From Nitrosomonadales bacterium (GTDB lineage: Bacteria; Pseudomonadota; Gammaproteobacteria; Burkholderiales; SG8-39): a stretch of 64,000 nucleotides of DNA. Under the pieces are notes generated by a model. The model ran no database searches, had not been told where the DNA came from, and saw nothing but the letters and a program-made list of their open reading frames with translations. The DNA lies in the NCBI GenBank assembly GCA_005240145.1, contig SBAS01000115.1, positions 4,188 through 68,187 on the forward strand, read 5' to 3'. A program made the translations under genes and the position numbers. Below are positions 1 through 64,000 of the stretch, in pieces (positions within the stretch are counted from its first letter, which is position 1; every line of letters begins with the position of its first letter).

Positions 1-3000
1 GTCGACGACGAATTCGCAGCCTTCGGCAGAGGCGAGCAAATTGCCCTGGCGGTCGAAAAACTGGATCGTCGCCACGGCGATGGTGCTGATGCCCAGCGCC
101 ACGGCGATTACCGCGCGGCAGCCGCCCTTCGGAAAGACCGAGACGAACTGGCGGTAGCGCGCGAAGGCGCTGGGCAGCGACGGTGCGCCGCGCTGCGCCG
201 CGCTCCACAGGATCATCATCTGGAAGGCGCTGTCCAGCGCGAGCGGATCGGCGATCCAGGTGCCGCGCAGCGGGTGCGTCATCCACTTGATGGGGGCGGA
301 AGCCGCCTTGAGGATCGCGGCGATGCCGCGCTCGGCGAGGCCTTCGACGCGCTCGATGCCGTGCAGTGCCGCGCCATGGAACAGCACGCCGATCGAGTAG
401 GCGTCGGCGAAGCCGCCGCCTGGAATGTCGACCAGCACCGGTTCGGGCGCGGCGGGCAGGTTTTCGGTGGTGAGAAGCACGTCGGCCTGCGCGTGGAGCA
501 CCTCGCGGCCGAGCCCTTTATCCGAGCCCGTCTGGCTCGTCATGCGCACCGGCACGACATGCAGCTTGTCGCGCGGCGTGGCGGCGCCGGTGCGCAGGCT
601 CACCATGATGGTCTGCCCCGCATCGAGCACGATGCCCTTCAGTACCTTGAAATTGTCCAGGCCATGGAAGGCCATGCCCGGATTGCCGTGCAGCGCGGCC
701 TGCGCCAGCCACTCGACCATCAGCGCGGCGGGCAGCACGGCGCGGCCGTTGAAGACGTGGGATTCGAGGAAGGGCAGCGCTGCGACGCTCACCTCGCGCA
801 CGAAGGCGATGTGGTCGGCGGCGAGAATTTGCACGGGCAGCGGTGCACCGACAGGCGTGGGTCCGAGTGCGAGCACTTCAACGGCATTGCCAGGGACGGC
901 ACCGAGCTCCCGCACGAGAAAATCGGCGCCCGCCGCCGGCTCGATCAGGCCGATGCCTTCCTGCGCGAAGAGCTTGCGCACGCCCTGGGTCGCCATGCCG
1001 CCGTTCCACGGGCCCCAGTTGATCGAGACCACGCGGCAGTCCGGCCGGCGGCGCGATTCGACCTGGGCGAGCTTGTTGAGGACCTCGTTGGCCGCGGCGT
1101 AGTCGACCTGGCCGGTGCGCCCGACGCGGCCGGTGTAGGAGGAAAACAGCGCGATGGCCTTCAACTCATCCTGCGCCAGCGCGGCGAGCAGGCTGCGCAG
1201 CCCCGCCACCTTGGTGCCGTAGACGAGGTCGAACTGTTCCGCGGTCTTGTCTTCGATGCGCCGGTCGGCGAGCACGCCCGCGCCGTGCACCAGGCCGCGG
1301 ATGGCGCCGTGGCGATGGCGCACTTCTGCCATCGTGCGCGCCACCGCCGCGCCATCGCGCACATCGAGCGCGTGATAGAAGGCTCGCGCGCCGGCGGCTT
1401 CGAGCCGGCCGAGCTGCGCGCGTATTTCGCGCCCGGCGATGACTTCGCGGTACTTCGCCTCCACCGCCTTGGGCGAACCGCCGCCGGGCCTTGCGGCAAG
1501 CGCCTTCTTGATGCCGGCTTCGGTCTGCAGGTCCTGCAGCCAGGCCGGTTCGCTTGCGCCGGGCTCGCTGCGGCCGAGCAGGATCAGGGTCGGGCGGAAA
1601 GCGCGCGCGAGCGCGAGCGCCGCCTCGCCGGTGACGCCGCGCGCGCCGCCTGAGACGACGACCACGTCGCCTGGCGCGAACGCGGGTTGGGGGGCGTTGC
1701 GCTCGATCACCGCGACGGCGAGTTCGAGGGCTACGCGCCGCTGCGCCGAGAGGCCGACTTCGAGCGGACCGGCGCGGAACATTTCCGCCACGATTTGTTC
1801 AGCGGCCGCACCCGCGATGAGCGAGGCCGGATCTAGGTCGATTGCCTTGCAATGGACTTGCGGCCATTCATGGCGCGCGGTCTTGAGCAGGCCGGCGAGG
1901 CCGCCGCTGACCGGGTCGCTCTTCGCGCCCGGTGCGCCGAAGCCGAACGCGCCGTCGAGCTTCGAGACCGTGACAAGGACCGCGCCTCCAGCGCTGGCCG
2001 ATTGGCGCAGCGCGGGGCCGCAGCGCTGCAGGAGGCCGAAGGCGTGCCGGATGAAGGCGTCGTCGCTCCCGGCGGCAGGCGCGACGATGACCAACGCAGC
2101 AAGGGATGCGGGGACCTCAGCGGAAAATCCCTGGCGCGGGTCGGCGCGGTGCACCTTGAAGCGCAGCGCACGCAGGCGCTCTTCGATGCGCTCGCAAAGC
2201 TCCGAGCCGTCGTCGCTCAGCCAGACGAGGGCGCCGGCGGGCAGGTTGATTGGTTCCCTGTCATCGATGCGAGGTAGTTCAATCGGGCGGATGATCTGGC
2301 GCAGTACATCACTTGGTGCTTCTGCATGAGCAATCTCGGCAATAACAGCCGGCGCTGCAGGCACCGCGATTGACGTTGCCGGTACGGAGCGCTCGCCGAG
2401 GAGGAAATCGGCGACCTGCTGCAGGGTACGCAGCGTACCGAGGTGCTCGGGCTTGATTTCGGGCGAACCGGGCAGCTTGCCGCGCAGCGCCGCCATGATT
2501 TCGACGCGCTTGATGGAGTCGATGCCCAGGTCCGAGTCCATGCCCATGTCGAGATTGAGCATTTCGACCGGGTAGCCGGTTTTCTCCGCGACCACGGCGA
2601 GCAGGGCTTCGCTGATTGCGGAAGACTGATTTTGTACTTTCGTTTCTTCCGTAACAAAAGTTCTTCCAGCTGCAAGAAACGCGACAACCTGTTCCAGCGT
2701 TTGCAATGTCCCAAGATGCTCGGGCTTGATTTCGGGCGAGCCCGGCAGCCTGCCGCGCAGCGCCGCCATGATTTCGACGCGCTTGATGGAGTCGATGCCC
2801 AGGTCCGAGTCCATGCCCATGCTCAAGTCAAGCATCTCGACCGGATAGCCGGTTTTCTCTGCAACCACGGCGAGCGCGGCGTCGCTGATATCGGATCTCA
2901 GAGCATGGGTTCCCGCTTGCGCGGGAACGACGATTTGAGCGACGGGCGCAATAACGGCAACAGGTGCAACCGCGGCGACAGGCACGATCAACGGCGCTGC

Positions 3001-6000
3001 AGGCATCTGCGTCATCGGCACGCCGCTACGCATCTCGAGCAGCGCCTGGATGCTGCGCCGGGCCGATTCCTGGCCTTCGAGGAATTGCTTGTGCAGCTGT
3101 GCGGTCTGTTCCTGCAGGCGCTGCAGAGCGAGGATGCCGTCCTGCGCCGCATTCAGGGCGGCGGGGGCGGTTGGTGCTTTTGCCATCGTTCTGTTTTCCA
3201 CCGGAACGGGAGCAACAGGCGGGCGTGGCGTCGATGGTGCACGGTAGTTCGCCCCCGAGAGCGGGACGCTCAGCGCGGGCTTGCCGGCGCTGGCTGCCAC
3301 CGCCGGCGGCGCGTTTTCCCATTTCTCCAGCGCGACTGCGTGTCCAAGAGACGCGAGGCGGGCGAGCGCCAGCGCGAGATCAAAGATGCCGGAGCGCTTG
3401 CCGCCCGAGGCATCGAGCGCGATGGTTTCCACCTCGCGGCCGGAGAGGATGGATTGCACCAGGTCGCAGAGCACGTGTCCGGGGCCGACTTCGATGAAGG
3501 TGCGCACGCCGTCGGCGTGCATCGCCTGGACCTGCGCCATGAAATTCACCGGCCGCTCGATCTGGCTGGCGAGAATTTCGCGTGCTTGCTTCGCGGCCTG
3601 GGGATACTCGACGCCGGTCGCGTTGGCGTAGACGGGCATGCTGCCTTTGTCGAAGGCGATCTTTTCGAGCGCCCTGGCGAACGGTGCGCGCGCATCGGCC
3701 ACCAGCGGGCTGTGGAACGCCGCCGACACCTGGAGCATGCGGCTGCGTACGGCGCGCTCGGTGAGCCTGGCCAGCGCCCGCTTGATCTGTTCCACCGGCC
3801 CGGAAAGGACGTACTGCGTCGGCGAATTGCGGTTGGCCACCACGAGTTCGCCCGGCTCATCGCGCAGGAAATCCTGCACCGCTTTTTCGTCCGCCTGCAC
3901 GGCGAGCATCGCGCCGCGCTCGCCCGAACCGTTGCCCTCGGCCATGAGGCGGCCGCGCAGGTTGGACAGCTGGTGCAGCGCCGAGGGCTCGATGCGCCCG
4001 GCGCCGCACAGCGCGAGCAGCTCGCCGTAGCTGTGGCCGCAGGCGGCCTGCGCCGCGACGCCGAAATGATTCAGCACGCTGAACGCGCCCATGCTCACCG
4101 CGCCCAGCGCCGGCTGCGCGATGTCCGTGGACTTGAGCGCCTGTTCCTGCTGCTGGCGCGCCTCGTCAGCGAAGACCGGGTGCGGATAGATGAAATCGCT
4201 CAGCCGTTGGGTACCGGAGTGTTCCTGCGAGAAGGCCGCGCGCTCGCGCGCGAAAATCGCGTCGGCCTCGGCGAGCGCCTGCAGCATGCCGGGGAACTGG
4301 CAGGCAAGATCGCGCAGCATCCCGGTGTATTGAGAACCCTGGCCGGGGAAGAGCGCGCCGAGCTTGCCGCGCTGCTTGCCGGAACCGAAGGCGATGCCCG
4401 AGGGCGCAGTCCATGAGGTTTTGCCGGGATTCTTCTCCAGCATCCTGAGCGCGGAATCCATGAGGCCCGCGCGGTCGGATTCCTGCGTCACAACGATGAG
4501 CAGGCGGAATTCGGCGTCGCGGCGGAACTGCGCGCGCGATTCGCGCGCGGCGCGCCTGAAGTCGAGCCAGGCGGCGTCGGCGCGCTGCGCGACGAGCGTC
4601 GCCTTGAGTGCGTCGAGCCGGTCGTGGGAAAGCGCGAGGATTTCGACATCGCCCTCCCAGGCCGCGTCCAGCTTGCCCGCGCCGTGCTCTTCCAGCACGC
4701 AATGGAAGTTGGTGCCGCCAAAACCGAGCGCGCTCACGCCGGCGCGGCGCGGATGCCCCGGCGCGGGCAGCCAGGGGCGCTTGCCGGTGTTGACATAGAA
4801 CGGCGAGCGGCCGGGCGCGGCCTCCTCGATGGGCTGCTTGACCTTGATGGTGGGCGGCAGGACCTTTTCGTGCAGCGCCATCGCCGCCTTGATCATCCCC
4901 GCCACGCCCGCAGCGGCCTTGGTGTGGCCGATCTGGGATTTCACCGAGCCGAGCGCGCACCAGCTGCCGCTCGGGCGCGCGGCGCGGAACACGTCGATGA
5001 GCGAGGAGAGTTCGGTCGCGTCGCCGACCTTGGTGCCGGTGCCATGGGCTTCGATGAGGCCGATGGTCTCGGGCGGCGTTCCGGCGTCCGCGTAGGCGCG
5101 CTCGAGCGCGAGCTTCTGGCCGCCGGCGCGCGGCGCGTAGATGCCGCTGGAGCGCCCGTCGCTGGAAGAACCGATGCCCTTCAGCACCGCGTAAATGCGG
5201 TCGCCGTCGCGCTCGGCGTCGGCCAGGCGCTTGAGCACCAGCAGGCCGAGGCCTTCGCCCAGCACCGTGCCGTCGCAATCGCGATCGAACGGCTTCGCAT
5301 CGCCCGTGGGCGAGAGCGCCGGCGTCTTGCTGAAGCACATGTACATGAAAATGTCGTTGAACGTGTCGACGCCGCCGGTGATGACCATGTCCGAGCGGCC
5401 CGCGGCGAGCTCGAGGCTGGCGAGGTGGATCGCGGCGAGCGAACTCGCGCAAGCCGCGTCGACGACGCAATTGGTGCCGCCCAGGTCGAAGCGGTTGGCG
5501 ATGCGGCCCGCGGCAACGTTGCCCAGCAGCCCCGGAAAGGAATTCTCCTGCCAGCCGACGTAGGAGTCCGCGATGCGCTGGACGACGTCCTCGGCCACGC
5601 CGGCGTCCACGCCGGCGTCCTTCAGTGCGCGGCGCCAGATCGGATGGCCGAGGCGCGCGCCGAGCGGAATCACGAGTTCCAGCGCGCCGGTGACCCCGAG
5701 GATGACGGCCGTGCGATCGCGGTCGAACTTGCGGCCCGCGGGTTTCCCGCCCACGTTGCCGATGGCGTAGCCGGCGTCGGCGAGCGCGCGCTGCGCGGCA
5801 ACGAGGCTGAGCAGCTGCGAAGTGTCGGTCGCCTCGATGTCTTTCGGCGCGATGCCGAACTCCATCAGGTTGAAATTCACCGGCGCGAGGAAGCCGCCGC
5901 TTTGCGCGTAAGTGCGGTCGGGGGATTTCGGATCGGCGTCGAAGTACTCCGCCGCGCTCCAGTGCGTGGCAGCGGGAACGGGCGTAATCGCATCGACGCC

Positions 6001-6096
6001 GTTCTTGATGTTCGCCCAGTACGCCTGCAGGCCGTCCGCCTTGGGAAACAGGCAGCTGATGCCGACAATGGCGATGGGACTCGTTTTATTGCTCAT
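1..6096 (-). CDS. pfaA: PfaA-like iterative type I PKS / PUFA-synthase subunit (KS-AT-ACP-ACP-KR-DH), 3' end truncated by the window edge
   Basis: Manual translation from ATG 6096 (MSNKTSPIAIVGISCLFP) stays open to position 1 (2032 codons, no stop, so absent from the ORF track). Motifs: KS DAACASS, EAHGTGT, KSQIGHTKAAAG; AT GHSYGE and AFHS; two ACPs DLGIDSIKRVEI; KR GGARGVT and YAAAN; DH HVFNGRAVLP and DSAFQ. Confidence 0.92.
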   Translation of the reverse strand, partial: MSNKTSPIAIVGISCLFPKADGLQAYWANIKNGVDAITPVPAATHWSAAEYFDADPKSPDRTYAQSGGFLAPVNFNLMEFGIAPKDIEATDTSQLLSLVAAQRALADAGYAIGNVGGKPAGRKFDRDRTAVILGVTGALELVIPLGARLGHPIWRRALKDAGVDAGVAEDVVQRIADSYVGWQENSFPGLLGNVAAGRIANRFDLGGTNCVVDAACASSLAAIHLASLELAAGRSDMVITGGVDTFNDIFMYMCFSKTPALSPTGDAKPFDRDCDGTVLGEGLGLLVLKRLADAERDGDRIYAVLKGIGSSSDGRSSGIYAPRAGGQKLALERAYADAGTPPETIGLIEAHGTGTKVGDATELSSLIDVFRAARPSGSWCALGSVKSQIGHTKAAAGVAGMIKAAMALHEKVLPPTIKVKQPIEEAAPGRSPFYVNTGKRPWLPAPGHPRRAGVSALGFGGTNFHCVLEEHGAGKLDAAWEGDVEILALSHDRLDALKATLVAQRADAAWLDFRRAARESRAQFRRDAEFRLLIVVTQESDRAGLMDSALRMLEKNPGKTSWTAPSGIAFGSGKQRGKLGALFPGQGSQYTGMLRDLACQFPGMLQALAEADAIFARERAAFSQEHSGTQRLSDFIYPHPVFADEARQQQEQALKSTDIAQPALGAVSMGAFSVLNHFGVAAQAACGHSYGELLALCGAGRIEPSALHQLSNLRGRLMAEGNGSGERGAMLAVQADEKAVQDFLRDEPGELVVANRNSPTQYVLSGPVEQIKRALARLTERAVRSRMLQVSAAFHSPLVADARAPFARALEKIAFDKGSMPVYANATGVEYPQAAKQAREILASQIERPVNFMAQVQAMHADGVRTFIEVGPGHVLCDLVQSILSGREVETIALDASGGKRSGIFDLALALARLASLGHAVALEKWENAPPAVAASAGKPALSVPLSGANYRAPSTPRPPVAPVPVENRTMAKAPTAPAALNAAQDGILALQRLQEQTAQLHKQFLEGQESARRSIQALLEMRSGVPMTQMPAAPLIVPVAAVAPVAVIAPVAQIVVPAQAGTHALRSDISDAALAVVAEKTGYPVEMLDLSMGMDSDLGIDSIKRVEIMAALRGRLPGSPEIKPEHLGTLQTLEQVVAFLAAGRTFVTEETKVQNQSSAISEALLAVVAEKTGYPVEMLNLDMGMDSDLGIDSIKRVEIMAALRGKLPGSPEIKPEHLGTLRTLQQVADFLLGERSVPATSIAVPAAPAVIAEIAHAEAPSDVLRQIIRPIELPRIDDREPINLPAGALVWLSDDGSELCERIEERLRALRFKVHRADPRQGFSAEVPASLAALVIVAPAAGSDDAFIRHAFGLLQRCGPALRQSASAGGAVLVTVSKLDGAFGFGAPGAKSDPVSGGLAGLLKTARHEWPQVHCKAIDLDPASLIAGAAAEQIVAEMFRAGPLEVGLSAQRRVALELAVAVIERNAPQPAFAPGDVVVVSGGARGVTGEAALALARAFRPTLILLGRSEPGASEPAWLQDLQTEAGIKKALAARPGGGSPKAVEAKYREVIAGREIRAQLGRLEAAGARAFYHALDVRDGAAVARTMAEVRHRHGAIRGLVHGAGVLADRRIEDKTAEQFDLVYGTKVAGLRSLLAALAQDELKAIALFSSYTGRVGRTGQVDYAAANEVLNKLAQVESRRRPDCRVVSINWGPWNGGMATQGVRKLFAQEGIGLIEPAAGADFLVRELGAVPGNAVEVLALGPTPVGAPLPVQILAADHIAFVREVSVAALPFLESHVFNGRAVLPAALMVEWLAQAALHGNPGMAFHGLDNFKVLKGIVLDAGQTIMVSLRTGAATPRDKLHVVPVRMTSQTGSDKGLGREVLHAQADVLLTTENLPAAPEPVLVDIPGGGFADAYSIGVLFHGAALHGIERVEGLAERGIAAILKAASAPIKWMTHPLRGTWIADPLALDSAFQMMILWSAAQRGAPSLPSAFARYRQFVSVFPKGGCRAVIAVALGISTIAVATIQFFDRQGNLLASAEGCEFVVD
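2401..2886 (-). repeat. Tandem ACP-domain repeat (2 copies, 273-nt period)
   Basis: The two ACP cores match at 55 of 59 residues; 2751-2821 and 2478-2548 are identical over 71 nt. Confidence 0.95.
2905..2931 (-). repeat. REP-like palindrome (GTCGTTCCCGCGCAAGCGGGAACCCAT) read in frame in the PKS linker
   Basis: Perfect 8-bp stem GTTCCCGC/GCGGGAAC (2909-2928) with a 4-nt loop; translates as VVPAQAGTH, resembling widespread TTCCCGC-N4-GCGGGAA extragenic palindromes. Confidence 0.6.
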
Positions 6097-6106
6097 GGCT
6101 TGCTCG

Positions 6107-7471
6107 TCATGCTGTCAAAAACTGGCGCAGCTGCGTCGCTGCGCCCTGCATCAGGTTCTCGGCGACCACCACCACGCGCCGGTTTTCCGGCTTTTCGAGG
6201 AAGCTGCCGCGCGCCCATTCGTTGAAAGCCCCCATCGCCGGACCGCACCAGACCTGGTAATCCATCTGGCGCGATGATTCGCCGGCATTCGCCCAGCGCG
6301 AACTCAAGCCGAGGTAACTGCGGAAAACCAGCGCCATCCGGTGCTTTGGATCGCGCTCGGCGCGCTCGACCTGCGCCGCGTCGCGCTCGAGGAAAAACCG
6401 CCTCGTGTCGCGCCAGGCCTCGTCGACCGTGGCACGCAGAAGTTGCTTTTCAATGAAAGCCTTATCCGCTTCCGGGAGCGTTTCCAGGCCCGCGTTTACC
6501 CGGTACAGATCATACAGCTTGGCAGCACGCATTGGGAACATCGTGCCCCGCTTGAGCACCTGCACCCGCACCCCCATTTCGAACATGTCCGCCGCCGGCG
6601 CCATGGCCACATCGGCCTGTTCCGCCTGCGCCAGCATCTGGCGCACCAGATCAGAGCTTCCCGACTCGACGCAGGCCTGGTTGACGGTGCCCGTGAGCAC
6701 ATAGGCGGCGCCCATCGCGAACGCCGCTGCCAGCCCCGCCGGGGTCGCCAATCCACCCGCCGCGCCCACGCGCAATGGCTGGTCATACCCATTTTGGGCC
6801 TGCATCCGGTCACGCAAGGCGAGAAGCGTCGGGAGCAAGGTCACGAGCGGGCGATTGTCGGTGTGACCGCCGGAATCGGCTTCCGCCGTCACGTCCTGCG
6901 CCATCGGGATGGTCGCCGCGAGCGCTGCCTGCTCGGAAGTGATTTCCTTCGCGCCTACCAGTTCGTCGAGGAACTCCCGCGGCGGGGGCGAGAAGAACTG
7001 CGTCGCGACTTCGACGCGCGAGACCTTGGCGACGATGCGGTTGGGCGCGACGACGCGGCCTTCGGCATCGCGCTTGATGCCGCTCACCCGGTAGCGCACG
7101 ACCGGCAATGTCAGCCGCAGGTAGGCCGAAGCTTCGACCAGGCGGATGCCGCGGCGCAGGTACAGATCCACCACCTGCGCTTCGAGCTCCGGCTCATTGG
7201 GACTGTGAATCAGGTTGAAGCCGTAGGCCGCGCCCGCAACCGTGCCCGCCAGCTCGTCGATCGCGGCCTCGATGCGCGGAAGGTCCAGGCCCGCGGCGCC
7301 GAAAAAACTCAGCATGCCGGCGCGCGCCATCTCCGCCACCAGGCGGGTCGAGGCGATGCCGTTGGCCATCGCGCCTGCGACATAGGCGTAGCGCACGCCA
7401 TGGTCGCGGCGGAATGCAGCGTCGCCCAGATTCTCCGGCTTGAGCGAAGGAATGCCGGCGGCCGCGTTCAT
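6107..7471 (-). CDS. pfaD: PfaD-family FMN-dependent enoyl reductase (about 454 aa)
   Basis: Motifs AGAMANGIAS, FGAAGL, EADSGGHTDNRP, APAADMFEMGV, YQVWCGPAMGAFN. Start placed at ATG 7471, which overlaps the upstream stop (ATGA); the longer track ORF (to 7765) extends into the neighbouring gene. Confidence 0.9.
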   Translation of the reverse strand: MNAAAGIPSLKPENLGDAAFRRDHGVRYAYVAGAMANGIASTRLVAEMARAGMLSFFGAAGLDLPRIEAAIDELAGTVAGAAYGFNLIHSPNEPELEAQVVDLYLRRGIRLVEASAYLRLTLPVVRYRVSGIKRDAEGRVVAPNRIVAKVSRVEVATQFFSPPPREFLDELVGAKEITSEQAALAATIPMAQDVTAEADSGGHTDNRPLVTLLPTLLALRDRMQAQNGYDQPLRVGAAGGLATPAGLAAAFAMGAAYVLTGTVNQACVESGSSDLVRQMLAQAEQADVAMAPAADMFEMGVRVQVLKRGTMFPMRAAKLYDLYRVNAGLETLPEADKAFIEKQLLRATVDEAWRDTRRFFLERDAAQVERAERDPKHRMALVFRSYLGLSSRWANAGESSRQMDYQVWCGPAMGAFNEWARGSFLEKPENRRVVVVAENLMQGAATQLRQFLTA

Positions 7472-8679
7472 GCGGCGGCCTGAGCGGCCCCTGCAGCGAT
7501 GAGTTGTTCGATCACGCTCTCGGCGAGCCCGGCTTCGCGCAGCACCTCGCGCGTGTGCTCGCCCAGGCGCGGCGCGTGGCGCCGGTATCCGGGCGAGGAT
7601 TCGGACCACTCGGATGGCACCGCCATGCTGCGGATGCGGCCTTCGCTCGGGTGCTCGACTTCGCGGAAGTAGCCGATCGCGGCGAGGTGCGGATCCTCGA
7701 CGATGTCCTGCAGGCTGTTCATGCGCTGCACCGGAATGTCGGCAGCCTCCAGCGCCGCGATCCACTCGGCGGTGCTGCGCGTGCGCATGGCTTCGGCAAC
7801 GAGGCGGTTGGAATCATCGAAATTCTGGCTGCGCGCGGTGGGCGTGGCATAGCGCGGATCGGACAGCAGTTCGGGCTTGCCGATGAGCGCAAAGAACGCG
7901 CGCCATTGCTTGTCGTTGTAGACCAGCACGCAGACGTAGCCATCTTTTGTCGCGTAGGGCAGGCGCTCCGCCGCCAGCATGCGAGCGTAGCCGATGGGCC
8001 CGGGTTTTTCATCCGCTCCTGCCACGTAGGTGTAGCCGCCCATATGCTCGCCCATCACGGTCTGCAGCAGGCTTTCGAACATCGGCACGTCGATGCGCTG
8101 GCCGCGGCCGCTTTTCTCGCGCCTGTACAGGGCCGCACACACCGCGTTGACGATATGCAGGCCGACGGTGCGATCGGCCATCGTCGCCGGCACATAGCGC
8201 GGCGCTTCCGCGCCGGATTCCTTCAGGAGCCATGGCATGCCGGCCGCGCCCTGGATCAGGTCGTCGTACGCGGCCTTGGCGGCGTAGGGCCCGCGCTGCG
8301 AATAGCCGAAGGCGCCGACGTAGATGATGCGCGGATTCACCGCGCGCACCTCGTCATAGCCCAGCTTCAGGCGCGCCATCGCCTGCGGCCGGATGTTGTA
8401 GACCAGCACGTCGGCAAGTTTGGCGATGGCGAGGCAGGCTACGCGGCCCGCGTCCTTTTTCAGGTCGAGCACCACCGAGCGCTTGTTGCGGTTGGCGTTC
8501 ATGAAAATGTGGCCCATGCCCCTGGAGCGCAGCGGCGCGTTGTGCCGCATCACGTCGCCCTCGGGCGACTCGAGCTTGATGACGTCGGCGCCGTAGTCGC
8601 CGAGGATCTGGGTCGCGAACGGACCCATCACCACGGAGGTGAGGTCGAGGATGCGTACGCCGTCGAGCGGTCCGCTCAT
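7468..8679 (-). CDS. CaiB/BaiF family III CoA-transferase
   Basis: N-terminus GPLDGVRILDLTSVVMGPFATQILGDYGADVIKLE, NRNKRS, AAYD motif, C-terminal APRLGEHTREVL. Confidence 0.92.
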   Translation of the reverse strand: MSGPLDGVRILDLTSVVMGPFATQILGDYGADVIKLESPEGDVMRHNAPLRSRGMGHIFMNANRNKRSVVLDLKKDAGRVACLAIAKLADVLVYNIRPQAMARLKLGYDEVRAVNPRIIYVGAFGYSQRGPYAAKAAYDDLIQGAAGMPWLLKESGAEAPRYVPATMADRTVGLHIVNAVCAALYRREKSGRGQRIDVPMFESLLQTVMGEHMGGYTYVAGADEKPGPIGYARMLAAERLPYATKDGYVCVLVYNDKQWRAFFALIGKPELLSDPRYATPTARSQNFDDSNRLVAEAMRTRSTAEWIAALEAADIPVQRMNSLQDIVEDPHLAAIGYFREVEHPSEGRIRSMAVPSEWSESSPGYRRHAPRLGEHTREVLREAGLAESVIEQLIAAGAAQAAA

Positions 8680-8683
8680 AAAT

Positions 8684-8763
8684 CAGGGACAGTCCACGTT
8701 TTCCTGCTCTCGGTCGCTGGCAGGTCGGTCATGGGGCTCTCGGGAAAACGTGGACTGTCCCTG
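8684..8763. repeat. REP-like inverted-repeat doublet, copy 1
   Basis: Perfect 21-bp arms CAGGGACAGTCCACGTTTTCC (8684-8704) and GGAAAACGTGGACTGTCCCTG (8743-8763), 38-nt spacer, intergenic. Confidence 0.85.
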
Positions 8764-8766
8764 TTT

Positions 8767-9717
8767 TCATTCGGGTTGTATGCCGGCGAGTTTGACGAGC
8801 CTGGCCCAGTGCGCGATTTCGCTCAGGATGAATTTGCCGAGCTGTTCCGGGTTCATCGGCGCGACGTCGGTGCCGATGACCGCGAACTTGTCGAGGATTT
8901 CTTTTTTCCTTACCGCTTTCTGCGTGTTTTCAGAGAGCAAATTCACGATCTCCCTCGGCGTGCCGGCCGGCGCCACGAGCGCGAACCAGGCGATGAGCTC
9001 ATAGCCTTTCAACTCCTCGGCGATCGCCGGAACGTCCGGCGCAAGCGGCGTACGCGTGGCCGAAGTCACGGCCAACCCTTTCAGCTTGCCGCCCTTTTGC
9101 TGCGCCAGCGCGTTGCCCAGGTCGACGAACGTGAACGACAGCGTGCCGCCGAGGACATCGGTGACGGTCTGCGGGATTCCCTGGTAGGGGACTTCCAGCA
9201 CGTCCAGCTTGCCCATGGAATTGAGCATCGCGAGCGAAACCCGCGAGCCGGCGGAACCATGGCCCGAGGAGAGCTTGCCGGGCTTGGCGCGCGCGTCGGC
9301 GAGGAACTCCTTGAAGTTCCTGATCGGCGAGTCGGACTTCAGCATCAGCATGAACGAGGTGGTGCCGATGCGCGCCACCGGCGCGAAATCCTTCACCGGG
9401 TCGTAGGACAGTTTCTTGAACAGGCTCACGTTCGCCGCCTGCGGCGTGTTGGTGGTGACGAGCAGCGTGTAGCCGTCGGGCGCGGCCTTGGCTACGTCGG
9501 AGGCCCCGATCGCGCCCGAGGCGCCGGGCTTGTTCTCGACGACGAACGGCTGCTTGAGTTCTTCCTGCAGCTGCTGGCCGACGAGGCGCGCCACCTGGTC
9601 GGTCGCGCTGCCCGCCGGGAAAGGCACGACGAGCTTGACGGGCTTTGCAGGATAGCTTTGAGCAAGATTGCCACTCGAGAAGAGAACTCCTGCCATGACT
9701 GCGATCCACTTCTTCAT
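8767..9717 (-). CDS. Bug/TctC tripartite tricarboxylate transporter substrate-binding protein
   Basis: Signal peptide MKKWIAVMAGVLF followed by YPAKPVKLVVPFPAGSATD, VVENKPGASG, PDGYTLL; start ATG 9717 has a purine-rich RBS. Confidence 0.92.
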   Translation of the reverse strand: MKKWIAVMAGVLFSSGNLAQSYPAKPVKLVVPFPAGSATDQVARLVGQQLQEELKQPFVVENKPGASGAIGASDVAKAAPDGYTLLVTTNTPQAANVSLFKKLSYDPVKDFAPVARIGTTSFMLMLKSDSPIRNFKEFLADARAKPGKLSSGHGSAGSRVSLAMLNSMGKLDVLEVPYQGIPQTVTDVLGGTLSFTFVDLGNALAQQKGGKLKGLAVTSATRTPLAPDVPAIAEELKGYELIAWFALVAPAGTPREIVNLLSENTQKAVRKKEILDKFAVIGTDVAPMNPEQLGKFILSEIAHWARLVKLAGIQPE

Positions 9718-9728
9718 CGTTTTTCCCC

Positions 9729-11456
<1,728 letters not shown>

Positions 11457-11457
11457 C

Positions 11458-11730
11458 TTACTCCCCCTCCTCGAACTTGCTCGCGATCAGGTTCAGCAGC
11501 GCTGCGAGCGCCGCGTCGGCGTCCTCGCCGTCGGCATCGATGGTGATCGAGGCGCCCTTGCCCGCGGCGAGCATCATCACGCCCATGATGCTCTTGGCGT
11601 TGACCCTGCGGCCGTTGCGTGTCAGCCAGAGTTCGCACTTGTAGCTGCTCGCCACCTGGGTGAGCTTGGCCGAGGCCCTCGCGTGCAGGCCAAGCTTGTT
11701 GATGATCTGCGTTTCAGCGCGCGCCATCAC
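11458..11730 (-). CDS. ptsH: HPr/NPr phosphocarrier protein
   Basis: GLHARAS phospho-His motif and NAKSIMGVMML regulatory-Ser motif; 90 aa. Confidence 0.95.
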   Translation of the reverse strand: MMARAETQIINKLGLHARASAKLTQVASSYKCELWLTRNGRRVNAKSIMGVMMLAAGKGASITIDADGEDADAALAALLNLIASKFEEGE

Positions 11731-12164
11731 GGCCCCCGTGATCTGTCACCACGCCCTGCGTGGTCCTTCCCACAGGAATCCATGGTCATGTGTACCACGC
11801 CCTCGGTGCCGCCCGACAGCGCTTTCTCCACCACCACGAGCAGGCCCTGGTCGCGGTAGGTAAGCGCGCGGATCAGCATCGGCAGGTTGACGCCCGATAT
11901 CCCCTCCACGCGTCCTGCCACCAGCAGCTTGAGGGCGATGTTGCCCGGCGTCGCGCCATAGATGTCGGTGAGCACCAGCACGCCGTCGCCTTCGTCCAGC
12001 TGGCGTACCAGGTCCTTCGCCTGCGGCAGGATCGCCTCCGGATCGTCGTGCACCGTGACGCCGACCTGGCGCACGCGCAAGGGGCGCTTGCCGAGCACGT
12101 GGTTGGCCGAATGGATCAGCGCCTCGCCGAAGGCGCCGTGCGCGACGATCAGGATTCCAATCAT
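11727..12164 (-). CDS. PTS mannose/fructose-type EIIA component
   Basis: MIGILIVAHG, LTDIYGATP, GVNLPMLIRA; start ATG 12164 overlaps the gshB stop. Confidence 0.92.
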   Translation of the reverse strand: MIGILIVAHGAFGEALIHSANHVLGKRPLRVRQVGVTVHDDPEAILPQAKDLVRQLDEGDGVLVLTDIYGATPGNIALKLLVAGRVEGISGVNLPMLIRALTYRDQGLLVVVEKALSGGTEGVVHMTMDSCGKDHAGRGDRSRGP

Positions 12165-13111
12165 GGGGTTCTGGATTTGATTTCCTGTTCCAGCGCATTC
12201 AAAAACATTCCCGCAACATCGAATCCAGTCTGGTCCTGGATTTCGCGGAAGCAGGTCGGGCTGGTGACGTTCACCTCGGTGAGGTGCTCCCCGATCACGT
12301 CCAGCCCCACGAGGAGCAGCCCGCGCGCGGCGAGCACCGGCCCGAGCGTCTCGGCAATTTTGCGGTCGTGCGCCGAGAGCAGCTGTGCGATGCCGCGCCC
12401 GCCCGCGGCGAGGTTGGCGCGCGTCTCTCCCGGCCTGGCGATGCGCGCGAGCGCATGCGGCACCGGCTTGCCGCCGATCAGCAGCACGCGCTTGTCGCCC
12501 TTCGCGATGTCCGGAATGTAGCGCTGCGCCATGATCGAGCGCGCGCCGCCCTGTACCATGGTTTCGACGATGACGTAGCGGTTCGGGTCGCCCACGCGCA
12601 CGCGGAAGATGCTTTCCCCGCCCATGCCGTCGAGGCGCTTGAGGATCACGTCCTGGTGCTCGTCGATGAAGGCGTGCACGCGCTCCGGGTCGCTCGTGGC
12701 GAGCGTCGGCGCGACGAACTGGGCGAATTCGAGGATGCCGAGCTTCTCGTTGTGGTCGCGCACTGCGGCGGGCCGGTTGAACACGCACGCGCCCTCGCGC
12801 TCGGCCTGCTCCAGCAGCCAGGTCGCGGTGAGGTACTCGAGGTCGAAAGGCGGATCCTTGCGGTTGAGCACGGCGTCGAACGACGCGAGCGCAGCCTCCC
12901 GCGGTTCCTTTGCCCGGTACCAGTCGCCGTCGTTGCCGGTCAGTTCCAGCGCGCCGGCGAGCGCGAATACCCCGCCCTTTGAATAGAGGTCGCCCTGGCG
13001 GCAGGAAAAAACCTGGTGGCCACGCGCTTGCGCGGCGCGCATCATCGCGACGCTCGTGTCCTTGTAGCCCTTGATCTGCTCGAGCGGGTCGAGGACGAAG
13101 AGGAACTTCAT
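12161..13111 (-). CDS. gshB: Glutathione synthetase
   Basis: MKFLFVLDPL, KDTSVAMM, RKDPPFD, RDHNEK, GMGGESIF, RANLAAGG, EVNVTSPT; start ATG 13111. Confidence 0.96.
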   Translation of the reverse strand: MKFLFVLDPLEQIKGYKDTSVAMMRAAQARGHQVFSCRQGDLYSKGGVFALAGALELTGNDGDWYRAKEPREAALASFDAVLNRKDPPFDLEYLTATWLLEQAEREGACVFNRPAAVRDHNEKLGILEFAQFVAPTLATSDPERVHAFIDEHQDVILKRLDGMGGESIFRVRVGDPNRYVIVETMVQGGARSIMAQRYIPDIAKGDKRVLLIGGKPVPHALARIARPGETRANLAAGGRGIAQLLSAHDRKIAETLGPVLAARGLLLVGLDVIGEHLTEVNVTSPTCFREIQDQTGFDVAGMFLNALEQEIKSRTP

Positions 13112-13143
13112 ACCGCCGCGGTAGTTAAATGCCGGAACAAAAC

Positions 13144-13638
13144 CTACTTCTTGGGTGCGGCCGGTTCCTTCAGTTTGCCGCCGGCCTGGTTGGCCATCAA
13201 GACGACCGCGCTGGCGAGTTCCTGGTCCGTAAGGCTGGTGCCGGCACGCGGCGGCATCGCACCCTTGCCCTTGATGACCGCTTGCAGCATGCCATCGAGT
13301 CCCAGCTTGAGGCGCGGGGCCCAGGCCGCCTTGTCGCCCAGCTTGGGCGCGTTGGCGACGCCGGCCTGGTGGCAGGCTGCGCAGACTTCCTTGACGTTGT
13401 CTTCGGCGCTCTTCGCGGCTGCGGCACCTGCGGCGCCGAACTCCACTTTGCCGACCGGCTGGATGCGCGCGGCCACCGCCTCGGGCTTGAGCGCGGCGGG
13501 ATCGGCGCTCGGGCGGCTCAACACGAGCTGCACCGTCAGCACGATGCCAGCAATCGGCACCACGAAGGCCAGCAGCACGATCACGATCAGCTGCTGCGGA
13601 GTCTTGATGAAAGAGGAATGCTCGTCGTGCTCGGCCAT
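13144..13638 (-). CDS. Membrane-anchored cytochrome c5-family protein
   Basis: N-terminal TM helix, CAACH heme motif, APKLGDKAAWAPR, GKGAMPPR. Confidence 0.9.
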   Translation of the reverse strand: MAEHDEHSSFIKTPQQLIVIVLLAFVVPIAGIVLTVQLVLSRPSADPAALKPEAVAARIQPVGKVEFGAAGAAAAKSAEDNVKEVCAACHQAGVANAPKLGDKAAWAPRLKLGLDGMLQAVIKGKGAMPPRAGTSLTDQELASAVVLMANQAGGKLKEPAAPKK

Positions 13639-13705
13639 GCGGACGTCCCCGTGATTGGTACTGGTAAAATGCTGATTTTAGCGTGAAACTCGCAGTATCA
13701 GGGAT

Positions 13706-13782
13706 GCGCCCGTAGCTCAGCGGATTAGAGTATTGGCCTCCGAAGCCAAGGGTCGTGGGTTCGAATCCCGCCGGGCGCGCCA
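13706..13782 (+). tRNA. tRNA-Arg (anticodon CCG)
   Basis: Acceptor stem GCGCCCG/CGGGCGC, anticodon arm TTGGC-CTCCGAA-GCCAA, T-loop GTTCGAATC, encoded CCA end. Confidence 0.97.
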
Positions 13783-13806
13783 GATTTGCGGGATCACACG
13801 ACCCCC

Positions 13807-14874
13807 ATGAGCGAAACGCGAGAACTCGTCCGCGAGGCGGCAGAGCGGCTTTTTGAAAAGCATTGCGGCGCCGAGACTCTGCGGCGTGCCGATGGCGGTG
13901 AATTTCCGCAAGTGCTCTGGCGCGCGCTGACCGACGCCGGCTACACCGCCGCGCTGGTTCCCGAGAGCGCGGGCGGCGCCGGGCTGGAAATGTCCGATGC
14001 ACTATCGCTCCTTGTCAGCGCGGGCCGGCATGCGGTTCCGGCGCCGCTCGCCGAGACCATGCTCGCCGGCTGGCTGTTGTCGTCCGCCAATCTTGCGGTA
14101 CCCGATGGGCCGCTCACGGTCGCGCCGGTGCGTGAGGGAGGAAATGCGGGCGATACCCTGATCGCCAGGCGCGATGGCGCGGCCTGGCGCATCGATGGCA
14201 CCGCGCGCCGCGTTCCCTGGGCGCGCCAATGCGGCACGATCGCGGTGCTTGCCGAGAGCGGCGGGGAAAACCTCGTCGCGCTCGTCGCCGCTGCCGATTG
14301 CGAGATCAGGGACGGCCACAACCTGGCGGGCGAACCGCGCGATGACCTGGTCTTTGTCGGATCGAAATCGCTGCTGGCGGGCGTTTCACCGATTTCAACT
14401 GCTGGACTGCGCGCGCTCGGCGCGGTGATGCGCAGCGCGCAGATCGCGGGCGCGCTGCAAAGCGTGCTCGAGACGAGCGTGCAGTACGCGCGCGAGCGCG
14501 TGCAATTCGGGCGCCCGATCGGCCGCTTCCAGGCCATCCAGCAGAATCTCGCAGTGCTCGCCGGGCAGGCCGCAGCGGCGACCGCGGCGGCCGAGGCCGC
14601 CATCGAGGCGGCGCCGCAGGCCCTGGATTCCCCCGCTGTTGCGGCGGCGAAAATCCGCGCCGGCGAGGCGGCCGGCATTGGCGCAGCCATCGCCCACCAG
14701 GTGCATGGCGCGATCGGTTTCACGCAGGAGCACCGGCTGCACTACCTCACGCGCCGGCTGTGGTCCTGGCGCGACGAATTCGGCAACGAGGCGTACTGGG
14801 CGCGCCGCCTGGGCGGCGAGGTCGCGGCGGCGGGCGCCGATCGCCTCTGGCACAGCATCACCGCGGTGGGATAG
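13807..14874 (+). CDS. Acyl-CoA dehydrogenase-family protein (short, probably non-catalytic subunit)
   Basis: ACAD C-terminal motifs YARERVQFGRPIGRFQAIQ and HQVHGAIGFTQEH; start ATG 13807. Confidence 0.88.
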   Translation: MSETRELVREAAERLFEKHCGAETLRRADGGEFPQVLWRALTDAGYTAALVPESAGGAGLEMSDALSLLVSAGRHAVPAPLAETMLAGWLLSSANLAVPDGPLTVAPVREGGNAGDTLIARRDGAAWRIDGTARRVPWARQCGTIAVLAESGGENLVALVAAADCEIRDGHNLAGEPRDDLVFVGSKSLLAGVSPISTAGLRALGAVMRSAQIAGALQSVLETSVQYARERVQFGRPIGRFQAIQQNLAVLAGQAAAATAAAEAAIEAAPQALDSPAVAAAKIRAGEAAGIGAAIAHQVHGAIGFTQEHRLHYLTRRLWSWRDEFGNEAYWARRLGGEVAAAGADRLWHSITAVG

Positions 14875-14879
14875 CGCGC

Positions 14880-16040
14880 ATGGCGAGAATCGAAAACCTG
14901 GGATTTGCCGCGCCGCCGCCGTTCGCCGACGGCGAAGTACTGCGCGCCGAAGTGCGCGCCTTCCTCGCCGAACACCTGCCCAGGCGCGCCAGTACCCGGG
15001 GCGTGGGTTCCTGGGGCGGACACGATCGCGATTTCAGCCGCAAAATGGGCGCGCGCGGCTGGATCGGCATGACCTGGCCCAGGCGCTACGGCGGACACGA
15101 GCGCAGCGCGCTCGAGCGCTACGTGGTGCTCGAGGAGATGCTTGCCGCCGGTGCGCCGGTGACCGGCCACTGGGTGGCCGACCGGCAGAGCGGGCCGCTC
15201 CTCCTGCGCGTCGGTACTGAAGCGCAGAAGCAGGCGATCCTGCCGCGCATCGCGGCGGGCGAATGCGCGTTCTGTATCGGCATGAGCGAACCCGATTCGG
15301 GTTCGGACCTCGCCTCGGTGCGCACGCGCGCCGCTCCCGTCGCAGGCGGGTTCCGCGTCAACGGCACGAAACTCTGGACCTCCAACGCGCATTGTTCCGA
15401 GTACATGATCCTCCTCGCGCGCACCGGTGAAGCGGGCGAGCAGCGCCACGGCGGCCTCACCCAGTTCCTCGTCGACCTCAAGGCGACGCAGGGCATAGCG
15501 ATCCGCCCGGTGCACAACCTCGCGGGCGAACATCATTTCAACGAGGTCGTGTTCCAGGACGTTTTCCTGCCCGCCGCGAACGTGCTCGGCGAAGTGGGCA
15601 GCGGCTGGCAGCAGGTGACGAGCGAACTGGCCTTCGAGCGCTCCGGGCCGGAGCGCTTTCTTTCCTCGTTCTCGCTGTTGGTCGAACTGACGCGCGCGCT
15701 CGGCGCCGACCCTTCCGAGCGCGCACGCATCGCGCTCGGGCGCGTCGTCGCCCATATCATCACGCTGCGGCGCCTGTCACGTTCCGTCGCCGGCATGCTG
15801 CAGGCGGGCGCGAACCCGGCGCAGCAGGCGGCGCTCGTCAAGGACCTTGGCACCACGCTCGAGCAGGAAATTCCGGAGATCGCGCGCCAGCTGCTCGATG
15901 CGGAACCCGATCGCGCCTCGGCGCAGGACTTCGTCACGGTCCTCGCCCACACCATGATGAACGCGCCTTCCTTCAGCATTCGCGGCGGCACGCGCGAAAT
16001 CCTGCGCGGCATGATCGCGCGCGGCCTCGGCTTGCGCTGA
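14880..16040 (+). CDS. Acyl-CoA dehydrogenase-family protein
   Basis: IGMSEPDSGSDLAS, NGTKLWTSNA, FNEVVFQDV, LAFERSG, SIRGGTREI; start ATG 14880. Confidence 0.92.
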   Translation: MARIENLGFAAPPPFADGEVLRAEVRAFLAEHLPRRASTRGVGSWGGHDRDFSRKMGARGWIGMTWPRRYGGHERSALERYVVLEEMLAAGAPVTGHWVADRQSGPLLLRVGTEAQKQAILPRIAAGECAFCIGMSEPDSGSDLASVRTRAAPVAGGFRVNGTKLWTSNAHCSEYMILLARTGEAGEQRHGGLTQFLVDLKATQGIAIRPVHNLAGEHHFNEVVFQDVFLPAANVLGEVGSGWQQVTSELAFERSGPERFLSSFSLLVELTRALGADPSERARIALGRVVAHIITLRRLSRSVAGMLQAGANPAQQAALVKDLGTTLEQEIPEIARQLLDAEPDRASAQDFVTVLAHTMMNAPSFSIRGGTREILRGMIARGLGLR

Positions 16041-16070
16041 TTTGAGACCAGACGGGAGCAGAACCTCGCC

Positions 16071-16871
16071 ATGAACGCACCGCTCGACTACGCGCAGGAC
16101 GGCGCCATCGTCACGCTGACGCTGAACGCGCCCGAGATGCGCAACGCCATATCCGGCGACGACATGATCGACGCGCTCGAAGCCGCCTGCGACCGCCTCA
16201 ACGCCGACATGAGTGCGCGCGTCGCCATCCTCACCGGCGCGGGCAGCGCGTTCTCCTCGGGCGGCAACGTCAAGAAAATGCACGACGGCGGCGGCCTGGG
16301 CGGCGGCCTGCCGGCGCAGACGCGGCGCAACTACAAGCTCGGCATCCAGCGCATCCCGCTCGCTTTCGACCGGCTCGAAGTGCCGATCATCGCCGCGGTC
16401 AACGGACCGGCCATCGGCGCGGGCTGCGACCTCGCCTGCATGTGCGATATGCGCATCGCCGGCGAGAGTGCGCGCTTCGCCGAGAGTTTCGTCAAGCTCG
16501 GCATCATTCCCGGCGACGGCGGCGCGTGGCTGCTGCCGCGCGTGGTGGGCTATTCCAAGGCCTGCGAAATGGCGTTTACCGGCGACATGCTGGGAGCCGC
16601 GGAGGCGCTTGCCTGCGGCCTGGTCTCCAAAGTCGTGCCCGATGCCGAGTTGATGGCGGAGACGCGCAAGCTGGCCGAGCGCATCGCGGCCAATCCGCCG
16701 CACGCGGTGCGCATGACCAAGCGGCTGATCCGCGAAGGCCGGCACGTGCAGCTGGGGAGCCTGCTCGAACTGTCCGCGGCGATGCAATCGCTCGCGCACG
16801 CCACCGCCGACCACAAGGAGGCGGTGGCCGCGTTCCTCGAGAAAAGAAAACCGCAATTCGGCGGCACCTGA
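16071..16871 (+). CDS. Enoyl-CoA hydratase/isomerase (crotonase family)
   Basis: AFSSGGN, PIIAAVNGPAIGAGCDLA, ESFVKLGIIPGDGG. Confidence 0.93.
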   Translation: MNAPLDYAQDGAIVTLTLNAPEMRNAISGDDMIDALEAACDRLNADMSARVAILTGAGSAFSSGGNVKKMHDGGGLGGGLPAQTRRNYKLGIQRIPLAFDRLEVPIIAAVNGPAIGAGCDLACMCDMRIAGESARFAESFVKLGIIPGDGGAWLLPRVVGYSKACEMAFTGDMLGAAEALACGLVSKVVPDAELMAETRKLAERIAANPPHAVRMTKRLIREGRHVQLGSLLELSAAMQSLAHATADHKEAVAAFLEKRKPQFGGT

Positions 16872-16874
16872 GCC

Positions 16875-17774
16875 ATGGTGCGCTTGTGCGAAGGCAGGGT
16901 TGCGATCGTCACCGGCGCCGGGCGCGGCCTTGGCCGCGAGCACGCGCTGCTGCTCGCGGCGAACGGCGCCAAAGTGCTGGTCAACGACCTTGGCGCGAAC
17001 GTGGATGGCACGGGGCGCGACGCCTCGTTTGCGGCGCAGACGGTCGCCGACGTCAAGCAAGCCGGCGGCGAGGCGCTCGTCAACGGCGACGACGTCGGTT
17101 CCTGGGCGGGCGCGAAGCATATGATCGAGCACGCGCTCGAAGCCTTCGGCAGGCTCGACATCGTCGTCAACAACGCCGGCATCCTGCGCGACCGCATGCT
17201 CGTGAACATGAGCGAGGAAGAGTGGGATGCGGTGATCCAGGTGCACCTGAAGGGCACTTTCGCGCCTTCGCGGCACGCCGCCGCGCACTGGCGCGAACTG
17301 CACAAGAAAACCGGCGAACCGGTGATGGGCCGGATCATCAACACCACCTCGACCTCCGGCATCTACGGCAACGTCGGGCAGAGCAACTACGGCGCGGCGA
17401 AGGCGGGCATCGCCGCGTTCACCATCATCGCGGCGCGCGAACTGAAGCGCATCGGCGTCACGGTGAACGCGGTTTCGCCATCGGCGCAGACGCGCATGAC
17501 CGAGGGCCTGCGCGCGGTGAGCGACGAGCAGCGCGCCATGCGCGATCCGAAATGGGTTTCGCCCGTGGTCACCTACCTTGCGAGCGAGGTGGCGCAGGAC
17601 ATTACCGGCCGCGTCATCCAGGCCGGCGTCGGGCGTATCGCGGTGTGCGAGGGTTGGCGGCGCGGCGCTGAGGCGGCGCAGGTGGCCGATCCGGTCGAGG
17701 CCGGCCGGCTGCTGCGCGAAATGCTGCCGAAGGTGCGCCGCAACTCGGGCATGGACGGCATGGAACTGGATTGA
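16875..17774 (+). CDS. SDR oxidoreductase (MFE-2 / 3-hydroxyacyl-CoA dehydrogenase-like)
   Basis: TGAGRGLG, VLVNDLG, NNAGILRD, NYGAAKAG (YxxxK). Confidence 0.92.
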   Translation: MVRLCEGRVAIVTGAGRGLGREHALLLAANGAKVLVNDLGANVDGTGRDASFAAQTVADVKQAGGEALVNGDDVGSWAGAKHMIEHALEAFGRLDIVVNNAGILRDRMLVNMSEEEWDAVIQVHLKGTFAPSRHAAAHWRELHKKTGEPVMGRIINTTSTSGIYGNVGQSNYGAAKAGIAAFTIIAARELKRIGVTVNAVSPSAQTRMTEGLRAVSDEQRAMRDPKWVSPVVTYLASEVAQDITGRVIQAGVGRIAVCEGWRRGAEAAQVADPVEAGRLLREMLPKVRRNSGMDGMELD

Positions 17775-17781
17775 AGGCGAC

Positions 17782-18639
17782 ATGCCACTGAACTACGACC
17801 ACCTGATGGGGTTGAAGCGCGACGGCGATCGCTTCAGCTACACCGACCGCGAGACGATGCTCTACGCCATCGGCATCGGCATGGGCGCCGATCCGCTCGA
17901 CAGGAATGAGTTGCCGTTCGTGTTCGAGCAACCCTTGCTGAAAACGGTGCCCAGCATGGCGACGGTGCTCACGCGGGTACCGTTGCTGAAGGACTGCGGC
18001 TACGACTACACCAGGGTCGTGCATGGCGAGCAGGGCCTGACCCTGCACCGGACGTTGCCCGCCGAGGGCGAATTGATCGCGAGCGCGCGCGTCACCGCGG
18101 CCTACGACAAGGGCGACGGCAAGGGCGCGGTCATTTACACCGAGACGGTCGCGCGTTCGGCCGCGGACGGACAGGCGATGTTCACGCTGCGCTCGGTCAC
18201 GTTCGCGCGCGGCGACGGCGGTTTCGGCGCTCCGGCGGGCTCCGGTCCCGCGCCGCACGCGATCCCCGATCGAAAGCCCGATGCCACGGTCGCGCTCGCG
18301 ACGAGCAGGGACCAGGCGCTGCTCTATCGGCTGAACGGCGATCGCAATCCGCTGCACGCGGATCCGGAGCTCGCCCGGCGCGTCGGCTTCCCGGCGCCGA
18401 TCCTGCACGGCCTTTGCACCTACGGCGTGGCCTGCCGCGCGGTGCTGCAGGCGGTGGTCGCCTACGACCACACGCGCATTGCGCAGTTCAATGTGCGCTT
18501 TTCCGCGCCGGTCTATCCCGGCGAAACGATCGCGACCGACCTCTGGGTTGATGGCACAATGGTTTCCTTCCGCTGCCGCATCCCGCTGCGCGACAATGTC
18601 GTCGTCATCAATAACGGCAAATGTTTGCTTGCCTCATGA
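17782..18639 (+). CDS. MaoC-type (R)-specific enoyl-CoA hydratase, double hot-dog fold
   Basis: VVHGEQ, YRLNGDRNPLHADP hydratase-2 motif, ILHGLCTYG; start ATG 17782. Confidence 0.92.
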   Translation: MPLNYDHLMGLKRDGDRFSYTDRETMLYAIGIGMGADPLDRNELPFVFEQPLLKTVPSMATVLTRVPLLKDCGYDYTRVVHGEQGLTLHRTLPAEGELIASARVTAAYDKGDGKGAVIYTETVARSAADGQAMFTLRSVTFARGDGGFGAPAGSGPAPHAIPDRKPDATVALATSRDQALLYRLNGDRNPLHADPELARRVGFPAPILHGLCTYGVACRAVLQAVVAYDHTRIAQFNVRFSAPVYPGETIATDLWVDGTMVSFRCRIPLRDNVVVINNGKCLLAS

Positions 18640-18650
18640 GAGGGGTTGAA

Positions 18651-19616
18651 ATGTCGAATCGATTTATCCTTACCTTACTCGCCTTGCTGCTGTCGGGCGG
18701 CGCGCAGGCGCAGTACCCGAACCGCAACGTCACCATGCTCGTGCCCTACGCGGCCGGCGGACCGACCGATACCGTGGCGCGCGTCACGGCCCAGGCCATG
18801 GGCAAGCCGCTAGGCCAGACCATCGTGGTCGAGAACCGGCCAAGCGCGGGCGGCATCCTCGCCCCGGAGACGATCAAGAATGCCAAGCCCGACGGCTACA
18901 ACATCCTGATCCACCACATCGGCATGGCCACCACGCCGGCGCTATACCGGCAGCTGCGCTTCAACCCGCTCGCCGATTTCGACTACATCGGCCTCATCAA
19001 CGACGTGCCGATGACGATCATCGCGCGGCAGAATATCCCCGCCAAGGATTTCAAGGAGTTCCTCGCCTACATCAAGGCCAACAAGGACAAGGTCAGCTAT
19101 GCCAACGCGGGCATCGGCGCGGCTTCGCACCTGTGCGGCATGCTGTTCATGAGCGCGATCCAGACCGACGTGCTGACCGTGCCGTACAAGGGCACTGCGC
19201 CGGCGATGAACGACCTGCTGGGCGGCACCGTGGACTTCATGTGCGACCAGACCACCAATACCACCACGCAGATCAAGGCCGGCAAGGTGAAGGTGTACGG
19301 CGTGACCTCGGCCAAGCGCGTACCGTCGCTGCCGGAGGTGCCGACGATGATCGAGCAGGGGCTGAAGGACTTCGAGGTCGGCATCTGGCACGCCTTGTAC
19401 GCACCGAAGGGCACGCCGAAGGACGTGATCGACAAGCTGGTCGCCGCGCTGCAGGTCGCGGTCAAGGACGCGGACGTCAACAAGCGCTTCGCCGACCTGG
19501 GCGCCACCGCCTATCCGGCCGACAAGGCGACGCCCGCCGCGCTGCAGGCGCACCTCAAGGCCGAGATCGACAAGTGGGGGCCGATCATCAAGAAGGCCGG
19601 CGTATATGCGGACTAA
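18651..19616 (+). CDS. Bug/TctC substrate-binding protein
   Basis: Signal peptide, VPYAAGGPTD, VVENRPSAGG, VPYKGTAPAMNDLLGG. Confidence 0.92.
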   Translation: MSNRFILTLLALLLSGGAQAQYPNRNVTMLVPYAAGGPTDTVARVTAQAMGKPLGQTIVVENRPSAGGILAPETIKNAKPDGYNILIHHIGMATTPALYRQLRFNPLADFDYIGLINDVPMTIIARQNIPAKDFKEFLAYIKANKDKVSYANAGIGAASHLCGMLFMSAIQTDVLTVPYKGTAPAMNDLLGGTVDFMCDQTTNTTTQIKAGKVKVYGVTSAKRVPSLPEVPTMIEQGLKDFEVGIWHALYAPKGTPKDVIDKLVAALQVAVKDADVNKRFADLGATAYPADKATPAALQAHLKAEIDKWGPIIKKAGVYAD

Positions 19617-19646
19617 ATGCGCCGGCTGAACTGCAGGACCGAAATG

Positions 19647-19676
19647 AAGAAGGGGAGCTTTCGCTCCCCTTTTTTT
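19647..19676. terminator. Probable bidirectional Rho-independent terminator
   Basis: AGGGGAGC-TTTC-GCTCCCCT hairpin followed by a T-run on + and by TTCTTC on -, between convergent genes ending at 19616 and 19679. Confidence 0.85.
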
Positions 19677-19678
19677 AT

Positions 19679-20557
19679 TTACGCAACACCGTGTTTCTTG
19701 AACCAGGCGAGCATCCGCTTCCAGCCGTCCTCCGCCTGTTCCTTGCGGTAAGTCGGCCGGTAGTCGGCATGAAAGCCGTGCGGCACGTCGGGGTAGACGT
19801 GGATCTGCGACTTCTTGTCGTTGCCGAAGGCGTGCAGCCCGGCACGCATGCGTTCAACGTGGGTCATCGGGATGCCCTGGTCGGCACCGGCGTATAGGCC
19901 AAGCACCGGCCGGTCGATCTTGTCGGTGACGTCCACCGGGTTCTGCGGCTTCACGCTCGTGGGCTCGGCAAAGGTCGGGCCGTACCAGGCCACGGCGGCG
20001 TCGACCTTCTTGTTGTGCGCGGCGTACATCCACACCGTGCGGCCGCCGCGGCAGTGGCCGGTGATGGCGAGCTTTCCCGTGTTGGCGCCCTTTTGCTTGC
20101 CGGCCCACGCCACCACGGCGTCCAGATCGGCGAAGGCCTGCTGGTCGGAAAGCGCATTCGCGCCCTTGAGCACTTCCTTGATGTCGGCCACCTTCGCCAG
20201 GTCGCCGCTGCGGAAGAACGGATCCGAAGACACGGCGAAATAGCCGACCTTCGCCAGGCGCCGGCACATGTCCTTCTGGTATTCGTGCAGGCCGAAGATC
20301 TCGGGGATCAGGACCACCACCGGACGCTTGCCGCTGCCCTTCTTGACGGCATAGTAGGCCGGGATGTCGCCGATCTTGAGGTCGCCGCCCTCCAGGCCGT
20401 CCATCGGGGTCTTGACCGCCTGGGCGAGCACCGGCTCGGCGCTGGCTGCGAAGCCGGCCGCGATCGCCGCGGCAATGAAGCTGCGCCGGTCAACCGGGAC
20501 CTGGGGCCTGAGGCTGTTGAAATGGTCCAGGTCGTTCTGCAGGGAATCCTTGAGCAT
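19679..20557 (-). CDS. Dienelactone hydrolase family protein with twin-Arg-like N-terminus
   Basis: EIFGLHE, GHCRGG nucleophile motif, HGFHADYR; N-terminal DRRSFIAAA; RBS GAGGAG before ATG 20557. Confidence 0.88.
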   Translation of the reverse strand: MLKDSLQNDLDHFNSLRPQVPVDRRSFIAAAIAAGFAASAEPVLAQAVKTPMDGLEGGDLKIGDIPAYYAVKKGSGKRPVVVLIPEIFGLHEYQKDMCRRLAKVGYFAVSSDPFFRSGDLAKVADIKEVLKGANALSDQQAFADLDAVVAWAGKQKGANTGKLAITGHCRGGRTVWMYAAHNKKVDAAVAWYGPTFAEPTSVKPQNPVDVTDKIDRPVLGLYAGADQGIPMTHVERMRAGLHAFGNDKKSQIHVYPDVPHGFHADYRPTYRKEQAEDGWKRMLAWFKKHGVA

Positions 20558-20624
20558 GGCTCTCTCCTCGTGGGGGTACGCCACAACTAACGTAATTCCG
20601 GGCAGGTCTATTCCTTGATCGCGG

Positions 20625-22049
20625 TCAATTGCGGTGCAAACCGGCCGCGATCTGGGGCCGCTGACGCCAGATCCGGGTCTCCTGCTCGAAGGCGTGCGCG
20701 AGCTGCAGCACGCCGAAGTCGTCGCCATAGCGGCCGACGATCTGCAGGCCGACGGGCAGCGGCAGGGGGTCGCTGGTGAAGCCGGCCGGCACCGAGATCG
20801 CAGGGTGGCTGGTGATGGTGATGTAATAGCAGCTCTTCATCCAGTCGAGGTAGTTGCCGAGTTTGGTACCAGCGATTCTCCGCGGGTATTCCTCGTCGAC
20901 CGGGAACGGCGGCAACTGGTTCACGGGGCAGAGCAGGAAATCGTAGCGCGTGAGGAACGCGCGCATGCGGTGGAAGAGCTGCGTGCGCAGCGTCTCGGCG
21001 CGCGCGATCGCCTCCGGCGTGAGCTTGAGGCCCTGCTCGATGTTCCAGATCACCGTCTGCTTCAGCTGCGCGCGGTGCTCCCGGTAGAGCTGCTCGTGGT
21101 TCTGCAGGAAGGCGAGCGCGCGCAGCGCTTCGAAGGATTCGGTGGCGCCGGAAAAATCGGGTTCCGCCTCCTCGATGCGGCAGCCGAGGGCGGCGAACAC
21201 CCCGCGCTGCTTCTCCAGCACCGCGCTGACGCGCGGATCCATCGGCAGCCCGCCGAGGCTGCGGCTCCAGGCGATCTTGGTTTTCCTGAAGTCGCGCGCC
21301 AAGGGACGGGCAAAGTTTTTCCCCGGCTCCGCGCACGAAGTTGGCACCCGCGGGTCCGGCCCCGCCATGGCGGAAAACAGGAACGCCGCGTCCGCCACGG
21401 TGCGCGCTACCGGGCCCAGCACCGAGAGCGTGTTCCAGGCATTGGACGCAGGCCAGGCCGGCACGCGCCCCGGCGTCGGCCGGAAGCCGACCACGTTGCA
21501 GTAGTTGCCGGGGTTGCGCAGGCTCGCGGCGAGATCGGAGCCGTCGGCGAAGGGCAGCATGCCCGTGGCCACCGCCACCGCCGCGCCGCCCGAGGAGCCG
21601 CCGCAGGTCTTGGCAGGATCGTAGGGATTCTTCGTCGCGCCGAACACCGCGTTGAAGGTCTGGCTGCCGGCGCCGAACTCGGGCGTGTTGGTCTTGCCCA
21701 GCGTGATCGCGCCGGCGGCGGCGAGGCGCTCGACGATGGCGTCATCCGCGTCGGGCACATGGTCGCGATAAAGCGGCGAGCCTTTGGTGGTGCGGATGCC
21801 CCTGGTCGACACCAGGTCCTTGTAGGCGATCGGCAGGGCGGCCAGGGGGCCGCCCGGGTTTTTTTTGCGGTCGAATTCTTTTGCCTTCTTCAAAGCCAAC
21901 TCGGGAACGAAAGTCACAATCGCATTGACCTGCGGATTGACGCGCTCGACCTGCGCGATGAAGGCCCGCATCACCTCGGTCGCCGAGAGCTTGCGGCTGC
22001 GGATGAGTTGCGCGAGTTTTTTCGCCGGGGTGAAACAGATGTCGGTCAT
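20625..22049 (-). CDS. Amidase signature family protein
   Basis: YKDL, GKTNTPEFG, GGSSGG, GSDLAASLRNP; start ATG 22049 (MTDICF). Confidence 0.92.
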   Translation of the reverse strand: MTDICFTPAKKLAQLIRSRKLSATEVMRAFIAQVERVNPQVNAIVTFVPELALKKAKEFDRKKNPGGPLAALPIAYKDLVSTRGIRTTKGSPLYRDHVPDADDAIVERLAAAGAITLGKTNTPEFGAGSQTFNAVFGATKNPYDPAKTCGGSSGGAAVAVATGMLPFADGSDLAASLRNPGNYCNVVGFRPTPGRVPAWPASNAWNTLSVLGPVARTVADAAFLFSAMAGPDPRVPTSCAEPGKNFARPLARDFRKTKIAWSRSLGGLPMDPRVSAVLEKQRGVFAALGCRIEEAEPDFSGATESFEALRALAFLQNHEQLYREHRAQLKQTVIWNIEQGLKLTPEAIARAETLRTQLFHRMRAFLTRYDFLLCPVNQLPPFPVDEEYPRRIAGTKLGNYLDWMKSCYYITITSHPAISVPAGFTSDPLPLPVGLQIVGRYGDDFGVLQLAHAFEQETRIWRQRPQIAAGLHRN

Positions 22050-22104
22050 AGCAGCACGATGAAGTATTGTTCTGTCATAGCAATACGATATCGTATTGCT
22101 CCTG
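22046..22104 (-). repeat. Diverged 29-nt tandem duplication of the rng 3' end; the rng-coding copy contains a perfect 22-bp palindrome
   Basis: Copies read cag gag caa tac gat atc gta ttg cta tga (QEQYDIVLL*) and aca gaa caa tac ttc atc gtg ctg cta tga (TEQYFIVLL*). AGCAATACGATATCGTATTGCT at 22079-22100 is its own reverse complement. Confidence 0.8.
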
Positions 22105-23577
22105 TGCATAGTTGGATTCGACCTGCACCGACACCGGCTTGCCTATGAAGTCGGAGAGCATCGCCAGCGCGCCCGATTCCTCCTCCTGGAACAGGTCGCA
22201 GACCGGCGGCGAGGCGAGGACGCGGAACTCGCGCGCCTCGAAGGCGCGCGCCTCGCGCAGGACCTCGCGCAGCACCTCGTAGCAGACGGTGCGCGCGGTT
22301 TTCATCTCGCCGCGACCGCCGCAGGCCTGGCAGGGCTCGCACAGGACGTGGGCGAGGGATTCGCGCGTGCGCTTGCGCGTCATCTCCACCAGGCCGAGCG
22401 CGGTGAAGCCGCTCAGCGTCACGCGCGTGGGGTCGCGCGCGAGCGCGCGGCGGAACTCCTCCAGCACCGCGGCGCGATGCTCCTCGGTCTCCATGTCGAT
22501 GAAGTCCACCACGATGATGCCGCCCAGGTTGCGCAGCCGCAGCTGGCGCGCGATGGCCTGCGCCGCCTCGAGGTTGGTCTTGAACACGGTCTCGTCGAAG
22601 TTGCGCTTGCCGACGAAGCCGCCGGTGTTGACGTCCACCGTGGTCATGGACTCGGTCTGGTCGATCACCAGCGTGCCGCCGGACTTGAGTTCGACGCGCG
22701 GCAAGAGCGCCTTTTCTATTTCCTGCTCGACGTTGTAGAGCTCGAACAGCGGCCGCTCGCCGGTGTAGTGCTGCAGCTTGGCGAGGAGCCCCGGCATGTA
22801 GCTTCGCGCGAAGTCCGTCAGCAGCGCGTAGTTCTCGCGCGAATCGACGTGCACCGCCGTGGTATCCGCCGCAACCATGTCGCGCAGCACGCGCTGCGCA
22901 AGCGACAGGCCCTGATAGACCAGTTTCGGCGGCTGGGCTCCCGCATTGGGACCTCCGGCGAGCTCGCGGATGGCGCGCCACAGGCTGCGCAGGTACTCGA
23001 TGTCGGCGCGCAGCTCTTCGTCGCTTGCGCCCTCGGCGAGCGTGCGCAGGATGAAGCCGCCGGTTTCCCCTTCGGGTATGAGCTGCTTCAACCTGTCGCG
23101 CAGCGCCGCGCGCCCCGTCTCGTCCTCGATGCGCTGCGAGACGCCGATGTGCGGATCCTGCGGCAGGTACACGAGCAGGCGTCCGGCCACCGAGAGCTGG
23201 GTCGAGAGCCGCGCCCCCTTGCTGCCGAGCGGGTCTTTCAGCACCTGCACGGTGACCGGCTGGCCCTCGGCGAGCATCTTCTCGATCGGCGTGGCCGTAT
23301 TGCCGTTGCGCCGGTGCTCCCTGCCTTCAGCAGCGGCGGCCCCGCGCCGCTGCTCCCACAAGTCCGCGACGTGCAGGAAGGCGGCGCGCTCGAGACCAAT
23401 TTCGACGAAGGCCGACTGCATCCCGGGCAGCACGCGCGCCACCCGCCCGACGTAGATGTTGCCCACCAGCCCGCGGCTCGCCTCGCGCTCGACCACCAGT
23501 TCCTGCACCTGGCCGGCGGCGAGGACCGCGACGCGCGTCTCCTGCGGCGTGACGTTGACGAGGATTTCCTCGTTCAC
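22075..23577 (-). CDS. rng: Ribonuclease G (Rne/Rng family)
   Basis: GNIYVGRV, AFVEIG, DVNTGGFVG, RQLRLRNLGGIIVVDFIDM. Confidence 0.95.
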   Translation of the reverse strand: MNEEILVNVTPQETRVAVLAAGQVQELVVEREASRGLVGNIYVGRVARVLPGMQSAFVEIGLERAAFLHVADLWEQRRGAAAAEGREHRRNGNTATPIEKMLAEGQPVTVQVLKDPLGSKGARLSTQLSVAGRLLVYLPQDPHIGVSQRIEDETGRAALRDRLKQLIPEGETGGFILRTLAEGASDEELRADIEYLRSLWRAIRELAGGPNAGAQPPKLVYQGLSLAQRVLRDMVAADTTAVHVDSRENYALLTDFARSYMPGLLAKLQHYTGERPLFELYNVEQEIEKALLPRVELKSGGTLVIDQTESMTTVDVNTGGFVGKRNFDETVFKTNLEAAQAIARQLRLRNLGGIIVVDFIDMETEEHRAAVLEEFRRALARDPTRVTLSGFTALGLVEMTRKRTRESLAHVLCEPCQACGGRGEMKTARTVCYEVLREVLREARAFEAREFRVLASPPVCDLFQEEESGALAMLSDFIGKPVSVQVESNYAQEQYDIVLL

Positions 23578-24206
23578 CGGCGCCGCTCCTGCTGCGCCCC
23601 CATGCGCTCGAGCAGTTGCGCGGTCTCATACAGCGGCAGGCCCATGACGCCCGAATAGCTGCCCTGCAGGGCGGCGATGAACTGCGCCGCGCGCCCCTGG
23701 ATGGCGTAGGCGCCCGCCTTGTCGTCGCCCTCGCCGGTGGCGACGTAGTGGCGGACGTCGTCCGCGCAGAGGACGCGGAATTCGACTTCCGATATGGACA
23801 GCGTGCACTCGAGCTGGCTCTCGTAGCGCAGCGCGACGGCGCTGAGCACCTGGTGCCGGCGGCCCGAGAGCGCAGCCAGCATGGTCGCGGCCGCGCGCCG
23901 GTCGGCGGGCTTGCCGAAGATCTGCTCGTCCACCGCGACGGTGGTATCGGCGGCAAGCACCGCGGCGCGCGGCAGGTTTCTTTGCTCCACGCGCTGCCAG
24001 CCGGCCTGCGCCTTGGCGCGCGCGACGCGCTCGACGTAGAGGCGCGGCGTTTCCCCGGCATGCACGCTTTCGTCCAGGCCGGGATCGGTCTCAGGGATGT
24101 TGCGAAAGGCGAGGACCTGGAAACGCACGCCAATCTGCGCCAGCAGTTCGCGCCTTCTCGGACTGCGGGACGCCAGATAGATCGAACGCTCAGCTTGCAC
24201 AGGCAA
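23574..24206 (-). CDS. maf: Maf/YhdE nucleotide pyrophosphatase
   Basis: YLASRSPRRRELL, AADTTV, DKAGAYAIQG, SYSGVMGLP; exact start uncertain (TTG 24206 or GTG 24200). Confidence 0.92.
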   Translation of the reverse strand: MPVQAERSIYLASRSPRRRELLAQIGVRFQVLAFRNIPETDPGLDESVHAGETPRLYVERVARAKAQAGWQRVEQRNLPRAAVLAADTTVAVDEQIFGKPADRRAAATMLAALSGRRHQVLSAVALRYESQLECTLSISEVEFRVLCADDVRHYVATGEGDDKAGAYAIQGRAAQFIAALQGSYSGVMGLPLYETAQLLERMGAQQERRR

Positions 24207-24253
24207 TTCCTCGCCCTCGGGGAGCGGCGAAGTCTAGCAGGCGGTCCTGCCGG

Positions 24254-26296
24254 CTATGCCGGCTCCACCTCTACCATCGCGTCGAACGTCGCCTGTCCGG
24301 CGGAGAACGCGAACAGATCGACCGCGGCGTCGGGCAGGACCGCAGCGCCGGCGGTGAGTCGGTTGAGGCCCGGCCACCCGTCGCGCATCCAGACCGTGCC
24401 AGCGGGTATGCGCTCGGTAACCAGCGCCTTCGCGCGCAGTTCGCCACGATCGTTGAAAATGCGGATCGCCGCGCCGTCGGCGACATCGCGTGTCGCGGCG
24501 TCAGCGGGAGAAATCCACAGCGAAGGTTCCGCCTCGCGCCGCGCCAGCGTCGGCAGTTCCCGCCCATTGTTGTAGAAGCCGTGAAAATGCGTCAGGGTCC
24601 GCCCCTGCGTCAGCGCCAGCGCATGGGCGCGCGCCTTGCCGCCGGCCTGCGGCTTGTGCTCAAGCGTGGGCAGGGGCGGCAGACCGAGGCGCTCGGCCTG
24701 GTCCGAGTAGAACTCGATCTTGCGCGACGGGGTGTCGAAATCCAGCGTCGGATTGGCGACGTGCGACACGTTCAGCGCACGGATGCCGCCCTCTGCGCGC
24801 AGCGCCGCTACCGATGTATGGCCGGTGCAGGGATGATCGAGAATCACGTCCATCATGGCCTCCTCCGAAGGCCACGGATGAAAGCCTTCCAGATGGAGCC
24901 GCTCGGCCAGTTCCTTCACGATCGCGTGGAGCGAGCGCGTTTCGCCGGGCGGCGCCAGCGCCTGCTCCATCAGATAAAGATGCGTGTGCGTCATTTTGCA
25001 TCCCACTTCCTCCAGCCACGCGGTCCCCGGCAGCACGATGTCGGCGAAGCGGCGCGCGGTCTCGTTGAGGAACAGGTCGTAGCTCACCACCAGAGGGGTT
25101 CGTTGCAGCCCCGCCGCCACATCCGCGGCGTCGGCGAAAGACGACAGCATGTTCGTGCCCATCAGCAGCAGGGTCTGGATGCGGCCCTCGCGCAGGGCCG
25201 CGGTTAGCGCCGGCATTTGATTCGGGATGACCGTGCCGGGCGCCCTGCGCGCGGGCTCGATGATGCTGCCCAGGCCGCGGCCGTGGGCCGCACTGCCGTG
25301 GCGCGGGCCGAAACCGCCGCCCGCGATGCCGGCGTTCCCGGTCAGCCCGGGCAGGCAGGCGATGGCGCGCGCGGCCTGCCAGCCATTCGCGCCCTTGTGC
25401 ATCGAGCTGCCACCGAGCACGATCATCGAGGGGCGCGTGCCGGCGTAGCGCCGCGCCAGCGCCACGATCCGTTCGGCGGCAATGCCGGTGATTTCGGCAG
25501 CCCACGCCGGTGAGTAGTCGCGCACATGCGCGGCGAGCCGGTCGAAGCCGAGCGTATGCGCGGCGACGAACGCCGCGTCGTGGCGTTGCTCGACACAAAT
25601 GACATGCAGCAGCGCCAGCGCCAGCGCCGTGTCGCTGCCGGGCCGGATGATGAGCGTTTCGTCCGATTGGGCGGCGGCCTCGGTGCTGCGCACGTCGATC
25701 GTCACCACCCGCGCGCCGCGGCGCTTCGCCGCCAGCAGGTGCCGGGCGGTGTTCGGCTGGCTGGCCAGATTGGCCGCCCAGAGGATGATGAGCTCGGAGT
25801 GCTCGCCCATGTCCTCCTTGGTGTTGGTCTCGAGCATGCCGGTGAGCCCTAGTCCGAAGGCGCCCAGGCCCCAGCAGATCATGGTCGGGCTCCAGAACTG
25901 GGAGCCGTGGAAGTTCGCGAAACGGGCGAGCAGCTGCGCGCTGATGCGCGTGCCGTAGTTGGTGGTGAAGGTGCCGTGGCCGGGCCAGATGCCCACGCGC
26001 TCCGGTTGCGCCATGCCGGCGACGATCCGCTCCAGCGCCTCGTCCCAGCTGGCCCGCCGGAACTCGTCGCCGCGCCGGTCGCGCATCAGGGGATGCAGAA
26101 GGCGCGCCGGGTTGCCGATGATTTCCCGCGACGCCTGGCCGCGGATGCAGAGGAACCCCCGGCTGTCCGGGTTGGCCTCATCGCCCTTGACGCTGACGAG
26201 CTCGCCGTCACGCACCTCCGCGATCATGCCGCAGAGCGTCGGGTGGCAACTCATCGGGCACATGGTGCGCACTAGCGTGGAGGACGTCCCCGTCAC
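24254..26296 (-). CDS. Molybdopterin (Mo/W-bisPGD, DMSO-reductase family) oxidoreductase catalytic subunit without export signal
   Basis: N-terminal Fe-S motif CPMSCHPTLC...C, RASWDEAL, ADIVLPG, TPSRKIEF, C-terminal molydopterin-binding barrel (ISPADAATR, VWMRDGW). Confidence 0.88.
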   Translation of the reverse strand: MTGTSSTLVRTMCPMSCHPTLCGMIAEVRDGELVSVKGDEANPDSRGFLCIRGQASREIIGNPARLLHPLMRDRRGDEFRRASWDEALERIVAGMAQPERVGIWPGHGTFTTNYGTRISAQLLARFANFHGSQFWSPTMICWGLGAFGLGLTGMLETNTKEDMGEHSELIILWAANLASQPNTARHLLAAKRRGARVVTIDVRSTEAAAQSDETLIIRPGSDTALALALLHVICVEQRHDAAFVAAHTLGFDRLAAHVRDYSPAWAAEITGIAAERIVALARRYAGTRPSMIVLGGSSMHKGANGWQAARAIACLPGLTGNAGIAGGGFGPRHGSAAHGRGLGSIIEPARRAPGTVIPNQMPALTAALREGRIQTLLLMGTNMLSSFADAADVAAGLQRTPLVVSYDLFLNETARRFADIVLPGTAWLEEVGCKMTHTHLYLMEQALAPPGETRSLHAIVKELAERLHLEGFHPWPSEEAMMDVILDHPCTGHTSVAALRAEGGIRALNVSHVANPTLDFDTPSRKIEFYSDQAERLGLPPLPTLEHKPQAGGKARAHALALTQGRTLTHFHGFYNNGRELPTLARREAEPSLWISPADAATRDVADGAAIRIFNDRGELRAKALVTERIPAGTVWMRDGWPGLNRLTAGAAVLPDAAVDLFAFSAGQATFDAMVEVEPA

Positions 26297-26439
26297 TGGA
26301 TCACCTCATCCGCCCGCCTGAGCACCGAGCGGGATCGCCACGAAAAGCGAAGCTCGCACAGAAGGTTTTGCCCTTCGAATAGCCGAGCCCGCGCAGCGCC
26401 GAGGACAAGGAGTGCCAGTACGCTGTCACGCCTGTTCAT
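26293..26439 (-). pseudogene. Collapsed remnant of an ABC substrate-binding protein (ABC_sub_bind type)
   Basis: 48-aa ORF MNRRDSVLALLVLGAARARLFEGQNLLCELRFSWRSRSVLRRADEVIQ joins the typical N-terminal signal (MNRR), an internal EGQNL..E.RF segment and the typical C-terminal RADEVIQ of proteins normally about 320 aa. Confidence 0.65.
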
Positions 26440-26466
26440 TCAATTTACCTTGAATCAGTCTCCGAG

Positions 26467-26805
26467 CTAGATCGTCAAGACGAGACGAAGCCCATCCTCA
26501 ACCTCGGCGAGCAATCGAGGATTGAGTCTGCCGATTCGCTGCGTGAGAAAGGTCTTGTCCACGGTGATGATCTGCGAGACGTTCACTACGGACGGCTTCG
26601 TAAGCCCGGTTCCCTTGACCGGCAGGCGAACATTTCCCGGTGCATCGGCGAGGCGCTGGTTCGATGTGATGACCGCCGCGACAACCGTGCTGATGCGGCT
26701 TTCGTTGAAACTATTTGCCGAAACGACAAGCAATGGCCGCCGGAATCCAGGGCCGGACCCGGCGGGCTCTGGAAGTGAAGCCCACCAGATCTCGCCGCGG
26801 CGCAT
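26467..26805 (-). CDS. mazF: MazF/PemK-family endoribonuclease toxin
   Basis: MRRGEIWWASL, RRPLLVVS, PGNV, VVNVSQIITVDK; 112 aa; overlaps the antitoxin stop (TAATG). Confidence 0.92.
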   Translation of the reverse strand: MRRGEIWWASLPEPAGSGPGFRRPLLVVSANSFNESRISTVVAAVITSNQRLADAPGNVRLPVKGTGLTKPSVVNVSQIITVDKTFLTQRIGRLNPRLLAEVEDGLRLVLTI

Positions 26806-27047
26806 TACCGCTTGCTTCGCGCGAGCGTGCGATGCTGAAGCACGCCTAGCTCGGCATCGAGTGATGAGTCTTCCCGAGCAGGGCCGTAGATCTCGTTGAG
26901 CCGGGAGGTTATCAAGTCGTCCTGATGTCTATCCACAAGTGCTGCCAGCGCCTTGGAGTAAAGCTCGCTTCGAGAAACCCCCAGGCGTGAAGCGAGCTGC
27001 TCGGCCGAACGAAAGACGCGATCGGGAACGGAGATGGCAGTTTTCAT
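26805..27047 (-). CDS. Ribbon-helix-helix antitoxin (MazE/ChpI-like)
   Basis: MKTAISVPD..F..AEQLA..LGVSRSELY RHH pattern; 80 aa; immediately upstream of the toxin. Confidence 0.85.
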   Translation of the reverse strand: MKTAISVPDRVFRSAEQLASRLGVSRSELYSKALAALVDRHQDDLITSRLNEIYGPAREDSSLDAELGVLQHRTLARSKR

Positions 27048-27053
27048 GTCCCG

Positions 27054-27081
27054 AGTATAACACTGGTTATACCCGCGTCAA
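27054..27081 (-). promoter_or_regulatory. Sigma70 promoter with overlapping palindromic operator for the TA operon
   Basis: -35 TTGACG (27076-27081), 16-nt spacer, TG-extended -10 TATACT (27054-27059); inverted repeat GTATAAC-N4-GTTATAC (27055-27072). Confidence 0.75.
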
Positions 27082-27087
27082 CCTTGG

Positions 27088-27486
27088 CTAGTTGCGGTGG
27101 TAGGGGTGGCCCGTGAGGAGCGTTGCAGCGCGGTAGAGCTGCTCGCACAGTACCACCTGCGCGAGCGCGTGCGGCAGCGTGAGCGCCGAGAGGCGCAGCA
27201 GCAGCGAGGCTTCCTTTCTGATCGCCGGGTCGAGGCCGTCGGCGCCGCCGATGACGAACGTCGTGGGCTCGCCGAGCAGCGCGGCGAACTGTCTGGTCGT
27301 AAGGTCCTTGCCGCGTTCGTCCAGCGCGACGAGGCGCGCTCGCGCAGGAATCTTGATCCGCTTCGCCTTTACTTCGAGAATTTCGACTTCATATCCGCGC
27401 GGCATGCGGCGGACGTACTCGTCCCTCGCGCTCTTCGCCCATGACGGTAAGTTACTTGCGACCGCGACGACGTGCAGTCTTGCCAC
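27088..27486 (-). CDS. rlmH: 23S rRNA pseudouridine-1915 N3-methyltransferase (short, 132 aa)
   Basis: LVALDERGK, FVIGGADGL, TLPHALA..VL.EQLYRA, GHPYHR; position downstream of rsfS. Confidence 0.92.
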   Translation of the reverse strand: MARLHVVAVASNLPSWAKSARDEYVRRMPRGYEVEILEVKAKRIKIPARARLVALDERGKDLTTRQFAALLGEPTTFVIGGADGLDPAIRKEASLLLRLSALTLPHALAQVVLCEQLYRAATLLTGHPYHRN

Positions 27487-27880
27487 GGGCGGGTTTCTTC
27501 GACGCGACGGCGCGCTTGCGCTTTTTTTTCGGTTTCTCTTCTTTCTTCAACCTTACTTCCTTGCCGCCCCAGAGTTCTTCCAGGTTGTAATGGCTGCGCA
27601 CCGCCGGGTGCATGACGTGCACGACGATGTCGCCCAGGTCCACCAGCACCCACTCGCCGTTGCGGCGGCCTTCGACGCCGACCACGTTCGCGCCCAGCGC
27701 CTTGAGCTTTTCCTGCACGTGCGTGGCGAGCGCGTTCACCTGCCGGTTCGAGTCGCCGCTGGCGATCACCACGCGCTCGAAATAGGCGGTTTGCGCGGCG
27801 ACGTTGAACACCACGATGTCGCGCCCCTTCACGTCTTCCAGCGCCGCCACCACGGCGCGCTGCTTTACGCGGATGTCCAT
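27452..27880 (-). CDS. rsfS: Ribosome silencing factor RsfS with Lys/Arg-rich tail
   Basis: LEDVKGRDI, VIASGDSNRQV, EWVLVDLGDIVVHVM, YNLEELW. Confidence 0.93.
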   Translation of the reverse strand: MDIRVKQRAVVAALEDVKGRDIVVFNVAAQTAYFERVVIASGDSNRQVNALATHVQEKLKALGANVVGVEGRRNGEWVLVDLGDIVVHVMHPAVRSHYNLEELWGGKEVRLKKEEKPKKKRKRAVASKKPARGKTARRRGRK

Positions 27881-28440
27881 TAGATGTACAGGCCCTTTTC
27901 TTTTATGTAGCCGAGCACCGGTGCCGGCAGCATTGCAGCCACGTCTTCGCCGCGCGCGAGGCGCGCGCGGATGTCGCTTGCAGAGACTGGCATCGGGGTC
28001 ATGGAGAGGGTCTTTGCCTTTGCATCCAGTTTCGTTCCGGGCCTTGCGACCACGGCGATTTCGCAGAGTTTCTCGAGTTCCTGCCAGCGGTGCCAGCTAT
28101 CGCGTTTCGCATACTGGTCTGCACCCATGAGCAGGATGTAGTTCGCTTTCTTATCTTTTTCTTTCAAGGCTTTTAAACTTTCATAAGTGAATCCACTCGC
28201 ACCCGGCTGGAGTTCGCGCTCGTCGATGGCGTAGCGCGGCTCACCGACGATGGCGAGCCTGAGCATGCCGAGACGGTGCGCCGCGGCGGCAACCGGCGCC
28301 TCCCGGTAGGCGGGCGCGCCGGTCGGCAGCCAGAGCACCTGCTGCAAGCCCAATTCCCGCAGCGCCGCGCCTGCGATTGCGAGGTGCGCGTTGTGGACGG
28401 GGTCGAACGTGCCGCCGAGGATGCCGACTGGCCTTGCCAC
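27880..28440 (-). CDS. nadD: Nicotinate-nucleotide adenylyltransferase (about 186 aa)
   Basis: GILGGTFDPVHNAH, LMGADQY, VSASDIR; start GTG 28440 overlaps the proA stop. Confidence 0.92.
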   Translation of the reverse strand: MARPVGILGGTFDPVHNAHLAIAGAALRELGLQQVLWLPTGAPAYREAPVAAAAHRLGMLRLAIVGEPRYAIDERELQPGASGFTYESLKALKEKDKKANYILLMGADQYAKRDSWHRWQELEKLCEIAVVARPGTKLDAKAKTLSMTPMPVSASDIRARLARGEDVAAMLPAPVLGYIKEKGLYI

Positions 28441-29765
28441 TAAGATCTGATTTCCCCGTGCCCGAGGACGACGAACTTCTGCGTCGTCAGCCCTTCGAGG
28501 CCGACCGGGCCGCGCGCGTGCAGCTTGTCGGTGGAGATCCCGATCTCGGCGCCCAGGCCGTACTCGTAGCCGTCGGCGAAACGGGTCGAGGCGTTCACCA
28601 TCACCGAACTCGAATCCACTTCGCGCAGGAAGCGCTCGGCGCGCGCCTGGTCGGTGGTGACGATGGCGTCGGTGTGCCGCGAGCCGTACCTGGCGATGTG
28701 CGCGATCGCCTCGTCGAGGCCCTTTACCACCCGGATCGACACGATCGGCGCCAGCCACTCGGTGTAGTAGTCCTTTTCCGTCGCCGTTTTTGCGCCCGAT
28801 ATTAGTTTGCGGGTCGCGTCATCGCCGCGAATTTCCACCGCTTTATCGAGAAAAATCCTGCCGATCGAAGGCAAAACCTGCGCCGCAATGCCTTCTGCCA
28901 CCAGCAGCGTCTCCATGGTGTTGCAGGTGCCGTAGCGCTGCGTCTTGGCATTGTCGGCCAGGCGCACCGCCATCGCCGCGTCGGCGCGGTCGTCGACGTA
29001 CAGGTGGCACACGCCGTCGAGGTGCTTGATCATCGGGATTTTCGCTTCGCGCATCAGGCGCTCGATCAGTTCCTTGCCACCGCGCGGCACAATGATGTCC
29101 ACGTATTGATGCATCGTGATGAGTTCGCCCACCGCGGCGCGATCGGCGGTGGCGACCGCCTGCACCGCGTTCTCGGGCAGCCCAGCGGCCTTGAGGCCCG
29201 CGCGCACGCAGGCCGAGATCGCCTGGTTGGAGCGCAGCGCTTCGGAGCCGCCGCGCAGGATGCAGGCGTTGCCGGCCTTCAGGCACAGCCCCGCGGCATC
29301 GGCGGTGACGTTCGGCCGCGACTCGTAAATGATGCCGATGACGCCGAGCGGCACGCGCATGCGCCCGACCTCGATGCCGCTCGGGCGCCGCGCCAGCCCG
29401 GTGATGGTGCCGACCGGATCCTCGAGCGCCGCGACGTCTTCGAGGCCCGCGGCCATCTGCTCGATGCGCTCCGCATCGAGCACGAGGCGATCGACGAAGG
29501 CGCCGTCGCGTCCGTCCTTCTTCGCCTGCGCGAGGTCAGCGCGGTTCGCCTCCAGCAGCTCCTCCGCGCGTGTGCGTATTTGCGCCGCCATCGCGCGCAG
29601 CGCGCGGTTCTTCGCTTCGCTGCCGGCGCGCGCCATGTCGCGCGCCGCAGCGCGCGCCGCCTCGCCCAGGCCTTGCATGTACGCCACGAGGTCGACCGAG
29701 TCGCTACGCAGTCGCGCGCGGGACTTTGCCGATGAGGCCTTCGCCGACCGGGTTTCTACTTTCAC
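28440..29765 (-). CDS. proA: Gamma-glutamyl phosphate reductase
   Basis: [56 protein letters not shown]; true start may be ATG 29678. Confidence 0.95.
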
Positions 29766-30762
29766 GCAGCAATTCTAACCCCAGGCGAATGAACTCATCC
29801 CAGGGCTCGCCGCTGCCGACGCCCTTGCTGGCGCGGTCGATCGCCGCGGCGTGCACGATCGCGGCGAGCACGGCGGCGGGCGGGAATTCTCGCTGCGCCG
29901 CGCGGATCGCCGGCTGGCGCCGCTTCCAGACTTTCGCCGCGTCGATCGCCTCGTCCGCCGAGCGGCCGCGCGCCACCAGGCCCTGCACCAGCGCGAGCGT
30001 CTGCAGGTCGCCGGCGAGGATGGCGAGGATGAATACCGGGGATTCGCCTTCGCCGCGCAGGCCGTCGATCGCGCGCACGTAGCGCTTCACGTCGCCGGTG
30101 AGCAGCGCGTCGCTGGCGATGAAGGGATCGAAGCGCGCCACCGTCGCCACGGCGCTGCACACCGTCTCGAGGTCCAGCTCGCCGCGCGGCGCGAGCAGGG
30201 CGAGTTTCTGGATCTCCTGGTGCGCGGCAAGCAGGTTCCCCTCGACGCGGTCGACGAGGTACTGCATGGCCTCGGCATCGACGCTCTGGCCGTTGCGCGC
30301 GAGGCGCCCGCGCAGCCAGTCGGGCAGGCGCGCAAGTTCCACGGTGCTCACTTCGGCGACCACGCCGGCGGCGGAGAGCGCGGTGAACCACGCGGCTTTC
30401 CAGTACGGCCCTTCCGGGCGCGGCATGGTGACCACGAGCAGGTTCTCCGGGTTGGGCCTCGCGCACCAGGCGGCGATCGCGTTGCCGCCCTCGACGCCGG
30501 GCTTGCCGCCCGGGATGCGCAGCTCGAGGATTTTCCTGCCGCCGAAGAGCGAAAGGTTGGCGCCGGCGTTGCGCAGCTCGCCCCAGTCGAAGCCCCTGCC
30601 GGCGACGAACACCTCGCGCTCGTCGTAGCCCTGCTTGCGCGCGGCGGCGCGCACGGCGTCGGCGGCTTCGAGCACGAGCAGCGGCTCGTCGCCGTGTATC
30701 AGGTAGGCGGCGGCAAGGTTCTTCTGCAGCTGCGCTTCGAGTTGCTCGGCGCGAACCTGCAT
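29704..30762 (-). CDS. holA: DNA polymerase III subunit delta
   Basis: [39 protein letters not shown]. Confidence 0.93.
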
Positions 30763-31260
30763 TTACTGCGGGGGAGGCTTGGGCCGCTGCGCGCCGAAGA
30801 GCCGGCGCAGGATCAGCTGCACCATGTCGAACTGCATGTCGCGAAAGAGGAGCCCCTCCTCGGTGTCCTTGGCCAGCACGTCGGTGTCGTTGAAGCTCAC
30901 GTCGCGGGTGAGCTGCACGGTGCTCAAGGGCAGGAATTCGCCGCCCTTGCCGTCGTGCACGCGAAAGGCGACGCGATAGATGAGCTGGAACTCGCGCACG
31001 CGCCCCGTGGCGGCGAGCGACAGGATCTTCTTCTCGCGCAGCTCCTGCAGCAGCTCCAGCACCGCCTGCGCTTTTTTCGCGTCCTCGATCACCGTGGTGC
31101 GCGTGCCCGCCTGGATGTTGCGCTTGAGGTCCAGCCCGATGCCGGCCGAAGTGCCGGTCATGTAGAGCGTGTCAAAAGGCAGCGGCGCGGCGCCGCGCAG
31201 CTGGAAGCCGCATGCGGCAAGCAGGCAGGTGAGCGCAAGCGCGAAGGCGAAGGTACGCAT
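30763..31260 (-). CDS. lptE: LPS assembly lipoprotein LptE
   Basis: Lipobox LAACGFQLRG, GRVREFQL; located between leuS and holA. Confidence 0.92.
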   Translation of the reverse strand: MRTFAFALALTCLLAACGFQLRGAAPLPFDTLYMTGTSAGIGLDLKRNIQAGTRTTVIEDAKKAQAVLELLQELREKKILSLAATGRVREFQLIYRVAFRVHDGKGGEFLPLSTVQLTRDVSFNDTDVLAKDTEEGLLFRDMQFDMVQLILRRLFGAQRPKPPPQ

Positions 31261-33809
31261 CAGACGACGATATTGATGAGGCGGCCGGGCACGATGATGG
31301 TCTTGCGCACCGCCTTGCCCTCAATGTACTTCTTTACCGCCTCGGCCGCCATCGCTTCCAGGGTCTGCTGGTCGGCGGACTTCGGCAGTTTTGCGTTGCC
31401 GCGCGTCTTGCCGTTGACCTGGATGACGTAGCTGATTTCCTCCTGCTCGAGGGCCGTCGGATCCGGATCCGGCCACGCCGCCGTCATGATGTCCTTGCCG
31501 AAGTTCAATTGCGTCCACAGGGCGTGGCAGATGTGGGGCGTGATGGGTGAAAGCAGCCGCAGCAGGATCGAGAGCCCTTCCTGCGTGACGTCGTTCTTGA
31601 CGCCTGGAAGCCTTTCCAGCGCGTTCAATATCTTCATCGCTGCCGAGGCCACGGTATTGAACTGGTGCTTGCCGAGGTCATAGTTGGCCTGCTTCAGCAC
31701 GGCGTGGATCTCGTGGCGGATTTCCCTGTCCTTCTCGCTCTGAGCTGAATTTCCCCCCGAAAAATTCAAACCATAGTTCCACAGCCGCCTGAGGAAGCGG
31801 TAGGAGCCCTCGACGCCCTCGTCGGACCACTCGAGGCTGCTGGTGGGCGGCGAGGCGAAGATGATGAAAAAGCGCGCGGTGTCGGCGCCGTAGCGCTCGA
31901 TCAGCTCCTGGGGATCGACGCCGTTGTTGCGCGACTTCGACATGGTGCCGATGCCGTCGAACACGACGTCGCTGCCGTCCTTCATTTTCGCCGAGAGGAT
32001 TTTTCCCTTCGCATCGCGCGTCAGCGCCACCGCCGACGGATTTACCCATTCGCGCCGGCCTTCCGGCGTATCGCGGTAGTAGGTCTCGGCGAGCACCATG
32101 CCCTGCGTAAGCAGCCGGGTGAAGGGCTCCGAGAAGCCCTTGAGCAGGCCTTCGTCGCGCATGACGCGCGTGATGAAGCGCGAATACAAGAGGTGCAGGA
32201 TGGCGTGCTCGATGCCGCCGATGTACTGGTCCACCGCCATCCAGTAATTGGCGCGCTCGTCCACCATCGCGTTCGCCTGGTCGGGGCAGGCGTAGCGCGC
32301 GAAGTACCAGGACGAATCGACGAAGGTGTCCATGGTGTCGGTTTCGCGTTTCGCTGGCTTGCCGCAGGACGGGCACTTGGTTTCGTAGAACGCCGGCAGC
32401 TTGTTGAGCGGGTTGCCCGTGCCGTCGGGCACCAGGTGTTCCGGCAGTACCACGGGCAACTGGTCGTCGGGCACCGGCACGTCGCCGCAGGCGGGGCAGT
32501 GCACGATCGGCACCGGGCAGCCCCAGTAGCGCTGGCGCGAGATGCCCCAGTCGCGCAATCGCCACTGCACCTGCTTCTCGCCCAGGTTCTTCGCCTTCAG
32601 GTCGGTCGCGATGGCGTCGACGGATTGCTGGAAGTTCAAGCCGTCGTACTTGCCGGAGTTGATGCACCTGCCGTGGTCGGTGTAGTGATCGGCCCAGGTG
32701 TCGGCGGAGAAGTCCCTGACGTCGATGACCTGCGGGATCGCCAGGCCGTACTTGAGCGCAAAGGCGAAGTCGCGCTCGTCGTGCGCGGGCACGCCCATGA
32801 CCGCGCCTTCGCCGTAGGTCATGAGCACGTAGTTGCCGACCCAGACCGCAAGCTGTTCGCCGCTGATGGGATGGGTGCAGAACATGCCGGTGGGCATGCC
32901 CTTCTTCTCGATCTGCGCCAGTTCCGCTTCGAGCACCGTGCCGCGTTTGCATTCTTCGACGAACGCGGCGAGTTCCTTATTGTTCCTCGCCGCATGTGCC
33001 GCAATGGGATGCTCCGCTGCCACGGCGCAGAACGTCGTCCCCATCAGCGTGTCGGCGCGAGTGGTGAATACCCACAACACGCGCTTTTGCTTTTCCAGTT
33101 CATATTCAAAACCGATGCGCACGCCCTCGGAACGGCCGAGCCAGTTCTTCTGCATCAGCTTGACCTGCTCGGGCCAGCCGCTCATGCCGTCGAGGGCAGC
33201 CAACAGTTCGTCGGCGTACTGCGTGATGCGCAGGAAGTACATCGGGATTTCACGCTTTTCCACCGGCGCGCCGGTGCGCCAGCCGCGGCCCTCGATCACC
33301 TGCTCATTCGCCAATACCGTCTGGTCGACCGGGTCCCAGTTGACGACGCCGGTCTTCTTGTAGGCGATGCCCTTCCTGAACAGGCGCGTGAACAGCCACT
33401 GGTTCCACTTGTAGAAGCTCGCGTCGCAGGTGGCCAGTTCGCGCTCCCAGTCGAGCGCGAAACCGAGGGCCTGCAACTGCTTCTTCATGTAGGCGATGTT
33501 GTCGCGCGTCCACTTCGCCGGCGGCACCTTGTTCGCCATGGCCGCGTTCTCGGCGGGCAGGCCGAAGGCGTCCCAGCCCATCGGCTGCAGCACGTTCATG
33601 CCGCGCATGCGGTGGTGCCGCGTGATCACGTCGCCGATGGTGTAATTGCGCACGTGCCCCATGTGCAGCTTCCCCGAGGGGTAGGGAAACATCGACAGGC
33701 AGTAGAATTTGGGGCGCGATGCGTCTTCGCTGACGCGGAACGAACGGCGCGACTCCCAGAACGACTGGGCCTCGCTTTCGACGCGGCGGGGATCGTAACG
33801 CTGAAGCAT
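31260..33809 (-). CDS. leuS: Leucine--tRNA ligase
   Basis: [54 protein letters not shown] variant of KMSKS. Confidence 0.97.
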
Positions 33810-33840
33810 GGAAGCGGCGGATTATAAGGGAGGGTTCCGC

Positions 33841-34797
33841 ATGAAGAATGTCCTCTGGCTGGCTATATTTCTCGTGTCCTCGGGCGCGGCGCAGGCGCAG
33901 GGCTGGCCGTCGAAATCGGTGCGCTTCATCGTGCCGTTCCCGCCAGGCGGTGCCACCGACGTGGCAGCGCGGGCCGTCGCCGACAAGCTGACGCAGGCGC
34001 TCGGACAGCAGTTCGTGATCGACAATCGCGCCGGCGCCTCGGGCGCCATCGGCGCGGCCGAAGTGGCGCGCGCCGCGCCCGACGGCTACACCATCCTGTT
34101 TGCGGCCGATCCCGTCACCACGCTGCACCTGGTGATGAAAAGCGTCCCCTACGACACGTTGCGCGACTTCGTGCCCATCACCCAGGTCACGACCCAGCCG
34201 ATCGCGGTCGCGGCCCACAGTTCGGTGCCCGTGAAAAACGTGCAGGAGCTGATCGCGCTGGTGAAATCGCAGCCCGGCAAATTCTCGTTCGCGCATTCCG
34301 GCATCGGCACCGGCCAGCACCTTTCGGGGGAATTGTTGAAGAAGCTGGCCGGCATCGACATGGTGCACGTGCCCTACAAGGGCGGTGGTCCGGCGGTGAC
34401 GGACCTGGTGGCAGGGCAGGTGCCGCTCGCCGTGCTTGGTTCGACCCCGCTCATCCCGCATCACAAGTCGGGCCGCATCAAGATCCTCGCTTTCACCAGC
34501 AAGGATCGCTTCCCGACCATGCAGGACGTTCCCACGCTGCACGAGTCCGGCTTCCCGGGCTTCGACACCGGGCAGTGGCTCGGCCTGCTCGGGCCGCGCG
34601 GCACGCCCGCCGAGGTCGTCAACCGGCTCTACGCGGAAACGCGCAAGGCGCTCGCCCTGCCCGACGTGCGTGAACGGTTACTGGCATCGGCACTGCTGCC
34701 GGTGGGCAATACGCCGCAGGAATTTGCGGGCGTGATCAGCGCCGACATCGAGCGCTGGACCAAACTCGCCGGCGAGCTGGGTCTGAAGCCGCAGTAG
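33841..34797 (+). CDS. Bug/TctC substrate-binding protein
   Basis: Signal peptide, WPSKSVRFIVPFPPGGATD, DNRAGASG, HVPYKGGGPA; RBS GGGAGG before ATG 33841. Confidence 0.92.
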   Translation: MKNVLWLAIFLVSSGAAQAQGWPSKSVRFIVPFPPGGATDVAARAVADKLTQALGQQFVIDNRAGASGAIGAAEVARAAPDGYTILFAADPVTTLHLVMKSVPYDTLRDFVPITQVTTQPIAVAAHSSVPVKNVQELIALVKSQPGKFSFAHSGIGTGQHLSGELLKKLAGIDMVHVPYKGGGPAVTDLVAGQVPLAVLGSTPLIPHHKSGRIKILAFTSKDRFPTMQDVPTLHESGFPGFDTGQWLGLLGPRGTPAEVVNRLYAETRKALALPDVRERLLASALLPVGNTPQEFAGVISADIERWTKLAGELGLKPQ

Positions 34798-34811
34798 AAT
34801 CTGCGGCCTCA

Positions 34812-37028
34812 GTGTCGCTGCACCTCGAACACCTCAATCCCGAACAGCTCGCGGCGGTTACCCTGCATGAAGAGGGAACTGCGGGACACGCCCTTGTGCT
34901 CGCGGGCGCGGGCAGCGGCAAGACGCGCGTTCTCACCACGCGCATCGCTTGGCTGATCACCTCGGGGCACGTCACGCCCGGCGGCGTGCTGGCGGTCACC
35001 TTCACCAACAAGGCGGCGCGCGAAATGGTGACGCGCCTCAGCGCGATGCTGCCGGTGAGCCCGCGCGGGCTGTGGATCGGCACCTTCCACGGCCTCGCCA
35101 ACCGCCTGCTGCGCGCGCACCACCAGGAAGCCGGGCTGCCGCGCGAGTTCCAGATCCTCGACATCCAGGACCAGCTCTCGGCGGTGAAGCGCCTGGCCAA
35201 AAGCCTCAACATCGACGAGGACCGTTTCCCGCCGCGCGACCTGCAGCGCTTCATCAACGGCCACAAGGAGGAAGGGCTGCGCGCCGGCGACGTGCAAATC
35301 ACCGATGACATCACGCGCCGCCAGGTGGCGTTCTTCGCCGCCTATGACGAGCAATGCCAGCGCGAGGGCGTGGCGGATTTTGCCGAACTGCTCCTGCGGA
35401 GCTTCGAGCTGCTGCGCCGGAACGAAATATTGCGCCAGCACTACCAGGCGCGCTTTCGCTACATCCTCGTGGACGAGTTCCAGGACACCAACCGGCTGCA
35501 GTACCGCTGGCTGAAGCAGTTCGCGGGAGCGCAATCGGGGCTCTTCGCGGTGGGCGACGACGACCAGTCGATCTACGGTTTCCGCGGCGCCAACGTCGGC
35601 AACCTGGCGGAGTTCGAGACGGAGTACTCCAAAGGCCAGGTGATCCGCCTGGAGCAGAACTACCGCTCGCAGGGCAACATCCTCGATGCGGCGAACGCGC
35701 TGATCGGCAACAACCGCGCGCGCCTGGGCAAAAACCTGTGGACCTCCGCCGGGCCGGGCGATCCGCTGCGCGTATTCGAGGGCGAAAGCGACGCCGACGA
35801 GGCGCGCTTTATCGCCGAAGAAACGAGCGCGCTGAAGCGGGACGGCACGCGCCTGGTCGACGTCGCGGTGCTGTACCGCTCGAACGCGCAGTCGCGGGTG
35901 CTCGAGCACGCCCTTTTCGGCGCGGGCATTGCCTACCGGGTCTACGGCGGGCTGCGCTTTTTCGAGCGCGCCGAAGTCAAGCACGCGCTCGCCTACCTGC
36001 GCCTCGTCGCCAATCCCGCGGACGACACCTCGTTCCTGCGCATCGCCAATTTTCCCCCGCGCGGCATCGGCGCGCGCAGCATGGAGCAGCTGCAGGATGC
36101 CGCGAAGCAAAACGGGCTTTCGCTTTTTGCCGTCTTGGACCCAAAGGGAAAGGCGGCGGGCTTCAAGAAGCTGATCGAAGAACTGCAAAAAGAGACCACA
36201 GACCTGCCTCTGCCCGAAATGGTCGAGCGCGTCATCCACCGCAGCGGCCTGGTCGCGCACTACAAGAACGAGCGCGAAGGCGCCGAGCGGGTCGAGAACC
36301 TGGAAGAACTGGTCAACGCCGCGGCGGCCTTCGTGCAGGATGAAACCCGGATGGAAGGCAACAACCCGGAGGTCGTGGAGGAAGTCACGCCGCTGGTCGC
36401 TTTCCTCAGCCACGCGGCGCTCGAAGCGGGCGAGCACCAGGCAGGCGAAGGCCAGGACGCGCTGCAGCTGATGACGGTGCACTCGGCCAAGGGCCTGGAG
36501 TTCGATGCCGTGTTCATGAGCGGCCTGGAGGAGGGCCTCTTCCCGCACGAACAGAGCGCGATGGAAAAGGACGGCCTGGAGGAAGAGCGCCGCCTTGCCT
36601 ATGTCGCCATCACGCGCGCGCGCAAGCGCCTCTACCTGACTTTCGCGCAGACCCGGATGCTGCACGGCCAGACGCGCTACAGCCTCGCTTCGCGCTTTCT
36701 GGAGGAAATCCCGGAAGGCCTGAAGAAGTGGCTGACGCCGCGCTTCGCGCGCTCACAGCGCGCGATGGCGTTCGATCTGCCTGCGCGAAGCAAGTCCTAC
36801 TCAGACGACAAGGACACCTATTTTCCGAAACGGGAAAAAGTATCCTTCGCCAGACAACGCGAAGACTCGGGCTTTCGCATCGGCCAGAGCGTCACGCACC
36901 CGAAATTCGGCGCCGGCGTGATCGTCGATGCCGAGGGCGACGGCGGCGATGCGCGCGTGCAGGTGAATTTCGGCCGCCAGGGCGTGAAATGGCTCGCCGT
37001 CGCCGTGGCCAAGCTTCAAGCAGCCTGA
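34812..37028 (+). CDS. uvrD: UvrD/PcrA superfamily I DNA helicase
   Basis: AGAGSGKT, TFTNKAA, VDEFQD, GDDDQSIYGFRGA, EQNYRS, TVHSAKGLEF, EERRLAYVAITRA. Confidence 0.96.
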   Translation: MSLHLEHLNPEQLAAVTLHEEGTAGHALVLAGAGSGKTRVLTTRIAWLITSGHVTPGGVLAVTFTNKAAREMVTRLSAMLPVSPRGLWIGTFHGLANRLLRAHHQEAGLPREFQILDIQDQLSAVKRLAKSLNIDEDRFPPRDLQRFINGHKEEGLRAGDVQITDDITRRQVAFFAAYDEQCQREGVADFAELLLRSFELLRRNEILRQHYQARFRYILVDEFQDTNRLQYRWLKQFAGAQSGLFAVGDDDQSIYGFRGANVGNLAEFETEYSKGQVIRLEQNYRSQGNILDAANALIGNNRARLGKNLWTSAGPGDPLRVFEGESDADEARFIAEETSALKRDGTRLVDVAVLYRSNAQSRVLEHALFGAGIAYRVYGGLRFFERAEVKHALAYLRLVANPADDTSFLRIANFPPRGIGARSMEQLQDAAKQNGLSLFAVLDPKGKAAGFKKLIEELQKETTDLPLPEMVERVIHRSGLVAHYKNEREGAERVENLEELVNAAAAFVQDETRMEGNNPEVVEEVTPLVAFLSHAALEAGEHQAGEGQDALQLMTVHSAKGLEFDAVFMSGLEEGLFPHEQSAMEKDGLEEERRLAYVAITRARKRLYLTFAQTRMLHGQTRYSLASRFLEEIPEGLKKWLTPRFARSQRAMAFDLPARSKSYSDDKDTYFPKREKVSFARQREDSGFRIGQSVTHPKFGAGVIVDAEGDGGDARVQVNFGRQGVKWLAVAVAKLQAA

Positions 37029-37035
37029 GAATCAG

Positions 37036-37096
37036 AAATCAGGGACAGTCCACGATTTCCTTAGTTCGTGTGGAAATCGTGGACTGTCCCTGATTT
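37036..37096. repeat. REP-like inverted-repeat doublet, copy 2
   Basis: Perfect 25-bp arms AAATCAGGGACAGTCCACGATTTCC (37036-37060) and GGAAATCGTGGACTGTCCCTGATTT (37072-37096), 11-nt spacer; same family as 8684-8763. Confidence 0.88.
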
Positions 37097-37133
37097 CCAA
37101 GCTGCAGGCCGCGTAAAATTCCAGTTCGAGCCG

Positions 37134-38672
37134 ATGAAACGCAACGACTATCTCGAAAGAATCCTCAAGGCGCGCGTCTACGACGTCGCGCAACAGACGC
37201 CGCTCGAACTCGCGCCGGCCCTCTCGCGGCGCCTGGGCAACCGGCTGCTCCTGAAGCGCGAGGACCTGCAGCCGGTGTTCTCCTTCAAGCTGCGCGGCGC
37301 CTACAACAAGATGGTCAACCTCCCGCCGGCGAAGCTGGCGAAGGGCGTGATCGCCACGAGCGCGGGCAACCACGCCCAAGGCGTGGCACTGGCGGCGCAG
37401 AAGCTCGGCTGCCGCGCGCTGATCGTGATGCCGGTGACGGCGCCGAAAATCAAGGTCGACGCGGTCGCGGCGCGCGGCGCGCAGGTGATCCTGCGCGGCG
37501 ACAGCTATTCGGAGGCCTACCGCTACGCGATGCAGTTGAAGCGCAAGCGCGGTCTGACCTTCGTGCACCCCTACGACGATCCGGACGTGATCGCGGGGCA
37601 GGGCACCATCGGCATGGAGATCCTGCGCCAGAGCGCGCGGCCGATCCACGCCGTCTTCGTCGCGGTCGGCGGCGGCGGCCTGATCGCAGGCATCGCCGCC
37701 TATATCAAGCGCCTGCGGCCCTCGGTGCGCGTGATCGGCGTCGAGCCGGTGGATGCCGACGCCATGACGCGCTCGCTCAAGGCCGGGCGGCGGGTCGTGC
37801 TCGATCACGTCGGCCTCTTCGCCGACGCGGTGGCGGTGAAGCAGGTGGGCAAGGAGACCTTCCGCTTGGCCAGGCAGTTCGTCGACGAAATGGTGCTGGT
37901 GGACACCGACGAAATGTGCGCGGCGATCAAGGACGTGTTCGAGGACACGCGCGTGGTGCTCGAACCCTCGGGCGCGCTCGCGATTGCCGGCGCCAAGGCC
38001 TGGGTGGAGCGCCACGCCGAACGCGGCAGGAGAATCCGCGGCAAGACCCTGGTCGCGGTGGCCTGCGGCGCCAACGCGAATTTCGACCGGCTACGTTTCG
38101 TCGCCGAGCGCGCCGAAGTCGGCGAACACCGCGAGGCGGTGCTCGCGGCGACGCTGCCGGAGCGGCGCGGCAGCTTCCGGCGCTTCTGCCGCGCGCTGGG
38201 CGGGCGCAACGTCACCGAGTTCAACTACCGCATGTCGGATCCGCGCGAGGCGCACATCATCGTCAGCGTCACGGTGCACGACCGCGACGAGACCGCGCGC
38301 ATCGTGAGGAGCCTCAGGCGGGGCGGTTTCCGCACCCTCGACCTCTCGGACGACGAAGTCGCCAAGGGGCACATGCGCCACATGATCGGGGGGCATTTGC
38401 CCAAAAACAAAAATAGCATCACCGAACTCCTGTATCGCTTCGAATTCCCGGAGCGGCGCGGCGCGCTGATGAAGTTCCTCACCGCGATGAACCCGGGCTG
38501 GAACATCAGCCTCTTTAACTACCGCAACCTGGGCGCCGACTACGGCTCGATCCTGGTCGGCATGCAGGTGCCGAAGGCCGACATGGGCGAGTTCCGCCGC
38601 TTCCTCGGCAAGCTCGGCTATCCCTGCGCCGACGAGACGCGCAATCCGGCGTACCGTCTTTTCCTCGCCTGA
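37134..38672 (+). CDS. ilvA: Biosynthetic threonine ammonia-lyase
   Basis: KREDLQPVFSFKLRGAYN, SAGNHAQG, GGGGL, two C-terminal ACT-like domains (FEFPER, LFNYRN); start ATG 37134. Confidence 0.96.
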   Translation: MKRNDYLERILKARVYDVAQQTPLELAPALSRRLGNRLLLKREDLQPVFSFKLRGAYNKMVNLPPAKLAKGVIATSAGNHAQGVALAAQKLGCRALIVMPVTAPKIKVDAVAARGAQVILRGDSYSEAYRYAMQLKRKRGLTFVHPYDDPDVIAGQGTIGMEILRQSARPIHAVFVAVGGGGLIAGIAAYIKRLRPSVRVIGVEPVDADAMTRSLKAGRRVVLDHVGLFADAVAVKQVGKETFRLARQFVDEMVLVDTDEMCAAIKDVFEDTRVVLEPSGALAIAGAKAWVERHAERGRRIRGKTLVAVACGANANFDRLRFVAERAEVGEHREAVLAATLPERRGSFRRFCRALGGRNVTEFNYRMSDPREAHIIVSVTVHDRDETARIVRSLRRGGFRTLDLSDDEVAKGHMRHMIGGHLPKNKNSITELLYRFEFPERRGALMKFLTAMNPGWNISLFNYRNLGADYGSILVGMQVPKADMGEFRRFLGKLGYPCADETRNPAYRLFLA

Positions 38673-38696
38673 GCATGGCGCGCGGCCAAAAATAGG

Positions 38697-39344
38697 ATGG
38701 CACGCGGCGCCATAGATCTTCCCAAACGCCTGGCGGCCTACGTCATCGCCACCGGCGTGCGCGAGACGGCGGTGCAACGCCGCCTGCGCGCGGTGACGCG
38801 CCGGATTCCGATGGGCGGCATGCAGATCGGGCCCGAGCAGGCGGCGCTGATGCAGATCCTGGTGCGCGCGACCGGCGCGCGGCGCTGCATCGAGATCGGC
38901 ACCTTCACGGGCTACTCGTCGCTTGCCGTGGCGCTCGCCCTGCCGCCTGGCGGCAAACTGGTCTGTTGTGACGTGAGCGAGGAATGGACCGCGATAGCGA
39001 GAAAGTACTGGGCCCTGGCTTCCGTATCCAAAAAGATTCAACTCAAACTTGCGCCGGCGCTTGAAACGCTGAAGAAATTGAAGGGCCCCTTCGACTTCGC
39101 GTTCATCGACGCGGACAAGACCAATTATCAAAACTATTTCGAGCGCTGCCTGCAGCTCGTGCGCCGCGGCGGCATCATCGCCATCGACAATACGCTCTGG
39201 CATGGGCGGGTGATCGATCGCCGGGAGCGCAGCGCCGATACGCTTGCGATCCGCGCCTTCAACCAGAAGCTGCGCCGCGACCGCAGGGTGACTATCGCGC
39301 TGGTGCCGATCGGCGACGGCGTGACGCTCGCCTGCAAGCGCTAG
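38697..39344 (+). CDS. Class I SAM-dependent O-methyltransferase (caffeoyl-CoA OMT-like)
   Basis: MQIGPEQ, EIGTFTGYS, FIDADK, DNTLWHG, PIGDG. Confidence 0.9.
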   Translation: MARGAIDLPKRLAAYVIATGVRETAVQRRLRAVTRRIPMGGMQIGPEQAALMQILVRATGARRCIEIGTFTGYSSLAVALALPPGGKLVCCDVSEEWTAIARKYWALASVSKKIQLKLAPALETLKKLKGPFDFAFIDADKTNYQNYFERCLQLVRRGGIIAIDNTLWHGRVIDRRERSADTLAIRAFNQKLRRDRRVTIALVPIGDGVTLACKR

Positions 39345-39769
39345 CGCGGCGGCAGGTCCGGGATCAGGCGTTTGCCCAGGCTCGCCACGTCATCGGCGCT
39401 GTAGCCGATGCGGCGGTAGAACTCCAGCACCGCCGTGTTGCCGGTGCGCACCTGCAGGTTCAATTTCGGGCAGCCCCTTGCGGCCAGCAGCTCTTCGACG
39501 TGCCGCATCAGCAGGCGGCCGTAACCCCTGGTCCGGTGCTCGGGCGCAACCGCGAGGTAATTCACCCAGCCCCTGTGCCCGTCGTAGCCTGCCATGACCG
39601 TGGCGACGACCGTTCCCGCAAGTTCGCCGACGAGGAAAAGCTCGGCCTGCGTGGTGAGCTTCCTCTGGATGTCCTTGTGCGGATCGTTCCAGGGGCGCGT
39701 GAGTTCGCAGCGCCGCCAGAGTTCGACGACCGCGCTTTCGTCCGCGTCAGCGTAGGGACGGAGTTTCAT
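39341..39769 (-). CDS. GNAT-family acetyltransferase
   Basis: GYDGHRGWVNYLAV, RGYGR motif A, KLNLQVR. Confidence 0.88.
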   Translation of the reverse strand: MKLRPYADADESAVVELWRRCELTRPWNDPHKDIQRKLTTQAELFLVGELAGTVVATVMAGYDGHRGWVNYLAVAPEHRTRGYGRLLMRHVEELLAARGCPKLNLQVRTGNTAVLEFYRRIGYSADDVASLGKRLIPDLPPR

Positions 39770-40379
39770 GCAGTACGGGTTCGCCGAGAAACGTCAGACT
39801 ACGCTGGTCGCGGCGGTAGACGCCGCGTTCGGTCACCACCCAATCCACCGGAATGTCCCAGCTTTGCGGGTGGATGGTCTCGATCCTGGCCATCTCAGAT
39901 GCCACTCCGATGACGGTTGGTTTCTTCGGCATAGAAACTAAAGTCCTATCAAAAAAACCGCCCCCATAGCCCAGGCGGTAACCGGCGCCATCCCAGCCGT
40001 TCATTGGCAGGAGCACGGCGTCTGGAACGATTTCTTTTGAGTTGACCGGGTAAGGGATCTCCAGGGGTCCCAGGGCCGTCTCGACGCCGGGATGCCACTC
40101 GCGGAAAATCAACGGCTGCCTCGGCGCGACGACGACCGGCAGCGCGGTCAACGCGCCGAGCTCGCGCAGCGTTCTTACCAGGTGCCGCGCGTCGTACTCT
40201 GCCCTGATGGGCCAGCAAAAGGCGAGCTTTGCCGAGGCGAGCCCGGGAAACGAGCGCGCGATATGGATGTCGATGCTGTGCCGGTAGCGCTCGAGCGTGG
40301 CGTGATCGAGCGCGGCGCGCGCTGCAATCAGCCGCGTGCGTTCGCTTTTTCGCCAGGCCTTGAGTTGTTCGGCATCCAT
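39747..40379 (-). CDS. 5-formyltetrahydrofolate cyclo-ligase
   Basis: WPIRAEYD, ALPVV, GYRLGYGGGFFDRTL, DIPVDWVVTE. Confidence 0.9.
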   Translation of the reverse strand: MDAEQLKAWRKSERTRLIAARAALDHATLERYRHSIDIHIARSFPGLASAKLAFCWPIRAEYDARHLVRTLRELGALTALPVVVAPRQPLIFREWHPGVETALGPLEIPYPVNSKEIVPDAVLLPMNGWDGAGYRLGYGGGFFDRTLVSMPKKPTVIGVASEMARIETIHPQSWDIPVDWVVTERGVYRRDQRSLTFLGEPVLHETPSLR

Positions 40380-40412
40380 GCAGCGTCAATCGCGCAGTGC
40401 TAAGCTTAGTCC

Positions 40413-42359
40413 ATGATTTTTAGGCGTTTCCTTACTATAGCAGCACTCGCCGGCTGGATCGGCGCTGGAATCGCCGCGCCCAAAGTCCCGCCGGCGGACG
40501 AAGCTCTGCTCAAGGCCCACGACGCGTTTCGCGCCGGCGACGCGGCCAGGCTCGCCAAAGCCGCAGCGCCGCTTGGCCGCCATGTGCTCGCGCCGTACCT
40601 GGAGTACTGGCGGCTGAAATTGCGCCTCGAAGACAAACCCGATGCGGAGGTGCGCACGTTCCTGCTGCGCGAACAGGGCAGCTACGTCGCCGAGCGCCTG
40701 CGCGCGGATTGGCTGAAGGAACTCGGCAAGCGCGCCGACTGGCAGAGCTTCGACCAGGAGCTGCCGCTGCTCGCGCAGGACGACCTGGAACTGCGCTGCT
40801 ACGCCTGGCTCTCGCGCCTGGCGCGCGGCGATGCAGGCGCGTTCGACGAGGCCAAGCCGGTCTGGCTCGAGCCGCGCGAACTGCCCGAGGGCTGCAATAC
40901 GCTGGTCGACAGCATGCTCGAGGCGCGGCGCGTCAGCGTGGACGACGTCTGGCGCCGGGTAAGGCTCCTGTTCGAAAACAACCAGGTCGGCGCGGCGCGG
41001 CGCACGCTCGCCTTCCTGCCCGGGGGCGAGAAGCACGACGAGCGGCAGCTCAACCAGGTGGTCACCGCGCCGAAGATTTTTCTCGCCGGCGCGACGCGCT
41101 TCCTGCACAAGCGCCCGACGCGCGAGATGGCGGTGCTGGCCATGCTGCGGCTCGGGCGCGCCGAACCCGAGGCGGCGGCGGAACTCCTGCGCGGCAAGCT
41201 GGGCGGGAATCTTCCCGCACAGGATGTGAGCTACATCTGGGGCCGTCTCGCCTACGAAGGCGCGCGCAAGCACGCACCCGAGGCGCGCCGCTGGTATGGC
41301 CTGGCGGATGAAATGGCGCTGAACGATGAGCAGCTGGCGTGGAAGGCGCGCACGGCGCTGCGCGCAGCTGACTGGCAGATGGTGCGCGACGCGGTGGACC
41401 GCATGTCGGTGAGCGCGCGCCAGGATCCGGCCTGGGCCTACTGGTACGGCCGCGCGCTCGGCAAGCAGGGGAGCGACGACGGTGCGCGCGCCTACTTCCT
41501 GCGCATCTCGGGGCAGCCGAACTTCTACGGCCTGCTCGCCGCCGAGGAGCTGGGGGCCATGGCCGGCATCCCCGAGCCGTTCCATGTCGCGAGCGAGGCG
41601 GACGTCAGCGCCGCCGGCGCGATCGCCGGCCTCGCGCGCGCGCTGGAGTTGTACCGCCTCGAGCTGCGCGCCGAGGCGACGCGCGAATGGATCTTCACCA
41701 TCCGCAGCATGGACGACGCGCAGCTGCTTGCGGCCGCCGAGGTCGCGCGCCGCGCGGGGATCTTCGACCGCGCCATCAACACGGCCGAGCGCACCTTGAG
41801 CGCGCACAACTACAAGGTGCGTTTCCTCGCCCCCTTCAAGGAAGTGTTCGAAGAGCACGCGCGCGCCTTCGGCCTCGAGGAGGCCTGGGTGCTGGGGCTG
41901 GTGCGCCAGGAGAGCCGTTTCATCGTCAACGCCAGGTCCTCGGTGGGGGCAGCCGGGCTCATGCAGCTGATGCCGGCCACGGCGCGCTGGATGGCGAAGA
42001 AGAACAACGTGAAGAATTTTTCGCCGGCCCGCGTCACGGAAGTGCCGATCAACGTCGCGCTGGGCACGGGCTACCTGAGGCTGGTGCTTGATGACCTGGG
42101 CCACCCGGTGCTCGCTTCGGCCGCCTACAACGCCGGCCCGGGCCGCGCGCGGCGCTGGCGCGCCGACCAGCCGCTGGAAGGCGCCATTTACGCCGAGACC
42201 ATCCCGTTCAACGAAACGCGCGACTACGTGAAGAAGGTGATGGCGAACACCATGTACTACGCGCAGATATTCGACGGTAAGATTGTGCCGCTCAAGGACC
42301 GGCTGGGGCGGATCCCGGCAAGGGCGTCCAACGAGCGGTTCAACGAGGAACTGCCGTGA
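40413..42359 (+). CDS. slt: Soluble lytic murein transglycosylase (Slt70-like)
   Basis: Helical N-terminal region; C-terminal catalytic RQES, GLMQLMP, AYNAGPGRA, ETRDYVKKV. Confidence 0.93.
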   Translation: MIFRRFLTIAALAGWIGAGIAAPKVPPADEALLKAHDAFRAGDAARLAKAAAPLGRHVLAPYLEYWRLKLRLEDKPDAEVRTFLLREQGSYVAERLRADWLKELGKRADWQSFDQELPLLAQDDLELRCYAWLSRLARGDAGAFDEAKPVWLEPRELPEGCNTLVDSMLEARRVSVDDVWRRVRLLFENNQVGAARRTLAFLPGGEKHDERQLNQVVTAPKIFLAGATRFLHKRPTREMAVLAMLRLGRAEPEAAAELLRGKLGGNLPAQDVSYIWGRLAYEGARKHAPEARRWYGLADEMALNDEQLAWKARTALRAADWQMVRDAVDRMSVSARQDPAWAYWYGRALGKQGSDDGARAYFLRISGQPNFYGLLAAEELGAMAGIPEPFHVASEADVSAAGAIAGLARALELYRLELRAEATREWIFTIRSMDDAQLLAAAEVARRAGIFDRAINTAERTLSAHNYKVRFLAPFKEVFEEHARAFGLEEAWVLGLVRQESRFIVNARSSVGAAGLMQLMPATARWMAKKNNVKNFSPARVTEVPINVALGTGYLRLVLDDLGHPVLASAAYNAGPGRARRWRADQPLEGAIYAETIPFNETRDYVKKVMANTMYYAQIFDGKIVPLKDRLGRIPARASNERFNEELP

Positions 42360-43285
42360 AGCACCAGAACATTCTCGTCGTGGGCGGCGCCGGCTTCGTC
42401 GGCCGGCACCTGGTCGCCGCGTTCGCCGCGCGCGGTGCGCGCGTCACCGTGCCGACGCGCCGCCGCGAGCGCGCCAAGCACCTGATCCTGCTGCCCACGG
42501 TGGACGTGGTCGAAGCCGACGTGAACGATGCGAAAGCGCTTGTGGCGCTAGCCGCAGGGCGCGATGCGGTGGTGAACCTCGCGGGGATATTGCACGGCCC
42601 GGATTTCAAGCTGGCGCATGTCGAGCTGGCGCAGTCGATCGTCAACGCCTGCCACCGGGCCGGCGTCAGGCGTTTGCTGCATATGAGCGCGCTCGGCGCC
42701 GATACCGACGGGCCATCCGAATACCTGCGCTCCAAGGGGATTGGCGCGCGCGCGGTGCTCGCTGCCGACGACCTGGCGGTGACCGTGTTCCGCCCCTCGA
42801 TCATTTACGGGCCCGAGGATCGCTTCCTCAACCTGTTCGCGCGGCTCGCCGCCTGGACGCCGCTGTTCGTGCTGGGTTCGCCCGGGGCGCGCTTCCAGCC
42901 GGTCTACGTCGGCGACGTGGTGCGCGCCTTCGTCGCCGCGCTGGACAATGAAGAAGCCGCCGGCAAGAGCTACGATTTATGTGGGCCGAAGGAGTACACG
43001 CTGCGCCAACTGGTCGCACTGGCCTGCGCGATCACCGGCCGGCGCCGCCTCGTTATCGGCCTGCCCGAGGGCCTGTCCTACCTGCAGGCCTGGTCGATGG
43101 AACTGCTGCCGGTGAAACTGCTCACGCGCGACAACCACTATTCCATGCAGGTGCCGAACGTATCCGCGAGCGCGTTTCCGTTCGGCATCCGGCCCGTGCT
43201 GCTGGAAGCCACGGTGCCCTCCTGGCTCGCGCCCGCGGGCCCGCGCGAGCGCTATCCACAGCTGCGCTGGCGCGCGCGGCGCTGA
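42356..43285 (+). CDS. NAD-dependent epimerase/dehydratase (complex I NDUFA9-like)
   Basis: GGAGFVG, HMSALGA, YLRSK, FRPSIIYGPED, FQPVYVGDV. Confidence 0.88.
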   Translation: MKHQNILVVGGAGFVGRHLVAAFAARGARVTVPTRRRERAKHLILLPTVDVVEADVNDAKALVALAAGRDAVVNLAGILHGPDFKLAHVELAQSIVNACHRAGVRRLLHMSALGADTDGPSEYLRSKGIGARAVLAADDLAVTVFRPSIIYGPEDRFLNLFARLAAWTPLFVLGSPGARFQPVYVGDVVRAFVAALDNEEAAGKSYDLCGPKEYTLRQLVALACAITGRRRLVIGLPEGLSYLQAWSMELLPVKLLTRDNHYSMQVPNVSASAFPFGIRPVLLEATVPSWLAPAGPRERYPQLRWRARR

Positions 43286-43297
43286 GGCGAAACGCCG

Positions 43298-44737
43298 ATG
43301 TCCAACGGGGCGCGCATCGACGCGCTGCTCGCAGGCCCGGTGCGCGCGATCAACATTGGTCTCGCGGGTTTCGCGCGCGATCTGGCCGCGTGCGGCGCCG
43401 AGGTGGCGCAGGTAGACTGGGCGCCGCCCGCCGGCGGCAAGCCCGAATTGCTCGCCGCGCTCGAGCGTCTTGCCGCAATGGAATCGGCGATAGCGGCCGC
43501 CAACCAGGCGGTCATCGAGCGCGTGCTTGCCGCCGAACCCGTGCTCGCCGGCGTGCATCGCGCGGACGAGCTGATCCCGGCGCTGGCGGAGCGGCGCCTG
43601 GTGCTGCACACAGGACCCCCGCTCGGCTGGCGCGAGATGTGCGGCCCGCTGCGCGGCGCGGTTTGCGGCGCGCTCGTCTTCGAGGGCTGGGCGGCCGACC
43701 TCACTGCCGCCGAGCGCCTCGCCGCGTCGGGCGAGATCGCGTTCTCGCCCAATCACCACCACGGCGCGGTGGGCCCGATGACCGGCATCACGACGCGCAG
43801 CATGCCGCTGCTCGTGGTCGAGAACCGCGTCGGGCTGGCGAAAGGCGGGGGCAACCGCGCTTTCTGCGCCCTCAACGAAGGCCTGGGCAAGGTGATGCGC
43901 TTCGGCGGCAATGATGCCGAGGTGCTGGCCCGCCTCGCCTGGCTGCGCGACGAATTCGGGCCGCTGCTCGGCAGGGCCCTGGAGCTCGCCGGAGGCATCG
44001 CGCTTGGCCCCTTGATCGCGCGCGGCCTCGCCATGGGCGACGAGATGCACCAGCGCAACGTCGCCTGCACTTCGCTTTTCCTCCGGGCGATCGCGCCCAG
44101 CATGGCCGCTGGTGGCGGACCCTTGGAAAAAGCCTTCGCCTTCATCGCGGGCAACGACCAGTTTTTCCTGAATATCGCGATGGCCATGGGCAAAAGCATG
44201 CTCGATCCGGCGCGGGGTGTGGCCGGCAGCACGATCGTCACCGCGATGAGCCGCAACGGCACCGAGTTCGGCATTCGCGTCGCGGGCACCGGCGAGCGCT
44301 GGTTCACCGCGCCCGTGGAAATGCCGCAGGGCCTTTTCTTTCCGGGCTTCTCCGCGGCCGATGCCAATCCGGACATCGGCGATTCGGCGATCCTCGAGGC
44401 CGTGGGGCTGGGCGCTTTCGCCATGGCGGCGGCGCCCGCGGTCGCGGGCTTCATCGGCGCGGGTGGCTTTGCCGATGCGCTCGCCTATACGCGCGCCATG
44501 GCGGAGATCGCGGTGGCGCGCAATCCGAGGTGGACGATCCCGGCGCTCGAATTCTCCGGCACCGCGACCGGCATCGACGTGCGCCGCGTCATCGAGACCG
44601 GGATCGCCCCGGCGATCAACACCGGAATTGCGCATCGCAGGGCGGGCGTGGGCCAGGTCGGGGCAGGCGTCGCCCGCGCGCCCCTTGCGTGTTTCGAGCA
44701 GGCTTTGCTGGCGCTTGGCGATGCCGCTGGTCGTTAA
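43298..44737 (+). CDS. allG: DUF1116 / AllG(YlbE)-like protein, putative oxamate carbamoyltransferase subunit
   Basis: HTGPP, NEGLGKVMRFG, MGDEMHQRN, DQFFLNIAMA, NPDIGDSA, INTGIAHR, APLACFEQAL. Confidence 0.8.
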   Translation: MSNGARIDALLAGPVRAINIGLAGFARDLAACGAEVAQVDWAPPAGGKPELLAALERLAAMESAIAAANQAVIERVLAAEPVLAGVHRADELIPALAERRLVLHTGPPLGWREMCGPLRGAVCGALVFEGWAADLTAAERLAASGEIAFSPNHHHGAVGPMTGITTRSMPLLVVENRVGLAKGGGNRAFCALNEGLGKVMRFGGNDAEVLARLAWLRDEFGPLLGRALELAGGIALGPLIARGLAMGDEMHQRNVACTSLFLRAIAPSMAAGGGPLEKAFAFIAGNDQFFLNIAMAMGKSMLDPARGVAGSTIVTAMSRNGTEFGIRVAGTGERWFTAPVEMPQGLFFPGFSAADANPDIGDSAILEAVGLGAFAMAAAPAVAGFIGAGGFADALAYTRAMAEIAVARNPRWTIPALEFSGTATGIDVRRVIETGIAPAINTGIAHRRAGVGQVGAGVARAPLACFEQALLALGDAAGR

Positions 44738-46094
44738 CCGCGTCGAGCAGGGCCGCTATCTCGATTCGGTCGCGCTGATGCGCGTATCGCGGCGCCTCGA
44801 GGCGCTGCCGGGCGTGCTCGGCGCGGCCGTGATGATCGGCACACCGTCCAACCGCGCGCTGATGCGCGACGCCGGCCTGCTCGCCGCCGAAGGCCAGGCT
44901 GCCGGCCCGAACGACCTGGTGATCGCGGTGCTCGCGCAGGACGCAGCGGCGGGGCGCGCGGCGCTCGATTTCGCCTTGCAGTCCATGCACGAGAAAGACA
45001 AGGGCTCAACCGCAACGTTTGCTCGCGCGCGCAGCCTTGGCGGTGCGCTCGAATCGCTGGCGCAGGCGAATCTGGCGCTGATTTCGGTTCCGGGTGAGTA
45101 CGCCGCGCGCGAAGCGCGGCGCGCGCTCGAACGCGGGCTGCATGTGATGCTGTTCTCGGACAACGTGCCGCTCGAAGCCGAGGTCGAGCTGAAGCGACTG
45201 GCGGGCGAGAAAGGCCTGCTGATGATGGGGCCGGACTGCGGCACGGCGCTGATCGCGGGGACCCCGGTCGCCTTCGCCAACGCGGTGCCGCGCGGCGACA
45301 TCGGCATCGTGTCCGCCTCCGGGACCGGGTTGCAGGAGGTGTCTTCGCTGATCGCGCGCCTGGGCGGCGGCGTCTCGCACGGCATCGGCGTCGGCGGGCG
45401 CGACCTCGACGAGCGCGTCGGCGCGCTTGCTACGCTGGCTGCCCTCGAGGCTCTTGATCAAGATGAAAGCACGGCGAAGATCATCGTGATCTCGAAGCCG
45501 CCGTCGCCGGCGGTCGCGCGGCGCGTGCTGGAGCGGGTGAAGCGGCTGCACAAGCCTAGCGAGGTGTGCTTCCTCGGCTCAAAAGAGCCGGGGCTTGCAC
45601 GCACGCTCACCGATGTTTCAGAACGCGCCACGGGAAAGAAGATCGCCCCGTTCAGGAGCAGGCTGAAGAAAGGCAAACGCAGGGCAGTGGGGCTCTTCTG
45701 CGGCGGAACCCTGTGCGCCGAGGCGGAACTGATCTTCGGCGGTCGCCGTGGCCATCGTTTTATCGACCTGGGCGACGACGAGTTCACGCGCGGCCGCCCG
45801 CACCCGATGATCGAGCCCGAGTTGCGCAACGAGCACATCGCCGCGGCGCTGAAGGACCCGCGGGTGGGCTTGCTGCTGGTTGATGTTGTGCTTGGCTATG
45901 GATCGCACGAGAATCCGGCGGCAGTCCTCGCGCAGAACGACTTGTCTTCGAAAGTGGTCATCGCCTCGGTGACCGGTACCGATGGCGACCCGCAAGGCTA
46001 CTCGCGCCAGGTCGCGATCCTGCGCTCGGCCGGGGTAGTGGTCGCGCCCTCCAGCGCGCGCGCCGCGGAACTCGCAGCCAGCCTCGTTTCCTAG
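44721..46094 (+). CDS. fdrA: FdrA/AllF-like acyl-CoA-synthetase-fold protein
   Basis: YLDSVALM, ALISVPGEYA, FSDNV, MGPDCGT, SASGTGLQE, GGTLCAEA, DLGDDEFTRGRPHPMI; start ATG 44721. Confidence 0.85.
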   Translation: MPLVVNRVEQGRYLDSVALMRVSRRLEALPGVLGAAVMIGTPSNRALMRDAGLLAAEGQAAGPNDLVIAVLAQDAAAGRAALDFALQSMHEKDKGSTATFARARSLGGALESLAQANLALISVPGEYAAREARRALERGLHVMLFSDNVPLEAEVELKRLAGEKGLLMMGPDCGTALIAGTPVAFANAVPRGDIGIVSASGTGLQEVSSLIARLGGGVSHGIGVGGRDLDERVGALATLAALEALDQDESTAKIIVISKPPSPAVARRVLERVKRLHKPSEVCFLGSKEPGLARTLTDVSERATGKKIAPFRSRLKKGKRRAVGLFCGGTLCAEAELIFGGRRGHRFIDLGDDEFTRGRPHPMIEPELRNEHIAAALKDPRVGLLLVDVVLGYGSHENPAAVLAQNDLSSKVVIASVTGTDGDPQGYSRQVAILRSAGVVVAPSSARAAELAASLVS

Positions 46095-46140
46095 GAGAAC
46101 GCGCCGAACGCGACCAGCGGCGATTCGGGCACGGGCATGG

Positions 46141-47361
46141 TCAGAGTTCGCCGTAGACGCCGAGCGCGGCGTCGACCGCGGCGCCCCGGGGCAGCCTGAA
46201 TCCTTGCGCCGAAAGCACCGCTTCCAGCGCGCCCAGCGTGATCAGCACGGCATCCTCGCGCGCGTTATAGCCCATGGCGCCGATGCGCCAGATCCTGCCG
46301 CGCAGCGGCCCGAAGGAGGTGCCGATCTCGATGCCGAAGTGGCCCAGCAGCGCGCTGCGGGCCTTCTCGCCGTCCACGCCCTGCGGCACGAAGACCCCGG
46401 TGACGTTGGTCATCTTGTGTTTCGGGTCGCCGAAGAGCTTGAGACCCATCGCCTCGAGCCCGCGCGTCAGCGCCCTGGAGGCGAGCGCATGGCGCGCGAA
46501 CGCCTGCGGCAGACCTTCCTGGAGCAGGATGCGGGCGCATTCGCGCGCCGCGTAGAGCATGCTGGTCGCCTCGGTGTGGTGGTTGAGCGCCTTGTCCGAC
46601 CAGTAGTCCATGATCATGGCGAGGTCGAGGTAGTTGCTGCGGATCACCGGACCTTCGCCATCCTGCTGGTTCTGTTCGCGCAAGCCTTGCTCCGTATGAC
46701 GGCGCCGCACGATCGCCCGCTCCGCCCGCTCGTTGAGCGTGAGCGGCGCGGCGCCCGAGGGGCCGCCGAGGCATTTCTGCAGCCCGGCGCTCACCACGTC
46801 GAGCTGCCAGGCGTCGGTGGGCAGGTCCATGCCGCCGAGCGTGGCGGTGGCGTCGACATAAAGCAACGCGTCGTGCGCGCGGCAGATTCGCCCGAGCGCG
46901 GCGAGCGGCTGCGCCATCGTTGTGGAGGTGTCGCCGCGCGAAATGGCGACAAGCTTCGGCTGCTGTTTCTTTATCTCTTTTTCGAGCACCTCCGCCGGAA
47001 AGATCTGGCCCCACTCTGTCTCCACGGTCCGCACGTCGGCGCCCAAGCGCTTCGCGATCTCGACTTTGAGGTGGCCGAAGCGGCCGAACACCGGCACCAG
47101 CACCCGGTCGCCGGGCTCGATCAGCGAAGCGAGCGCCGCCTCGATCGCCGAGCGCGCAGTGCCGTCGATCAGCAGCGTCTGCCGGTTCTGCGTCTGGAAC
47201 ACGCCGCGGTAGAGTTGCGACACCTGCTGCATGTAGCCGCGGAACTGCGGATCGAACTGGCCGAGCAGCGGCGCGCTCATGGCGCGCAGCACGCGCGGGT
47301 CGGCGTTGATCGGCCCGGGGCCCATGAGGAGCCTCGGCCCCGGGTTGATGTCTTCAAACAT
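46141..47361 (-). CDS. pucG: PLP class V aminotransferase, PucG-like (S)-ureidoglycine-glyoxylate transaminase
   Basis: LLMGPGP, LGQFDP, DATATLGG, GLQKCLGGPSG, NHHTEATSMLY, WRIGAMG; ureide gene context. Confidence 0.85.
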   Translation of the reverse strand: MFEDINPGPRLLMGPGPINADPRVLRAMSAPLLGQFDPQFRGYMQQVSQLYRGVFQTQNRQTLLIDGTARSAIEAALASLIEPGDRVLVPVFGRFGHLKVEIAKRLGADVRTVETEWGQIFPAEVLEKEIKKQQPKLVAISRGDTSTTMAQPLAALGRICRAHDALLYVDATATLGGMDLPTDAWQLDVVSAGLQKCLGGPSGAAPLTLNERAERAIVRRRHTEQGLREQNQQDGEGPVIRSNYLDLAMIMDYWSDKALNHHTEATSMLYAARECARILLQEGLPQAFARHALASRALTRGLEAMGLKLFGDPKHKMTNVTGVFVPQGVDGEKARSALLGHFGIEIGTSFGPLRGRIWRIGAMGYNAREDAVLITLGALEAVLSAQGFRLPRGAAVDAALGVYGEL

Positions 47362-48262
47362 GGGAATGATGTTTCAGCCAGTGCCTCGCGATGTCGATAC
47401 GCCGGGTGACCCAGACTTTCTTGTTTCCTACATATTTCAGGAATCTCTCCAGGGAATTGAAACGTCCGGGCCTGCCCGCCAGCCTGCAATGCATGCCGAC
47501 CGACATCATGCGACCGCCTTCGGCGTAGAGGACGTCGAAGGAGTCCTTCAGGTACTGGAAGAACTGCTCGCCGGAGTTGAAGCCCTGCGGCGTGGCGAAG
47601 CGCATGTCGTTCGCGTCCAGCGTGTAGGGCACCACCAGCTGCGGCTTGCCGCCTTTCTTCCTATAGCGCGTGTCGTAGAACGGCAGCTCGTCGCTGTAAT
47701 CGTCGGCGTCGTAGACGAAGCCGCCGTCCTCCACGACCAGGCGGCGCGTGTTGGGACTGGTGCGCCCGGTGTACCAGCCCAGCGGCCTCGACCCCGTGAG
47801 GCGCTTGTGGATCTCGATCGCGCGCTGCATGTGCGCGCGTTCCTCCTCGAGCGGTACCTGCTGGTAGCTGATCCAGCGCCAGCCGTGGCTCGCGATCTCG
47901 TGCTTCGCCTCGAGGAAGGCCTCGACCACCGCCGGGTTGCGTTCCATCGCCATGGCGACGCCGAACACGGTGAGCGGCAGGTCGTATTTTCGGAACAGCG
48001 CCAGCAGCCGCCACACGCCGACCCGCGCGCCGTATTCGTACAGCGACTCCATCGACATGTGGCGCGCGCCCTCGAAGGCCTGCGCGCCGACGATCTCCGA
48101 AAGGAACGCTTCGCTCGCCTTGTCGCCGTGCAGCACCGAGTTCTCGCCCCCTTCCTCGTAGTTGAGGACGAACTGCAGCGCGATGCGCGCGCCGCCCGGC
48201 CATTTCACCCTGGGCGGCGCTGCCCCGTATCCGGCCAGGTCGCGTGGGTAGGTTTCTTTCAA
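47354..48262 (-). CDS. puuE: Metal-independent allantoinase PuuE (polysaccharide deacetylase fold)
   Basis: YPRDLAGYG, FVLNYEEGGEN, SMESLYEYG, HGWRW, GWYTGR, PYTLDANDMRF, GMHCR. Confidence 0.95.
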   Translation of the reverse strand: MKETYPRDLAGYGAAPPRVKWPGGARIALQFVLNYEEGGENSVLHGDKASEAFLSEIVGAQAFEGARHMSMESLYEYGARVGVWRLLALFRKYDLPLTVFGVAMAMERNPAVVEAFLEAKHEIASHGWRWISYQQVPLEEERAHMQRAIEIHKRLTGSRPLGWYTGRTSPNTRRLVVEDGGFVYDADDYSDELPFYDTRYRKKGGKPQLVVPYTLDANDMRFATPQGFNSGEQFFQYLKDSFDVLYAEGGRMMSVGMHCRLAGRPGRFNSLERFLKYVGNKKVWVTRRIDIARHWLKHHSHV

Positions 48263-49500
48263 TCACTCGCTCCGAGCAGGTCAAAGAGCGAGAGTGCGAC
48301 AACTTCGGTCGCCCTGTAAAGGTCGTCGAGCTTCAGGTTCTCGTCGGCGCGGTGGCCGTTCGCCTCCTCCAGCGTGCGCGGGCCGGCGCCGTAGAGCACC
48401 GTGGGTATGCCCGCTTCGCTGTAGTGGCGCGCATCGGTGTAGAGCGGCACGCCACGCGCTTCGATCTCGAGGCCGAACACCGTGCGCGCGCCGGCTTGCA
48501 GTGCCCGCACCAGCCGTTCCTGCCCGGGGCGCGGCACGAACGGATTGGCCAGAAGGATCCTGCGGACTTCGACGCGGATACCCGGCATTTTGCGCACCGA
48601 TTCCTTGATCAGCGCGGTGATGAACTTTTCCGCTGCCCCGGGAATCTCATCGGGTGTGATGCGTCGGTCGAGCCGGAACACCACCCGGTCGGGCACCACG
48701 TTGGTGTTGATGCCGCCGGAGATCAGCCCAACCACCAGGGTCGGGTAGCCGATACCCGGGATCGCCGAAGGCAGCGCGGTGAGCGCCTTGCGGTAGGAAT
48801 ACAGGTCCCCGAGGATCGCCGCTGCCGCCTCCATCGCGTCGTCGCCCTTGTCGGGCTCGGCTGCGTGTCCGGACTTGCCCAGGATCTCCACTTCCAGGTG
48901 CAGGCAGCCGTTGTGGGCGGTGGTCACGGCGTAGGCGAACCCGGCGCTGATCGCATAGTCGGGTTTCGAGATGCCCTGCTCGAGCAGCCACTTCGGGCCG
49001 ATCGCGCCGCCCGCTTCTTCGTCGTAGGTGAAGTGCAGCTCGACGGCTCCTCTCAGTCCGCTGGAGAATTTTTTCAGCGAAAGCAAGGCAAACGCGTAAG
49101 TTGCGAAATCGGACTTCGACACCGCAACCCCGCGTCCGTACATGCGGCCCTCGCGGAGCTCGGCGCCGTAGGGATCGCAGCTCCAGCCCCCTCCCGGCGG
49201 CACCACGTCGCCGTGCGCGTTGAGCGCGATCGTCGGCCCGCCTTCCCCGAACCGTTCCCGCACCACGAGGTTGGTGCACGACATCATCCCGTTTGCCTTC
49301 ACCAGCTCGTTCGGAACCGGGAGACGCTCCACCGCGAAGCCAAGCTCGCCCAGCAGTGTCGCCGCTTTGGCCGCGGAGCGCTCACAGTCGCCGGGCGGAT
49401 TGTCCGAGGGTACCTTGATCAGTTCGGCGAGAAAGCGGATCTGCGCTGCGCGCTCTCCAGACAGGAAATCGTGAATCCGTCTGCGCGCAGCGGTGCTCAT
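48259..49500 (-). CDS. M20/ArgE-DapE family metallohydrolase of unknown specificity
   Basis: NAHGDVVPP, YDEEAGG, GKSGHAA, GGINTNVVPD, C-terminal GHRADE. Confidence 0.85.
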   Translation of the reverse strand: MSTAARRRIHDFLSGERAAQIRFLAELIKVPSDNPPGDCERSAAKAATLLGELGFAVERLPVPNELVKANGMMSCTNLVVRERFGEGGPTIALNAHGDVVPPGGGWSCDPYGAELREGRMYGRGVAVSKSDFATYAFALLSLKKFSSGLRGAVELHFTYDEEAGGAIGPKWLLEQGISKPDYAISAGFAYAVTTAHNGCLHLEVEILGKSGHAAEPDKGDDAMEAAAAILGDLYSYRKALTALPSAIPGIGYPTLVVGLISGGINTNVVPDRVVFRLDRRITPDEIPGAAEKFITALIKESVRKMPGIRVEVRRILLANPFVPRPGQERLVRALQAGARTVFGLEIEARGVPLYTDARHYSEAGIPTVLYGAGPRTLEEANGHRADENLKLDDLYRATEVVALSLFDLLGASD

Positions 49501-50753
49501 ACCCGTGCTTGGGGCCGGAAATTCTCGATAAAGCGCAACAGCACGCGTACTCCGGTTTGCGCATCCTCCGCGGTGATTGCTTCGGCAGGATTATGGCTGA
49601 TGCCCCTCTTGCAGCGCACGAACAGCATGCCGATGTCGCACAGATCGATCATCGCCATGCCGTCGTGGCCGGCGCCGCTCGGCAGCTTGCGAACCGCGAT
49701 GCCCTCGGCTGCGATCGCAGCGCCGATCTGTTCCTGCAGCCACGGCGCGCACTTGGCGACGTTGCCCTCGTGGGTCTTCGAGACCTTGATCGCAACGCCG
49801 CGGCGCTTCGCGATCGTCTCCATCTGCGCGACGACCTCGGTCACGGCAGCGAGGCGCTCTGGATCGCGCGGCGAACGGATGTCGATGGTGAAACGCACCC
49901 GGCCCGGGATTACATTGACCGCCCCGGGAAGCGTCTCCAGCTTGCCGACCGTGCCGACGAGTTCGGGCACCTTCGCGCATCGCTGCTCGATCGCCAGCAC
50001 ACATTCGGCGGCGGCCGCGAGTGCGTCCCGCCTCAGGTTCATCGGCACCGTGCCGGCGTGGCCCGCGATTCCCTCGACCTCGATCGCGAACCGGGTCGCG
50101 CCGTTGATCGCGGTCACCACGCCCACGGGCAGGCCCTCGGCTTCCAGCACCGGACCCTGCTCGATGTGCAGCTCGGCGTAGGCCAGCACGTCCTCGCGCC
50201 GGTGCGCCGCCTGCGCAATGCGCTCGGGATCGAGTCCGGACGCACGCATCGCGGCGCGCATGCTGACCCCGTCCGCGTCCACGCTGTCGAGCACCTCGCA
50301 TTTGAACGTTCCGGCGACGGCGCGGCTGCCGAGCAGGGTCGAGCTGAAGCGCACGCCCTCCTCGTCGGCAAACCCAATGACCTCGATCGCGAATGACAGG
50401 CGCCTGCCGCGCGCGGCGAGGTCTGCGACACATTCGATCGCGCTCACCACGCCGAGCATGCCGTCGTACTTGCCGGCGTCGCGCACCGTGTCTAGGTGCG
50501 ATCCCAACAGCAGCGCCGGCCGCCCGGGCCGCTCGCCCTCGTAGCGCCCGACGACGTTACCGATCGCGTCCAGCTTCGCGCTCATGCCCGCTTCGCGCAT
50601 CCAGCCGAGCACAAGCTCATTTGCCGCAGCCTGCTCACGCGACAGGAATACGCGCGTCAGGCCGCCGGCAAGCTCCGATTGGCAGGCGAGCGCTGCGCAG
50701 CGCTCAAGCATGCGCCGCGCCGACAGACCTGCGTTAACGGCCCGCCGGTTCAC
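49497..50753 (-). CDS. Allantoate amidohydrolase (Zn-dependent, M20 family)
   Basis: GSHLDTV, GKYDGMLGV, ADEEGVRF, ELHIEQGP, GHAGTVPM, SGAGHD, GISHNPAE; start GTG 50753 preferred (ATG 50711 possible). Confidence 0.9.
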   Translation of the reverse strand: MNRRAVNAGLSARRMLERCAALACQSELAGGLTRVFLSREQAAANELVLGWMREAGMSAKLDAIGNVVGRYEGERPGRPALLLGSHLDTVRDAGKYDGMLGVVSAIECVADLAARGRRLSFAIEVIGFADEEGVRFSSTLLGSRAVAGTFKCEVLDSVDADGVSMRAAMRASGLDPERIAQAAHRREDVLAYAELHIEQGPVLEAEGLPVGVVTAINGATRFAIEVEGIAGHAGTVPMNLRRDALAAAAECVLAIEQRCAKVPELVGTVGKLETLPGAVNVIPGRVRFTIDIRSPRDPERLAAVTEVVAQMETIAKRRGVAIKVSKTHEGNVAKCAPWLQEQIGAAIAAEGIAVRKLPSGAGHDGMAMIDLCDIGMLFVRCKRGISHNPAEAITAEDAQTGVRVLLRFIENFRPQARV

Positions 50754-50848
50754 GTCGCAGCCGGCACGACCTTGGGCGCGGCGCCGAATTTCTCCAGTTC
50801 CATCAGCGAGTTCCACAGCCGGGAACCGTTCACCATGAGCGCGGGCAT
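50750..50848 (-). pseudogene. 32-aa 5' remnant of a second Zn-dependent ureido/carbamoyl amidohydrolase
   Basis: MPALMVNGSRLWNSLMELEKFGAAPKVVPAAT* resembles the (I/V)NGxRLWxSLMExAxIGATPKGG N-terminus of N-carbamoyl-amino-acid hydrolases; its TGA overlaps GTG 50753. Confidence 0.65.
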
Positions 50849-50901
50849 GGCGAAATCATACTATCGGGCACGCGCCGCCGTGCTTTTCCGGGAATATTTT
50901 T

Positions 50902-50910
50902 TGCTAGACT
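50902..50910 (+). promoter_or_regulatory. Candidate TG-extended -10 element for the ABC importer operon
   Basis: TGcTAGACT after an AT-rich tract in the divergent intergenic region, about 50 nt before ATG 50960 (RBS GGGAG). Confidence 0.45.
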
Positions 50911-50959
50911 TGCGTCCGCCAGATCGGGTTCGAGCCATCAACCAATTAAGGGAGCAAAT

Positions 50960-52609
50960 ATGCAACGCAAATCGATCGCCCTGACGGTAGCGGCGCTGTT
51001 CGTAGTTGGCGCGCTGCCGTTTGCGCAGGACGCCGGCGCGCAGTCGGTGCTGCGTATCGCCATGACTGCGGCGGACATCCCGAAAACCTCCGGCCAGCCG
51101 GACCAGGGATTCGAGGGCAACCGTTTCACCGGCATTCCGCTCTATGACGCGCTGACGCAGTGGGATCTCTCTTCGGCGGACAAGCCGAGCGTGCTGATTC
51201 CCGGCCTCGCCACCGCGTGGCGAGTGAGCGATACCGACAAGACCAAATGGACTTTCACGCTCAGGAAGGGCGTCAAGTTCCACGACGGCAGCGAGCTCAC
51301 CGCCAACGCCATCGTCTGGAACGTGGACAAGGTGCTGAACAAGGACGCGCGCCACTTCGCGCCCGACCAGATCGGCGTCACGGTGTCGCGCATGCCGAAC
51401 CTGGTATCGGCGCGCAGGATCGACGATTTCACGGTGGAACTCACCACCAAGGAGCCCGACAGCTTCCTGCCGCTCAACCTGACCAACCTCTTCATCGCCT
51501 CTCCGGCGCACTGGCAGAAGAAATACGACGCACTCGCTTCGGTGTCCGACGCCGCCGAACGCGCCAAGCAGGCCTGGGCGGCCTTCGCCGCCGACGCATC
51601 GGGTTCGGGCCCTTTCAAGATGGCGCGCTTCTCGCCGCGCGAGCGCGTCGAGTACGTGAAGAATGAGGCCTACTGGGACCCGAAGCGCCGTACCAAGCTC
51701 GATCGCGTGGTGCTCCTGCCGATGCCGGAGGCGAGCGCGCGCACGGCGGCGCTGCTCTCGGGGCAGGTGGACTGGATCGAAAGTCCCGCGCCCGACGCGG
51801 TGCCGCAGATCAAGCAGAAAGGCTTCATCCTCCACACCAACGCCCAGCCGCACGTCTGGCCCTGGCAGTTTTCCTTCGTGGAGGGCTCGCCGTGGCTCGA
51901 CAAGCGCGTGCGCCACGCCGCCAACCTGTGCGTGAACCGCGAGGAGCTCAAGCAGGCGCTGGGCGGCTTGATGGAGATTCCCAAGGGCACGGTGCCGCCC
52001 GGGCATCCCTGGTGGGGTAACCCGAAGTTCGAGATCAAGTACGACCTGAAGGCGGCGCAGAAGCTGATGGCGGATGCCGGATTTGGGCCCAACAAGCGCC
52101 TGAAGGTGAAAACCTTGACTTCTGCCTCCGGCTCGGGCCAGATGCAGCCGGTGCCGATGAACGAGTTCGTGCAACAGGCACTGCGCGCGTGCTACTTCGA
52201 TGTCGAGCTCGAAGTCGTCGAGTGGAACGCCCTGTTCACCAACTGGCGCGAAGGGGCGAAGGATCCGAAGTCGCGCGGCGCGCATGCCACCAACGTGACC
52301 TTCGCGGCGATGGACCCGTTCTTCGCCATGGTGCGCTTCACCTCCAGCAAGACCCAGCCGCCGGTGTCGAACAACTGGGGCCACTTCGTCAATCCGGAGT
52401 TCGACGACCTGATCGCCAAGGCGCGCACTTCGTTCGACGACAAGGGCCGCGATGCGGCGCTGGCGCGGCTGCATGCGCGCATCGTCGAGGAAGCGCCGTT
52501 CCTTTGGGTGGCGCACGACGTGGGTCCACGCGCGATGAGCTCCAAGGTCAAGGGCGTGGTGCAGCCCAAGAGCTGGTTCATCGATCTCGCGCCGATGAGC
52601 ATGCAGTAA
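50960..52609 (+). CDS. Peptide/opine/nickel ABC transporter substrate-binding protein (SBP family 5)
   Basis: Signal peptide, PGLATAW, FTLRKGVKFHDGS, GSGPFK, DKRVRHA. Confidence 0.92.
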   Translation: MQRKSIALTVAALFVVGALPFAQDAGAQSVLRIAMTAADIPKTSGQPDQGFEGNRFTGIPLYDALTQWDLSSADKPSVLIPGLATAWRVSDTDKTKWTFTLRKGVKFHDGSELTANAIVWNVDKVLNKDARHFAPDQIGVTVSRMPNLVSARRIDDFTVELTTKEPDSFLPLNLTNLFIASPAHWQKKYDALASVSDAAERAKQAWAAFAADASGSGPFKMARFSPRERVEYVKNEAYWDPKRRTKLDRVVLLPMPEASARTAALLSGQVDWIESPAPDAVPQIKQKGFILHTNAQPHVWPWQFSFVEGSPWLDKRVRHAANLCVNREELKQALGGLMEIPKGTVPPGHPWWGNPKFEIKYDLKAAQKLMADAGFGPNKRLKVKTLTSASGSGQMQPVPMNEFVQQALRACYFDVELEVVEWNALFTNWREGAKDPKSRGAHATNVTFAAMDPFFAMVRFTSSKTQPPVSNNWGHFVNPEFDDLIAKARTSFDDKGRDAALARLHARIVEEAPFLWVAHDVGPRAMSSKVKGVVQPKSWFIDLAPMSMQ

Positions 52610-52625
52610 GTCCGCAGGTTCCAGA

Positions 52626-52660
52626 CGGCGGCGGGCATCGCGCCCGCCGCCGCTGTTTTT
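52626..52660 (+). terminator. GC-rich stem-loop after the binding-protein gene (terminator or mRNA-stabilising hairpin)
   Basis: 11-bp stem CGGCGGCGGGC/GCCCGCCGCCG with ATCGC loop, followed by CTGTTTTT. Confidence 0.7.
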
Positions 52661-52684
52661 CGCAAAGCAAAGTTCTCCGCCGCC

Positions 52685-53638
52685 TTGATCCTCTACGCCA
52701 CCAAGCGCGTCCTGCTGACGCTGCCGATCATGCTCGGCGTGACCATCGTCTGTTTCGCGCTCGTGCACCTCGCGCCCGGCGATCCGCTGATTTCGGTGTT
52801 GCCACCCGATGCCTCGCAGTCCATCAAGGAACAGATGATGGCGCTCTACGGCTTCGACCGGCCCTACCACGAGCAATTCCTGCGCTGGCTCTGGCGTGTG
52901 CTGCAAGGCGATATCGGCACTTCCATCCGCACCGGGCGGCCGGTGAGCACGGAAATCAGCAAAGCGGTCGGCAATACGCTGATGTTGGCGGCACTGGCCA
53001 CCTGCATCGGTTTTCTGTTGGGTACGCTGTTCGGTTTTGTCGCCGGCTATTTCCGCGACACCTGGATCGATAAGACCGCCTCGGCGCTGTCGGTGTTCGG
53101 CGTGTCGGTGCCGCATTACTGGCTGGGCATGGTGCTGGTGATCGTTTTCGCGGCGACCTTGGGCTGGCTGCCGCCCACTGGCGCCGGGCCGGGCGGCTCG
53201 GAGGACTGGAAATGGGATTGGGTGCATTTCAAGTACCTCATCCTGCCGGCGGTCACCATGTCGGTGATTCCAATGGGCATCATCGCGCGCACGGTGCGCG
53301 CCCTGGTGGCGGAGATCCTTTCGCAGGAGTTCGTCGTCGGCCTGCGCGCCAAGGGCCTCTCGGAAGTCGGCATCTTCGGTCACGTGGTGAAGAACGCCGC
53401 GCCGACCGCGCTGGCGGTGATGGGCATACAGCTTGGCTACCTGCTTGGCGGCTCGATCCTGATTGAAACCGTGTTCGCCTGGCCGGGCACGGGCCTGCTG
53501 CTCAACGATGCGATCTTCCAGCGCGACCTGCCGCTCCTGCAGGGCACGATCCTGGTGCTGGCGATGTTCTTCGTGGTGCTCAACCTGGCGGTGGACGTGA
53601 TGCAGACCATGCTCGACCCGCGGATCCAGCGTGCCTGA
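52685..53638 (+). CDS. ABC transporter permease (DppB-like)
   Basis: LAPGDP, GDIGTS, PHYWLG, EAA-like loop LRAKGL, ETVFAWPG. Confidence 0.92.
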   Translation: MILYATKRVLLTLPIMLGVTIVCFALVHLAPGDPLISVLPPDASQSIKEQMMALYGFDRPYHEQFLRWLWRVLQGDIGTSIRTGRPVSTEISKAVGNTLMLAALATCIGFLLGTLFGFVAGYFRDTWIDKTASALSVFGVSVPHYWLGMVLVIVFAATLGWLPPTGAGPGGSEDWKWDWVHFKYLILPAVTMSVIPMGIIARTVRALVAEILSQEFVVGLRAKGLSEVGIFGHVVKNAAPTALAVMGIQLGYLLGGSILIETVFAWPGTGLLLNDAIFQRDLPLLQGTILVLAMFFVVLNLAVDVMQTMLDPRIQRA

Positions 53639-54500
53639 GCGCGTGAACGAAATCATCCGCTCGCCGGGTTTCTGGGTCACGGTGTGGCGGCGTTTTCTGC
53701 GCGATCCGGTGGCGCTCGCCGCCGCGCTGGTGGTGCTCGGCTTGATCCTCATGGCGGTGTTCGCGCCCTGGATCGCGCCGCAGGACCCTTTTCAGGGCAT
53801 GTCGCTGCGCCGGCTCAAGCCGCCGGGAACGGAAGGTTATCCGCTGGGCACCGATGAGCTCGGGCGCGACATGCTGAGCCGCCTGATCCATGGCGCGCGC
53901 ATCTCGCTGTTCATGGGCATCGTGCCGGTGCTGTGCGCGCTTTTCATCGGTGCCGCGATCGGCATCGTTGCCGGATACTCGGGCGGCTGGACCAACACAT
54001 TGCTGATGCGCACCGTAGACGTGTTCTTCGCCTTTCCCTCGGTGCTGCTGGCGGTGGCGCTGGCGGGCGCCCTCGGCCCGGGTATGACCAACGGCCTGAT
54101 TGCGCTTACCCTGGTTTTCATTCCGCCTATCGCGCGCGTCGCCGAGAGCGTCACCACCGGCGTGCGCTCGCGCGATTTCGTCGAGGCAGCCAAGGCAAGC
54201 GGCGCGGGCGCGCTGCTGATCATCAGGAAGCACGTGCTGGGCAACGTGCTCGGGCCGATTTTCGTCTACGCCATGAGCCTGGTCGCGGTGTCGATGATCC
54301 TCGCCGCCGGCCTGTCCTTCCTCGGCCTGGGCGTGAAGCCGCCACAGCCTGACTGGGGCCTGATGTTGAATACCCTGCGCACCGCGATGTACACGCAGCC
54401 GCTCCTGTGCGCGCTGCCGGGGGTGATGATCTTCATCACCTCGATCTCCTTCAACCTGATGACCGACGGGCTGCGCTCGGCGATGGACATCAAGGCCTAG
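53631..54500 (+). CDS. ABC transporter permease (DppC-like)
   Basis: LGTDELGRD, GARISL, FVEAAKASGA, LSFLGLG, PDWGLML. Confidence 0.92.
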   Translation: MPERVNEIIRSPGFWVTVWRRFLRDPVALAAALVVLGLILMAVFAPWIAPQDPFQGMSLRRLKPPGTEGYPLGTDELGRDMLSRLIHGARISLFMGIVPVLCALFIGAAIGIVAGYSGGWTNTLLMRTVDVFFAFPSVLLAVALAGALGPGMTNGLIALTLVFIPPIARVAESVTTGVRSRDFVEAAKASGAGALLIIRKHVLGNVLGPIFVYAMSLVAVSMILAAGLSFLGLGVKPPQPDWGLMLNTLRTAMYTQPLLCALPGVMIFITSISFNLMTDGLRSAMDIKA

Positions 54501-54505
54501 AGCGC

Positions 54506-55522
54506 ATGCGCGAATCCGACAACGTGCCGCTGCTCGAAGTGCGGGGCCTGGTAAAGCACTTCCCGGTGAAAAGGAACCTGCTTGGCCGCGCGACCAGCGT
54601 CGTCTCGGCGGTCGACGGCGTGGATTTCGACCTGCGCCAGGGCGAAACGCTGGGCGTGGTGGGTGAGTCGGGCTGCGGCAAATCGACCACCGCCCGGCTG
54701 CTCATGCACCTTATCGAGCCCTCCGCGGGAACCATCCGCTTCGGCGGCAAGACGGTCGGCAGCGCGGCACTGCCGCTCAAGGAGTTCCGGCGGCAGGTGC
54801 AGCTCGTGTTCCAGGACAGCTACGCCTCGCTCAACCCGCGCCTGACGGTGGAGGAATCGATCGCTTTCGGGCCGATGGTGCATGGCACGGCGCGCACGCA
54901 AGCGCAGGCGCGCACGCATGCGCTGCTCGAGCGGGTCGGCCTCGACCCGCGGCGTTTCGCCGGCCGCTTCACGCACGAGCTCTCCGGCGGGCAGCGCCAG
55001 CGCGTCAACATCGCGCGTGCGCTCGCACTGCAGCCGCGCATCCTGGTGCTGGACGAGGCGGTGTCGGCGCTCGACAAATCGGTGGAGGCGCAAGTGCTCA
55101 ACCTGCTGCTGGATCTCAAGCAGGAGTTCGGCCTGTCATACGTCTTCATCAGCCACGACCTCGAAGTGGTGCGTTTCATGGCCGCGCGGGTGCTGGTGAT
55201 GTACCTCGGGCGCGTGGCCGAGCTCGCGCCTACCGAGGCGCTCTACACCGACAGCCGGCACCCCTACACCACCGCGCTGGTGGGGTCGCTCCTGTCGATG
55301 AACCCGGACCGGCGCACCGAGGCGGCGCCGATCAGCGGCGATCCGCCCAATCCGATCGACCCGCCGCCGGGTTGCCGGTTTCATACCCGCTGTCCGCACG
55401 CCGAACCCGTCTGCGCGGCCGGCGTGCCGGGGCTGGGCATGCGCGCGCAGGAGCATTGGGTCGCCTGCCACATGGGCGACCCGATGTCCGGGCACAGCAA
55501 GGCGCCGGCGCGGGCCGCGTAA
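54506..55522 (+). CDS. ABC transporter ATP-binding protein (DppF-like)
   Basis: GESGCGKS, LSGGQRQR, LDEAVSALD, C-terminal CRFHTRC; start ATG 54506. Confidence 0.93.
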   Translation: MRESDNVPLLEVRGLVKHFPVKRNLLGRATSVVSAVDGVDFDLRQGETLGVVGESGCGKSTTARLLMHLIEPSAGTIRFGGKTVGSAALPLKEFRRQVQLVFQDSYASLNPRLTVEESIAFGPMVHGTARTQAQARTHALLERVGLDPRRFAGRFTHELSGGQRQRVNIARALALQPRILVLDEAVSALDKSVEAQVLNLLLDLKQEFGLSYVFISHDLEVVRFMAARVLVMYLGRVAELAPTEALYTDSRHPYTTALVGSLLSMNPDRRTEAAPISGDPPNPIDPPPGCRFHTRCPHAEPVCAAGVPGLGMRAQEHWVACHMGDPMSGHSKAPARAA

Positions 55523-55542
55523 CCGGCGGCATCCAGGCACCC

Positions 55543-56523
55543 ATGGCAGATACCGTTCTCGATATCCGCAACCTGCGCGTCACCTTCACCGGCGGCGCCA
55601 AGCACGTGCGCGCCGTCGACGGCGTCGACCTTGCCGTCGCCCCCGGCGAAGTGGTGGCCCTGCTCGGCGAATCCGGTTCCGGCAAGAGCGTGACGCTGCG
55701 CTCCGTGCTGCGCCTGCATCCGGAGGCGAAGACCCGCATCGCGGGATCGATCGTGGCTGCGGGCGTCGACGTGATGGCCCTGACGGGCGCAGCGCTCGCG
55801 GATTTTCGCGGCAAGACGGTGTCGATGATTTTCCAGGAACCGATGCTTGCGCTCGACCCGGTGTATTCGCTCGGCCAGCAGATCACCGAGTCAATCCGCA
55901 AACACGAACCGGCGGTATCGGCCGAGGCCGCGCGCCGGCGCGCCTTCGAGCTCTTCGAGCAGGTGCGCATCCCCAGCCCGGAACGGCGCCTGGACGCCTA
56001 TCCGCACGAAATGTCTGGCGGCATGCGCCAGCGCGCGATGATCGCGCTGGCACTCGCCTGCAACCCGAAGGTGCTGCTGGCCGACGAGCCCACCACCGCG
56101 CTCGACGCGACGGTACAGGTGCAGATCCTGCTGTTGTTGCGCGAATTGCAGCGCAATCTCAATCTGTCGATGATCTTCGTCACCCACGACATTGGCGTCG
56201 GCGTCGAGGTGGCGGACCGCATCGCGGTGATGTACGCCGGGCGCATCGTCGAAATCGGCGCGGTGCGCGATGTGATCCGCACGCCGCGCCATCCCTATAC
56301 CATCGGCCTGCTCTCGACGCGCGCGCAGGGCGGGCGGCTCTCGGGCAATCGCCTGACGACGATCTCGGGCAGTCCGCCGGACCTGGCCAACCTTCCCCCC
56401 GGCTGCGCGTTCGCACCGCGCTGTGCCTCCGCTTCCGCCGCCTGCCGCGAGGCCGCGCCCGCGCCGGTCGATCTCGGGGCCGGGCACGTCGTGCGCTGCA
56501 TCCACACCGCCATCACCGCCTGA
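55543..56523 (+). CDS. ABC transporter ATP-binding protein (DppD-like)
   Basis: GESGSGKS, MSGGMRQR, ADEPTTALD, CAFAPRC; start ATG 55543. Confidence 0.93.
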   Translation: MADTVLDIRNLRVTFTGGAKHVRAVDGVDLAVAPGEVVALLGESGSGKSVTLRSVLRLHPEAKTRIAGSIVAAGVDVMALTGAALADFRGKTVSMIFQEPMLALDPVYSLGQQITESIRKHEPAVSAEAARRRAFELFEQVRIPSPERRLDAYPHEMSGGMRQRAMIALALACNPKVLLADEPTTALDATVQVQILLLLRELQRNLNLSMIFVTHDIGVGVEVADRIAVMYAGRIVEIGAVRDVIRTPRHPYTIGLLSTRAQGGRLSGNRLTTISGSPPDLANLPPGCAFAPRCASASAACREAAPAPVDLGAGHVVRCIHTAITA

Positions 56524-57251
56524 TGCCGGCCATTCTTGCCATCAACCCGAACACCACGGCTGCCATCACCGCGCTCCTGGAGCGCCACCTGCGCGGCGCG
56601 GCGCCCGGCATCGAATGGCGCATGGCGGGCGGCCGGTTCGGCGCCCGCTACATCACGAGCGAAGCCGCCAGCGCGATCGCCGCGCACGCTGCGCTGGACG
56701 CCTGGGCGAACCATGCGCAGGGTTGCGATGCGGTCCTGCTCGCCTGCTTCGGCGACCCGGGCCTGCACGCGCTGCGCGAAGTGAGCGCGGTCCCGGTGCT
56801 CGGCATGGCGGAGGCCTCGATGCGCGTCGCCGCCCGCGAGGCCGGACGCTTTGCGATCGTCACCGGCGGCGATCGCTGGGGTCCGATGCTCACGCGCCTT
56901 GCGCGCGAGCTGGGATTCGGCGATGCGCTCGCGGGCGTGCGCACCATCGCACTCACCGGGGCGCAGGCGGCCGCCGACCCGGACGCCGCCGTGCACGTGC
57001 TGGCCGACGAATGCCGCGCGGCAAGGCGGGGCGCGGACGCGGTGATCCTCGGCGGCGCCGGCTTCGCCGGGCTCGCCGCGCGCGTTTCGCCATTGGCCGG
57101 CTTCCCTATCATCGACAGCGTGAGCGCGGGCGCAAGCGAGGCGGCTGCCCTGTGCGCTGGCGCGCCCTGGCCTTACCCGCGCCCTGCGCCCGGGCACCAT
57201 GCGCCTTCGACCGGCCTGGATGCGGTGCTCGCCGAGCGGCTGTCGGGCTGA
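56523..57251 (+). CDS. Asp/Glu/hydantoin racemase family protein (allantoin racemase-like; only one of the two catalytic Cys)
   Basis: INPNTT, ACFGDPG (Cys75), PVLGMAEA; second-site motif reads VILGGAGF instead of LGCAGM. Confidence 0.85.
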   Translation: MPAILAINPNTTAAITALLERHLRGAAPGIEWRMAGGRFGARYITSEAASAIAAHAALDAWANHAQGCDAVLLACFGDPGLHALREVSAVPVLGMAEASMRVAAREAGRFAIVTGGDRWGPMLTRLARELGFGDALAGVRTIALTGAQAAADPDAAVHVLADECRAARRGADAVILGGAGFAGLAARVSPLAGFPIIDSVSAGASEAAALCAGAPWPYPRPAPGHHAPSTGLDAVLAERLSG

Positions 57252-57781
57252 TGCCCGGCGCACAGCGCATGCCGCTTGCGGAAATCAATGCGCTGGACGA
57301 GGGAGGCTTTGTTGCGCTGCTTGGCATGGTGTTCGAGCATTCACCCTGGGTCGCGCAGGCGGCGTGGAAGCAGCGGCCGTTTGAATCGATCGAGGTTCTT
57401 CACGAGCAGATGACACGGGTTGTACTGCGGGCCAGCAGGCCTGAACAGCTCGCTCTGATCCTGGCGCATCCGGAGCTTGCAGGCAGCGAGGCGAAGGCCG
57501 GAACGCTCACCCTCGATTCGACGGGAGAACAAGGGCGCCTCGGATTCACCGCGCTCGGCCGCGCGGAACTTGAGAGAATAGCCGGCCTCAACCGTGCCTA
57601 TCGTGAAAAGTTCGGCTTTGCCTGCATCGTCGCGCTGCGGTTGCACGCATCGCGTGAAAGCGTGATCGCGGAGATGGAACGGCGGCGGCACAACGGCCTA
57701 GAATCGGAAATCGCCAACGCGCTCGAGCAGATCGGCCACATCGCCCGAGGGCGGCTCGACAATCTGATTCGGGAGGCCTGA
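57251..57781 (+). CDS. uraD: OHCU decarboxylase
   Basis: [31 protein letters not shown]; start ATG 57251 (or 57269). Confidence 0.9.
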
Positions 57782-57782
57782 G

Positions 57783-58136
57783 ATGGGTTGTCTGTCCACG
57801 CACGTCCTCGATACCGCCACCGGCAAGCCCGCGGCGGGAATGCAGGTCGAACTGTCGCGGCTCCAGAGCGGGGCATGGACGCTCCTGAAAGCGCTGCGCA
57901 CGAACGGCGATGGGCGAACCGACGAACCGCTGCTGGCCGGGGAAGCGCTGACAGCCGGTGAATATCGACTCGTCTTTCACGTCGCGGACTACTTCCGCGC
58001 ACGGGACGTGCAGCTGCCTGAGCCGCCGTTCCTCGACCGCGTGCCGCTGCGCTTCGGCATCGCCGATGCGGCAGCGCATTACCATGTCCCTTTGCTTTGT
58101 TCGCCCTGGAGTTACTCGACGTACCGGGGCAGCTGA
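57783..58136 (+). CDS. uraH: 5-hydroxyisourate hydrolase (transthyretin-like)
   Basis: [28 protein letters not shown]-terminal YRGS. Confidence 0.96.
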
Positions 58137-58182
58137 CGACGACCAAAGAGGCATAACCACGAACTAGCGCGCGGGCGCGCTT

Positions 58183-59499
58183 TCATGTCGGCGCGTGACG
58201 GCCGGCTGCATAGACTTCTCGTCCCATCGCATAGGTAGCGGCGATGCAGCGATCGTCGCCGAGCATGATCATGGCGAACAGCTTTTCGGGCAGGCTGCGC
58301 GCGTGGCGCATGCGCCGCTCGAGCAACGGTGTCGCCGCAAGGTCGATGACCACGAAATCGCCCTCCTTTCCTGCCTCGAAGCTGCCGATCTTGTGCTCGA
58401 GTTTCAGCGCCTGCGCGCCGCCGAGCGTCGCGAGATAGAGCGCCCGGTAGGGCGACAAGGTCTGCCCGCCGAGCTGGGCGACCTTGTAGGCTTCCTGCAT
58501 CGTGCGCAGCATGCTGAAGCTCGTTCCGGCCCCTACATCGGTTCCGAGGCCCACCGCCAGGCCGCACTCTCGCGCGCGCAGCAGATCGAAAAGGCCGCTG
58601 CCTAGAAAAAGATTCGCAGTCGGGCAAAACGCGACCATCGCCCCGCGCTCGGCCATCAGCTTGCGGTCCGCATGGTCGAGGTGAATGCAGTGTGCGAACA
58701 CCGATCGCGGGCGAACCAGGCCGAAGCCGGCGTACACGTCCAGGTAACTGCGGCTCGAAGGGAAGAGTTCCGCGACCCAAGTGACCTCGCTGCGGTTTTC
58801 GGCGAGGTGCGTGTGCAGATAAACGTCGGGAAACTCCTCAAGCAGCCGGCCCGCGCGCCGCAGCTGCTCTGCGGAGGACGTCGGCGCAAAGCGCGGCGTC
58901 ACGGCGTAGAGCATACGGTCGCGGCCATGCCAGCGCTCGATCAGCGCACGGGTCTGCGCATCGCCGCTTGCCGGGGTGTCCCGCAGATCTTCAGGGCAGT
59001 TGCGATCCATGAGCACCTTGCCCGCAATCATGCGCAAGCCACGCACCCGCGAGGCCTCGAAGATCGCCTCCACCGACTGCGGGTGCACGGTGCCGAGCAC
59101 CAGTGCGGTCGTGGTGCCGTTGCGCAGCAGCTCCTCAAGGAAGAAGTCCGCCACCTCGCGCGCGTGAGCCGGATCCTCGAACCGGCGCTCTGCCGGGAAG
59201 GTGTACTTTTCCAGCCAATCGAGCAGCTGCTCGCCGTACGAGGCGATCATGTCGGTCTGCGGATAATGGATGTGGCAGTCCACGAACCCGGGCAGCAGCA
59301 GCTTGCCCGAAAAATCCTTCAACACCGTCTGTGCAGGCAAGCGCTGAAGCAAGGCCTGCGCGTCGCCGGCTTCGAGGACGTGACCGTCGCGCAGCAGGAG
59401 CAGGCCGTCTTCGAAATACTCCGCGCCGGACGAACCTTCCCCGCCCGGATCGCGCAGGAAGTGGAGCAGACTGCCCCGCACGGCGAGCATATCGCTCAT
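58183..59499 (-). CDS. guaD: Guanine deaminase
   Basis: PGFVDCHIHYPQ, LLRNGTTTA, TPRFAPTS, HTHLAEN, HCIHL, SNLF-like TANLFLGSG, GTDVGAG. Confidence 0.95.
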   Translation of the reverse strand: MSDMLAVRGSLLHFLRDPGGEGSSGAEYFEDGLLLLRDGHVLEAGDAQALLQRLPAQTVLKDFSGKLLLPGFVDCHIHYPQTDMIASYGEQLLDWLEKYTFPAERRFEDPAHAREVADFFLEELLRNGTTTALVLGTVHPQSVEAIFEASRVRGLRMIAGKVLMDRNCPEDLRDTPASGDAQTRALIERWHGRDRMLYAVTPRFAPTSSAEQLRRAGRLLEEFPDVYLHTHLAENRSEVTWVAELFPSSRSYLDVYAGFGLVRPRSVFAHCIHLDHADRKLMAERGAMVAFCPTANLFLGSGLFDLLRARECGLAVGLGTDVGAGTSFSMLRTMQEAYKVAQLGGQTLSPYRALYLATLGGAQALKLEHKIGSFEAGKEGDFVVIDLAATPLLERRMRHARSLPEKLFAMIMLGDDRCIAATYAMGREVYAAGRHAPT

Positions 59500-59524
59500 C
59501 CGGGGCCGCGGTCCCGCGCCATGC

Positions 59525-60613
59525 CTACTTCTTCGGCAGCTGGCCTTGCACGCCCTCGACGTAGTAGTCCATCACCGCAAGCTGGTCGTCGGGCATGGAC
59601 TTGCCGGCGGCAACGCGCTCCTTGCCGCCCTGGTCCTTCACCGGGCCGGCGAACGCATGCAGCTTGCCCAAGCGCAGGTCGGCCTCGGCCCTGGCGACCA
59701 TCTCCTGCACGTCCTTCGGCACCACGGGATTGATCGGCGCGAGCTTGACCATGCCGTCCTTGATCCCGCCCCAGATGTTCGAGGGCTTGTGCTTGCCGGC
59801 GATCGCCTCCTGCGCCACCCTGGTATAGAAGGCACCCCACTGGTGCGTGCTCGCGGTGAGGTGCGCTTTGGGCCCGTACTTCGACATGTCGGAGTGGTAG
59901 CCGAAGGCGTAGACGCCTTTCTCCTGTGCCGCCTGCACCGGGGCGGTGGAATCGGTGTGCTGGCTGATGATGTCCGCGCCCTGCGATATCAGCGTCGTGG
60001 CGGCTTCGCGCTCGCGGCCCGGGTCGTACCAGGAATTCACCCAGATCACTTTGACCTCGGCCTTCGGATTCACGCTGCGCATGCCGCGTGTGAAGGCGTT
60101 GATGCCTTGCAGCACCTCCGGAATCGGGAAGGCGGCCACGTAGCCCGCGATGTTCGACTTGGTCATCTTGCCGGCGATGATGCCGGTGAGGTAACGGCCC
60201 TCGTAGAAACGTGCGTTGTAGGTGCCGACGTTGTTTTCGCGCTTGTAGCCGGTGGCGTGCTCGAAGGAAACCTTGGGGAAGGATTTCGCCACCTTGACGG
60301 TCGGGTTCATGTAGCCGAAGGAAGTGGTGAACACCAGCGCATGCCCGCTCGCGGCGAGCTCGCGGATTACGCGCTCGGCGTCCGCCCCTTCGGTGACGTT
60401 CTCGACATATTTGGTCGCCACCTTCGCGCCGAGCACTTTTTCCATCTCCTTGCGCCCGAGGTCGTGCTGGTGGGTCCAACCGGCATCGCCGATCGGACTG
60501 ACGTAGACGAAACCGATCTTCAGCGGTTGTTGCGCCTGCGCGCTTCCCGCCACCGCAACTGCCGCAGCGGCAGTGGCCGCACCGAGAAATTTCACTATCT
60601 GATGGCGAATCAT
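59525..60613 (-). CDS. BMP-family ABC substrate-binding protein (purine/nucleoside type)
   Basis: GFVYVSPIGDAGWT, FTTSFGY, YNARFYEGRY, PIPEV, QHTDS; start ATG 60613. Confidence 0.92.
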   Translation of the reverse strand: MIRHQIVKFLGAATAAAAVAVAGSAQAQQPLKIGFVYVSPIGDAGWTHQHDLGRKEMEKVLGAKVATKYVENVTEGADAERVIRELAASGHALVFTTSFGYMNPTVKVAKSFPKVSFEHATGYKRENNVGTYNARFYEGRYLTGIIAGKMTKSNIAGYVAAFPIPEVLQGINAFTRGMRSVNPKAEVKVIWVNSWYDPGREREAATTLISQGADIISQHTDSTAPVQAAQEKGVYAFGYHSDMSKYGPKAHLTASTHQWGAFYTRVAQEAIAGKHKPSNIWGGIKDGMVKLAPINPVVPKDVQEMVARAEADLRLGKLHAFAGPVKDQGGKERVAAGKSMPDDQLAVMDYYVEGVQGQLPKK

Positions 60614-60651
60614 TTTGCTTCTTCTCCTTGGTTGAACAAGTCTGGCCGCAC

Positions 60652-61575
60652 TCACGCATCCGGATGATAAGGCTTGCCCAGCGACACCGGCGCATTCAGC
60701 CGGATGATATTCGGGTGGCGCGAAATCAGCACCAGCACGACGATGGTCGCCAGGTACGGCAGGCTGGACAGCAGCTGCGAGGCCACTGCCACGCCCGCGC
60801 CCTGCGCGAAGAACTGCGCGATCGTGACGCCGCCAAAGAGGTAGGCACCGGCCAGGACGCGCCCCGGGCGCCAGGTGGCGAAGACCACCAGCGCGAGCGC
60901 GATCCAGCCGCGTCCAGCGGTCATGCCCTCGACCCACATCGGGGTGTAGACGATCGACAGAAACGCCCCGCCGATCCCGGCCATGGCGCCGCCGAACAGC
61001 GTCGCCAGGTAGCGGATGGCGATCACCGGGTAGCCGATGGCGTTGGCCGACACCGGCGATTCACCCACCGCGCGCAGCACCAGTCCGGCCCGGCTGCGAT
61101 AGAGGAACCAGCTCACCAGGGCCACCAGCAGCCAGGACAGATAGACCAGCGGCTGGTGCGAGAACAGCATCGGGCCTAGCAGCGGAACATCCGACAGCAG
61201 CGGAATTCTGAATACCAGCGGTGCTTGCAATGCAATGCTTTCCAGGGGCTTGCCGGCGAAGGCCGACAGTCCGAGGCCGAACAGGCTCAAGGCGAGCCCC
61301 GCCGCCACCTGGTTGGCCTGCAGCGTCAGCGCGAGCGCCGCGAACACCAGCGACATCGCCGCGCCCGCGAGCATGCCGGCGATTACGCCCACCCATGTGT
61401 TGCCGCTGGCCACGGTGGCGGCGAACGCGGCGATGGCCCCCACCAGCATCATGCCCTCGACGCCCAGGTTGAGAACGCCGGATTTCTCGGTCACCAGTTC
61501 ACCGAGCGCGGCGAACACCAACGGCGTGCCCGCTGCGAGCGTGGCGACGACGATCGGCACGAGCAGTTCGGTCAC
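60652..61575 (-). CDS. ABC permease (nucleoside/CUT2 type)
   Basis: EKSGVLNLGVEGMM, LRAVGESP, GRGWIALA; start GTG 61575. Confidence 0.9.
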   Translation of the reverse strand: MTELLVPIVVATLAAGTPLVFAALGELVTEKSGVLNLGVEGMMLVGAIAAFAATVASGNTWVGVIAGMLAGAAMSLVFAALALTLQANQVAAGLALSLFGLGLSAFAGKPLESIALQAPLVFRIPLLSDVPLLGPMLFSHQPLVYLSWLLVALVSWFLYRSRAGLVLRAVGESPVSANAIGYPVIAIRYLATLFGGAMAGIGGAFLSIVYTPMWVEGMTAGRGWIALALVVFATWRPGRVLAGAYLFGGVTIAQFFAQGAGVAVASQLLSSLPYLATIVVLVLISRHPNIIRLNAPVSLGKPYHPDA

Positions 61576-62642
61576 GCGGCGGCCCTGCGCAGCAGGCGCA
61601 CGCGATAGTGGATCAGCACGTCCGAGCCGAGCAGGAAAAAAAGCAACATGCCCTGGAACAGCCCGGTGATCGCCGAGGGCAGACGCAGCTCCATCTGCGC
61701 TGCTTCGCCGCCCAGGTAGAGCAGCGACATCAGCAGGCTGGCGAAGAAAATGCCGACCGGATTCAGGCGTCCGACGAAGGCCACGATGATCGCCGCGAAG
61801 CCGTAGCCCGGGGAAATCGAGGGCGTGAGCTGGCCGATCGGGCCGGCGACTTCGCCGACCCCCGCGATGCCGGCAGCCGCACCGCCGGCAAGCATGCCGA
61901 TCCACACGCTGCGCCGCGCGCTGAAACCGGCGTATCTCGCGGCAGCGCCGGCGAGGCCGGCGACACGCATCTGGTAGCCGAGGAAACTCTTCGCGACGAA
62001 CAACCAGCCGCAGGCGACCACCGCCAGCGCGACGAGAAAACCGGCGTTGAGGCGCGTGCTGTCGAGGAGGATCGGGTAGAGGGCTGCATCGGCGAACATC
62101 TTCGACTGCGGGAAATTGAAGCCCTGCGGATCGCGCCAGGGCTCCTGCACCAGGTACGACAGCAGCAGGGAGGCGACATAGACCAGCATCAGGCTGACCA
62201 GGATTTCATTGGTGTTGAAGCGGCTGCGCAGCAGCGCGGGAATCGCCGCCCAGAGCATGCCGCCCAGCGCGCCGGCAAGCACCATGGCGGCGAGGAGCCA
62301 GCGCGAATCGACGCCGGGCAGATGCAGCGCGAGGCCGCCGCCGAATATGGCACCGAGGATAAGCTGGCCCTCGGCGCCGATGTTCCAGACATTGGCGCGA
62401 TAGCCGATGGCGAGGCCGGTGGCGATCAGCATCAGCGGCGAGGCCTTGAGGAGCAACTCGGCCACACCGTTCAGGCTCGACACCGGCTGTACGAAGAACG
62501 CATAAAACGCCGCGAGCGGATCGCGGCCCAGCGCCAGGGACACGGCGAAGCCCGCGACTATTGTCAGCGCTGCCGCTACCAGTGGCGGGAGGTAGCGCAT
62601 GGCTCGCGAAGGCGCGGCGCGCGCTTCGAGCCTAAGCCACAT
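61572..62642 (-). CDS. ABC permease (nucleoside/CUT2 type)
   Basis: WNIGAEGQ, NEILVSLML, GYGFAAIIVAFVGRLNP. Confidence 0.9.
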   Translation of the reverse strand: MWLRLEARAAPSRAMRYLPPLVAAALTIVAGFAVSLALGRDPLAAFYAFFVQPVSSLNGVAELLLKASPLMLIATGLAIGYRANVWNIGAEGQLILGAIFGGGLALHLPGVDSRWLLAAMVLAGALGGMLWAAIPALLRSRFNTNEILVSLMLVYVASLLLSYLVQEPWRDPQGFNFPQSKMFADAALYPILLDSTRLNAGFLVALAVVACGWLFVAKSFLGYQMRVAGLAGAAARYAGFSARRSVWIGMLAGGAAAGIAGVGEVAGPIGQLTPSISPGYGFAAIIVAFVGRLNPVGIFFASLLMSLLYLGGEAAQMELRLPSAITGLFQGMLLFFLLGSDVLIHYRVRLLRRAAA

Positions 62643-64000
62643 GCGAAGTCCCCTCCGGCGCGCCGTTGCCGGCGCCGGGCCACAGGCCGCTCATCCACAT
62701 GCCGATTTCCGCGACGCTGGTGTTGCGCGCGCGAACGGCCGGCGACAGGCGGCCTTTGGCGAGGACGGCGATGCGGTCGCAGATCTCGAACAGCTCATCC
62801 AGTTCCTCCGAGATCACCAGGATCGCGGCGCCCGCGTTGCGCAGCTCGACGAGCGCCTGGCGGATGAATGCCGCCGCCCCGACATCCACGCCCCAGGTAG
62901 GCTGCGAGACCACCAGCACCCTGGGCGACTGCAGCAGTTCGCGCCCGACGATGAATTTCTGCAGATTGCCGCCCGACAGGCTTTTCGCCTCGGCCTCGGT
63001 GCCGCTGCTCTTGACCGTGAACTTCTCTATGGCGTCGCGCGCGAATGCGCGCAGGCGTTCGGGCCGAACCAGCCCGCCGCGCACCAATCCCATGCTGCGA
63101 TGCGCGGTGAGCAGCGCGTTCTCGGCGAGCGTCATCTCGGGCACCGCTCCGCGCCCCAGCCGTTCCTCGGGCACGAAACCCAGGCCGAGCGACCGGCGCA
63201 GCCCTGCATCAAGGCGCCCGGCCTCGACGCCCAGTAGTTGCACCGGCGCCGCATTTGCCAAGGGCACCTCGCCGGACAGCGCCCCCAGCAGTTCCTGCTG
63301 TCCGTTGCCTGAAACCCCGGCGATGCCGACGATTTCTCCCGCGTGCACGCTGAGATGGATATCCCGCAGGTCGGTGCCGAAGGGGTCCTCCGAGCGCTGC
63401 GACAGCCCGGCAAGCACCAGTCGCGCCTCGCCTCCCTGCTTCGCTTGCGGGTGCTCGCAGACCGGCAGATCCTTGCCGATCATCATGCGCGCCAGGGACG
63501 AGGCGGACTCCTGGCGCGGGTCGCAGTTGCCGGTGACCTTGCCGGCGCGCAGTACTGTCGCGGCATGGCACAGCGCCTGAATCTCGTCAAGCTTGTGGCT
63601 GATGTAGAGGATCGAGCAACCTTCTGCAGCGATCTGGCGCAGCGTGTCGAAAAGTTTCTGCACCGCCTGCGGCGTGAGCACCGAGGTGGGCTCGTCCATG
63701 ATGAGGAGTCTCGGTTGCTGCAGGAGGCAGCGCAGGATCTCGACGCGCTGGCGCTCGCCGACGGAAAGCGAATGCACCAGGCGCCGCGGGTCGAGCGGCA
63801 GGCCGTAGCGCGCGGAAACCTCCTCGATGCGGCGCGAGAGCGCCGCGAGGTCGCGTTCGCGATCGAGCGCCAGCGCCACGTTCTCGACCACGGTGAGCGT
63901 TTCGAACAGCGAGAAGTGCTGGAACACCATGCCGATGCCCAGGCTGCGCGCGGCCCGGGGATGGGCGATCTCGATCTGCCGGCCGTCCCAGCGGATCTCC
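62632..64000 (-). CDS. ABC ATP-binding protein with tandem ATPase domains (5' end outside the window)
   Basis: Frame stays open past the track start 63930 to the edge (EIRWDGRQIEIAHPRAARSLGIGMVFQHF); LSVGERQRVE, MDEPT, LSGGNLQK. Confidence 0.92.
   Translation of the reverse strand, partial: EIRWDGRQIEIAHPRAARSLGIGMVFQHFSLFETLTVVENVALALDRERDLAALSRRIEEVSARYGLPLDPRRLVHSLSVGERQRVEILRCLLQQPRLLIMDEPTSVLTPQAVQKLFDTLRQIAAEGCSILYISHKLDEIQALCHAATVLRAGKVTGNCDPRQESASSLARMMIGKDLPVCEHPQAKQGGEARLVLAGLSQRSEDPFGTDLRDIHLSVHAGEIVGIAGVSGNGQQELLGALSGEVPLANAAPVQLLGVEAGRLDAGLRRSLGLGFVPEERLGRGAVPEMTLAENALLTAHRSMGLVRGGLVRPERLRAFARDAIEKFTVKSSGTEAEAKSLSGGNLQKFIVGRELLQSPRVLVVSQPTWGVDVGAAAFIRQALVELRNAGAAILVISEELDELFEICDRIAVLAKGRLSPAVRARNTSVAEIGMWMSGLWPGAGNGAPEGTSHVA

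Follow-up and report, generated by a model that had tools for sequence, protein, structure and literature searches.

A Geobacter-type PUFA synthase and OleABCD gene cluster, probably for a long polyunsaturated hydrocarbon, in an uncultured groundwater betaproteobacterium

The window analyzed here is a stretch of 64,000 nucleotides of contig SBAS01000115.1 (positions 4,188 to 68,187), from the MAG of a groundwater Burkholderiales bacterium. The parent contig is referred to as C90 and a second contig of the same MAG as C6. Two adjoining minus-strand genes at the left end of the window were annotated as pfaD, a PfaD-family enoyl reductase, and pfa2, a PfaA-type synthase subunit (Table 1). The pfaD product scored 649 bits against the PfaD family model TIGR02814 (cutoff 449; model positions 2–442 of 444) and contains the Pfam domains NMO and FabD_helical_ins. 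The pfa2 product scored 1480 bits against TIGR02813 (omega_3_PfaA, NCBIfam; cutoff 1010), and Pfam divided it into KS, AT, two PP-binding, KR, and PKS-type DH domains. The KS residues and AT motifs are intact, both ACPs carry the same signature with its phosphopantetheine serine, and the KR tyrosine and DH histidine are present. An earlier note on this DNA had described a long minus-strand KS-AT-ACP2-KR-DH frame directly preceded by a PfaD-like enoyl reductase, and had assigned the pair to a Pfa-type secondary-lipid synthase. All the motifs it listed were found in their places, and the family scores and domain order bear out the assignment.

Table 1. Annotated features of the cluster and its right flank. 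Coordinates are those of the window unless a contig is named.
Feature	Coordinates	Strand	Basis and remarks
Family III CoA-transferase	7468..8679	(-)	Pfam PF02515; conserved chromosomal gene, right flank of the island
pfaD (pfa1)	6107..7471	(-)	PfaD-family enoyl reductase, 454 aa; first gene of the cluster
pfaA-like gene (pfa2)	1..6096	(-)	KS-AT-ACP-ACP-KR-DH; TIGR02813 and Pfam
pfa2 KS domain, aa 6-470	4687..6081	(-)	Pfam PF00109, PF02801; Cys216 (DAAC), His351 (HGTGT), His391
pfa2 malonyl-type AT, aa 582-883	3448..4353	(-)	Pfam PF00698; GQGSQ, GHS with Ser689, AFHS at 793
pfa2 two tandem ACPs, about aa 1072-1232	2401..2883	(-)	Pfam PF00550, two stretches; LGIDSIKRVEI in both; Ser1103, Ser1194
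pfa2 KR domain, aa 1479-1698	1003..1662	(-)	Pfam PF08659; Tyr1666 in YAAAN
pfa2 PKS-type DH, aa 1760-2029	10..819	(-)	Pfam PF21089, PF14765; His1780 in HVFNGRAVLP (HxxxGxxxxP)
pfa3, first part	C90 89-4147	same direction as pfa2	KS-CLF-AT and start of FabA-type DH
pfa3, remainder	C6 2-2074		FabA-type DH domains; HF..D..MPG and HFHQDPVVPG motifs
PPTase	C6 8313-9035		ACPS and 4PPT_N; predicted Sfp/PfaE-type

The reading frame of pfa2 is open for 2032 aa up to the window edge. It was hidden from the ORF track because the frame runs off this edge and the lister omits open-ended ORFs. The earlier note had considered a stop or frameshift just past the edge, and none was found on the parent contig. 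The ORF terminates normally after 16 more codons (C90 4137-4187 with the stop, which lies 51 nt beyond the edge), and the full-length protein has 2048 aa (C90 4137-10283). The start ATG of pfaD at 7471 shares bases with the stop codon of the CoA-transferase gene before it (ATGA, junction read directly), and TIGR02814 aligns from its position 2 with this start. A longer pfaD of 552 aa from the GTG at 7765 adds only an Arg/Pro-rich stretch overlapping the upstream gene.

The PfaB/C-like partner predicted just left of the window was found directly after pfa2. This gene, pfa3, has a KS-CLF-AT-DH2 architecture (KS-CLF-AT-DH-DH), and its best match among solved structures was 6RIW (PDB search, E 8e-114), which we take to be the Moritella PfaC KS-CLF didomain. 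A contig break splits pfa3 between C90 and C6. The two contigs are contiguous across the break: their ends share a 22-bp exact overlap, and the source groundwater runs gave an independent contig of 1910 bp that covers both C90:89-1500 and C6:1-41, at the same depth (about 14). The terminal 88 bases of C90 are unsupported and do not fit. The last 30 aa of pfa3 at the C90 end are garbled by these bases, and a frameshift was rejected as the cause. Relatives carry an intact pfa3 on a single contig. An AGPAT, which the earlier note had named among possible neighbors, was found neither on Pfa3, which ends right after the second FabA domain with no acyltransferase family found, nor on the pfa3 of another genome (G018).

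The whole cluster is about 20.6 kb long, in the order pfaD, pfaA-like, pfaBC-like, an IS91 transposase fragment with vapBC, oleA, oleB, oleC, oleD, and PPTase. The window holds its first two genes (1-7471), the first third of the cluster; everything downstream of pfa3 lies on C6, and oleABCD have the same operon direction as pfa3. The PPTase, another gene the earlier note had proposed looking for, is present and is kept at the cluster end in relatives. None of the outcomes that the note had listed as refuting its reading was observed. The OleA candidate scored 477 bits against PRK09258 (cutoff 285). Its best PDB matches were 3ROW and 4KU5 (full-length alignment, E 5e-55), which we take to be OleA of X. 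campestris. In the printed alignment, the predicted Cys123, Glu97, His, and Asn303 align with the catalytic positions of these structures (4/4 conserved), presumably Cys143, Glu117, His285, and Asn315 of the X. campestris enzyme. OleB, a haloalkane-dehalogenase-like alpha/beta hydrolase encoded between oleA and oleC, was assigned by fold and position, and its gene is kept in the clusters of relatives. The presence of OleB separates olefin clusters from beta-lactone natural-product clusters. For OleC, the top-ranked model was PRK09274 (754 bits, cutoff 478), the olefin beta-lactone synthetase models ranked second and third (678 bits against an equivalog cutoff of 900, and 673 against 850), and the PDB search returned generic adenylating enzymes only. 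The 2-alkyl-3-oxoalkanoate reductase model ranked first for OleD, with 437 bits against an equivalog cutoff of 580. OleC and OleD appear to be divergent members of their families, since their scores on these Ole-specific models fall under the NCBI equivalog cutoffs; conserved synteny supports their orthology.

The cluster occupies an insertion of about 23.5 kb; in relatives, the genes on its two sides are direct neighbors. The CoA-transferase on its right flank has orthologs in each of the 10 genomes of the genus that were tested, whether or not they carry pfa. Where pfa is missing, it directly adjoins the alpha/beta-hydrolase gene that borders the island at the far end of C6. We considered the CoA-transferase as a cluster member supplying acyl-CoA to OleA and rejected it because it occurs in these 10 genomes regardless of pfa. 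Its contact with the flanking hydrolase gene in pfa-less genomes and its place in G018, on a different contig from pfa, also argue against membership.

The cluster was patchy in the host genus, occurring in 5 of 25 species. Nearly all loci that extend far enough keep the order pfa2-pfa3-oleABCD colinear, and the colinear loci came from dozens of genomes of Betaproteobacteria, Verrucomicrobiota, Geobacterales/Desulfuromonadales, Planctomycetia, and Elusimicrobia. Each of the 10 genomes searched for pfaD gave one strong match, and pfaD lies just upstream of the pfa2-pfa3-ole locus in both genomes whose coordinates were compared. The pfa3 tree places the betaproteobacterial clade within Verrucomicrobiota sequences, an indication of horizontal transfer. 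The nearest non-betaproteobacterial relatives are Opitutaceae and Limisphaerales MAGs of the Verrucomicrobiota, which have the same gene string; PfaD is 74% identical and the Pfa3 C-terminus 68-73%. The closest of them are all uncultured. Their phylum is not that of the host, and the relationship implies lateral transfer. We read the cluster as an island that this uncultured groundwater bacterium, a betaproteobacterium, gained by horizontal transfer. Sukovich et al. in 2010 reportedly found that Opitutaceae bacterium TAV2 makes C31:9.

Among characterized systems, the cluster is most like that of Geobacter (Citrifermentans) bemidjiensis Bem, in which pfaD, A, B, C, oleA, B, C, D, and pfaE stand in tandem; this organism makes C31:9 hentriacontanonaene (PMC4882568). 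The two share gene order and content, with the enoyl reductase first, a fused KS-CLF-AT-DH2, oleABCD directly downstream, and a trailing PPTase. Unlike Geobacter, the host here is a groundwater Burkholderiales and not an anaerobic metal reducer, and pfa3 is separated from oleA by the IS91 fragment and vapBC. The same colinear string occurs in the cultured Geobacterales Geotalea, Geomonas, Pelotalea chapellei, and Geobacter sp. AOG1; Geobacterales identities to the cluster here are about 44-51% for Pfa2, 58-63% for the Pfa3 C-terminus, and 59-64% for PfaD.

Shewanella oneidensis and Photobacterium profundum also have both enzyme systems (pfaABCDE and oleABCD), and the same route from Pfa-derived 16:4n-3 through OleA to C31:9 has been proposed for them (PMC6463001). 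They differ from the cluster here in the order pfaA-B-C-D with separate pfaB and pfaC, in a PfaA with four to six ACPs instead of two, and in pfa and ole operons that are unlinked or only adjacent instead of one string. They also have an associated pfaT thioesterase, of which none was seen in the cluster here, and they make EPA or DHA as well. The myxobacterial pfa1-pfa2-pfa3 clusters (Sorangium, Aetherobacter) have the enoyl reductase first, then KS-AT-ACPn-KR-DH and KS-CLF-AT-DH-DH, and a C-terminal AGPAT on Pfa3 is a myxobacterial hallmark. The gene and domain order is the same here, but Pfa3 lacks the AGPAT and ole genes are present instead. No recognizably myxobacterial genome was found among the best 80 pfa3 matches. 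The enoyl-reductase-first order, which the earlier note had taken as specifically myxobacterial, is instead shared with the closest clusters, those of Verrucomicrobiota and Geobacterales. The high novelty that the note implied also falls away: the architecture is already published for G. bemidjiensis, and it corresponds to the Type I secondary lipid synthases of Shulse and Allen, whose pfa clusters frequently have ole genes linked to them (PMC3098273). Only the betaproteobacterial host is new within the literature searched, where nothing relevant was found on hentriacontanonaene with Burkholderiales or Betaproteobacteria.

We conclude, with a probability of roughly 0.8, that this is a Geobacter-type cluster of a PUFA-type synthase and OleABCD, and that its product is most likely a long polyunsaturated hydrocarbon, C31:9 or a close analogue. 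The earlier note had left the product as a PUFA or another long-chain lipid. Its hydrocarbon option stands, and the rest of its open list narrows because oleABCD follow pfa3 in the same operon direction; a head-to-head polyunsaturated olefin is likely rather than a membrane PUFA. The chemistry and the exact product we infer from the genes. The Sfp-type PPTase would prime both ACPs of PfaA, and the AT domains would load malonyl units. Iterative extension by the KS and KS-CLF, with the KR, PKS-type DH, FabA-type DH/isomerase, and PfaD enoyl reductase acting selectively, would give a methylene-interrupted cis-polyenoyl-ACP, probably 16:4n-3 as in Shewanella. Two chains, probably straight from the ACPs, would be joined by OleA in a head-to-head Claisen condensation; OleA has been reported to take the 16:4n-3 acyl group directly from Pfa synthase ACPs (PMC6463001). 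OleD would reduce the beta-keto acid, OleC would close the beta-lactone, and OleB would decarboxylate it to the olefin. The end product, a neutral membrane lipid, would most likely be hentriacontanonaene (C31:9) or a close polyunsaturated analogue. Chain length and double-bond number are not readable from the sequence, and this PfaA has only two ACPs.

A strict PUFA synthase would also fit the matches to the family models of PfaA and PfaD. Like those of marine Gammaproteobacteria or myxobacteria, it would mainly put long-chain PUFA (EPA, DHA, AA, or linoleate type) into membrane phospholipids, and the ole genes would be a minor side branch. In marine bacteria a single synthase yields C31:9 as well as PUFA (PMC6463001, PMC4882568), and the synthase here could likewise supply some PUFA to phospholipids. 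We regard strict PUFA synthesis as improbable. Pfa3 has no AGPAT and PfaA only two ACPs, the ole genes stand in the same gene string in nearly all relatives, and C31:9 is the product reported for the nearest characterized cluster with this gene order (PMC4882568).

The 1.67-kb spacer between pfa3 and oleA, which contains the IS91 transposase remnant and the vapBC toxin-antitoxin pair, could separate transcription of the ole half from that of the pfa half. If it cut ole off from the pfa promoter, the island would be decaying or silent and yield no final product, as its patchy distribution in the genus might also suggest. This is quite unlikely: each of the nine biosynthetic ORFs is complete and keeps its catalytic residues, vapBC is co-oriented with ole and stops 3 nt short of the oleA start, so that read-through or an own promoter can drive ole, and the same vapBC wedge recurs in two other species (L013, L014) with 82-85% nucleotide identity, which argues for a stable arrangement. 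Least probable of all, and hardly credible, is that binning or assembly joined halves from different organisms. The halves do lie on separate contigs of a 130-contig MAG and the last bases of C90 do not fit, but the break is bridged by an independent contig at equal depth, relatives have the gene intact on one contig, and the far end of C6 carries the very gene that abuts the CoA-transferase in pfa-less relatives.

Under the hydrocarbon reading, the predicted product moves from an unspecified PUFA-like lipid to a testable head-to-head polyunsaturated olefin, most likely C31:9. The pfa-ole supercluster opens no new mechanism here. It has so far been discussed for marine Gammaproteobacteria, Geobacter, Planctomycetes, and Verrucomicrobia, and it also appears to circulate as a mobile island among uncultured Betaproteobacteria of groundwater and lakes. 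The finding is relevant to where the polyunsaturated hydrocarbons in lipid surveys of subsurface and freshwater settings come from, and to how secondary-lipid pathways spread horizontally. We speculate, with little confidence, that a groundwater or freshwater Burkholderiales, probably aerobic or facultative, took up a Verrucomicrobiota-type island whose polyunsaturated hydrocarbon is not C31:9, its different chain length or unsaturation being set by the two-ACP PfaA and a divergent OleA. The vapBC pair would then be kept as an addiction module or internal promoter, stabilizing the island and driving its expression.

The locus, pieced together from two contigs of the source genome (3.24 Mb in 130 contigs), is a complete pfa-ole hydrocarbon cluster, apparently functional and of a type already described in the literature. 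What is new here, modestly, is its occurrence in this host lineage, its organization as an island and the presence of the vapBC wedge. The window covers bases 4188-68187 of contig C90, and a near-complete copy of it is present in public groundwater metagenome runs.

The pfaA ORF starts at an ATG at window position 6096 on the minus strand and stays open to the window edge (2032 aa). Its stop lies 51 nt beyond the edge on contig C90 (SBAS01000115.1), and the full protein has 2048 aa. The sole reason for its absence from the ORF track is that ORFs running off the source are unlisted by default. Pfam annotated KS, AT, two ACPs, KR, and a PKS-type DH, and the catalytic residues are present in the KS (Cys216, His351, and His391), AT (GHS with Ser689, plus AFHS), ACPs (LGIDSIKRVEI twice, with Ser1103 and Ser1194), KR (Tyr1666), and DH (His1780). 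The hidden minus-strand PKS ORF of more than 2032 aa described in an earlier note was confirmed in full, with all listed domains and catalytic residues intact. NCBIfam assigned the protein to the PfaA family (1480 bits, cutoff 1010). The PfaD-like enoyl reductase placed directly before it was also borne out (649 bits, PfaD-family cutoff 449), with 10 nt between the pfaD stop and the pfaA start. Homologues in Betaproteobacteria MAGs already carry PfaD-family protein names in public annotation.

The earlier note had predicted a PfaB/C-like partner just left of the window. A KS-CLF-AT-DH gene overlapping pfaA was found there, and it is completed on a second contig, C6. The 4.2 kb of C90 left of the window carries this third co-oriented gene (pfa3, pfaBC-like), which overlaps the end of pfaA and encodes a KS, a Cys-less KS-like CLF, an AT, and the beginning of a FabA-type dehydratase. 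Its best solved relative is 6RIW (E 8e-114), the KS-CLF didomain of Moritella PfaC. The end of C90 cuts the gene off, with its last 30 residues apparently out of frame. Same-genus versions of pfa3 are about 2050 aa long, and downstream of them lie genes for a FabH-like protein, an alpha/beta hydrolase, and an AMP-ligase. A tblastn search with the same-genus proteins placed the missing C-terminal part at the beginning of C6, with the same genes downstream.

The first 22 bases of C6 equal the C90 sequence just before its last 88 bases, and after this overlap the pfa3 frame carries on with the expected CGRIPTCIAVEAGQADLFLSGYLGIDF. An independent 1910-bp contig from the source runs spans C90:89-1500 together with C6:1-41; its overhang at C90:89 is exact C6 sequence, and the depth is about 14 on both sides. 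Thus pfa3 is a single intact gene, about 2036 aa long (KS-CLF-AT-DH-DH). Bases 1-88 of C90, which disrupt the frame, had no support in independent source-run contigs and look like an assembly artefact at the contig break, which falls inside the first FabA-type DH domain. C6 base 228, inside pfa3, is G in independent contigs of both source runs versus T in the MAG, which reflects strain variation or an error in the consensus.

A C-terminal AGPAT domain is the hallmark of myxobacterial Pfa3, whereas the Pfa3 C-terminus here has no AGPAT domain and nothing further after the FabA-like domains. The analogy with the myxobacterial pfa1-pfa2-pfa3 order drawn in the earlier note fails at this one point.

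Features of the pfa-ole locus and its flanks
Feature	Location	Strand or orientation	Remark
Family III CoA-transferase	window 7468-8679		just upstream of pfaD
pfaD	window 6107-7471	minus	454 aa; NCBIfam PfaD family
pfa3 C-terminus	C6 2-2074		FabA-like domains
IS91-family (Y2_Tnp) transposase fragment	C6 2280-2972	minus	
vapB-type (MazE/AbrB-fold) antitoxin	C6 3118-3339	co-oriented (vapBC pair)	
PIN-domain vapC toxin	C6 3336-3746		ends 3 nt before oleA start
OleA	C6 3750-4790		PRK09258 and PDB alignment
OleB-like alpha/beta hydrolase	C6 4795-5685		
OleC	C6 5660-7330		olefin beta-lactone synthetase models, PRK09274
OleD	C6 7306-8316		2-alkyl-3-oxoalkanoate reductase model
Sfp-type PPTase	C6 8313-9035		
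Alpha/beta-hydrolase flanking gene	C6 11962-13086		far end of C6

OleA scored 477 bits against PRK09258 (cutoff 285) and aligned over its full length to PDB 3ROW and 4KU5 (E 5e-55), both X. campestris OleA. As read from the printed alignment, its Cys123, Glu97, a His, and Asn303 occupy the positions of Cys143, Glu117, His285, and Asn315 of that OleA. OleC reached 754 bits with PRK09274 (cutoff 478); the olefin beta-lactone synthetase models gave 678 and 673 bits, under their equivalog cutoffs of 900 and 850. The best match of OleD scored 437 bits, under the cutoff of 580. An independent 12.8-kb source-run contig matches C6 38-5000 with one base difference, and the pfa3-oleA spacer, which holds the IS91 fragment and vapBC, is therefore real. 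Two further betaproteobacterial MAGs have vapBC at this position (loci L013 and L014; 82-85% nucleotide identity). It is missing in genome G018 and locus L012, where oleA directly follows pfa3.

In the proposed pathway, the PPTase would prime the ACPs, and the Pfa synthase would make a cis-polyenoyl-ACP through its FabA-type DH/isomerase domains and selective enoyl reduction by PfaD. OleA would join two chains head to head, OleD would reduce the product, OleC would form a beta-lactone, and OleB would decarboxylate it to the olefin. In G. bemidjiensis Bem, a C31:9 producer, a tandem array of pfaD, A, B, C, oleA, B, C, D, and pfaE is described (Yoshida et al. 2016, PMC4882568). Work in Shewanella, Photobacterium, and E. 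coli showed that the ACPs of the Pfa synthase hand a 16:4n-3 acyl group straight to OleA (Allemann et al. 2019, PMC6463001). Type I synthases often have linked ole genes and were proposed as the source of olefin precursors in a survey that does not mention Betaproteobacteria (PMC3098273). The product here is most likely C31:9 or a near analogue, with odds slightly in favor of C31:9 itself.

The pfa3 C-terminus was scanned against one genome per prokaryotic species. The best 80 loci belong to lake and groundwater MAGs of Betaproteobacteria and Burkholderiales (71-85% identity), Verrucomicrobiota (68-73%), Geobacterales and Desulfuromonadales (58-65%), Planctomycetia, Elusimicrobia, and KSB3. 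Among the Geobacterales and Desulfuromonadales are the cultured Geotalea sp. SG265, Geobacter sp. AOG1, Pelotalea chapellei, Geomonas sp. Red32, Geomobilimonas luticola, and Pelovirga terrestris. When every cluster protein was used in a local tblastn, the result was colinear pfa2-pfa3-oleA-oleB-oleC-oleD, often with the PPTase, in almost every long-enough locus. A single strong PfaD match occurred in all ten genomes searched, just upstream of the fetched locus in both coordinate-compared genomes (AOG1 and SG265). Lake MAG records (L017, L019, L013, and L025) bear the ill-fitting names 'Bordetella parapertussis', 'Akkermansia muciniphila', 'Nitrosovibrio sp. Nv4', and 'Opitutus sp. GAS368'; as these are uncultured bins, the species names of that data set serve only to label the nearest taxon.

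The CoA-transferase gene was present in 10/10 genus genomes tested. In three species that lack pfa, an ortholog of the C6 flanking alpha/beta-hydrolase (85-91% identity) comes within about 110-180 bp after it, which marks the cluster, along with a PhnD-like gene and a TctC gene, as a ~23.5-kb insertion at a variable site. This synteny independently supports the C90-C6 join. In two more species this interval, which may be an integration hot spot, is filled with 3.1 kb and 9.5 kb of other genes. Genome G008, seen on the CoA-transferase side only, probably also has the island there. Although pfaD opens the island, its ATG overlaps the CoA-transferase TGA (ATGA, window 7468-7471); this coupling seems to have arisen from where the island inserted and not to reflect a functional pairing, and in G018 the two genes are on separate contigs.

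The maximum-likelihood tree of the pfa3 C-terminus placed the betaproteobacterial sequences in one clade (SH-aLRT 86) nested among Verrucomicrobiota (98 and 99), with Geobacterales across the midpoint root. This suggests transfer from a Verrucomicrobiota-like donor, with moderate confidence because the tree comes from one domain region and a quick search. True PfaD orthologs (at least 85% identity) were found in four of the 24 other species in the genus and, at about 78%, in only one other genus among 401 sampled genomes of the order, Burkholderiales. Seven further genomes of this sample (G061, G071, G125, G279, G329, G367, and G390) had only distant PfaD-family genes (43-53%), probably from different PfaD-containing PKS or trans-AT systems. 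Several of these sit in much longer open frames of 786-1368 aa, and one of the seven has an in-frame TGA.

Follow-up and report, generated by a model that had tools for sequence, protein, structure and literature searches.

A trimmed pfaD overlaps a CoA-transferase gene at the head of a pfa/ole island in a Nitrosomonadales bacterium

Pfa/ole clusters and the content of the island

Type I pfa-like clusters (Shulse & Allen) consist of pfaD, pfaA with the domain order KS-AT-ACP-KR(-DH) and a fused pfaBC (KS-CLF-AT-DH2), and are linked to oleABCD and a PPTase gene. Ole genes accompany Type I pfa clusters, and hentriacontanonaene is a product of Geobacter bemidjiensis (PMC3098273). The same enzyme set, pfaABCDE plus oleABCD, is found in Shewanella and Photobacterium with a 31:9 polyunsaturated hydrocarbon (PMC6463001). 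The presumed logic is that the polyunsaturated Pfa chain is condensed by OleA and passed to OleBCD, and the acyl groups that OleA uses are supplied by the Pfa synthase (PMC6463001). PfaD structures of the PUFA-synthase type (PDB 4YX6, 6LKC and 9SDD) are defined by an N-terminal subdomain of ~80 aa, which is described as exclusive to PUFA-synthase enoyl reductases (ERs) and whose role is stated as unknown (PMC13311796).

In the window analysed here, a 64,000-nucleotide stretch of a Nitrosomonadales genome, the genes of the locus all lie on the minus strand. A gene for an EIIA(Man)-type PTS protein (145 aa; 11727–12164) overlaps both the gshB stop and ptsH by 4 nt, and ptsH (HPr, a 90-aa ORF; 11458–11730) lies 1 nt upstream of ptsI; both were read from the ORF sequence. 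They are followed by ptsI itself (PTS enzyme I; 9729–11456; TIGR01417, 538.9 bits), a gene for a Bug/TctC-family periplasmic solute receptor of 316 aa (8767–9717; PF03401, 200.6 bits) and caiB, encoding a family III (CaiB/BaiF-type) CoA-transferase (7468–8679; PF02515, 371 bits, profile positions 1–366 of 366). The Bug ATG stands 11 nt (GGGGAAAAACG) past the ptsI TAA. The caiB stop (TGA) overlaps the start (ATG) of pfaD in an ATGA joint at 7468–7471 (GC-ATGA-AC). Both arrangements had been pointed out in an earlier note on this DNA and are present as it described them. pfaD encodes an enoyl reductase of 454 aa (6107–7471), and pfaA starts at 6096, 10 nt beyond the pfaD stop. The window holds the 5′ 2032 of the 2048 codons of pfaA (1–6096; KS-AT-ACPx2-KR-DH; TIGR02813, 1475.9 bits), with Pfam domains KS, AT, 2 PP-binding, KR and PS-DH; the gene runs on to C90:4140, left of the window, and its full length was taken from that contig.

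These two genes are the head of a larger pfa/ole island that extends onto other contigs, with the order pfaD-pfaA-pfaBC-oleABCD-pfaE plus cargo and three further genes. All genomes compared are fragmented MAGs, and in the genome under study (G000) the island occupies three contigs in the order C90, C6 and C120. The G000 pieces of pfaBC lie on C90 and C6; the gene encodes KS-CLF-AT-DH2, and Pfam assigned two KS, one AT and two FabA domains to the orthologue in G008. The ole genes are contiguous (C6:3750–8316) and encode a thiolase (OleA), an alpha/beta hydrolase (OleB), an AMP ligase-like protein (OleC) and an SDR (OleD). OleA matched PRK09258 (477 bits; cut-off 285) and OleC matched PRK09274 (753 bits; cut-off 478), followed by olefin beta-lactone synthetase models. 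The NCBIfam equivalogs were full-length top matches that stayed below their cut-offs for OleC (677.6 and 673.2 bits against 900 and 850) and likewise for OleD (436.8 and 403.1 bits against 580), which best matched 2-alkyl-3-oxoalkanoate reductase models. PfaE is an ACPS-family PPTase. From homology only, by analogy with the Type I pfa/ole clusters of Geobacter and Gemmata, the product is most likely a long polyolefin such as C31:9, formed by head-to-head condensation of polyunsaturated acyl chains by OleABCD.

The cluster is of a known kind, Type I-like pfa plus ole, an assignment made by cluster architecture and PfaD similarity. The nearest PfaD proteins outside the genus (58–79% identity) belong to Planctomycetota, Desulfobacterales, Geomonas and two betaproteobacterial MAGs, and the closest of these outside relatives also have pfaD first. 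In contrast to the described Type I clusters, this one is hosted by a betaproteobacterial genus, its PfaD has no N-terminal subdomain and, in this genome, no C-terminal tail either, and the island is joined directly to the gene of a resident CoA-transferase. Compared with Shewanella and Photobacterium, pfaD is first rather than last, pfaB and pfaC are fused, and no hot-dog pfaT was seen among the genes read, the place between pfaC and oleA being taken by an IS91 fragment and a VapBC pair. That a betaproteobacterial genus carries a pfa/ole polyolefin island is of modest value in itself.

The insertion site and the caiB-pfaD joint

The order ptsI-(bug)-caiB, SAM-II riboswitch, metX, metW formed an uninterrupted unit on at least nine contigs without pfa genes, which came from eight species of the genus. 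In four pfa-less genomes (G022, G014, G020 and G001), a single contig carried caiB and, directly after it, the riboswitch, metX and metW. In G022 the riboswitch (Rfam RF00521) followed the caiB stop and preceded metX; in G000 metX came immediately after it. The ~24-kb island sat exactly between caiB and the riboswitch in 8 of the 34 species of the genus, which sets its insertion site to a few bases, between the caiB stop and the SAM-II riboswitch of metX. True PfaD orthologues were found in 8 of the 34 species and in none of the 27 other genera sampled. In the PtsI tree the five testable pfa-positive species grouped together (support 87/89), compatible with a single acquisition of the island. 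A different gene, for a 240-aa secreted protein, was ATGA-coupled to caiB in G009 and G004, and on this comparison the spot behind caiB is hypervariable.

An identical ATGA joint was present in five species (G000, G008, G003, G030 and G031). The other three pfa-positive species (G018, G032 and G011) had a separate pfaD ATG (MVETLERHSAGSRVPALKPE) preceded by a conserved leader of ~55 nt, and three different, unrelated cargos after caiB. The ATGA overlap is most simply read as a secondary deletion joint, the direction of change (a spaced form that lost sequence, not a fused form that gained it) being set by parsimony. The fused state and the C-tail deletion of pfaD described below are incongruent in their distribution among species, and therefore recombination or repeated events are needed. 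Five diverged species retain the joint, so the linkage could also be selectively useful.

With a probability of about 85%, we propose that the island inserted behind caiB, that a later deletion produced the joint, and that CaiB and Bug have no specific pfa/ole role. The window would then show the left edge of a horizontally acquired lipid island of ~24 kb, lodged in a hypervariable spot of the backbone gshB-EIIA-ptsH-ptsI-(bug)-caiB, SAM-II riboswitch-metX-metW. The island would have entered without the ~75-aa N-terminal subdomain of PfaD, or the subdomain was trimmed early. In one lineage, which includes this genome, deletion of the spacer, the ~55-nt leader and the first ~8 pfaD codons would have created the overlap with caiB. 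From then on pfaD, and probably pfaA-pfaBC, would have depended on read-through from the pts/bug/caiB unit with termination-reinitiation, and CaiB and Bug would be a generic pair for organic-acid uptake and CoA activation. The earlier note had suggested that a Bug-CaiB unit was there first and received the PKS, PfaD being clipped in the process. This is essentially borne out by the backbone resident in pfa-less species, the restriction of the island to a subclade and the missing PfaD subdomain; as a refinement, the subdomain would have been absent on entry or lost early and the ATGA joint made by a later deletion.

No clear Shine-Dalgarno sequence precedes the pfaD ATG in either the fused or the unfused form, and a 4-nt overlap without a Shine-Dalgarno sequence is a classic setting for reinitiation. 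Judged from the overlap alone, the pfaD transcript most likely arises by read-through out of the pts/bug/caiB unit, and its translation most likely starts by termination-reinitiation; pfaA-pfaBC are probably read through likewise. Alternatively, a promoter in the 3′ part of caiB might drive pfaD-pfaA-pfaBC, the overlap being incidental and neither transcription nor translation being tied to caiB. Initiation at pfaD may be unusual anyway given the missing Shine-Dalgarno sequence, and in this genome caiB translation could be reduced by a REP hairpin just ahead of the start codon. However, a consensus promoter/terminator scan of 5900–12500 returned no promoter-like site in caiB and counts not above those of shuffled sequence (1 against 0.5 and 5 against 4.4; such a scan is weak in a genome of 65% GC), and the overlap itself has the form expected for reinitiation. 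We consider independent expression unlikely. With pfaD served by read-through, the locus would be a clear case of 'operon capture': an acquired cluster that has lost its own leader and come to depend on a host gene.

A trimmed PfaD

PfaD matched TIGR02814 with 648.7 bits (cut-off 449.25) over profile positions 2–442 of 444, and its N-terminus reads MNAAAGIPSLKPENLGDAAFRRDHGV. It aligned gap-free over 445 residues to positions 79–523 of the 547-aa Shewanella oneidensis PfaD (PDB 4YX6) and to 116–559 of the 587 residues of PDB 6LKC. Relative to Shewanella PfaD, which has an N-terminal subdomain of ~78 aa and a tail of ~24 aa, it is short of about 74 N-terminal and about 19 C-terminal residues, in agreement with the earlier description of a 'minimal' PfaD that lacks the N-terminal extension and C-terminal tail. 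The N-terminal subdomain that marks the PUFA-synthase type is missing, and the catalytic/FMN core is kept: the alignment to 4YX6 showed the GAMANGI motif and the FMN/catalytic histidine block GGHTDN intact, and the lid insert matched PF21607 (105 bits). The trans-acting PKS ERs DfnA and MlnA (PDB 4CW5 and 4Z38; 454 and 470 aa) have the same TIM-barrel and lid fold, are of about the same length and also lack the subdomain. PfaD aligned with them over residues 14–452, with 422.5 and 363 bits against about 550 for the PfaD structures. DfnA and MlnA serve trans-AT modular PKSs, whereas the window enzyme is a PfaD rather than a trans-AT ER because of its family score and cluster context.

Outside the genus, 61 of 80 PfaD relatives apparently kept the subdomain, and at least four planctomycete clusters were independently without it. 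An HMM built from these 61 relatives, which recovered 10 of 12 held-out cases, detected no separate subdomain ORF among the 40,940 six-frame ORFs of the genome (best 15.2 bits, E = 0.048). We also considered the conserved leader of the unfused form as a relic of the subdomain: GALSIARTALSL resembles GILAVARGGNLEF by eye, but the subdomain HMM, run on the in-frame upstream translations, gave ~0 bits. A longer PfaD starting at the upstream GTG at 7765 was rejected as well, as it would overlap caiB by ~300 nt, the extension is an Arg-rich out-of-frame translation without an HMM match, and the ATG is common to five species.

The C-terminal tail is missing through the same deletion of ~70–80 bp in G000, G003, G011 and G032, and was kept in G008, G018, G031 and the relatives outside the genus. 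An assembly artefact is ruled out by the sharing of this deletion among four species.

Could the island instead be a silent remnant, with PfaD inactivated by the loss of both ends and the overlap meaningless? The missing subdomain is a described hallmark of PUFA-synthase ERs (PMC13311796), PfaD of this genome is the shortest in the genus, and the island of this genome carries the IS91 fragment and VapBC pair as cargo. Yet PfaD dN/dS across six species was 0.08–0.17 at dS of 0.44–0.86; the trimmed PfaD is under purifying selection, and a pseudogene is ruled out. In addition, pfaA (~2048 codons) and pfaC (~2046 codons) were uninterrupted in every species with a complete copy. Together with the intact catalytic blocks, the solved ERs and the planctomycete clusters that also do without the subdomain, this makes decay of the cluster highly improbable. 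Since purifying selection acts on a PfaD trimmed in this way, the enzyme seems to manage without the PUFA-specific N-terminal subdomain, and the natural set of trimmed PfaD proteins in eight species offers a direct test of whether the subdomain is dispensable.

The CoA-transferase and the Bug receptor

The earlier note had also raised the possibility that Bug and CaiB import and activate a carboxylic acid as an unusual starter, or handle the product, which would be a new Pfa-like architecture. In its broader form, CaiB, with or without Bug, would belong to the pathway and activate an imported starter acid or a released Pfa acyl chain for OleA. The retention of the ATGA overlap in five species speaks for such a role, OleA accepts acyl-CoA in vitro, and forming acyl-CoA without ATP would be economical (as discussed in PMC6463001). 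The transferase is also without a substrate assignment, since caiB scored below the cut-off of all NCBIfam equivalogs, including formyl-CoA (237 bits against 442), succinate-glutarate (229 against 750), CaiB L-carnitine (138 against 413) and mesaconate (191 against 700).

The comparative evidence points the other way. Orthologues of caiB at 70–91% identity adjoin ptsI in pfa-less species, at least eight of which have it at 70–82%, with Bug as part of the unit in pfa-less relatives, and the dN/dS of caiB is alike with and without pfa. The synteny search that the earlier note had proposed found no CaiB homologue near pfaD at any of 80 loci outside the genus (E ≤ 1e-3; 545 kb of upstream and 596 kb of downstream sequence); where the flank was long enough, all of these loci had pfaD then pfaA, then pfaC where the flank reached. 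Pfa-less relatives with ptsI-Bug-caiB, and pfa homologues elsewhere that have no CaiB nearby, are the two patterns that the earlier note had named as refuting its idea. Bug was missing between ptsI and caiB in G030, G031, G004, G002 and G010 and decayed in G001, and G030 and G031 are pfa-positive. In three pfa-positive species the unrelated cargo parts caiB from pfaD, and in vivo work indicates that OleA substrates come directly from the Pfa ACPs (PMC6463001). A conserved Bug-CaiB-Pfa module would co-occur beyond one lineage and be tied in its presence to pfa, and neither pattern was found. On these comparisons caiB is a resident backbone gene and Bug an optional one. Since the island appears to have landed behind caiB and a later deletion to have joined the genes, it is very unlikely that the transferase or the Bug receptor forms a new component of the lipid pathway, and their functional recruitment is extremely improbable. 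Co-option after the fusion, by which the CoA-transferase would make a Pfa-released or Bug-imported acid into a CoA thioester without ATP and so feed OleA, has an exceedingly slim chance and would, if true, place polyolefin synthesis under pts operon control as well. When a biosynthetic gene adjoins a CoA-transferase gene, or even overlaps it from stop to start, island insertion followed by deletion can be the whole cause.

Pairs of a Bug receptor and a family III CoA-transferase are known from Burkholderiales, where the receptor likewise adjoins a CaiB/BaiF-type transferase; unlike those pairs, the genes here have no tctA/tctB membrane genes adjacent. This genome encodes 60 Bug and 13 family III CoA-transferase paralogues, and a Bug gene lies no more than 1.2 kb from 5 of the 13 transferase genes, which makes such a pair a common module. 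Genomes that encode Bug and CaiB paralogues by the dozen carry a greater risk of false leads.

The two genes are not tightly joined in this genome, their spacer being 87 nt compared with 8–28 nt in other species. It contains the REP-like palindrome (8684–8763; no strand), with perfect arms of 21 bp and a 38-nt loop, which folds with −41.4 kcal/mol (z = −8.3) and whose insertion in the spacer is specific to this genome. The 21-nt arm had about 80 matches (up to 4 mismatches, both strands) on 38 contigs, and since these occur mostly as arm pairs, the genome carries roughly 40 REP-like palindromes.

Site of the pfa/ole island

In this genome (G000; ~65% G+C), the genes of interest in the window are all on the minus strand, and family searches confirmed the names of ptsI, Bug, caiB, pfaD and pfaA. 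The series runs from gshB (ending at 12161) through an EIIA(Man)-type gene (11727-12164), ptsH (11458-11730) and ptsI (9729-11456) to a Bug/TctC receptor gene (8767-9717), an 87-nt spacer (8680-8766), the family III CoA-transferase gene caiB (7468-8679), pfaD (6107-7471) and pfaA (from 6096, 10 nt past the pfaD stop). The two tight joints that an earlier note had read from the sequence, a Bug ATG 11 nt past the ptsI stop and a pfaD ATG overlapping the transferase stop (GC-ATGA-AC), are both present. PfaD matched TIGR02814 end to end (648.7 bits, profile positions 2-442 of 444). The transferase matched PF02515 over its full length; its substrate was left unassigned because it fell below all equivalog cut-offs (formyl-CoA, succinate-glutarate, carnitine and mesaconate). 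Elsewhere in the window, a tRNA gene (13706-13779, plus strand; Rfam RF00005, 67.6 bits) has a cytochrome c-like ORF on one side and an acyl-CoA dehydrogenase-like ORF on the other.

Of the 34 species of the genus, 8 have a true PfaD orthologue (81-89% identity), and a further 27 genera of the order yielded none. Orthologues of caiB (70-91%) adjoin ptsI in many pfa-less species, where Bug may be intact (G022, G014, G009, G020 and G012), decayed (G001) or missing, which leaves a gap of only 9-30 nt (G004, G002, G010 and a second G013 contig). Bug is also absent from two pfa-positive species (G030 and G031), where the order is ptsI-caiB-pfaD. In G022, G014, G020 and G001, metX-metW lie directly past the caiB stop, and a SAM-II riboswitch, which in pfa-less species begins a few bases past that stop, occupies the ~110-nt caiB-metX gap of G022. 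This riboswitch (RF00521) was found directly upstream of metX in G022 (locus L040, 12861-12938, minus strand, 38.6 bits) and in G000 (locus L128 on contig C6, 11858-11935, plus strand, 43.1 bits), and it delimits the insertion site on the right-hand side. Since caiB is followed directly by the riboswitch and metX-metW in pfa-less species, the island occupies the interval between the caiB stop and the metX riboswitch.

The earlier note had offered two explanations for the linkage: that the PKS was grafted onto an existing Bug-CaiB unit, clipping PfaD, or that Bug and CaiB supply a starter in a new Pfa-like architecture. Outside the genus, we examined 80 PfaD loci. The upstream flank is 1.5 kb or longer in 64, and the set totals 545 kb of upstream and 596 kb of downstream sequence. 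No CaiB homologue was detected near any of the 80 loci, even at E ≤ 1e-3, and the only Bug was a distant one, 9 kb away; in all loci that extend far enough, pfaD is followed by pfaA. The caiB linkage is absent from these outside loci. Both sequence patterns that the note had named as refuting the second explanation were found: ptsI-Bug-caiB occurs in pfa-less species, and pfa genes at the outside loci have no CaiB nearby. A starter-supplying role in a new architecture is very improbable. The graft is supported and can now be placed more precisely, as an island inserted between caiB and the metX riboswitch.

The Bug-CaiB pair is itself a common resident module: the 3.2-Mb G000 genome encodes 60 Bug/TctC and 13 family III CoA-transferase paralogues, and 5 of the 13 have a Bug gene within 1.2 kb. 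CaiB and Bug probably act on a small organic acid that has nothing to do with the island. The bug-caiB spacer, 8-28 nt in other species, holds a REP-like palindrome in G000 (8684-8763; fold of -41.4 kcal/mol, z = -8.3) whose 3′ arm ends 5 nt ahead of the caiB ATG. Matches to the 21-nt arm number about 80, spread over 38 G000 contigs and mostly paired, giving ~40 elements. The arm consensus of this family is CAGGGACAGTCCACGTTTTCC and loops are usually short, with another copy at 37040-37092; the spacer copy has a 38-nt loop, and other species have no palindrome at this site.

The caiB-pfaD junction

DNA alignment of the eight pfa-positive species showed that the junction varies. Five (G000, G008, G003, G030 and G031) share an identical ATGA joint (form A). 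In the other three (G018, G032 and G011; form B), pfaD starts at a separate ATG and carries eight or nine additional codons (MVETLERHSAGSRVPALKPE), preceded by a conserved ~55-nt leader (GCGGGGCTTTATCAATCGCGCGGACCGCGTTATCGTTG...) at ~3235-3290 of locus L035 (G018), ~17000-17055 of L033 (G032) and ~295-350 of L038 (G011), which may be a regulatory site of the island or a promoter remnant. Upstream of the leader, each of the three has unrelated DNA: G018 has genes for an AAA-ATPase (DUF4143) and an ankyrin protein, G032 has a toxin-antitoxin-like pair on the opposite strand, and G011 has a ~150-aa ORF that also stands immediately past caiB on contig C93 of G018, whose pfaD is on C36. Homology between the two forms picks up again immediately past the ATGA. 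As judged from this alignment, the simplest history of the form A joint would be a single deletion that took out the cargo, the leader and the initial codons of pfaD, and so gave rise to both the caiB stop and the pfaD start. In the pfa-less species G009 and G004, a different gene, encoding a conserved ~240-aa secreted protein (L041, 4781-5551, and L046, 10896-11660, respectively; both minus strand), is ATGA-coupled to the caiB stop at the same position; therefore, the site behind caiB is a general insertion hotspot, where foreign genes have repeatedly been captured in overlap. The five testable pfa-positive species grouped in a PtsI tree (support 87/89), and three of the five did so in a CaiB tree (100/99), with two left unresolved. 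Both trees are compatible with a single acquisition.

The junctions from gshB to ptsI are tight or overlapping (11456-12164: the EIIA start and the gshB stop overlap, the last 4 nt of the EIIA gene are shared with the ptsH start, and a single nucleotide separates ptsH from ptsI), and on this basis the fused pfa genes may depend on a long pts transcription unit. In form A genomes, pfaD would be transcribed by read-through from the pts/bug/caiB unit and, since no Shine-Dalgarno sequence precedes its ATG, would then be translated by termination-reinitiation.

A clipped but constrained PfaD

The description of PfaD as minimal held up against solved structures. The protein aligned without gaps to residues 79-523 of Shewanella oneidensis PfaD (4YX6, 547 aa) and to 116-559 of 6LKC (587 aa), with the GAMANGI and GGHTDN blocks intact. 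According to a 2026 structural study (PMC13311796), the absent ~80 residues form an N-terminal subdomain that is characteristic of PUFA-synthase ERs, not present in FAS/PKS ERs and of unknown function. The nearest relatives outside the genus mostly retain it: in 61 of the 80 loci the reading frame stays open for 75 codons or more upstream, with the conserved pattern GWW.PDG...P..vv..dG..AVa.GG...lG. A profile built from these upstream translations detected 10 of 12 held-out relatives (E ≤ 1.1e-3) and found no match among 40,940 six-frame ORFs of the 96%-complete G000 genome. PfaD also lacks the subdomain in at least four planctomycete clusters (L054, L056, L061 and L109), with an in-frame stop 8-27 codons upstream. 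These four are Gemmataceae/Planctomycetia MAGs and their subdomain-less genes are independent; L056, L061 and L109 hold pfaD-pfaA-pfaC clusters, complete as far as the flank extends.

The outside relatives, as well as G008, G018 and G031, retain the C-terminal tail (~23-30 aa), which was lost in G000, G003, G011 and G032 through a common ~70-80-bp deletion; an additional 1-nt difference makes the G000 PfaD the shortest of all. All four combinations of fused or unfused junction and tail deletion occur among the eight species (window 6107-6150 and orthologous sites), implying recombination inside the island or repeated events. Pairwise dN/dS was 0.08-0.17 at dS 0.44-0.86 (six species), and thus the trimmed PfaD is under purifying selection. 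A PfaD without the PUFA-specific N-terminal subdomain is one modestly interesting variant in this system.

Island content and predicted product

The 2048-aa pfaA ends just left of the window and is followed by a fused pfaBC (KS-CLF-AT-DH2) that runs off contig C90 and has its C-terminus on C6. There, an IS91 transposase fragment and a VapBC pair (L128, 2283-3743) lie between pfaBC and oleA, followed by oleB, oleC, oleD and a PPTase gene (pfaE). Past pfaE lie a 278-aa ORF, a second Bug gene in the opposite orientation and the gene for a 330-aa protein that is dihydroxyphthalate decarboxylase-like by sequence and was named by no family search. The SAM-II riboswitch and metX close the C6 series, and metW is on contig C120. 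The orthologous region of G008 has an identical gene order on one contig.

This architecture matches the Type I 'pfa-like' clusters that Shulse & Allen described, which co-occur with ole genes in hosts that include the hentriacontanonaene producer Geobacter bemidjiensis (PMC3098273). The system belongs to this already known type, Type I-like pfa plus ole. In Shewanella, the Pfa synthase supplies OleA with its acyl groups (PMC6463001). The island would make a polyunsaturated acyl chain, which OleABCD would turn into a polyolefin, and the predicted product is a polyunsaturated long-chain olefin. The slot between pfaBC and oleA is empty in G018, is occupied in G008 by an unrelated ORF of 384 aa that matched no Pfam family, and contains VapBC also in G031.

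Follow-up and report, generated by a model that had tools for sequence, protein, structure and literature searches.

In a soil/groundwater betaproteobacterium, the gene for an (S)-ureidoglycine-glyoxylate aminotransferase (UGXT) lies beside those for AllG and FdrA (AllF), subunits of an oxamate carbamoyltransferase-type enzyme. Because this pairing is common to many uncultured relatives, the route that it predicts, from UGXT to the splitting of oxalurate, is probably genuine. How would the route run? Allantoin would be opened to allantoate by the allantoinase PuuE, and an allantoate amidohydrolase (AAH)-like M20 enzyme would take one ureido group off allantoate to give (S)-ureidoglycine. This intermediate would be partitioned between UGXT, which would combine it with glyoxylate to form glycine and oxalurate, and a branch in which a second M20 enzyme (M20b), plus spontaneous decay, would turn part of it into glyoxylate, feeding UGXT. 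The adjacent FdrA/AllG, acting as an AllFGH-type oxamate carbamoyltransferase, would split oxalurate with phosphate into oxamate and carbamoyl phosphate, from which carbamate kinase (CK) would generate ATP, NH3, and CO2. AllH and CK would act in trans from a second locus on contig C98. We rate this chain as a whole somewhat better than an even bet; its catalytic steps are predicted from homology and gene context, and a shared AllH and a glyoxylate-supplying M20b are likewise predictions.

The stretch of DNA analyzed here (64,000 nucleotides; the window) comes from a genome that is 96% complete. Between positions 43298 and 50816, allG and fdrA converge with an operon encoding AAH, M20b (an ArgE/DapE-type enzyme), PuuE, and UGXT. 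The initial annotation had named these six genes, and each was found where it had been placed, with a family model passed or a solved structure matched in every case. The four minus-strand genes overlap one another by 4-8 nt, which fits a single operon, and 46 bp separate the fdrA stop from the convergent class-V aminotransferase gene. Its gene content marks this region as the central part of a purine/ureide catabolic cluster. The surrounding purine genes, missed in the initial annotation, comprise an OHCU decarboxylase (57290-57781, plus strand; TIGR03164, 161 bits against 96; PF09349), a 5-hydroxyisourate (HIU) hydrolase (57783-58136, plus strand; TIGR02962, 137 bits against 87), a guanine deaminase (58183-59499, minus strand; TIGR02967, 602 bits against 375), and two ABC transporters. 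The Dpp/Opp-type transporter (50960-56523, plus strand, divergent; Pfam matches to a binding protein, two permeases, and two ATPases) is a possible ureide importer; its binding protein again adjoins AAH-M20b-PuuE at locus L004 (56% identity) and in genome G121 (75%). Starting where the last ABC ATPase gene stops, a 242-aa protein (56523-57251, plus strand) is encoded just 5' of the OHCU decarboxylase. An NCBIfam search gave no match for it. By tblastn, it has a weak hit, with 37% identity, in a region of L091 overlapping a gene with an Asp_Glu_race (PF01177) annotation, and the L085 racemase-family gene gave no hit. On the other flank, 12 bp 5' of allG, lies an SDR/NAD-dependent epimerase-family gene (42356-43285, plus strand; PF01370). 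SLT-SDR is found 5' of allG in every close Burkholderiales locus and is retained even where allG-fdrA is missing (L090, L105); the SDR gene is a conserved neighbor outside the module.

PuuE (47354-48262, minus strand), the predicted source of allantoate, scores 508.4 bits with TIGR03212 against a cut-off of 424.6. The 406-aa class-V aminotransferase (46141-47361, minus strand) matches Klebsiella pneumoniae HpxJ (3NNK) with 552.7 bits and Bacillus subtilis PucG (3ISL) with 443.6 bits, compared with 281 bits for the best alanine-glyoxylate aminotransferase (AGXT). The alignment is full length, the lysine motif QKCLGGPSG is kept, and a generic AGXT paralog is a separate gene on contig C83. Judged by these matches, the window aminotransferase is a true UGXT (HpxJ/PucG) ortholog.

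When UGXT was tested for co-occurrence with FdrA and AllG (DUF1116), the result was strongly positive, with the genes as neighbors in two gene orders. UGXT neighbors FdrA/AllG, usually together with AllH and CK, in members of the Burkholderiales, Alphaproteobacteria, and Granulosicoccaceae. Close Burkholderiales have the order SLT SDR AllG FdrA, convergent with AllH CK UGXT PuuE AAH. Alphaproteobacteria have a single collinear operon, AAH-UGXT-AllG-FdrA-CK-AllH (the first four genes are collinear in seven loci, with CK and then AllH usually next), and a gammaproteobacterial locus reads AAH-CK-UGXT-AllG-FdrA. In a UGXT-centered scan of metagenomes, 49 loci extended 1 kb or more downstream, and in 45 of these CK, AllH, FdrA, or AllG adjoins a close UGXT ortholog; where the sequence extended 5 kb or more, FdrA or AllG is present in 16 of 20 loci. 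The coupling, which the initial annotation had ascribed to this organism, is not peculiar to it: uncultured bacteria from soil and groundwater share it widely. Is the association obligatory? Among 27 genomes in which window-type AllG does not adjoin UGXT, UGXT lies elsewhere in 12, against a background of 6 in 151 genomes of the order. The other 15 have no UGXT anywhere, so the FdrA/AllG module is not strictly tied to UGXT. The close relatives L090 and L105, with allG-fdrA missing at the site, keep UGXT, which is evidently able to work without them.

AllG (43298-44737, plus strand; 479 aa; PF06545, 291 bits) and FdrA (44721-46094, plus strand; 457 aa; NF004760, 461.7 bits against a cut-off of 433; PF00549) share 53% and 43% identity, respectively, with the Escherichia coli subunits. 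With the start chosen for fdrA, its first 17 nt are shared with the 3' end of allG. Window FdrA lacks the C-terminal ~45 residues of the E. coli protein, a segment that sits on AllG instead; AllG residues 15-48 match residues 511-544 at the C-terminus of E. coli FdrA. The AllG tree places the window within a 23-row, UGXT-linked Burkholderiales clade in which UGXT is nearby in 15 rows, the rows without it being mostly contigs that end soon after fdrA. A second pair, on contig C98, is about as close to E. coli AllFG, and sequence alone does not assign the oxalurate role. FdrA has a succinyl-CoA-synthetase-alpha-like fold with the CoA-binding and CoA-ligase domains of that subunit, and a prediction made before 2024 (PMC3364942) was of an acyl-CoA-synthetase-like enzyme; its substrate for activation would be oxamate, oxalate, or a similar acid, with no transcarbamylation. 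We find this highly improbable. Oxamate transcarbamylase activity has been shown for purified AllFGH of E. coli, in which deletion of any of allF, allG, or allH blocks oxamate formation (PMC11326118), and the consistent pairing with CK in relatives fits carbamoyl phosphate as the product.

The AAH-like enzyme (49497-50816, minus strand), predicted to convert allantoate to ureidoglycine, CO2, and NH3, passes NF006775 (572.6 bits against a cut-off of 479) but reaches only 263.8 against 597.75 with TIGR03176 (AllC). Its closest solved structure is the L-carbamoylase 3N5F, and overall it is nearer to L-carbamoylase and plant UAH than to E. coli AAH. Gly occupies the position of the discriminating Tyr of UAH, and of the AAH QXR motif, Arg is present and Gln absent. 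M20b (48259-49500, minus strand) scores 202 bits with TIGR01910, under the cut-off of 217.6. In purine clusters, many of which also contain gcl-hyi-glxR-glxK, homologs with 76-87% identity directly follow AAH. Of 12 genomes sampled from the order, 11 have the M20b ortholog within a purine cluster, and in such clusters M20b is a conserved partner of AAH; in the UGXT-centered scan, it is absent from 39 of 43 loci. M20b is a candidate ureidoglycine or ureidoglycolate amidohydrolase that probably yields glyoxylate by hydrolysis and so supplies UGXT with its amino acceptor; transamination would then be one branch and not the sole exit.

Could the steps run in a different order? Window FdrA/AllG might phosphorolyze a different ureide, for instance allantoate or ureidoglycolate, with the AAH-like protein, as a carbamoylase, or M20b then decarbamoylating oxalurate. 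The likeness to L-carbamoylase and the missing Gln would suit this order, as would the distance of the window pair from E. coli AllFG, on a long tree branch. Allantoate cleavage that yields carbamoyl phosphate and is coupled to CK has a precedent (PMC4016543), and the FdrA/AllG family is also found in non-purine settings, for example beside allophanate hydrolase (contig C98; PMC12625717). We nevertheless think such an order quite unlikely. Oxalurate/oxamate is the substrate of the sole characterized family member (PMC11326118), and UGXT, whose known product is oxalurate, is the tightest conserved neighbor. The AAH-like protein has both residues, Gly and Arg, that make room for the other ureido group of allantoate, and in the loci without M20b no other protein is a candidate for ureidoglycine formation.

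We retain UGXT as the predicted source of oxalurate for FdrA/AllG. Does the genome encode another? The initial annotation had reported no allD, ureidoglycolate lyase, or ureidoglycine aminohydrolase in the window, and this is true of the whole genome: the best match to ureidoglycine aminohydrolase (UGlyAH, AllE) scores 30 bits against a cut-off of 200, ureidoglycolate lyase (AllA) gave zero matches, and no AllD is recognizable (171 and 146 bits against 496). A genome search for allantoicase gave zero matches, but its control gave no signal either.

Neither AllH nor CK is in the window, an absence missed in the initial annotation. The single AllH and single CK of the genome lie on contig C98, beside the divergent second FdrA/AllG pair and allophanate hydrolase. 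Among 80 AllG-centered and 80 UGXT-centered loci, a locus of this kind without AllH and CK occurs only here and in L004; the window locus is a rare derivative, AllH and CK having been lost from the purine locus here and in the closest relative. Since E. coli requires AllF, AllG, and AllH (PMC11326118), the lack of AllH in cis counts against the main reading, in which sharing in trans is deduced from copy numbers. Exactly one AllH match was found in this genome and one in each of 12 of 12 related genomes, seven of which have at least two AllG copies, so AllH looks to be shared between FdrA/AllG pairs, acting in trans. It is at the purine locus in G152, G154, G157, and G159 and at the second locus in G151 and this genome.

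Might allG-fdrA instead be orphaned, with AAH and M20b releasing the nitrogen of allantoate by hydrolysis to glyoxylate, UGXT mainly turning glyoxylate into glycine, and oxalurate lost by excretion or to an unrelated amidase? The rarity of the layout would suit this, and genes have often been gained and lost at this site: some relatives have UGXT but not allG-fdrA (L090, L105), and others have neither. No glyoxylate carboligase was found in this genome, whose best hit reaches 33% identity where true orthologs reach 66-79%; this would make glycine formation a useful glyoxylate sink. On balance we consider orphaned genes unlikely. Neither reading frame is broken, and the rate of evolution is no higher than in relatives with AllH in cis: identity to relatives (AllG, 73-82%; FdrA, 65-70%) equals the range among the latter, so allG and fdrA are not decaying. 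Two lineages with AllG 82% identical share the layout, which has thus persisted. Moreover, the genome does encode one AllH and one CK, and the reversed placement in four relatives, with AllH in the purine locus and a second locus without it, argues for routine sharing.

How new is the proposed route from UGXT through oxalurate phosphorolysis? The initial annotation had joined the transamination branch to oxalurate phosphorolysis, a combination that it took as not known to be described. Comparative genomics supports the joining, but AllH and the energy-conserving CK are not at the locus. The chain from ureidoglycine through oxalurate to oxamate and carbamoyl phosphate was already anticipated (PMC5270733; bioRxiv 10.1101/2021.09.08.459499), while the gene assignment is new. 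Novelty appears limited to the gene-level coupling, otherwise an expected joining of known parts.

The closest known system is the oxamate branch of the E. coli ALL pathway, AllC-AllE-AllD-AllFGH-AllK (Kim & Kim 2024, PMC11326118). As there, FdrA/AllF and AllG homologs pass family models, oxalurate is the presumed substrate, CK is a partner (in relatives), and AAH acts upstream. In contrast to E. coli, oxalurate would come from UGXT transamination rather than through AllE and AllD, the allantoinase is PuuE rather than AllB, allG precedes allF with the FdrA C-terminal segment attached to AllG, and AllH and the kinase lie outside the locus. The Klebsiella HPX pathway, as summarized in PMC12625717 (citing Huynh & Stewart 2023), uses HpxK-HpxJ and then HpxY and HpxW. 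It shares AAH followed by ureidoglycine aminotransferase, with a full-length HpxJ match, but oxalurate disposal there is described as hydrolytic and Klebsiella is without AllFGHK (PMC11326118), whereas here and in relatives UGXT accompanies phosphorolytic FdrA/AllG(/AllH) and CK. The B. subtilis Puc pathway (PucH-PucF-PucG; PDB 3ISL) has the same AAH and UGXT branch point, at which ureidoglycine and glyoxylate yield glycine and oxalurate; no downstream oxalurate enzyme is assigned there, a control search for AllG in B. subtilis gave none, and the window cluster offers a candidate. Rubrobacter xylanophilus, with a ureidoglycine carbamoyltransferase acting on allantoate and a CK (PMC4016543), also couples phosphorolysis of a purine-derived ureide to ATP recovery by CK, but its enzyme belongs to the ATCase/OTCase family, unrelated to the FdrA/DUF1116 type. 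Nitrifier genomes carry allFGHK beside biuret and allophanate hydrolase genes (PMC12625717), much as contig C98 pairs allophanate hydrolase with FdrA-AllG-CK (plus AllH); this resemblance belongs to the other paralog pair, the purine-locus pair falling in a separate clade of the AllG tree. Since organisms with a characterized UGXT are without AllFGH, the cluster joins two halves, each of which has so far been studied on its own.

Family-model scans (Pfam, NCBIfam/TIGR) were used to pick out the gene set of the window, whose high G+C content (~67%) leaves mechanical ORF lists crowded. On the plus strand, a lytic transglycosylase gene (40413-42359) and an SDR/epimerase-family gene (42356-43285) are followed by AllG (DUF1116; 43298-44737; PF06545, 291 bits versus a cut-off of 27) and by FdrA, the AllF homolog (44721-46094; PF00549 and NF004760, 461.7 bits versus a cut-off of 433), for which the start position is a choice. 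Facing them on the minus strand are four tightly packed genes, encoding a class-V aminotransferase (46141-47361), PuuE allantoinase (47354-48262; TIGR03212 equivalog, 508.4 bits versus 424.6), an ArgE/DapE-type M20 hydrolase that we call M20b (48259-49500), and an M20 protein resembling allantoate amidohydrolase (AAH; 49497-50816; NF006775, 572.6 bits versus 479). The fdrA gene and the convergent aminotransferase gene are separated by 46 bp. These gene calls bear out the initial annotation, which had allG-fdrA converging on an operon of amidohydrolase, M20, PuuE and PucG. An OHCU decarboxylase, a 5-hydroxyisourate (HIU) hydrolase, a guanine deaminase and a BMP-type nucleoside transporter are encoded further to the right, and a Dpp/Opp-type ABC transporter (50960-56523, plus strand) diverges from the AAH operon; the six-gene cluster therefore lies within a larger purine catabolic island. 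A scan of 40000-51200 for terminators and promoters, and folding of the 46-bp spacer, gave nothing beyond shuffled expectation.

Two neighbors deserve mention. The binding protein of the ABC transporter recurs beside AAH-M20b-PuuE at a related locus (L004, 56% identity) and in a related genome (G121, 75%), and the transporter may import ureides instead of peptides or nickel. A 242-aa protein (56523-57251, plus strand), with its start at the stop codon that ends the last ABC ATPase gene, lies directly upstream of the OHCU decarboxylase; it has zero NCBIfam matches, and tblastn gave only a weak match, to a part of locus L091 overlapping a racemase-family gene.

Is the aminotransferase a (S)-ureidoglycine-glyoxylate aminotransferase (UGXT) or a generic relative? 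Over its full length it aligns with K. pneumoniae HpxJ at 552.7 bits (3NNK) and with B. subtilis PucG at 443.6 bits (3ISL), compared to 281 bits for the best alanine-glyoxylate aminotransferase. The motif around the PLP-binding lysine, QKCLGGPSG, is identical in HpxJ and reads QKCLSVPSG in PucG. Scores in a sample of 151 genomes from this order are bimodal, with orthologs above 570 bits and a generic paralog at or below 267 bits; the window's genome also encodes the generic paralog, on contig C83. In the window and in relatives, the gene shares an operon with the AAH-like gene. By these scores and this motif, the class-V aminotransferase is a true UGXT ortholog of HpxJ/PucG.

The E. coli route to oxalurate is not recognizable in this genome (130 contigs, 96% complete), since all three of its markers were below cut-off or unmatched. 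The best candidate for the cupin ureidoglycine aminohydrolase AllE (UGlyAH; TIGR03214) is a 124-aa cupin with 30 bits versus a cut-off of 200, ureidoglycolate lyase (PF04115) has zero matches, and the candidates for AllD are two Ldh_2-family proteins with 171 and 146 bits versus 496, one of them a YbiC-type dehydrogenase. The absence of allD, ureidoglycolate lyase and UGlyAH first remarked for the window thus extends to the whole genome in these model searches. Allantoicase also had zero matches in the genome, a weak result given that the search control matched nowhere.

How tightly is UGXT linked to FdrA and AllG? The window AllG was scanned against one genome per species, and the window proteins were mapped onto the resulting 80 loci (58-81% identity). 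In close Burkholderiales, the lytic transglycosylase and SDR genes, AllG and FdrA converge on AllH (DUF2877), carbamate kinase (CK), UGXT, PuuE and AAH, with OHCU decarboxylase and HIU hydrolase next in line; CK is missing from five such loci, which retain AllH. A collinear AAH-UGXT-AllG-FdrA order, usually continued by CK and AllH, is seen at seven alphaproteobacterial loci, and a Granulosicoccaceae locus reads AAH-CK-UGXT-AllG-FdrA. In the reverse scan, with UGXT against metagenome contigs, CK, AllH, FdrA or AllG lay downstream of UGXT in 45 of the 49 loci with at least 1 kb of downstream sequence, and FdrA or AllG did so in 16 of the 20 with at least 5 kb. The window AllG falls in a well-supported clade of 23 rows, 15 of which have UGXT nearby; most of the others are contigs ending soon after fdrA. 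Among the 151 genomes of the order, AllG occurs in 13, UGXT in 6 and both in 4 (one with a weak AllG match), and a few close relatives (L090, L105) keep UGXT without allG-fdrA at the site. The co-occurrence of pucG with fdrA/DUF1116 that the initial annotation had proposed to check is therefore positive, and the link is strong, not absolute.

Among genomes in which a window-type AllG does not adjoin UGXT (n=27), UGXT is found elsewhere in 12 and is missing from 15. At one such UGXT-less locus, L025, the surroundings consist of housekeeping and unrelated genes only and give no substrate hint. In a different reading, the same genes act in another order and the FdrA/AllG pair cleaves another ureide; set against the conserved neighborhood with UGXT and CK, this seems to us quite improbable. 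That neighborhood is what leads us to predict oxalurate phosphorolysis by the window FdrA/AllG.

The window FdrA and E. coli AllF share 43% identity across 491 aligned positions, and the window AllG shares 53% with E. coli AllG; AllF and AllG are two subunits of the AllFGH oxamate carbamoyltransferase. The older reading of FdrA/AllG as a CoA ligase has very little chance of being correct. The gene order is reversed relative to E. coli, with allG preceding allF, and in both FdrA/AllG pairs of this genome the segment corresponding to the last ~45 residues of E. coli FdrA forms the N-terminus of AllG; this segment probably lies at the subunit interface.

Neither AllH nor CK is encoded in the window, and most relatives carry both in the purine locus; the arrangement lacking both is shared by the window with only one other locus, L004 (AllG 82% identical). 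An orphaned allG-fdrA pair would look like this, yet we regard orphaning as unlikely. Both window genes are intact, with divergence no greater than in relatives having AllH in cis, and the missing functions are encoded elsewhere in the genome, on contig C98. There, the genome's single AllH match (8797-9792, minus strand; 73.8 bits, Pfam model) lies beside a GntR/FCD regulator (8086-8784, minus strand) and a second FdrA-AllG pair followed by the only CK found (6100-2197, minus strand; NF009007, 359 bits versus 266). A clear allophanate hydrolase gene between them (6207-8015, plus strand; 848 bits versus 487), which encodes the one amidase-signature enzyme examined, is transcribed divergently from the surrounding FdrA-AllG-CK, regulator and AllH genes. 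E. coli AllH as a tblastn query had no match in the genome, whereas the Pfam model found the C98 AllH; a search limited to BLAST would have wrongly suggested that AllH is absent. Decay of allG-fdrA in the window was also considered and is not supported by pairwise identities.

AllG and FdrA of C98 share 51% and 44% identity, respectively, with their window counterparts, and the two pairs are at a similar distance from the E. coli subunits; the C98 layout of allophanate hydrolase with FdrA, AllG and CK is kept in five relatives. Each of 12 related genomes has exactly one AllH match, and 7 of the 12 have two or more AllG copies. In four of them (G152, G154, G157, G159), AllH is in the purine locus with none in the allophanate-hydrolase locus; the reverse placement is found in the window's genome and in G151, the genome of L004. 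The simplest reading of these copy numbers and placements is that one AllH serves both FdrA/AllG pairs, so that the window pair could work with AllH and CK in trans. The spacer between FdrA and allophanate hydrolase on C98 contains two TTGTA(C/T)AC half-sites of the kind typical of GntR/FadR operators. The divergent AAH/ABC promoter of the window has none, and the two regions have only one GC-rich 12-mer in common, so there is no evidence of co-regulation. The C98 locus resembles the allFGHK-atzF pairing of nitrifiers (PMC12625717), as both join AllFG-type genes with allophanate hydrolase.

Comparison with L005, L009, L090, L105 and the contig of P0009 shows the stretch from SDR to PuuE (43286-47361 in the window) to be a hot spot at which genes are gained and lost. 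Five states occur: AllG-FdrA-AllH-CK-UGXT, AllG-FdrA-AllH-UGXT, AllG-FdrA-UGXT (the window and L004), UGXT only, and short ORFs only. The other same-genus genome in the sample, G072, is without AllG, the UGXT ortholog and M20b.

Which enzyme supplies ureidoglycine? The AAH-like protein, above cut-off for NF006775, is below that of the AllC model TIGR03176 (263.8 versus 597.75), and among solved structures it scores 327.7 bits with L-carbamoylase, ~232-235 with plant ureidoglycolate amidohydrolase (UAH) and ~187-190 with E. coli AAH. PMC13751858, citing Shin et al. 2014, gives as sites discriminating AAH from UAH a Gly in place of UAH Tyr423 and a QXR motif. The window protein has the AAH-type Gly (GAGHD aligned with UAH RAYHD), and its motif is A-T-R versus Q-R-R in E. 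coli, keeping the Arg and not the Gln. M20b is absent from 39 of 43 related loci, leaving the AAH-like protein there as the sole candidate for making ureidoglycine. On this ground we take it to be the probable allantoate amidohydrolase, with reservation as to family scores and motif.

M20b itself scores just below the cut-off of the generic ArgE/DapE model. It has more than 100 environmental homologs at 76-87% identity, and in four metagenome contexts its gene comes immediately after that of AAH, with or without UGXT. Frequent neighbors are glyoxylate carboligase, hydroxypyruvate isomerase, tartronate semialdehyde reductase and glycerate kinase. In the 151-genome sample, orthologs occur in 13 genomes of 13 genera and, in 11 of the 12 other than the window's, are part of a purine cluster, most often next to AAH and with no UGXT; canonical UGlyAH is found in only 2 of the 151. 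The M20b-AAH partnership recurs in Burkholderiales purine clusters (L085, L088, L090, L091, L177-L188), and most of the genomes in question are without cupin UGlyAH. From this conservation, the partnership with AAH and the rarity of UGlyAH, we propose a hydrolytic step after AAH, with M20b as a candidate hydrolase acting on ureidoglycine or ureidoglycolate and leading to glyoxylate; no description of such an amidohydrolase was found in the accessible literature. Transamination would then be a branch and not the sole exit, and the amino acceptor may come from the cluster itself. A true glyoxylate carboligase is absent from the genome (best match 33% identical versus 66-79% for real orthologs), which makes conversion to glycine by UGXT a sensible glyoxylate sink. 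The idea that M20b replaces AllH and CK was ruled out, as L147 has M20b together with CK, AllH, FdrA and AllG, and L148 and L151 also have M20b with CK.

Other proteins were seen in M20b-type clusters. A 123-aa cyclophilin-like protein (PF04126) is encoded directly after AAH-M20b at L085 (10251-10622), L091 (8166-8537) and L088 (16304-16675) and occurs in glyoxylate-carboligase-type clusters; a search of the window's genome gave no homolog. This protein is possibly another component of the ureide pathway. In the L088 cluster, of M20b type and without FdrA/AllG, UGXT has as flanking neighbors a protein of the PurM superfamily (AIRS/AIRS_C) and one of 356 aa that has no Pfam matches (11207-12268, 13734-14804), and homologs of these flanking proteins are present at 69% identity on contigs C44 and C113 of the window's genome.

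Built on the gene identities, synteny, copy numbers and absences observed here, a route can be predicted in which every catalytic step is inferred. PuuE would convert allantoin to allantoate, and the AAH-like enzyme would convert allantoate to ureidoglycine. Part of the ureidoglycine would yield glyoxylate through M20b and spontaneous decay, and UGXT would combine the two to give glycine and oxalurate. FdrA/AllG, with the C98 AllH, would then cleave oxalurate with phosphate to oxamate and carbamoyl phosphate, from which the C98 CK would form ATP, NH3 and CO2 with ADP. We consider it rather probable that UGXT-derived oxalurate is cleaved in this way by FdrA/AllG(/AllH). The joining of transamination to phosphorolysis, as originally put forward, stands on the UGXT-AllFG synteny; it needs amending in that AllH and CK are off the locus and in that transamination is not the sole exit if M20b is hydrolytic. 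More speculatively, AllF/AllG may form a phosphorolytic 'ureide lyase' family whose pairs differ in substrate, the purine-locus pair acting on oxalurate from UGXT and the second pair on a compound related to allophanate or biuret, both sharing one AllH encoded at either locus, while M20b would be a hitherto undescribed ureidoglycine or ureidoglycolate amidohydrolase that in Burkholderiales takes the place of cupin UGlyAH and UAH or the lyase. Taken jointly, these propositions are tentative, and we doubt that all of them hold.

To our knowledge, a fate for UGXT-derived oxalurate has been proposed in Klebsiella only, as hydrolysis, and it was not until 2024 that genes for oxamate transcarbamylase were identified, in E. 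coli alone, an organism with a different way of making oxalurate. An operon joining UGXT and AllFGHK offers a gene-level, testable route for this oxalurate, and as a gene-level prediction the pathway is sound. It would recover glycine, ammonia and one ATP per allantoate-derived ureido group. The route seems to be widespread among uncultured Proteobacteria of soil and groundwater, and so bears on purine and ureide nitrogen recycling and on the annotation of FdrA/DUF1116/DUF2877. The more novel leads are the single AllH for two FdrA/AllG pairs and the M20 hydrolase tied to AAH.

Is the combination new, as first supposed? The chemical chain had been anticipated (PMC5270733), and a metagenome study reads the same ureidoglycine-oxalurate-oxamate route from gene screens (bioRxiv 10.1101/2021.09.08.459499). 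For the conserved UGXT-AllFGHK operon we found no report in the open literature, and mention of UGXT beside fdrA/ylbE/ylbF is possible in Huynh & Stewart 2023, French & Ealick 2010 and Ramazzina 2010. The UGXT and AllFGH halves are characterized only separately. In E. coli, AllF, AllG and AllH are all required for activity and the operon ends with CK (PMC11326118); oxalurate is made there via AllD, whereas in the window's genome AllD is not recognizable and UGXT is present. Klebsiella, in which UGXT has been studied, is without AllFGHK (PMC11326118) and is described in PMC12625717 as using HpxY and HpxW. UGXT has also been studied in B. subtilis, where AllG was absent in our control search, whereas in the window UGXT converges with AllG-FdrA.

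Follow-up and report, generated by a model that had tools for sequence, protein, structure and literature searches.

A conserved one-cysteine subfamily of the allantoin/hydantoin racemases and its probable role beside a Dpp-type ABC importer in a Nitrosomonadales bacterium

HpxA of Klebsiella pneumoniae, an allantoin racemase (EC 5.1.99.3), has a catalytic pair of cysteines, Cys79 and Cys184. AllR of Pseudomonas fluorescens is naturally a one-Cys member of the same family: in the structure 5LFD, deposited under the name 'allantoin racemase', the first catalytic site is Gly and the second is Cys. The statement in the initial annotation that allantoin racemases use two opposing cysteines is therefore too general. 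The P. fluorescens enzyme is said to racemise allantoin, as Cendron et al. reportedly described in 2016. Our full-text literature search gave nothing usable on one-Cys allantoin racemases or on an allantoin ABC importer. More distant members of the superfamily are arylmalonate decarboxylase (AMDase) of Bordetella, with Gly74 and Cys188 according to the titles of its PDB entries, and the L-Asp/Glu-specific racemase EcL-DER of E. coli, which has the catalytic pair Thr83/Cys197 (PMC12661438).

The gene discussed here codes for a racemase-like protein, P0001. It is found in a stretch of 64,000 nt from a Nitrosomonadales bacterium (contig SBAS01000115.1), which we call the window. Its position and those of its neighbours are collected in Table 1. 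It follows the genes of a Dpp-type ABC importer, and its start overlaps the stop of the second ATPase gene (TGATG, 56521–56525). Its own stop overlaps in the same way the start of the gene for OHCU decarboxylase, uraD (TGATG, 57249–57253), whose start codon is the ATG at 57251 and not at 57248. The translational coupling to uraD which had been proposed is thus confirmed, and it is also present on the ATPase side. The surroundings are those of ureide catabolism, with the S-specific allantoinase PuuE, an AllC-type allantoate amidohydrolase, uraD, 5-hydroxyisourate (HIU) hydrolase and guanine deaminase. In the divergent promoter region (50780–50990) no palindromes were found. The same genome has a Cys/Cys paralogue of the hydantoin racemase type (L001) on another contig.

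Table 1. Position in the window of the racemase-like gene, its main sites and the neighbouring genes
Feature	Position	Strand	Details
CG-W ('Cys/Gly-Trp') subfamily racemase-like gene (P0001)	56523–57251	+	242 aa, PF01177
Cys75 codon TGC, retained first catalytic Cys in ACFGDPG	56745–56747	+	aligns to HpxA Cys79
Loop Gly115-Gly116-x-x-Trp119, clade-specific, remodelled, after strand 5	56865–56879	+	TGG at 56877
Gly178 codon GGC, where HpxA has its second catalytic Cys	57054–57056	+	ILGGAGF; VLGCGGM in HpxA
Solute-binding protein (SBP_bac_5), which opens the operon of the Dpp-type ABC importer	50960–52609	+	Pfam
Two ABC permeases	52685–53638, 53631–54500	+	BPD_transp_1 and OppC_N
Two ABC ATPases	54506–55522 (ATG), 55543–56523 (ATG)	+	ABC_tran plus oligo_HPY
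OHCU decarboxylase (uraD)	57251–57781	+	TIGR03164 161.7 bits, cut-off 96
5-Hydroxyisourate hydrolase	57783–58136	+	TIGR02962 137 bits, cut-off 87
PuuE allantoinase, divergent	47354–48262	-	TIGR03212 508 bits, cut-off 424.6
ArgE/DapE-type M20, divergent	48259–49500	-	
Allantoate amidohydrolase, divergent	49497–50816	-	NF006775 572.6 bits, cut-off 479

The translation of the gene is free of stops, and its full-length match to the Pfam profile PF01177 (Asp_Glu_race; 161.9 bits with a cut-off of 31, profile positions 1–211 of 211) makes it a member of the Asp/Glu/hydantoin racemase superfamily. It matches the solved allantoin racemases with 81–85 bits: HpxA (3qvj) with 85 bits and 5.5e-23, AllR (5lfd) with 1e-21. 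In the HMMER alignment to 3qvj, Cys75 pairs with HpxA Cys79 and Gly178 with HpxA Cys184, in agreement with the codons TGC at 56745 and GGC at 57054. The first Cys is kept and the second site is Gly, as had been noticed in the sequence; the catalytic Cys pair of HpxA is thus incomplete, and the protein is indeed not a conventional two-Cys racemase. The motifs of the N-terminal half-site, NPNT and CFGDPG, are intact.

The AlphaFold2 (AF2) model (pLDDT 96.7, pTM 0.93) has two pseudo-symmetric alpha/beta domains and matches many structures of the family, with VIA Z scores of 15–32. Its nearest neighbours are the two solved allantoin racemases, 5lg5 (Z 32.3) and 3qvk (Z 31.8), with rmsd of 1.9–2.0 Å over 232–238 residues. 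Next comes a hydantoin racemase with Z 24.4; AMDase and maleate isomerase do not go beyond 19.

Relatives of the protein are present in at least 332 species genomes, and both catalytic positions are strictly conserved in the homologues compared. Cys75 and Gly178 are each found in all of the 120 closest homologues (60–100% identity) and in all 118 full-length Cys/Gly representatives of clusters at 50% identity. The Gly is therefore neither due to chance nor to an error; a sequencing error or a pseudogene at this position is ruled out by its invariance. It is characteristic of a supported clade (186 of 187 tips; support value 0.985), which also has Gly115/Gly116 and an invariant Trp119, found in 118/118 of the Cys/Gly representatives and throughout the diverse alignment A1. 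In the AF2 model the Trp119 loop sits, by DSSP, between strand E110–115 and helix H119–129; HpxA and AllR have Thr-Leu-x-Arg-Thr at this place. P0001 thus belongs to a distinct, widespread and conserved subfamily of the allantoin/hydantoin racemase family which keeps only the first Cys. We call it CG-W. Two members of the clade (P0202 and P0236) have Gly at both catalytic sites, and in its sister groups (A/G, V/G and I/G), which are conserved all the same, neither site has a Cys.

We also looked for a second nucleophile which might have moved elsewhere. Judged by sequence, none of the clade-polar positions examined offers a Cys, Ser or Thr that is invariant. Position 199 has Ser in 60 of the 118 representatives, Cys in 23 and Pro in 13, so that Ser/Cys is not universal; Thr36 hardly varies in the clade, but P0001 and its closest relatives have Gly there. 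Tyr43 is present in 90 of these representatives and His55 in 87.

The substrate pocket differs as well. HpxA, AllR and the HpxA-type genomic homologues compared have in common S43, E45, D/E49, T115, L116 and T119, a signature which was derived in this analysis and has no curated definition. P0001 has instead Y43, T45, A49, G115, G116 and W119; in the clade we find Y43, a variable residue at 45, A/S49, G115, G116 and W119. All residues of the signature are changed in the clade, therefore substrate binding cannot be the same as in HpxA and AllR. These differences reflect in part a greater distance, since a comparison of the HpxA type with the AllR type gives 162 bits, more than either gives with P0001 (81–85 bits).

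Comparison of gene contexts shows that P0001 has its conserved partner in the Dpp-type ABC importer encoded upstream and not in OHCU decarboxylase. The tie to this peptide-type importer, which the initial annotation had suggested, is supported by many genomes in which the racemase-ABC linkage recurs. A CG-W gene is coupled to the same ABC system, with puuE/M20, in G006, G188, P0018 and P0003, and orthologues of the solute-binding protein adjoin either CG-W or HpxA-type racemase genes. A class-level search found no orthologue of this binding protein in 400 genomes outside the order, hence it added no operons in which the occupant of the racemase slot could be compared. The coupling to uraD, which had been taken as a clue to function, is shared by the nearest lineage (P0003) alone. 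P0006, P0018, G006 and most others do not have it, so that we have discarded it as a feature of the clade.

The decisive clue to the function of P0001 comes from another Burkholderiales genome, G121, in which the orthologous operon has M20b-M20a-puuE divergent from SBP-permease-permease-ATPase-ATPase, with 66–76% identity to the proteins of the window, and the racemase slot at its end is filled by a Cys/Cys racemase of the HpxA type (218 bits, 1e-63 to Klebsiella HpxA 3qvj). In G209 the same ABC system is again beside an HpxA-type gene, together with puuE. Among 301 genomes of the order, 15 have the CG-W type, 12 the HpxA type and none has both; four families hold both kinds, always in different genomes. 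With five further named CG-W genomes, which all lack the HpxA type, co-occurrence is 0/20, a complementary distribution which overstates independence because the compared genomes are related. PuuE is found above its cut-off in 13 of these 15 genomes and in the five named ones (18/20), against a background of 63/301; the two negative genomes are incomplete assemblies.

P0001 fills the slot which the two-Cys HpxA type has in a related genome. Most likely, therefore, it does not represent a new kind of enzyme but an allantoin racemase of an unusual type, with one cysteine. The analysis establishes the characters of the sequence and how well they are conserved, together with the clade, the gene contexts and the fold; the substrate, the racemase activity and a one-base mechanism are what we infer. 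Isofunctionality with HpxA, with a remodelled second half-site, is probable. The protein would be the allantoin-racemising component of a module for allantoin uptake and catabolism. Environmental allantoin, which is racemic, would be imported by the Dpp-type ABC system; P0001 would interconvert its (R) and (S) forms, and the S-specific, divergently encoded PuuE could then use all of it. At C5, the single thiol of Cys75 would act as base and acid on one face. In the second half-site, which appears to have been rebuilt, Gly stands for Cys178, Gly/Gly for Thr115/Leu116 and the invariant Trp for Thr119. With one thiol and a rebuilt half-site, the proton on the other face needs a source besides a second Cys: it might come from water, from rebinding of the flipped substrate, or through allantoin's own intramolecular route of racemisation.

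It is rather unlikely that the protein is instead a racemase or epimerase for some other chiral ureide or hydantoin-like compound imported by the ABC system, such as a 5-substituted hydantoin or a cyclic amide. The change of every pocket position common to HpxA and AllR speaks for a different substrate, and so does the variety of contexts. Most CG-W genes are not beside ureide genes; many follow a Pot-type ABC system plus GntR or stand alone. Three transporter types accompany them (Dpp-type, Pot-type with GntR, SBP_bac_8 with LacI), and what comes after the CG-W gene is often only a distant PuuE-like deacetylase (25–29% identity). The solute-binding protein of the window has no close or ligand-informative solved relative in the PDB, the best match being DppA/HbpA-like at 2e-31, and the family includes members with other substrates, NozR and OpaE (PMC10156859, PMC12661438). 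Allantoin is favoured by the HpxA orthologue in the same slot, by the bona fide PuuE and allantoate amidohydrolase which adjoin the operon in the subclade of P0001 itself, and by the finding that the CG-W and HpxA types are never in one genome among those examined.

The non-racemase chemistry considered at the start (a protonase, decarboxylase or isomerase) is not the best reading either, given the HpxA type in the same slot and the co-occurrence figures. We consider unlikely an enzyme that transfers a proton on one face only and depends on Cys75, be it a mirror-image AMDase-like decarboxylase, a tautomerase, an isomerase, a stereospecific protonase or a strict one-base exchange. Having Cys at one catalytic site and Gly at the other recalls AMDase, in mirror image, and the second half-site brings together three glycines and the invariant Trp; Trp119, packed into the cavity of Gly115/Gly116/Gly178, may be a hydrophobic wall which shields the opposite face. 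The overlap with uraD in this lineage would also fit, as the product of uraD handles a carboxylated precursor of allantoin. However, this adjacency is not conserved, and no decarboxylase is missing from the pathway because uraD itself is present. The AMDase family NCBIfam NF052327 gives only 20.3 bits with a cut-off of 225, on a partial stretch (residues 59–111), and its arrangement is reversed, so that membership is rejected; the AMDase structures match with Z 16.5–18.8 against about 32 for the allantoin racemases. A one-Cys protein deposited as allantoin racemase already exists, and the HpxA type in the same slot speaks for a racemase. Loss of racemase chemistry, leaving a non-catalytic or regulatory ligand-binding protein, is very improbable. 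The conserved sister groups and the two G/G members which lack a catalytic Cys would fit it, but the clade keeps Cys75, CFGDPG and NPNT without variation, the gene lies within a catabolic operon and is translationally coupled there, and the AF2 model has a compact and confident fold.

If P0001 is a one-Cys allantoin racemase, either Cys of the two-base dyad would have been dispensed with independently for the same substrate, Gly/Cys in AllR and Cys/Gly in CG-W. This would bear directly on the old question of whether activated C-H acids like allantoin are handled by one-base or two-base mechanisms. Allantoin would also become the likely substrate of a family-5 ABC importer which now resembles a peptide transporter. 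Members of the clade are now labelled 'Asp/Glu/hydantoin racemase' or, automatically, 'allantoin racemase'; because the clade is large and these labels are generic, a tested function would correct or confirm many annotations. A one-face enzyme, if it were real, would represent a new reaction in purine/ureide catabolism, with a stereochemical outcome opposite to that of AMDase. The protein is also of practical interest in biocatalysis, as a natural scaffold whose catalytic Cys is on the other side from that of AMDase.

Among the known systems HpxA (3QVJ/3QVK/3QVL) is alike in fold (Z 31.7–31.8, rmsd 2.0 Å over 238 residues, 32% identity), in the NPNT and ACFGDPG motifs with the first Cys, and in genomic role, as its orthologue holds the same operon slot in G121. 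It differs by Cys184 in place of Gly178 and by the residues S43, E45, H47, D49, T115, L116 and T119, which are Y43, T45, E47, A49, G115, G116 and W119 in P0001. AllR (5LFD/5LG5) is equally close (Z 31.9–32.3, rmsd 1.7–1.9 Å) and has also one Cys, but in the mirror arrangement, and it retains the HpxA-type pocket (S43, E45, E49, T115, L116, T119) which the CG-W clade lacks. The hydantoin racemases (Pyrococcus horikoshii 2EQ5; HyuA/HyuE type) belong to the same family and act on a similar kind of cyclic ureide; they have two Cys, and 2eq5 is a weaker match (3e-5, Z 24.4). AMDase (3DG9, 3IXL, 3IXM and others) shares the superfamily fold and one Cys plus one Gly at the catalytic positions, in the order opposite to Cys75/Gly178, as the initial annotation had stated; its structural match is weaker and P0001 lacks a malonate-type context. 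EcL-DER (YgeA; 5ELL/5ELM) is distant (Z 15.3–15.6), has an amino-acid substrate and keeps a hydroxyl rather than Gly at the altered site, but it is an earlier example of a catalytic pair in the superfamily that is unbalanced.

The racemase-fold protein of the window (P0001, 242 aa) matches Pfam Asp_Glu_race from end to end, with 161.9 bits over a cut-off of 31. Its best sequence matches in the PDB are two allantoin racemases: Klebsiella HpxA (3qvj, 5.5e-23) and P. fluorescens AllR (5lfd, 1e-21). In the HpxA alignment Cys75 (ACFGDPG) is opposite the first catalytic cysteine and Gly178 (ILGGAGF) is opposite the second one (VLGCGGM). This arrangement, already described in the initial annotation, is confirmed by the alignment and the codons, as is the proposed translational coupling with the OHCU decarboxylase gene (uraD) by their overlap. 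At position 36 Thr is found in 104 of 120 close homologues and Ser/Thr in HpxA-type proteins; P0001 and its eight closest relatives have Gly, so a conserved hydroxyl has been lost in this lineage.

Features of the window around the racemase-fold gene
Feature	Position	Strand	Remarks
SBP_bac_5 gene	50960–52609		Dpp-type ABC importer operon
Two permease genes			same operon, between SBP and ATPases
Two oligo_HPY ATPase genes			same operon, upstream of racemase gene
TGATG overlap	56521–56525		ATPase stop/racemase start
Racemase-fold gene	56523–57251	+	final cistron of the operon
Codon 36 (GGC)	56628–56630		Gly36
Codon 75 (TGC)	56745		Cys75
Codon 178 (GGC)	57054		Gly178
TGATG overlap	57249–57253		racemase stop/uraD start (57251)
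uraD, HIU hydrolase genes			downstream of racemase gene
Guanine deaminase gene			downstream, convergent
399-aa ORF	59496–60695	-	between guanine deaminase and BPD_transp_2 permeases; no Pfam/NCBIfam match; could be spurious, the DNA being high-GC, or else an unrecognised binding protein
Allantoate amidohydrolase gene		opposite	divergent from operon; NF006775, 572.6 bits vs 479
PuuE allantoinase gene		opposite	divergent from operon; TIGR03212, 508 bits vs 424.6
ArgE/DapE-type M20 enzyme, class-V aminotransferase, FdrA genes		opposite	divergent from operon

Cys75 and Gly178 are present in all 120 closest database homologues (60–100% identity), a pattern which is more than chance. When 1.84 billion cluster representatives were scanned exhaustively with HMMER, 105 fell below 1e-30; among the aligned full-length representatives and genomic homologues, 118 sequences are Cys/Gly. 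In a FastTree phylogeny every sequence with Trp119 falls in one clade (186/187 tips, SH-like support 0.985), which we call CG-W. The exceptions to Cys75/Gly178 inside it are two Gly/Gly sequences and some fragments. These two, the database representatives P0202 and P0236, are sisters inside the clade, with Gly at both catalytic positions and G115, G116 and W119 kept. Compared with the HpxA type (Cys/Cys), the CG-W signature is T36 (G36 in P0001 and its nearest relatives), Y43, G115, G116, W119, L123, G146 and G178, with non-acidic residues at 45 and 49. Relatives are encoded at no fewer than 332 loci in a pattern scan that covered one genome for each GTDB species; most of them are in Comamonadaceae and other Burkholderiales lineages, Bosea, Methylobacterium, Devosia and related Alphaproteobacteria. 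Close homologues have generic database names or an automatic 'allantoin racemase', and we found no description of this subfamily in the searchable literature.

An AlphaFold2 model of P0001, built on a 67-sequence alignment, has pLDDT 96.7 and pTM 0.93. In VIA-align its closest structures are AllR (5lg5, Z 32.3, rmsd 1.9 Å over 232 residues) and HpxA (3qvk, Z 31.8, 2.0 Å over 238 residues), followed by hydantoin racemase (2eq5, Z 24.4), OpaE (Z 21.6), maleate isomerase (Z about 19) and arylmalonate decarboxylase (AMDase, Z 16.5–18.8). According to DSSP, G115, G116 and W119 are in the loop that follows strand 5 and at the start of the next helix, and G177 and G178 come after strand 7. By symmetry with strands 1 (NPNT) and 3 (CFGDPG), the topology suggests that strands 5 and 7 are neighbours. 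All clade-specific changes, except those in the 43–49 loop, would then lie in the second half-site, where three glycines would open a space that the invariant Trp probably fills.

The racemase-uraD-HIUase overlap is kept in P0003 (81% identity), the closest relative for which a long contig is available, and absent in P0006 (79%), P0018 (69%) and genome G006 (65%); uraD was not seen adjoining the CG-W gene in 80 GTDB loci. It is not a conserved partner. What recurs is the ABC importer, so the association with the upstream peptide-type system noted initially holds well beyond the window: orthologues of its SBP, permease and ATPase genes, with about 50–80% identity, adjoin the CG-W gene in G006, G112, G061, G188, G247, P0018, P0003 and P0006, and at 15 of the 80 GTDB loci. 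An SBP copy lies near it in G157 and G242, and PuuE or M20 genes are near several of these loci. Several orthologous ABC operons (L034, L054, L055, L061, L063, L181) have two tandem SBP_bac_5 genes, about 55–75% and 50% identical to the single SBP of the window, which suggests two related ligands.

In a second conserved context the CG-W gene comes after a Pot-type ABC system and a GntR/FCD regulator, and a deacetylase distantly similar to PuuE is often adjacent. In L057, L066, L070, L071, L083, L085, L089, L097 and other Comamonadaceae loci the ABC system consists of a TOBE_2 ATPase, SBP_bac_8 and two permeases, and the CG-W gene is often followed by a polysaccharide-deacetylase protein 25–29% identical to PuuE. 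In Bosea the CG-W genes of a third group have a LacI-family regulator and an SBP_bac_8 ABC system nearby. Some CG-W genes stand alone.

The SBP search in 301 genomes of the order gave orthologues in 15. The operon of G121 has the architecture of the window, with M20b-M20a-puuE on one strand and SBP-permease-permease-ATPase-ATPase on the other (66–76% identity). Its final slot holds an HpxA-type Cys/Cys racemase instead of CG-W, which matches Klebsiella HpxA with 218 bits (1e-63) and has the pocket residues of the HpxA type: two paralogues thus occupy one slot of a conserved operon. In G209 the same ABC system adjoins an HpxA-type gene and puuE. Among the 301 genomes 15 have a CG-W gene, 12 an HpxA-type gene and none the two together; in four families both types occur, in different genomes. 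No HpxA-type gene was found among the PF01177 paralogues of five additional named carriers (Xenophilus aerolatus, Methylobacterium bullatum, a Comamonadaceae isolate, Bosea sp. WAO and Acidovorax kalamii). Of the 15 CG-W genomes, 13 have a PuuE above its curated cut-off, and the two remaining assemblies are 84–89% complete; all five named carriers have one, against 63 of 301 genomes overall. The genomes are related, so these counts are not independent. The distribution is the one expected from paralogous displacement of one function.

Other members of the superfamily show further combinations. The genome of the window has a canonical Cys/Cys hydantoin-racemase-like paralogue (contig C102, L001:1465–2133, minus strand; 222 aa, ACYSDPG ... 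MGCAGM), 28–29% identical to P0001, which adjoins a TctC/Bug-type binding protein and an amino-acid ABC system. Genome G036 of Burkholderiales encodes an AllR-like Gly/Cys protein (C10:43391–44020, L138; S43, E45, N47, E49, T115, L116, T119) and an HpxA-type Cys/Cys gene adjoining puuE (L026): these two types can coexist, unlike CG-W and HpxA in the genomes searched. In genus g18 (L018, L020, L021, L131, L132) paralogues form adjacent, oppositely oriented pairs, one partner without catalytic Cys (Ala/Gly, AAFGDPG ... VGGGPLAG) and the other with the second one only (Gly/Cys, AGFGNVG ... ILACAGL); they may be a two-protein system or subfunctionalised half-sites. Cys-less Val/Gly genes (AVSMDTG ... 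MAGAVAAG) in G210:C511:2033–3576 (L031), G123:C4:252487–254057 (L135) and G015:C12:45368–46938 (L136) lie directly beside PuuE paralogues, in a conserved pairing; these paralogues reach 290–300 bits, which is under the cut-off for PuuE.

From the gene context and the replacement of HpxA, we consider it probable that the ABC system imports allantoin and that CG-W interconverts the allantoin enantiomers for the S-specific PuuE by a single-base route. On one face, Cys75 would remove or donate the C5 proton; on the other, this role would fall to water, or the substrate would rebind in a pseudo-symmetric flipped orientation. Alternatively, the enzyme might promote the intramolecular racemisation route of allantoin, reportedly described by Kahn and Tipton in 2000. 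Hydantoins have an activated C5-H, and the route proposed for hydantoin racemase is a stepwise one through an enolate (PMC8142540); one catalytic base is therefore plausible, with AllR as a precedent.

Several features argue against this reading. The pocket residues common to HpxA and AllR are all replaced in CG-W, so that binding must differ, and many clade members are in non-ureide contexts; an enzyme that racemises some other imported ureide or hydantoin is nevertheless unlikely, given the HpxA gene in the same slot. The one-face protonase or decarboxylase proposed initially is quite unlikely: the fold is shared with AMDase, but the NCBIfam AMDase model, whose cut-off is 225 bits, gives P0001 a score of 20. 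Two clade members and sister groups have no catalytic Cys; a non-catalytic protein is very improbable where Cys75 is so constant.

The initial annotation stated that allantoin racemases use two opposing cysteines. AllR contradicts it: 5lfd, deposited as 'allantoin racemase', has Gly opposite Cys75 (AGYGEHG) and Cys opposite Gly178 (LGCGGM). A natural one-Cys allantoin racemase is thus already known, and the enzyme is said to racemise allantoin in work by Cendron et al. (2016, Biochemistry 55:6421). The enzyme kind and the one-Cys idea are therefore known. AMDase has Gly at the first site and Cys at the second, as previously noted (Gly74/Cys188 in PDB titles). AllR has this same polarity, whereas P0001 is its mirror image, Cys/Gly: the new aspect of the variant is this mirrored arrangement with a rebuilt half-site.
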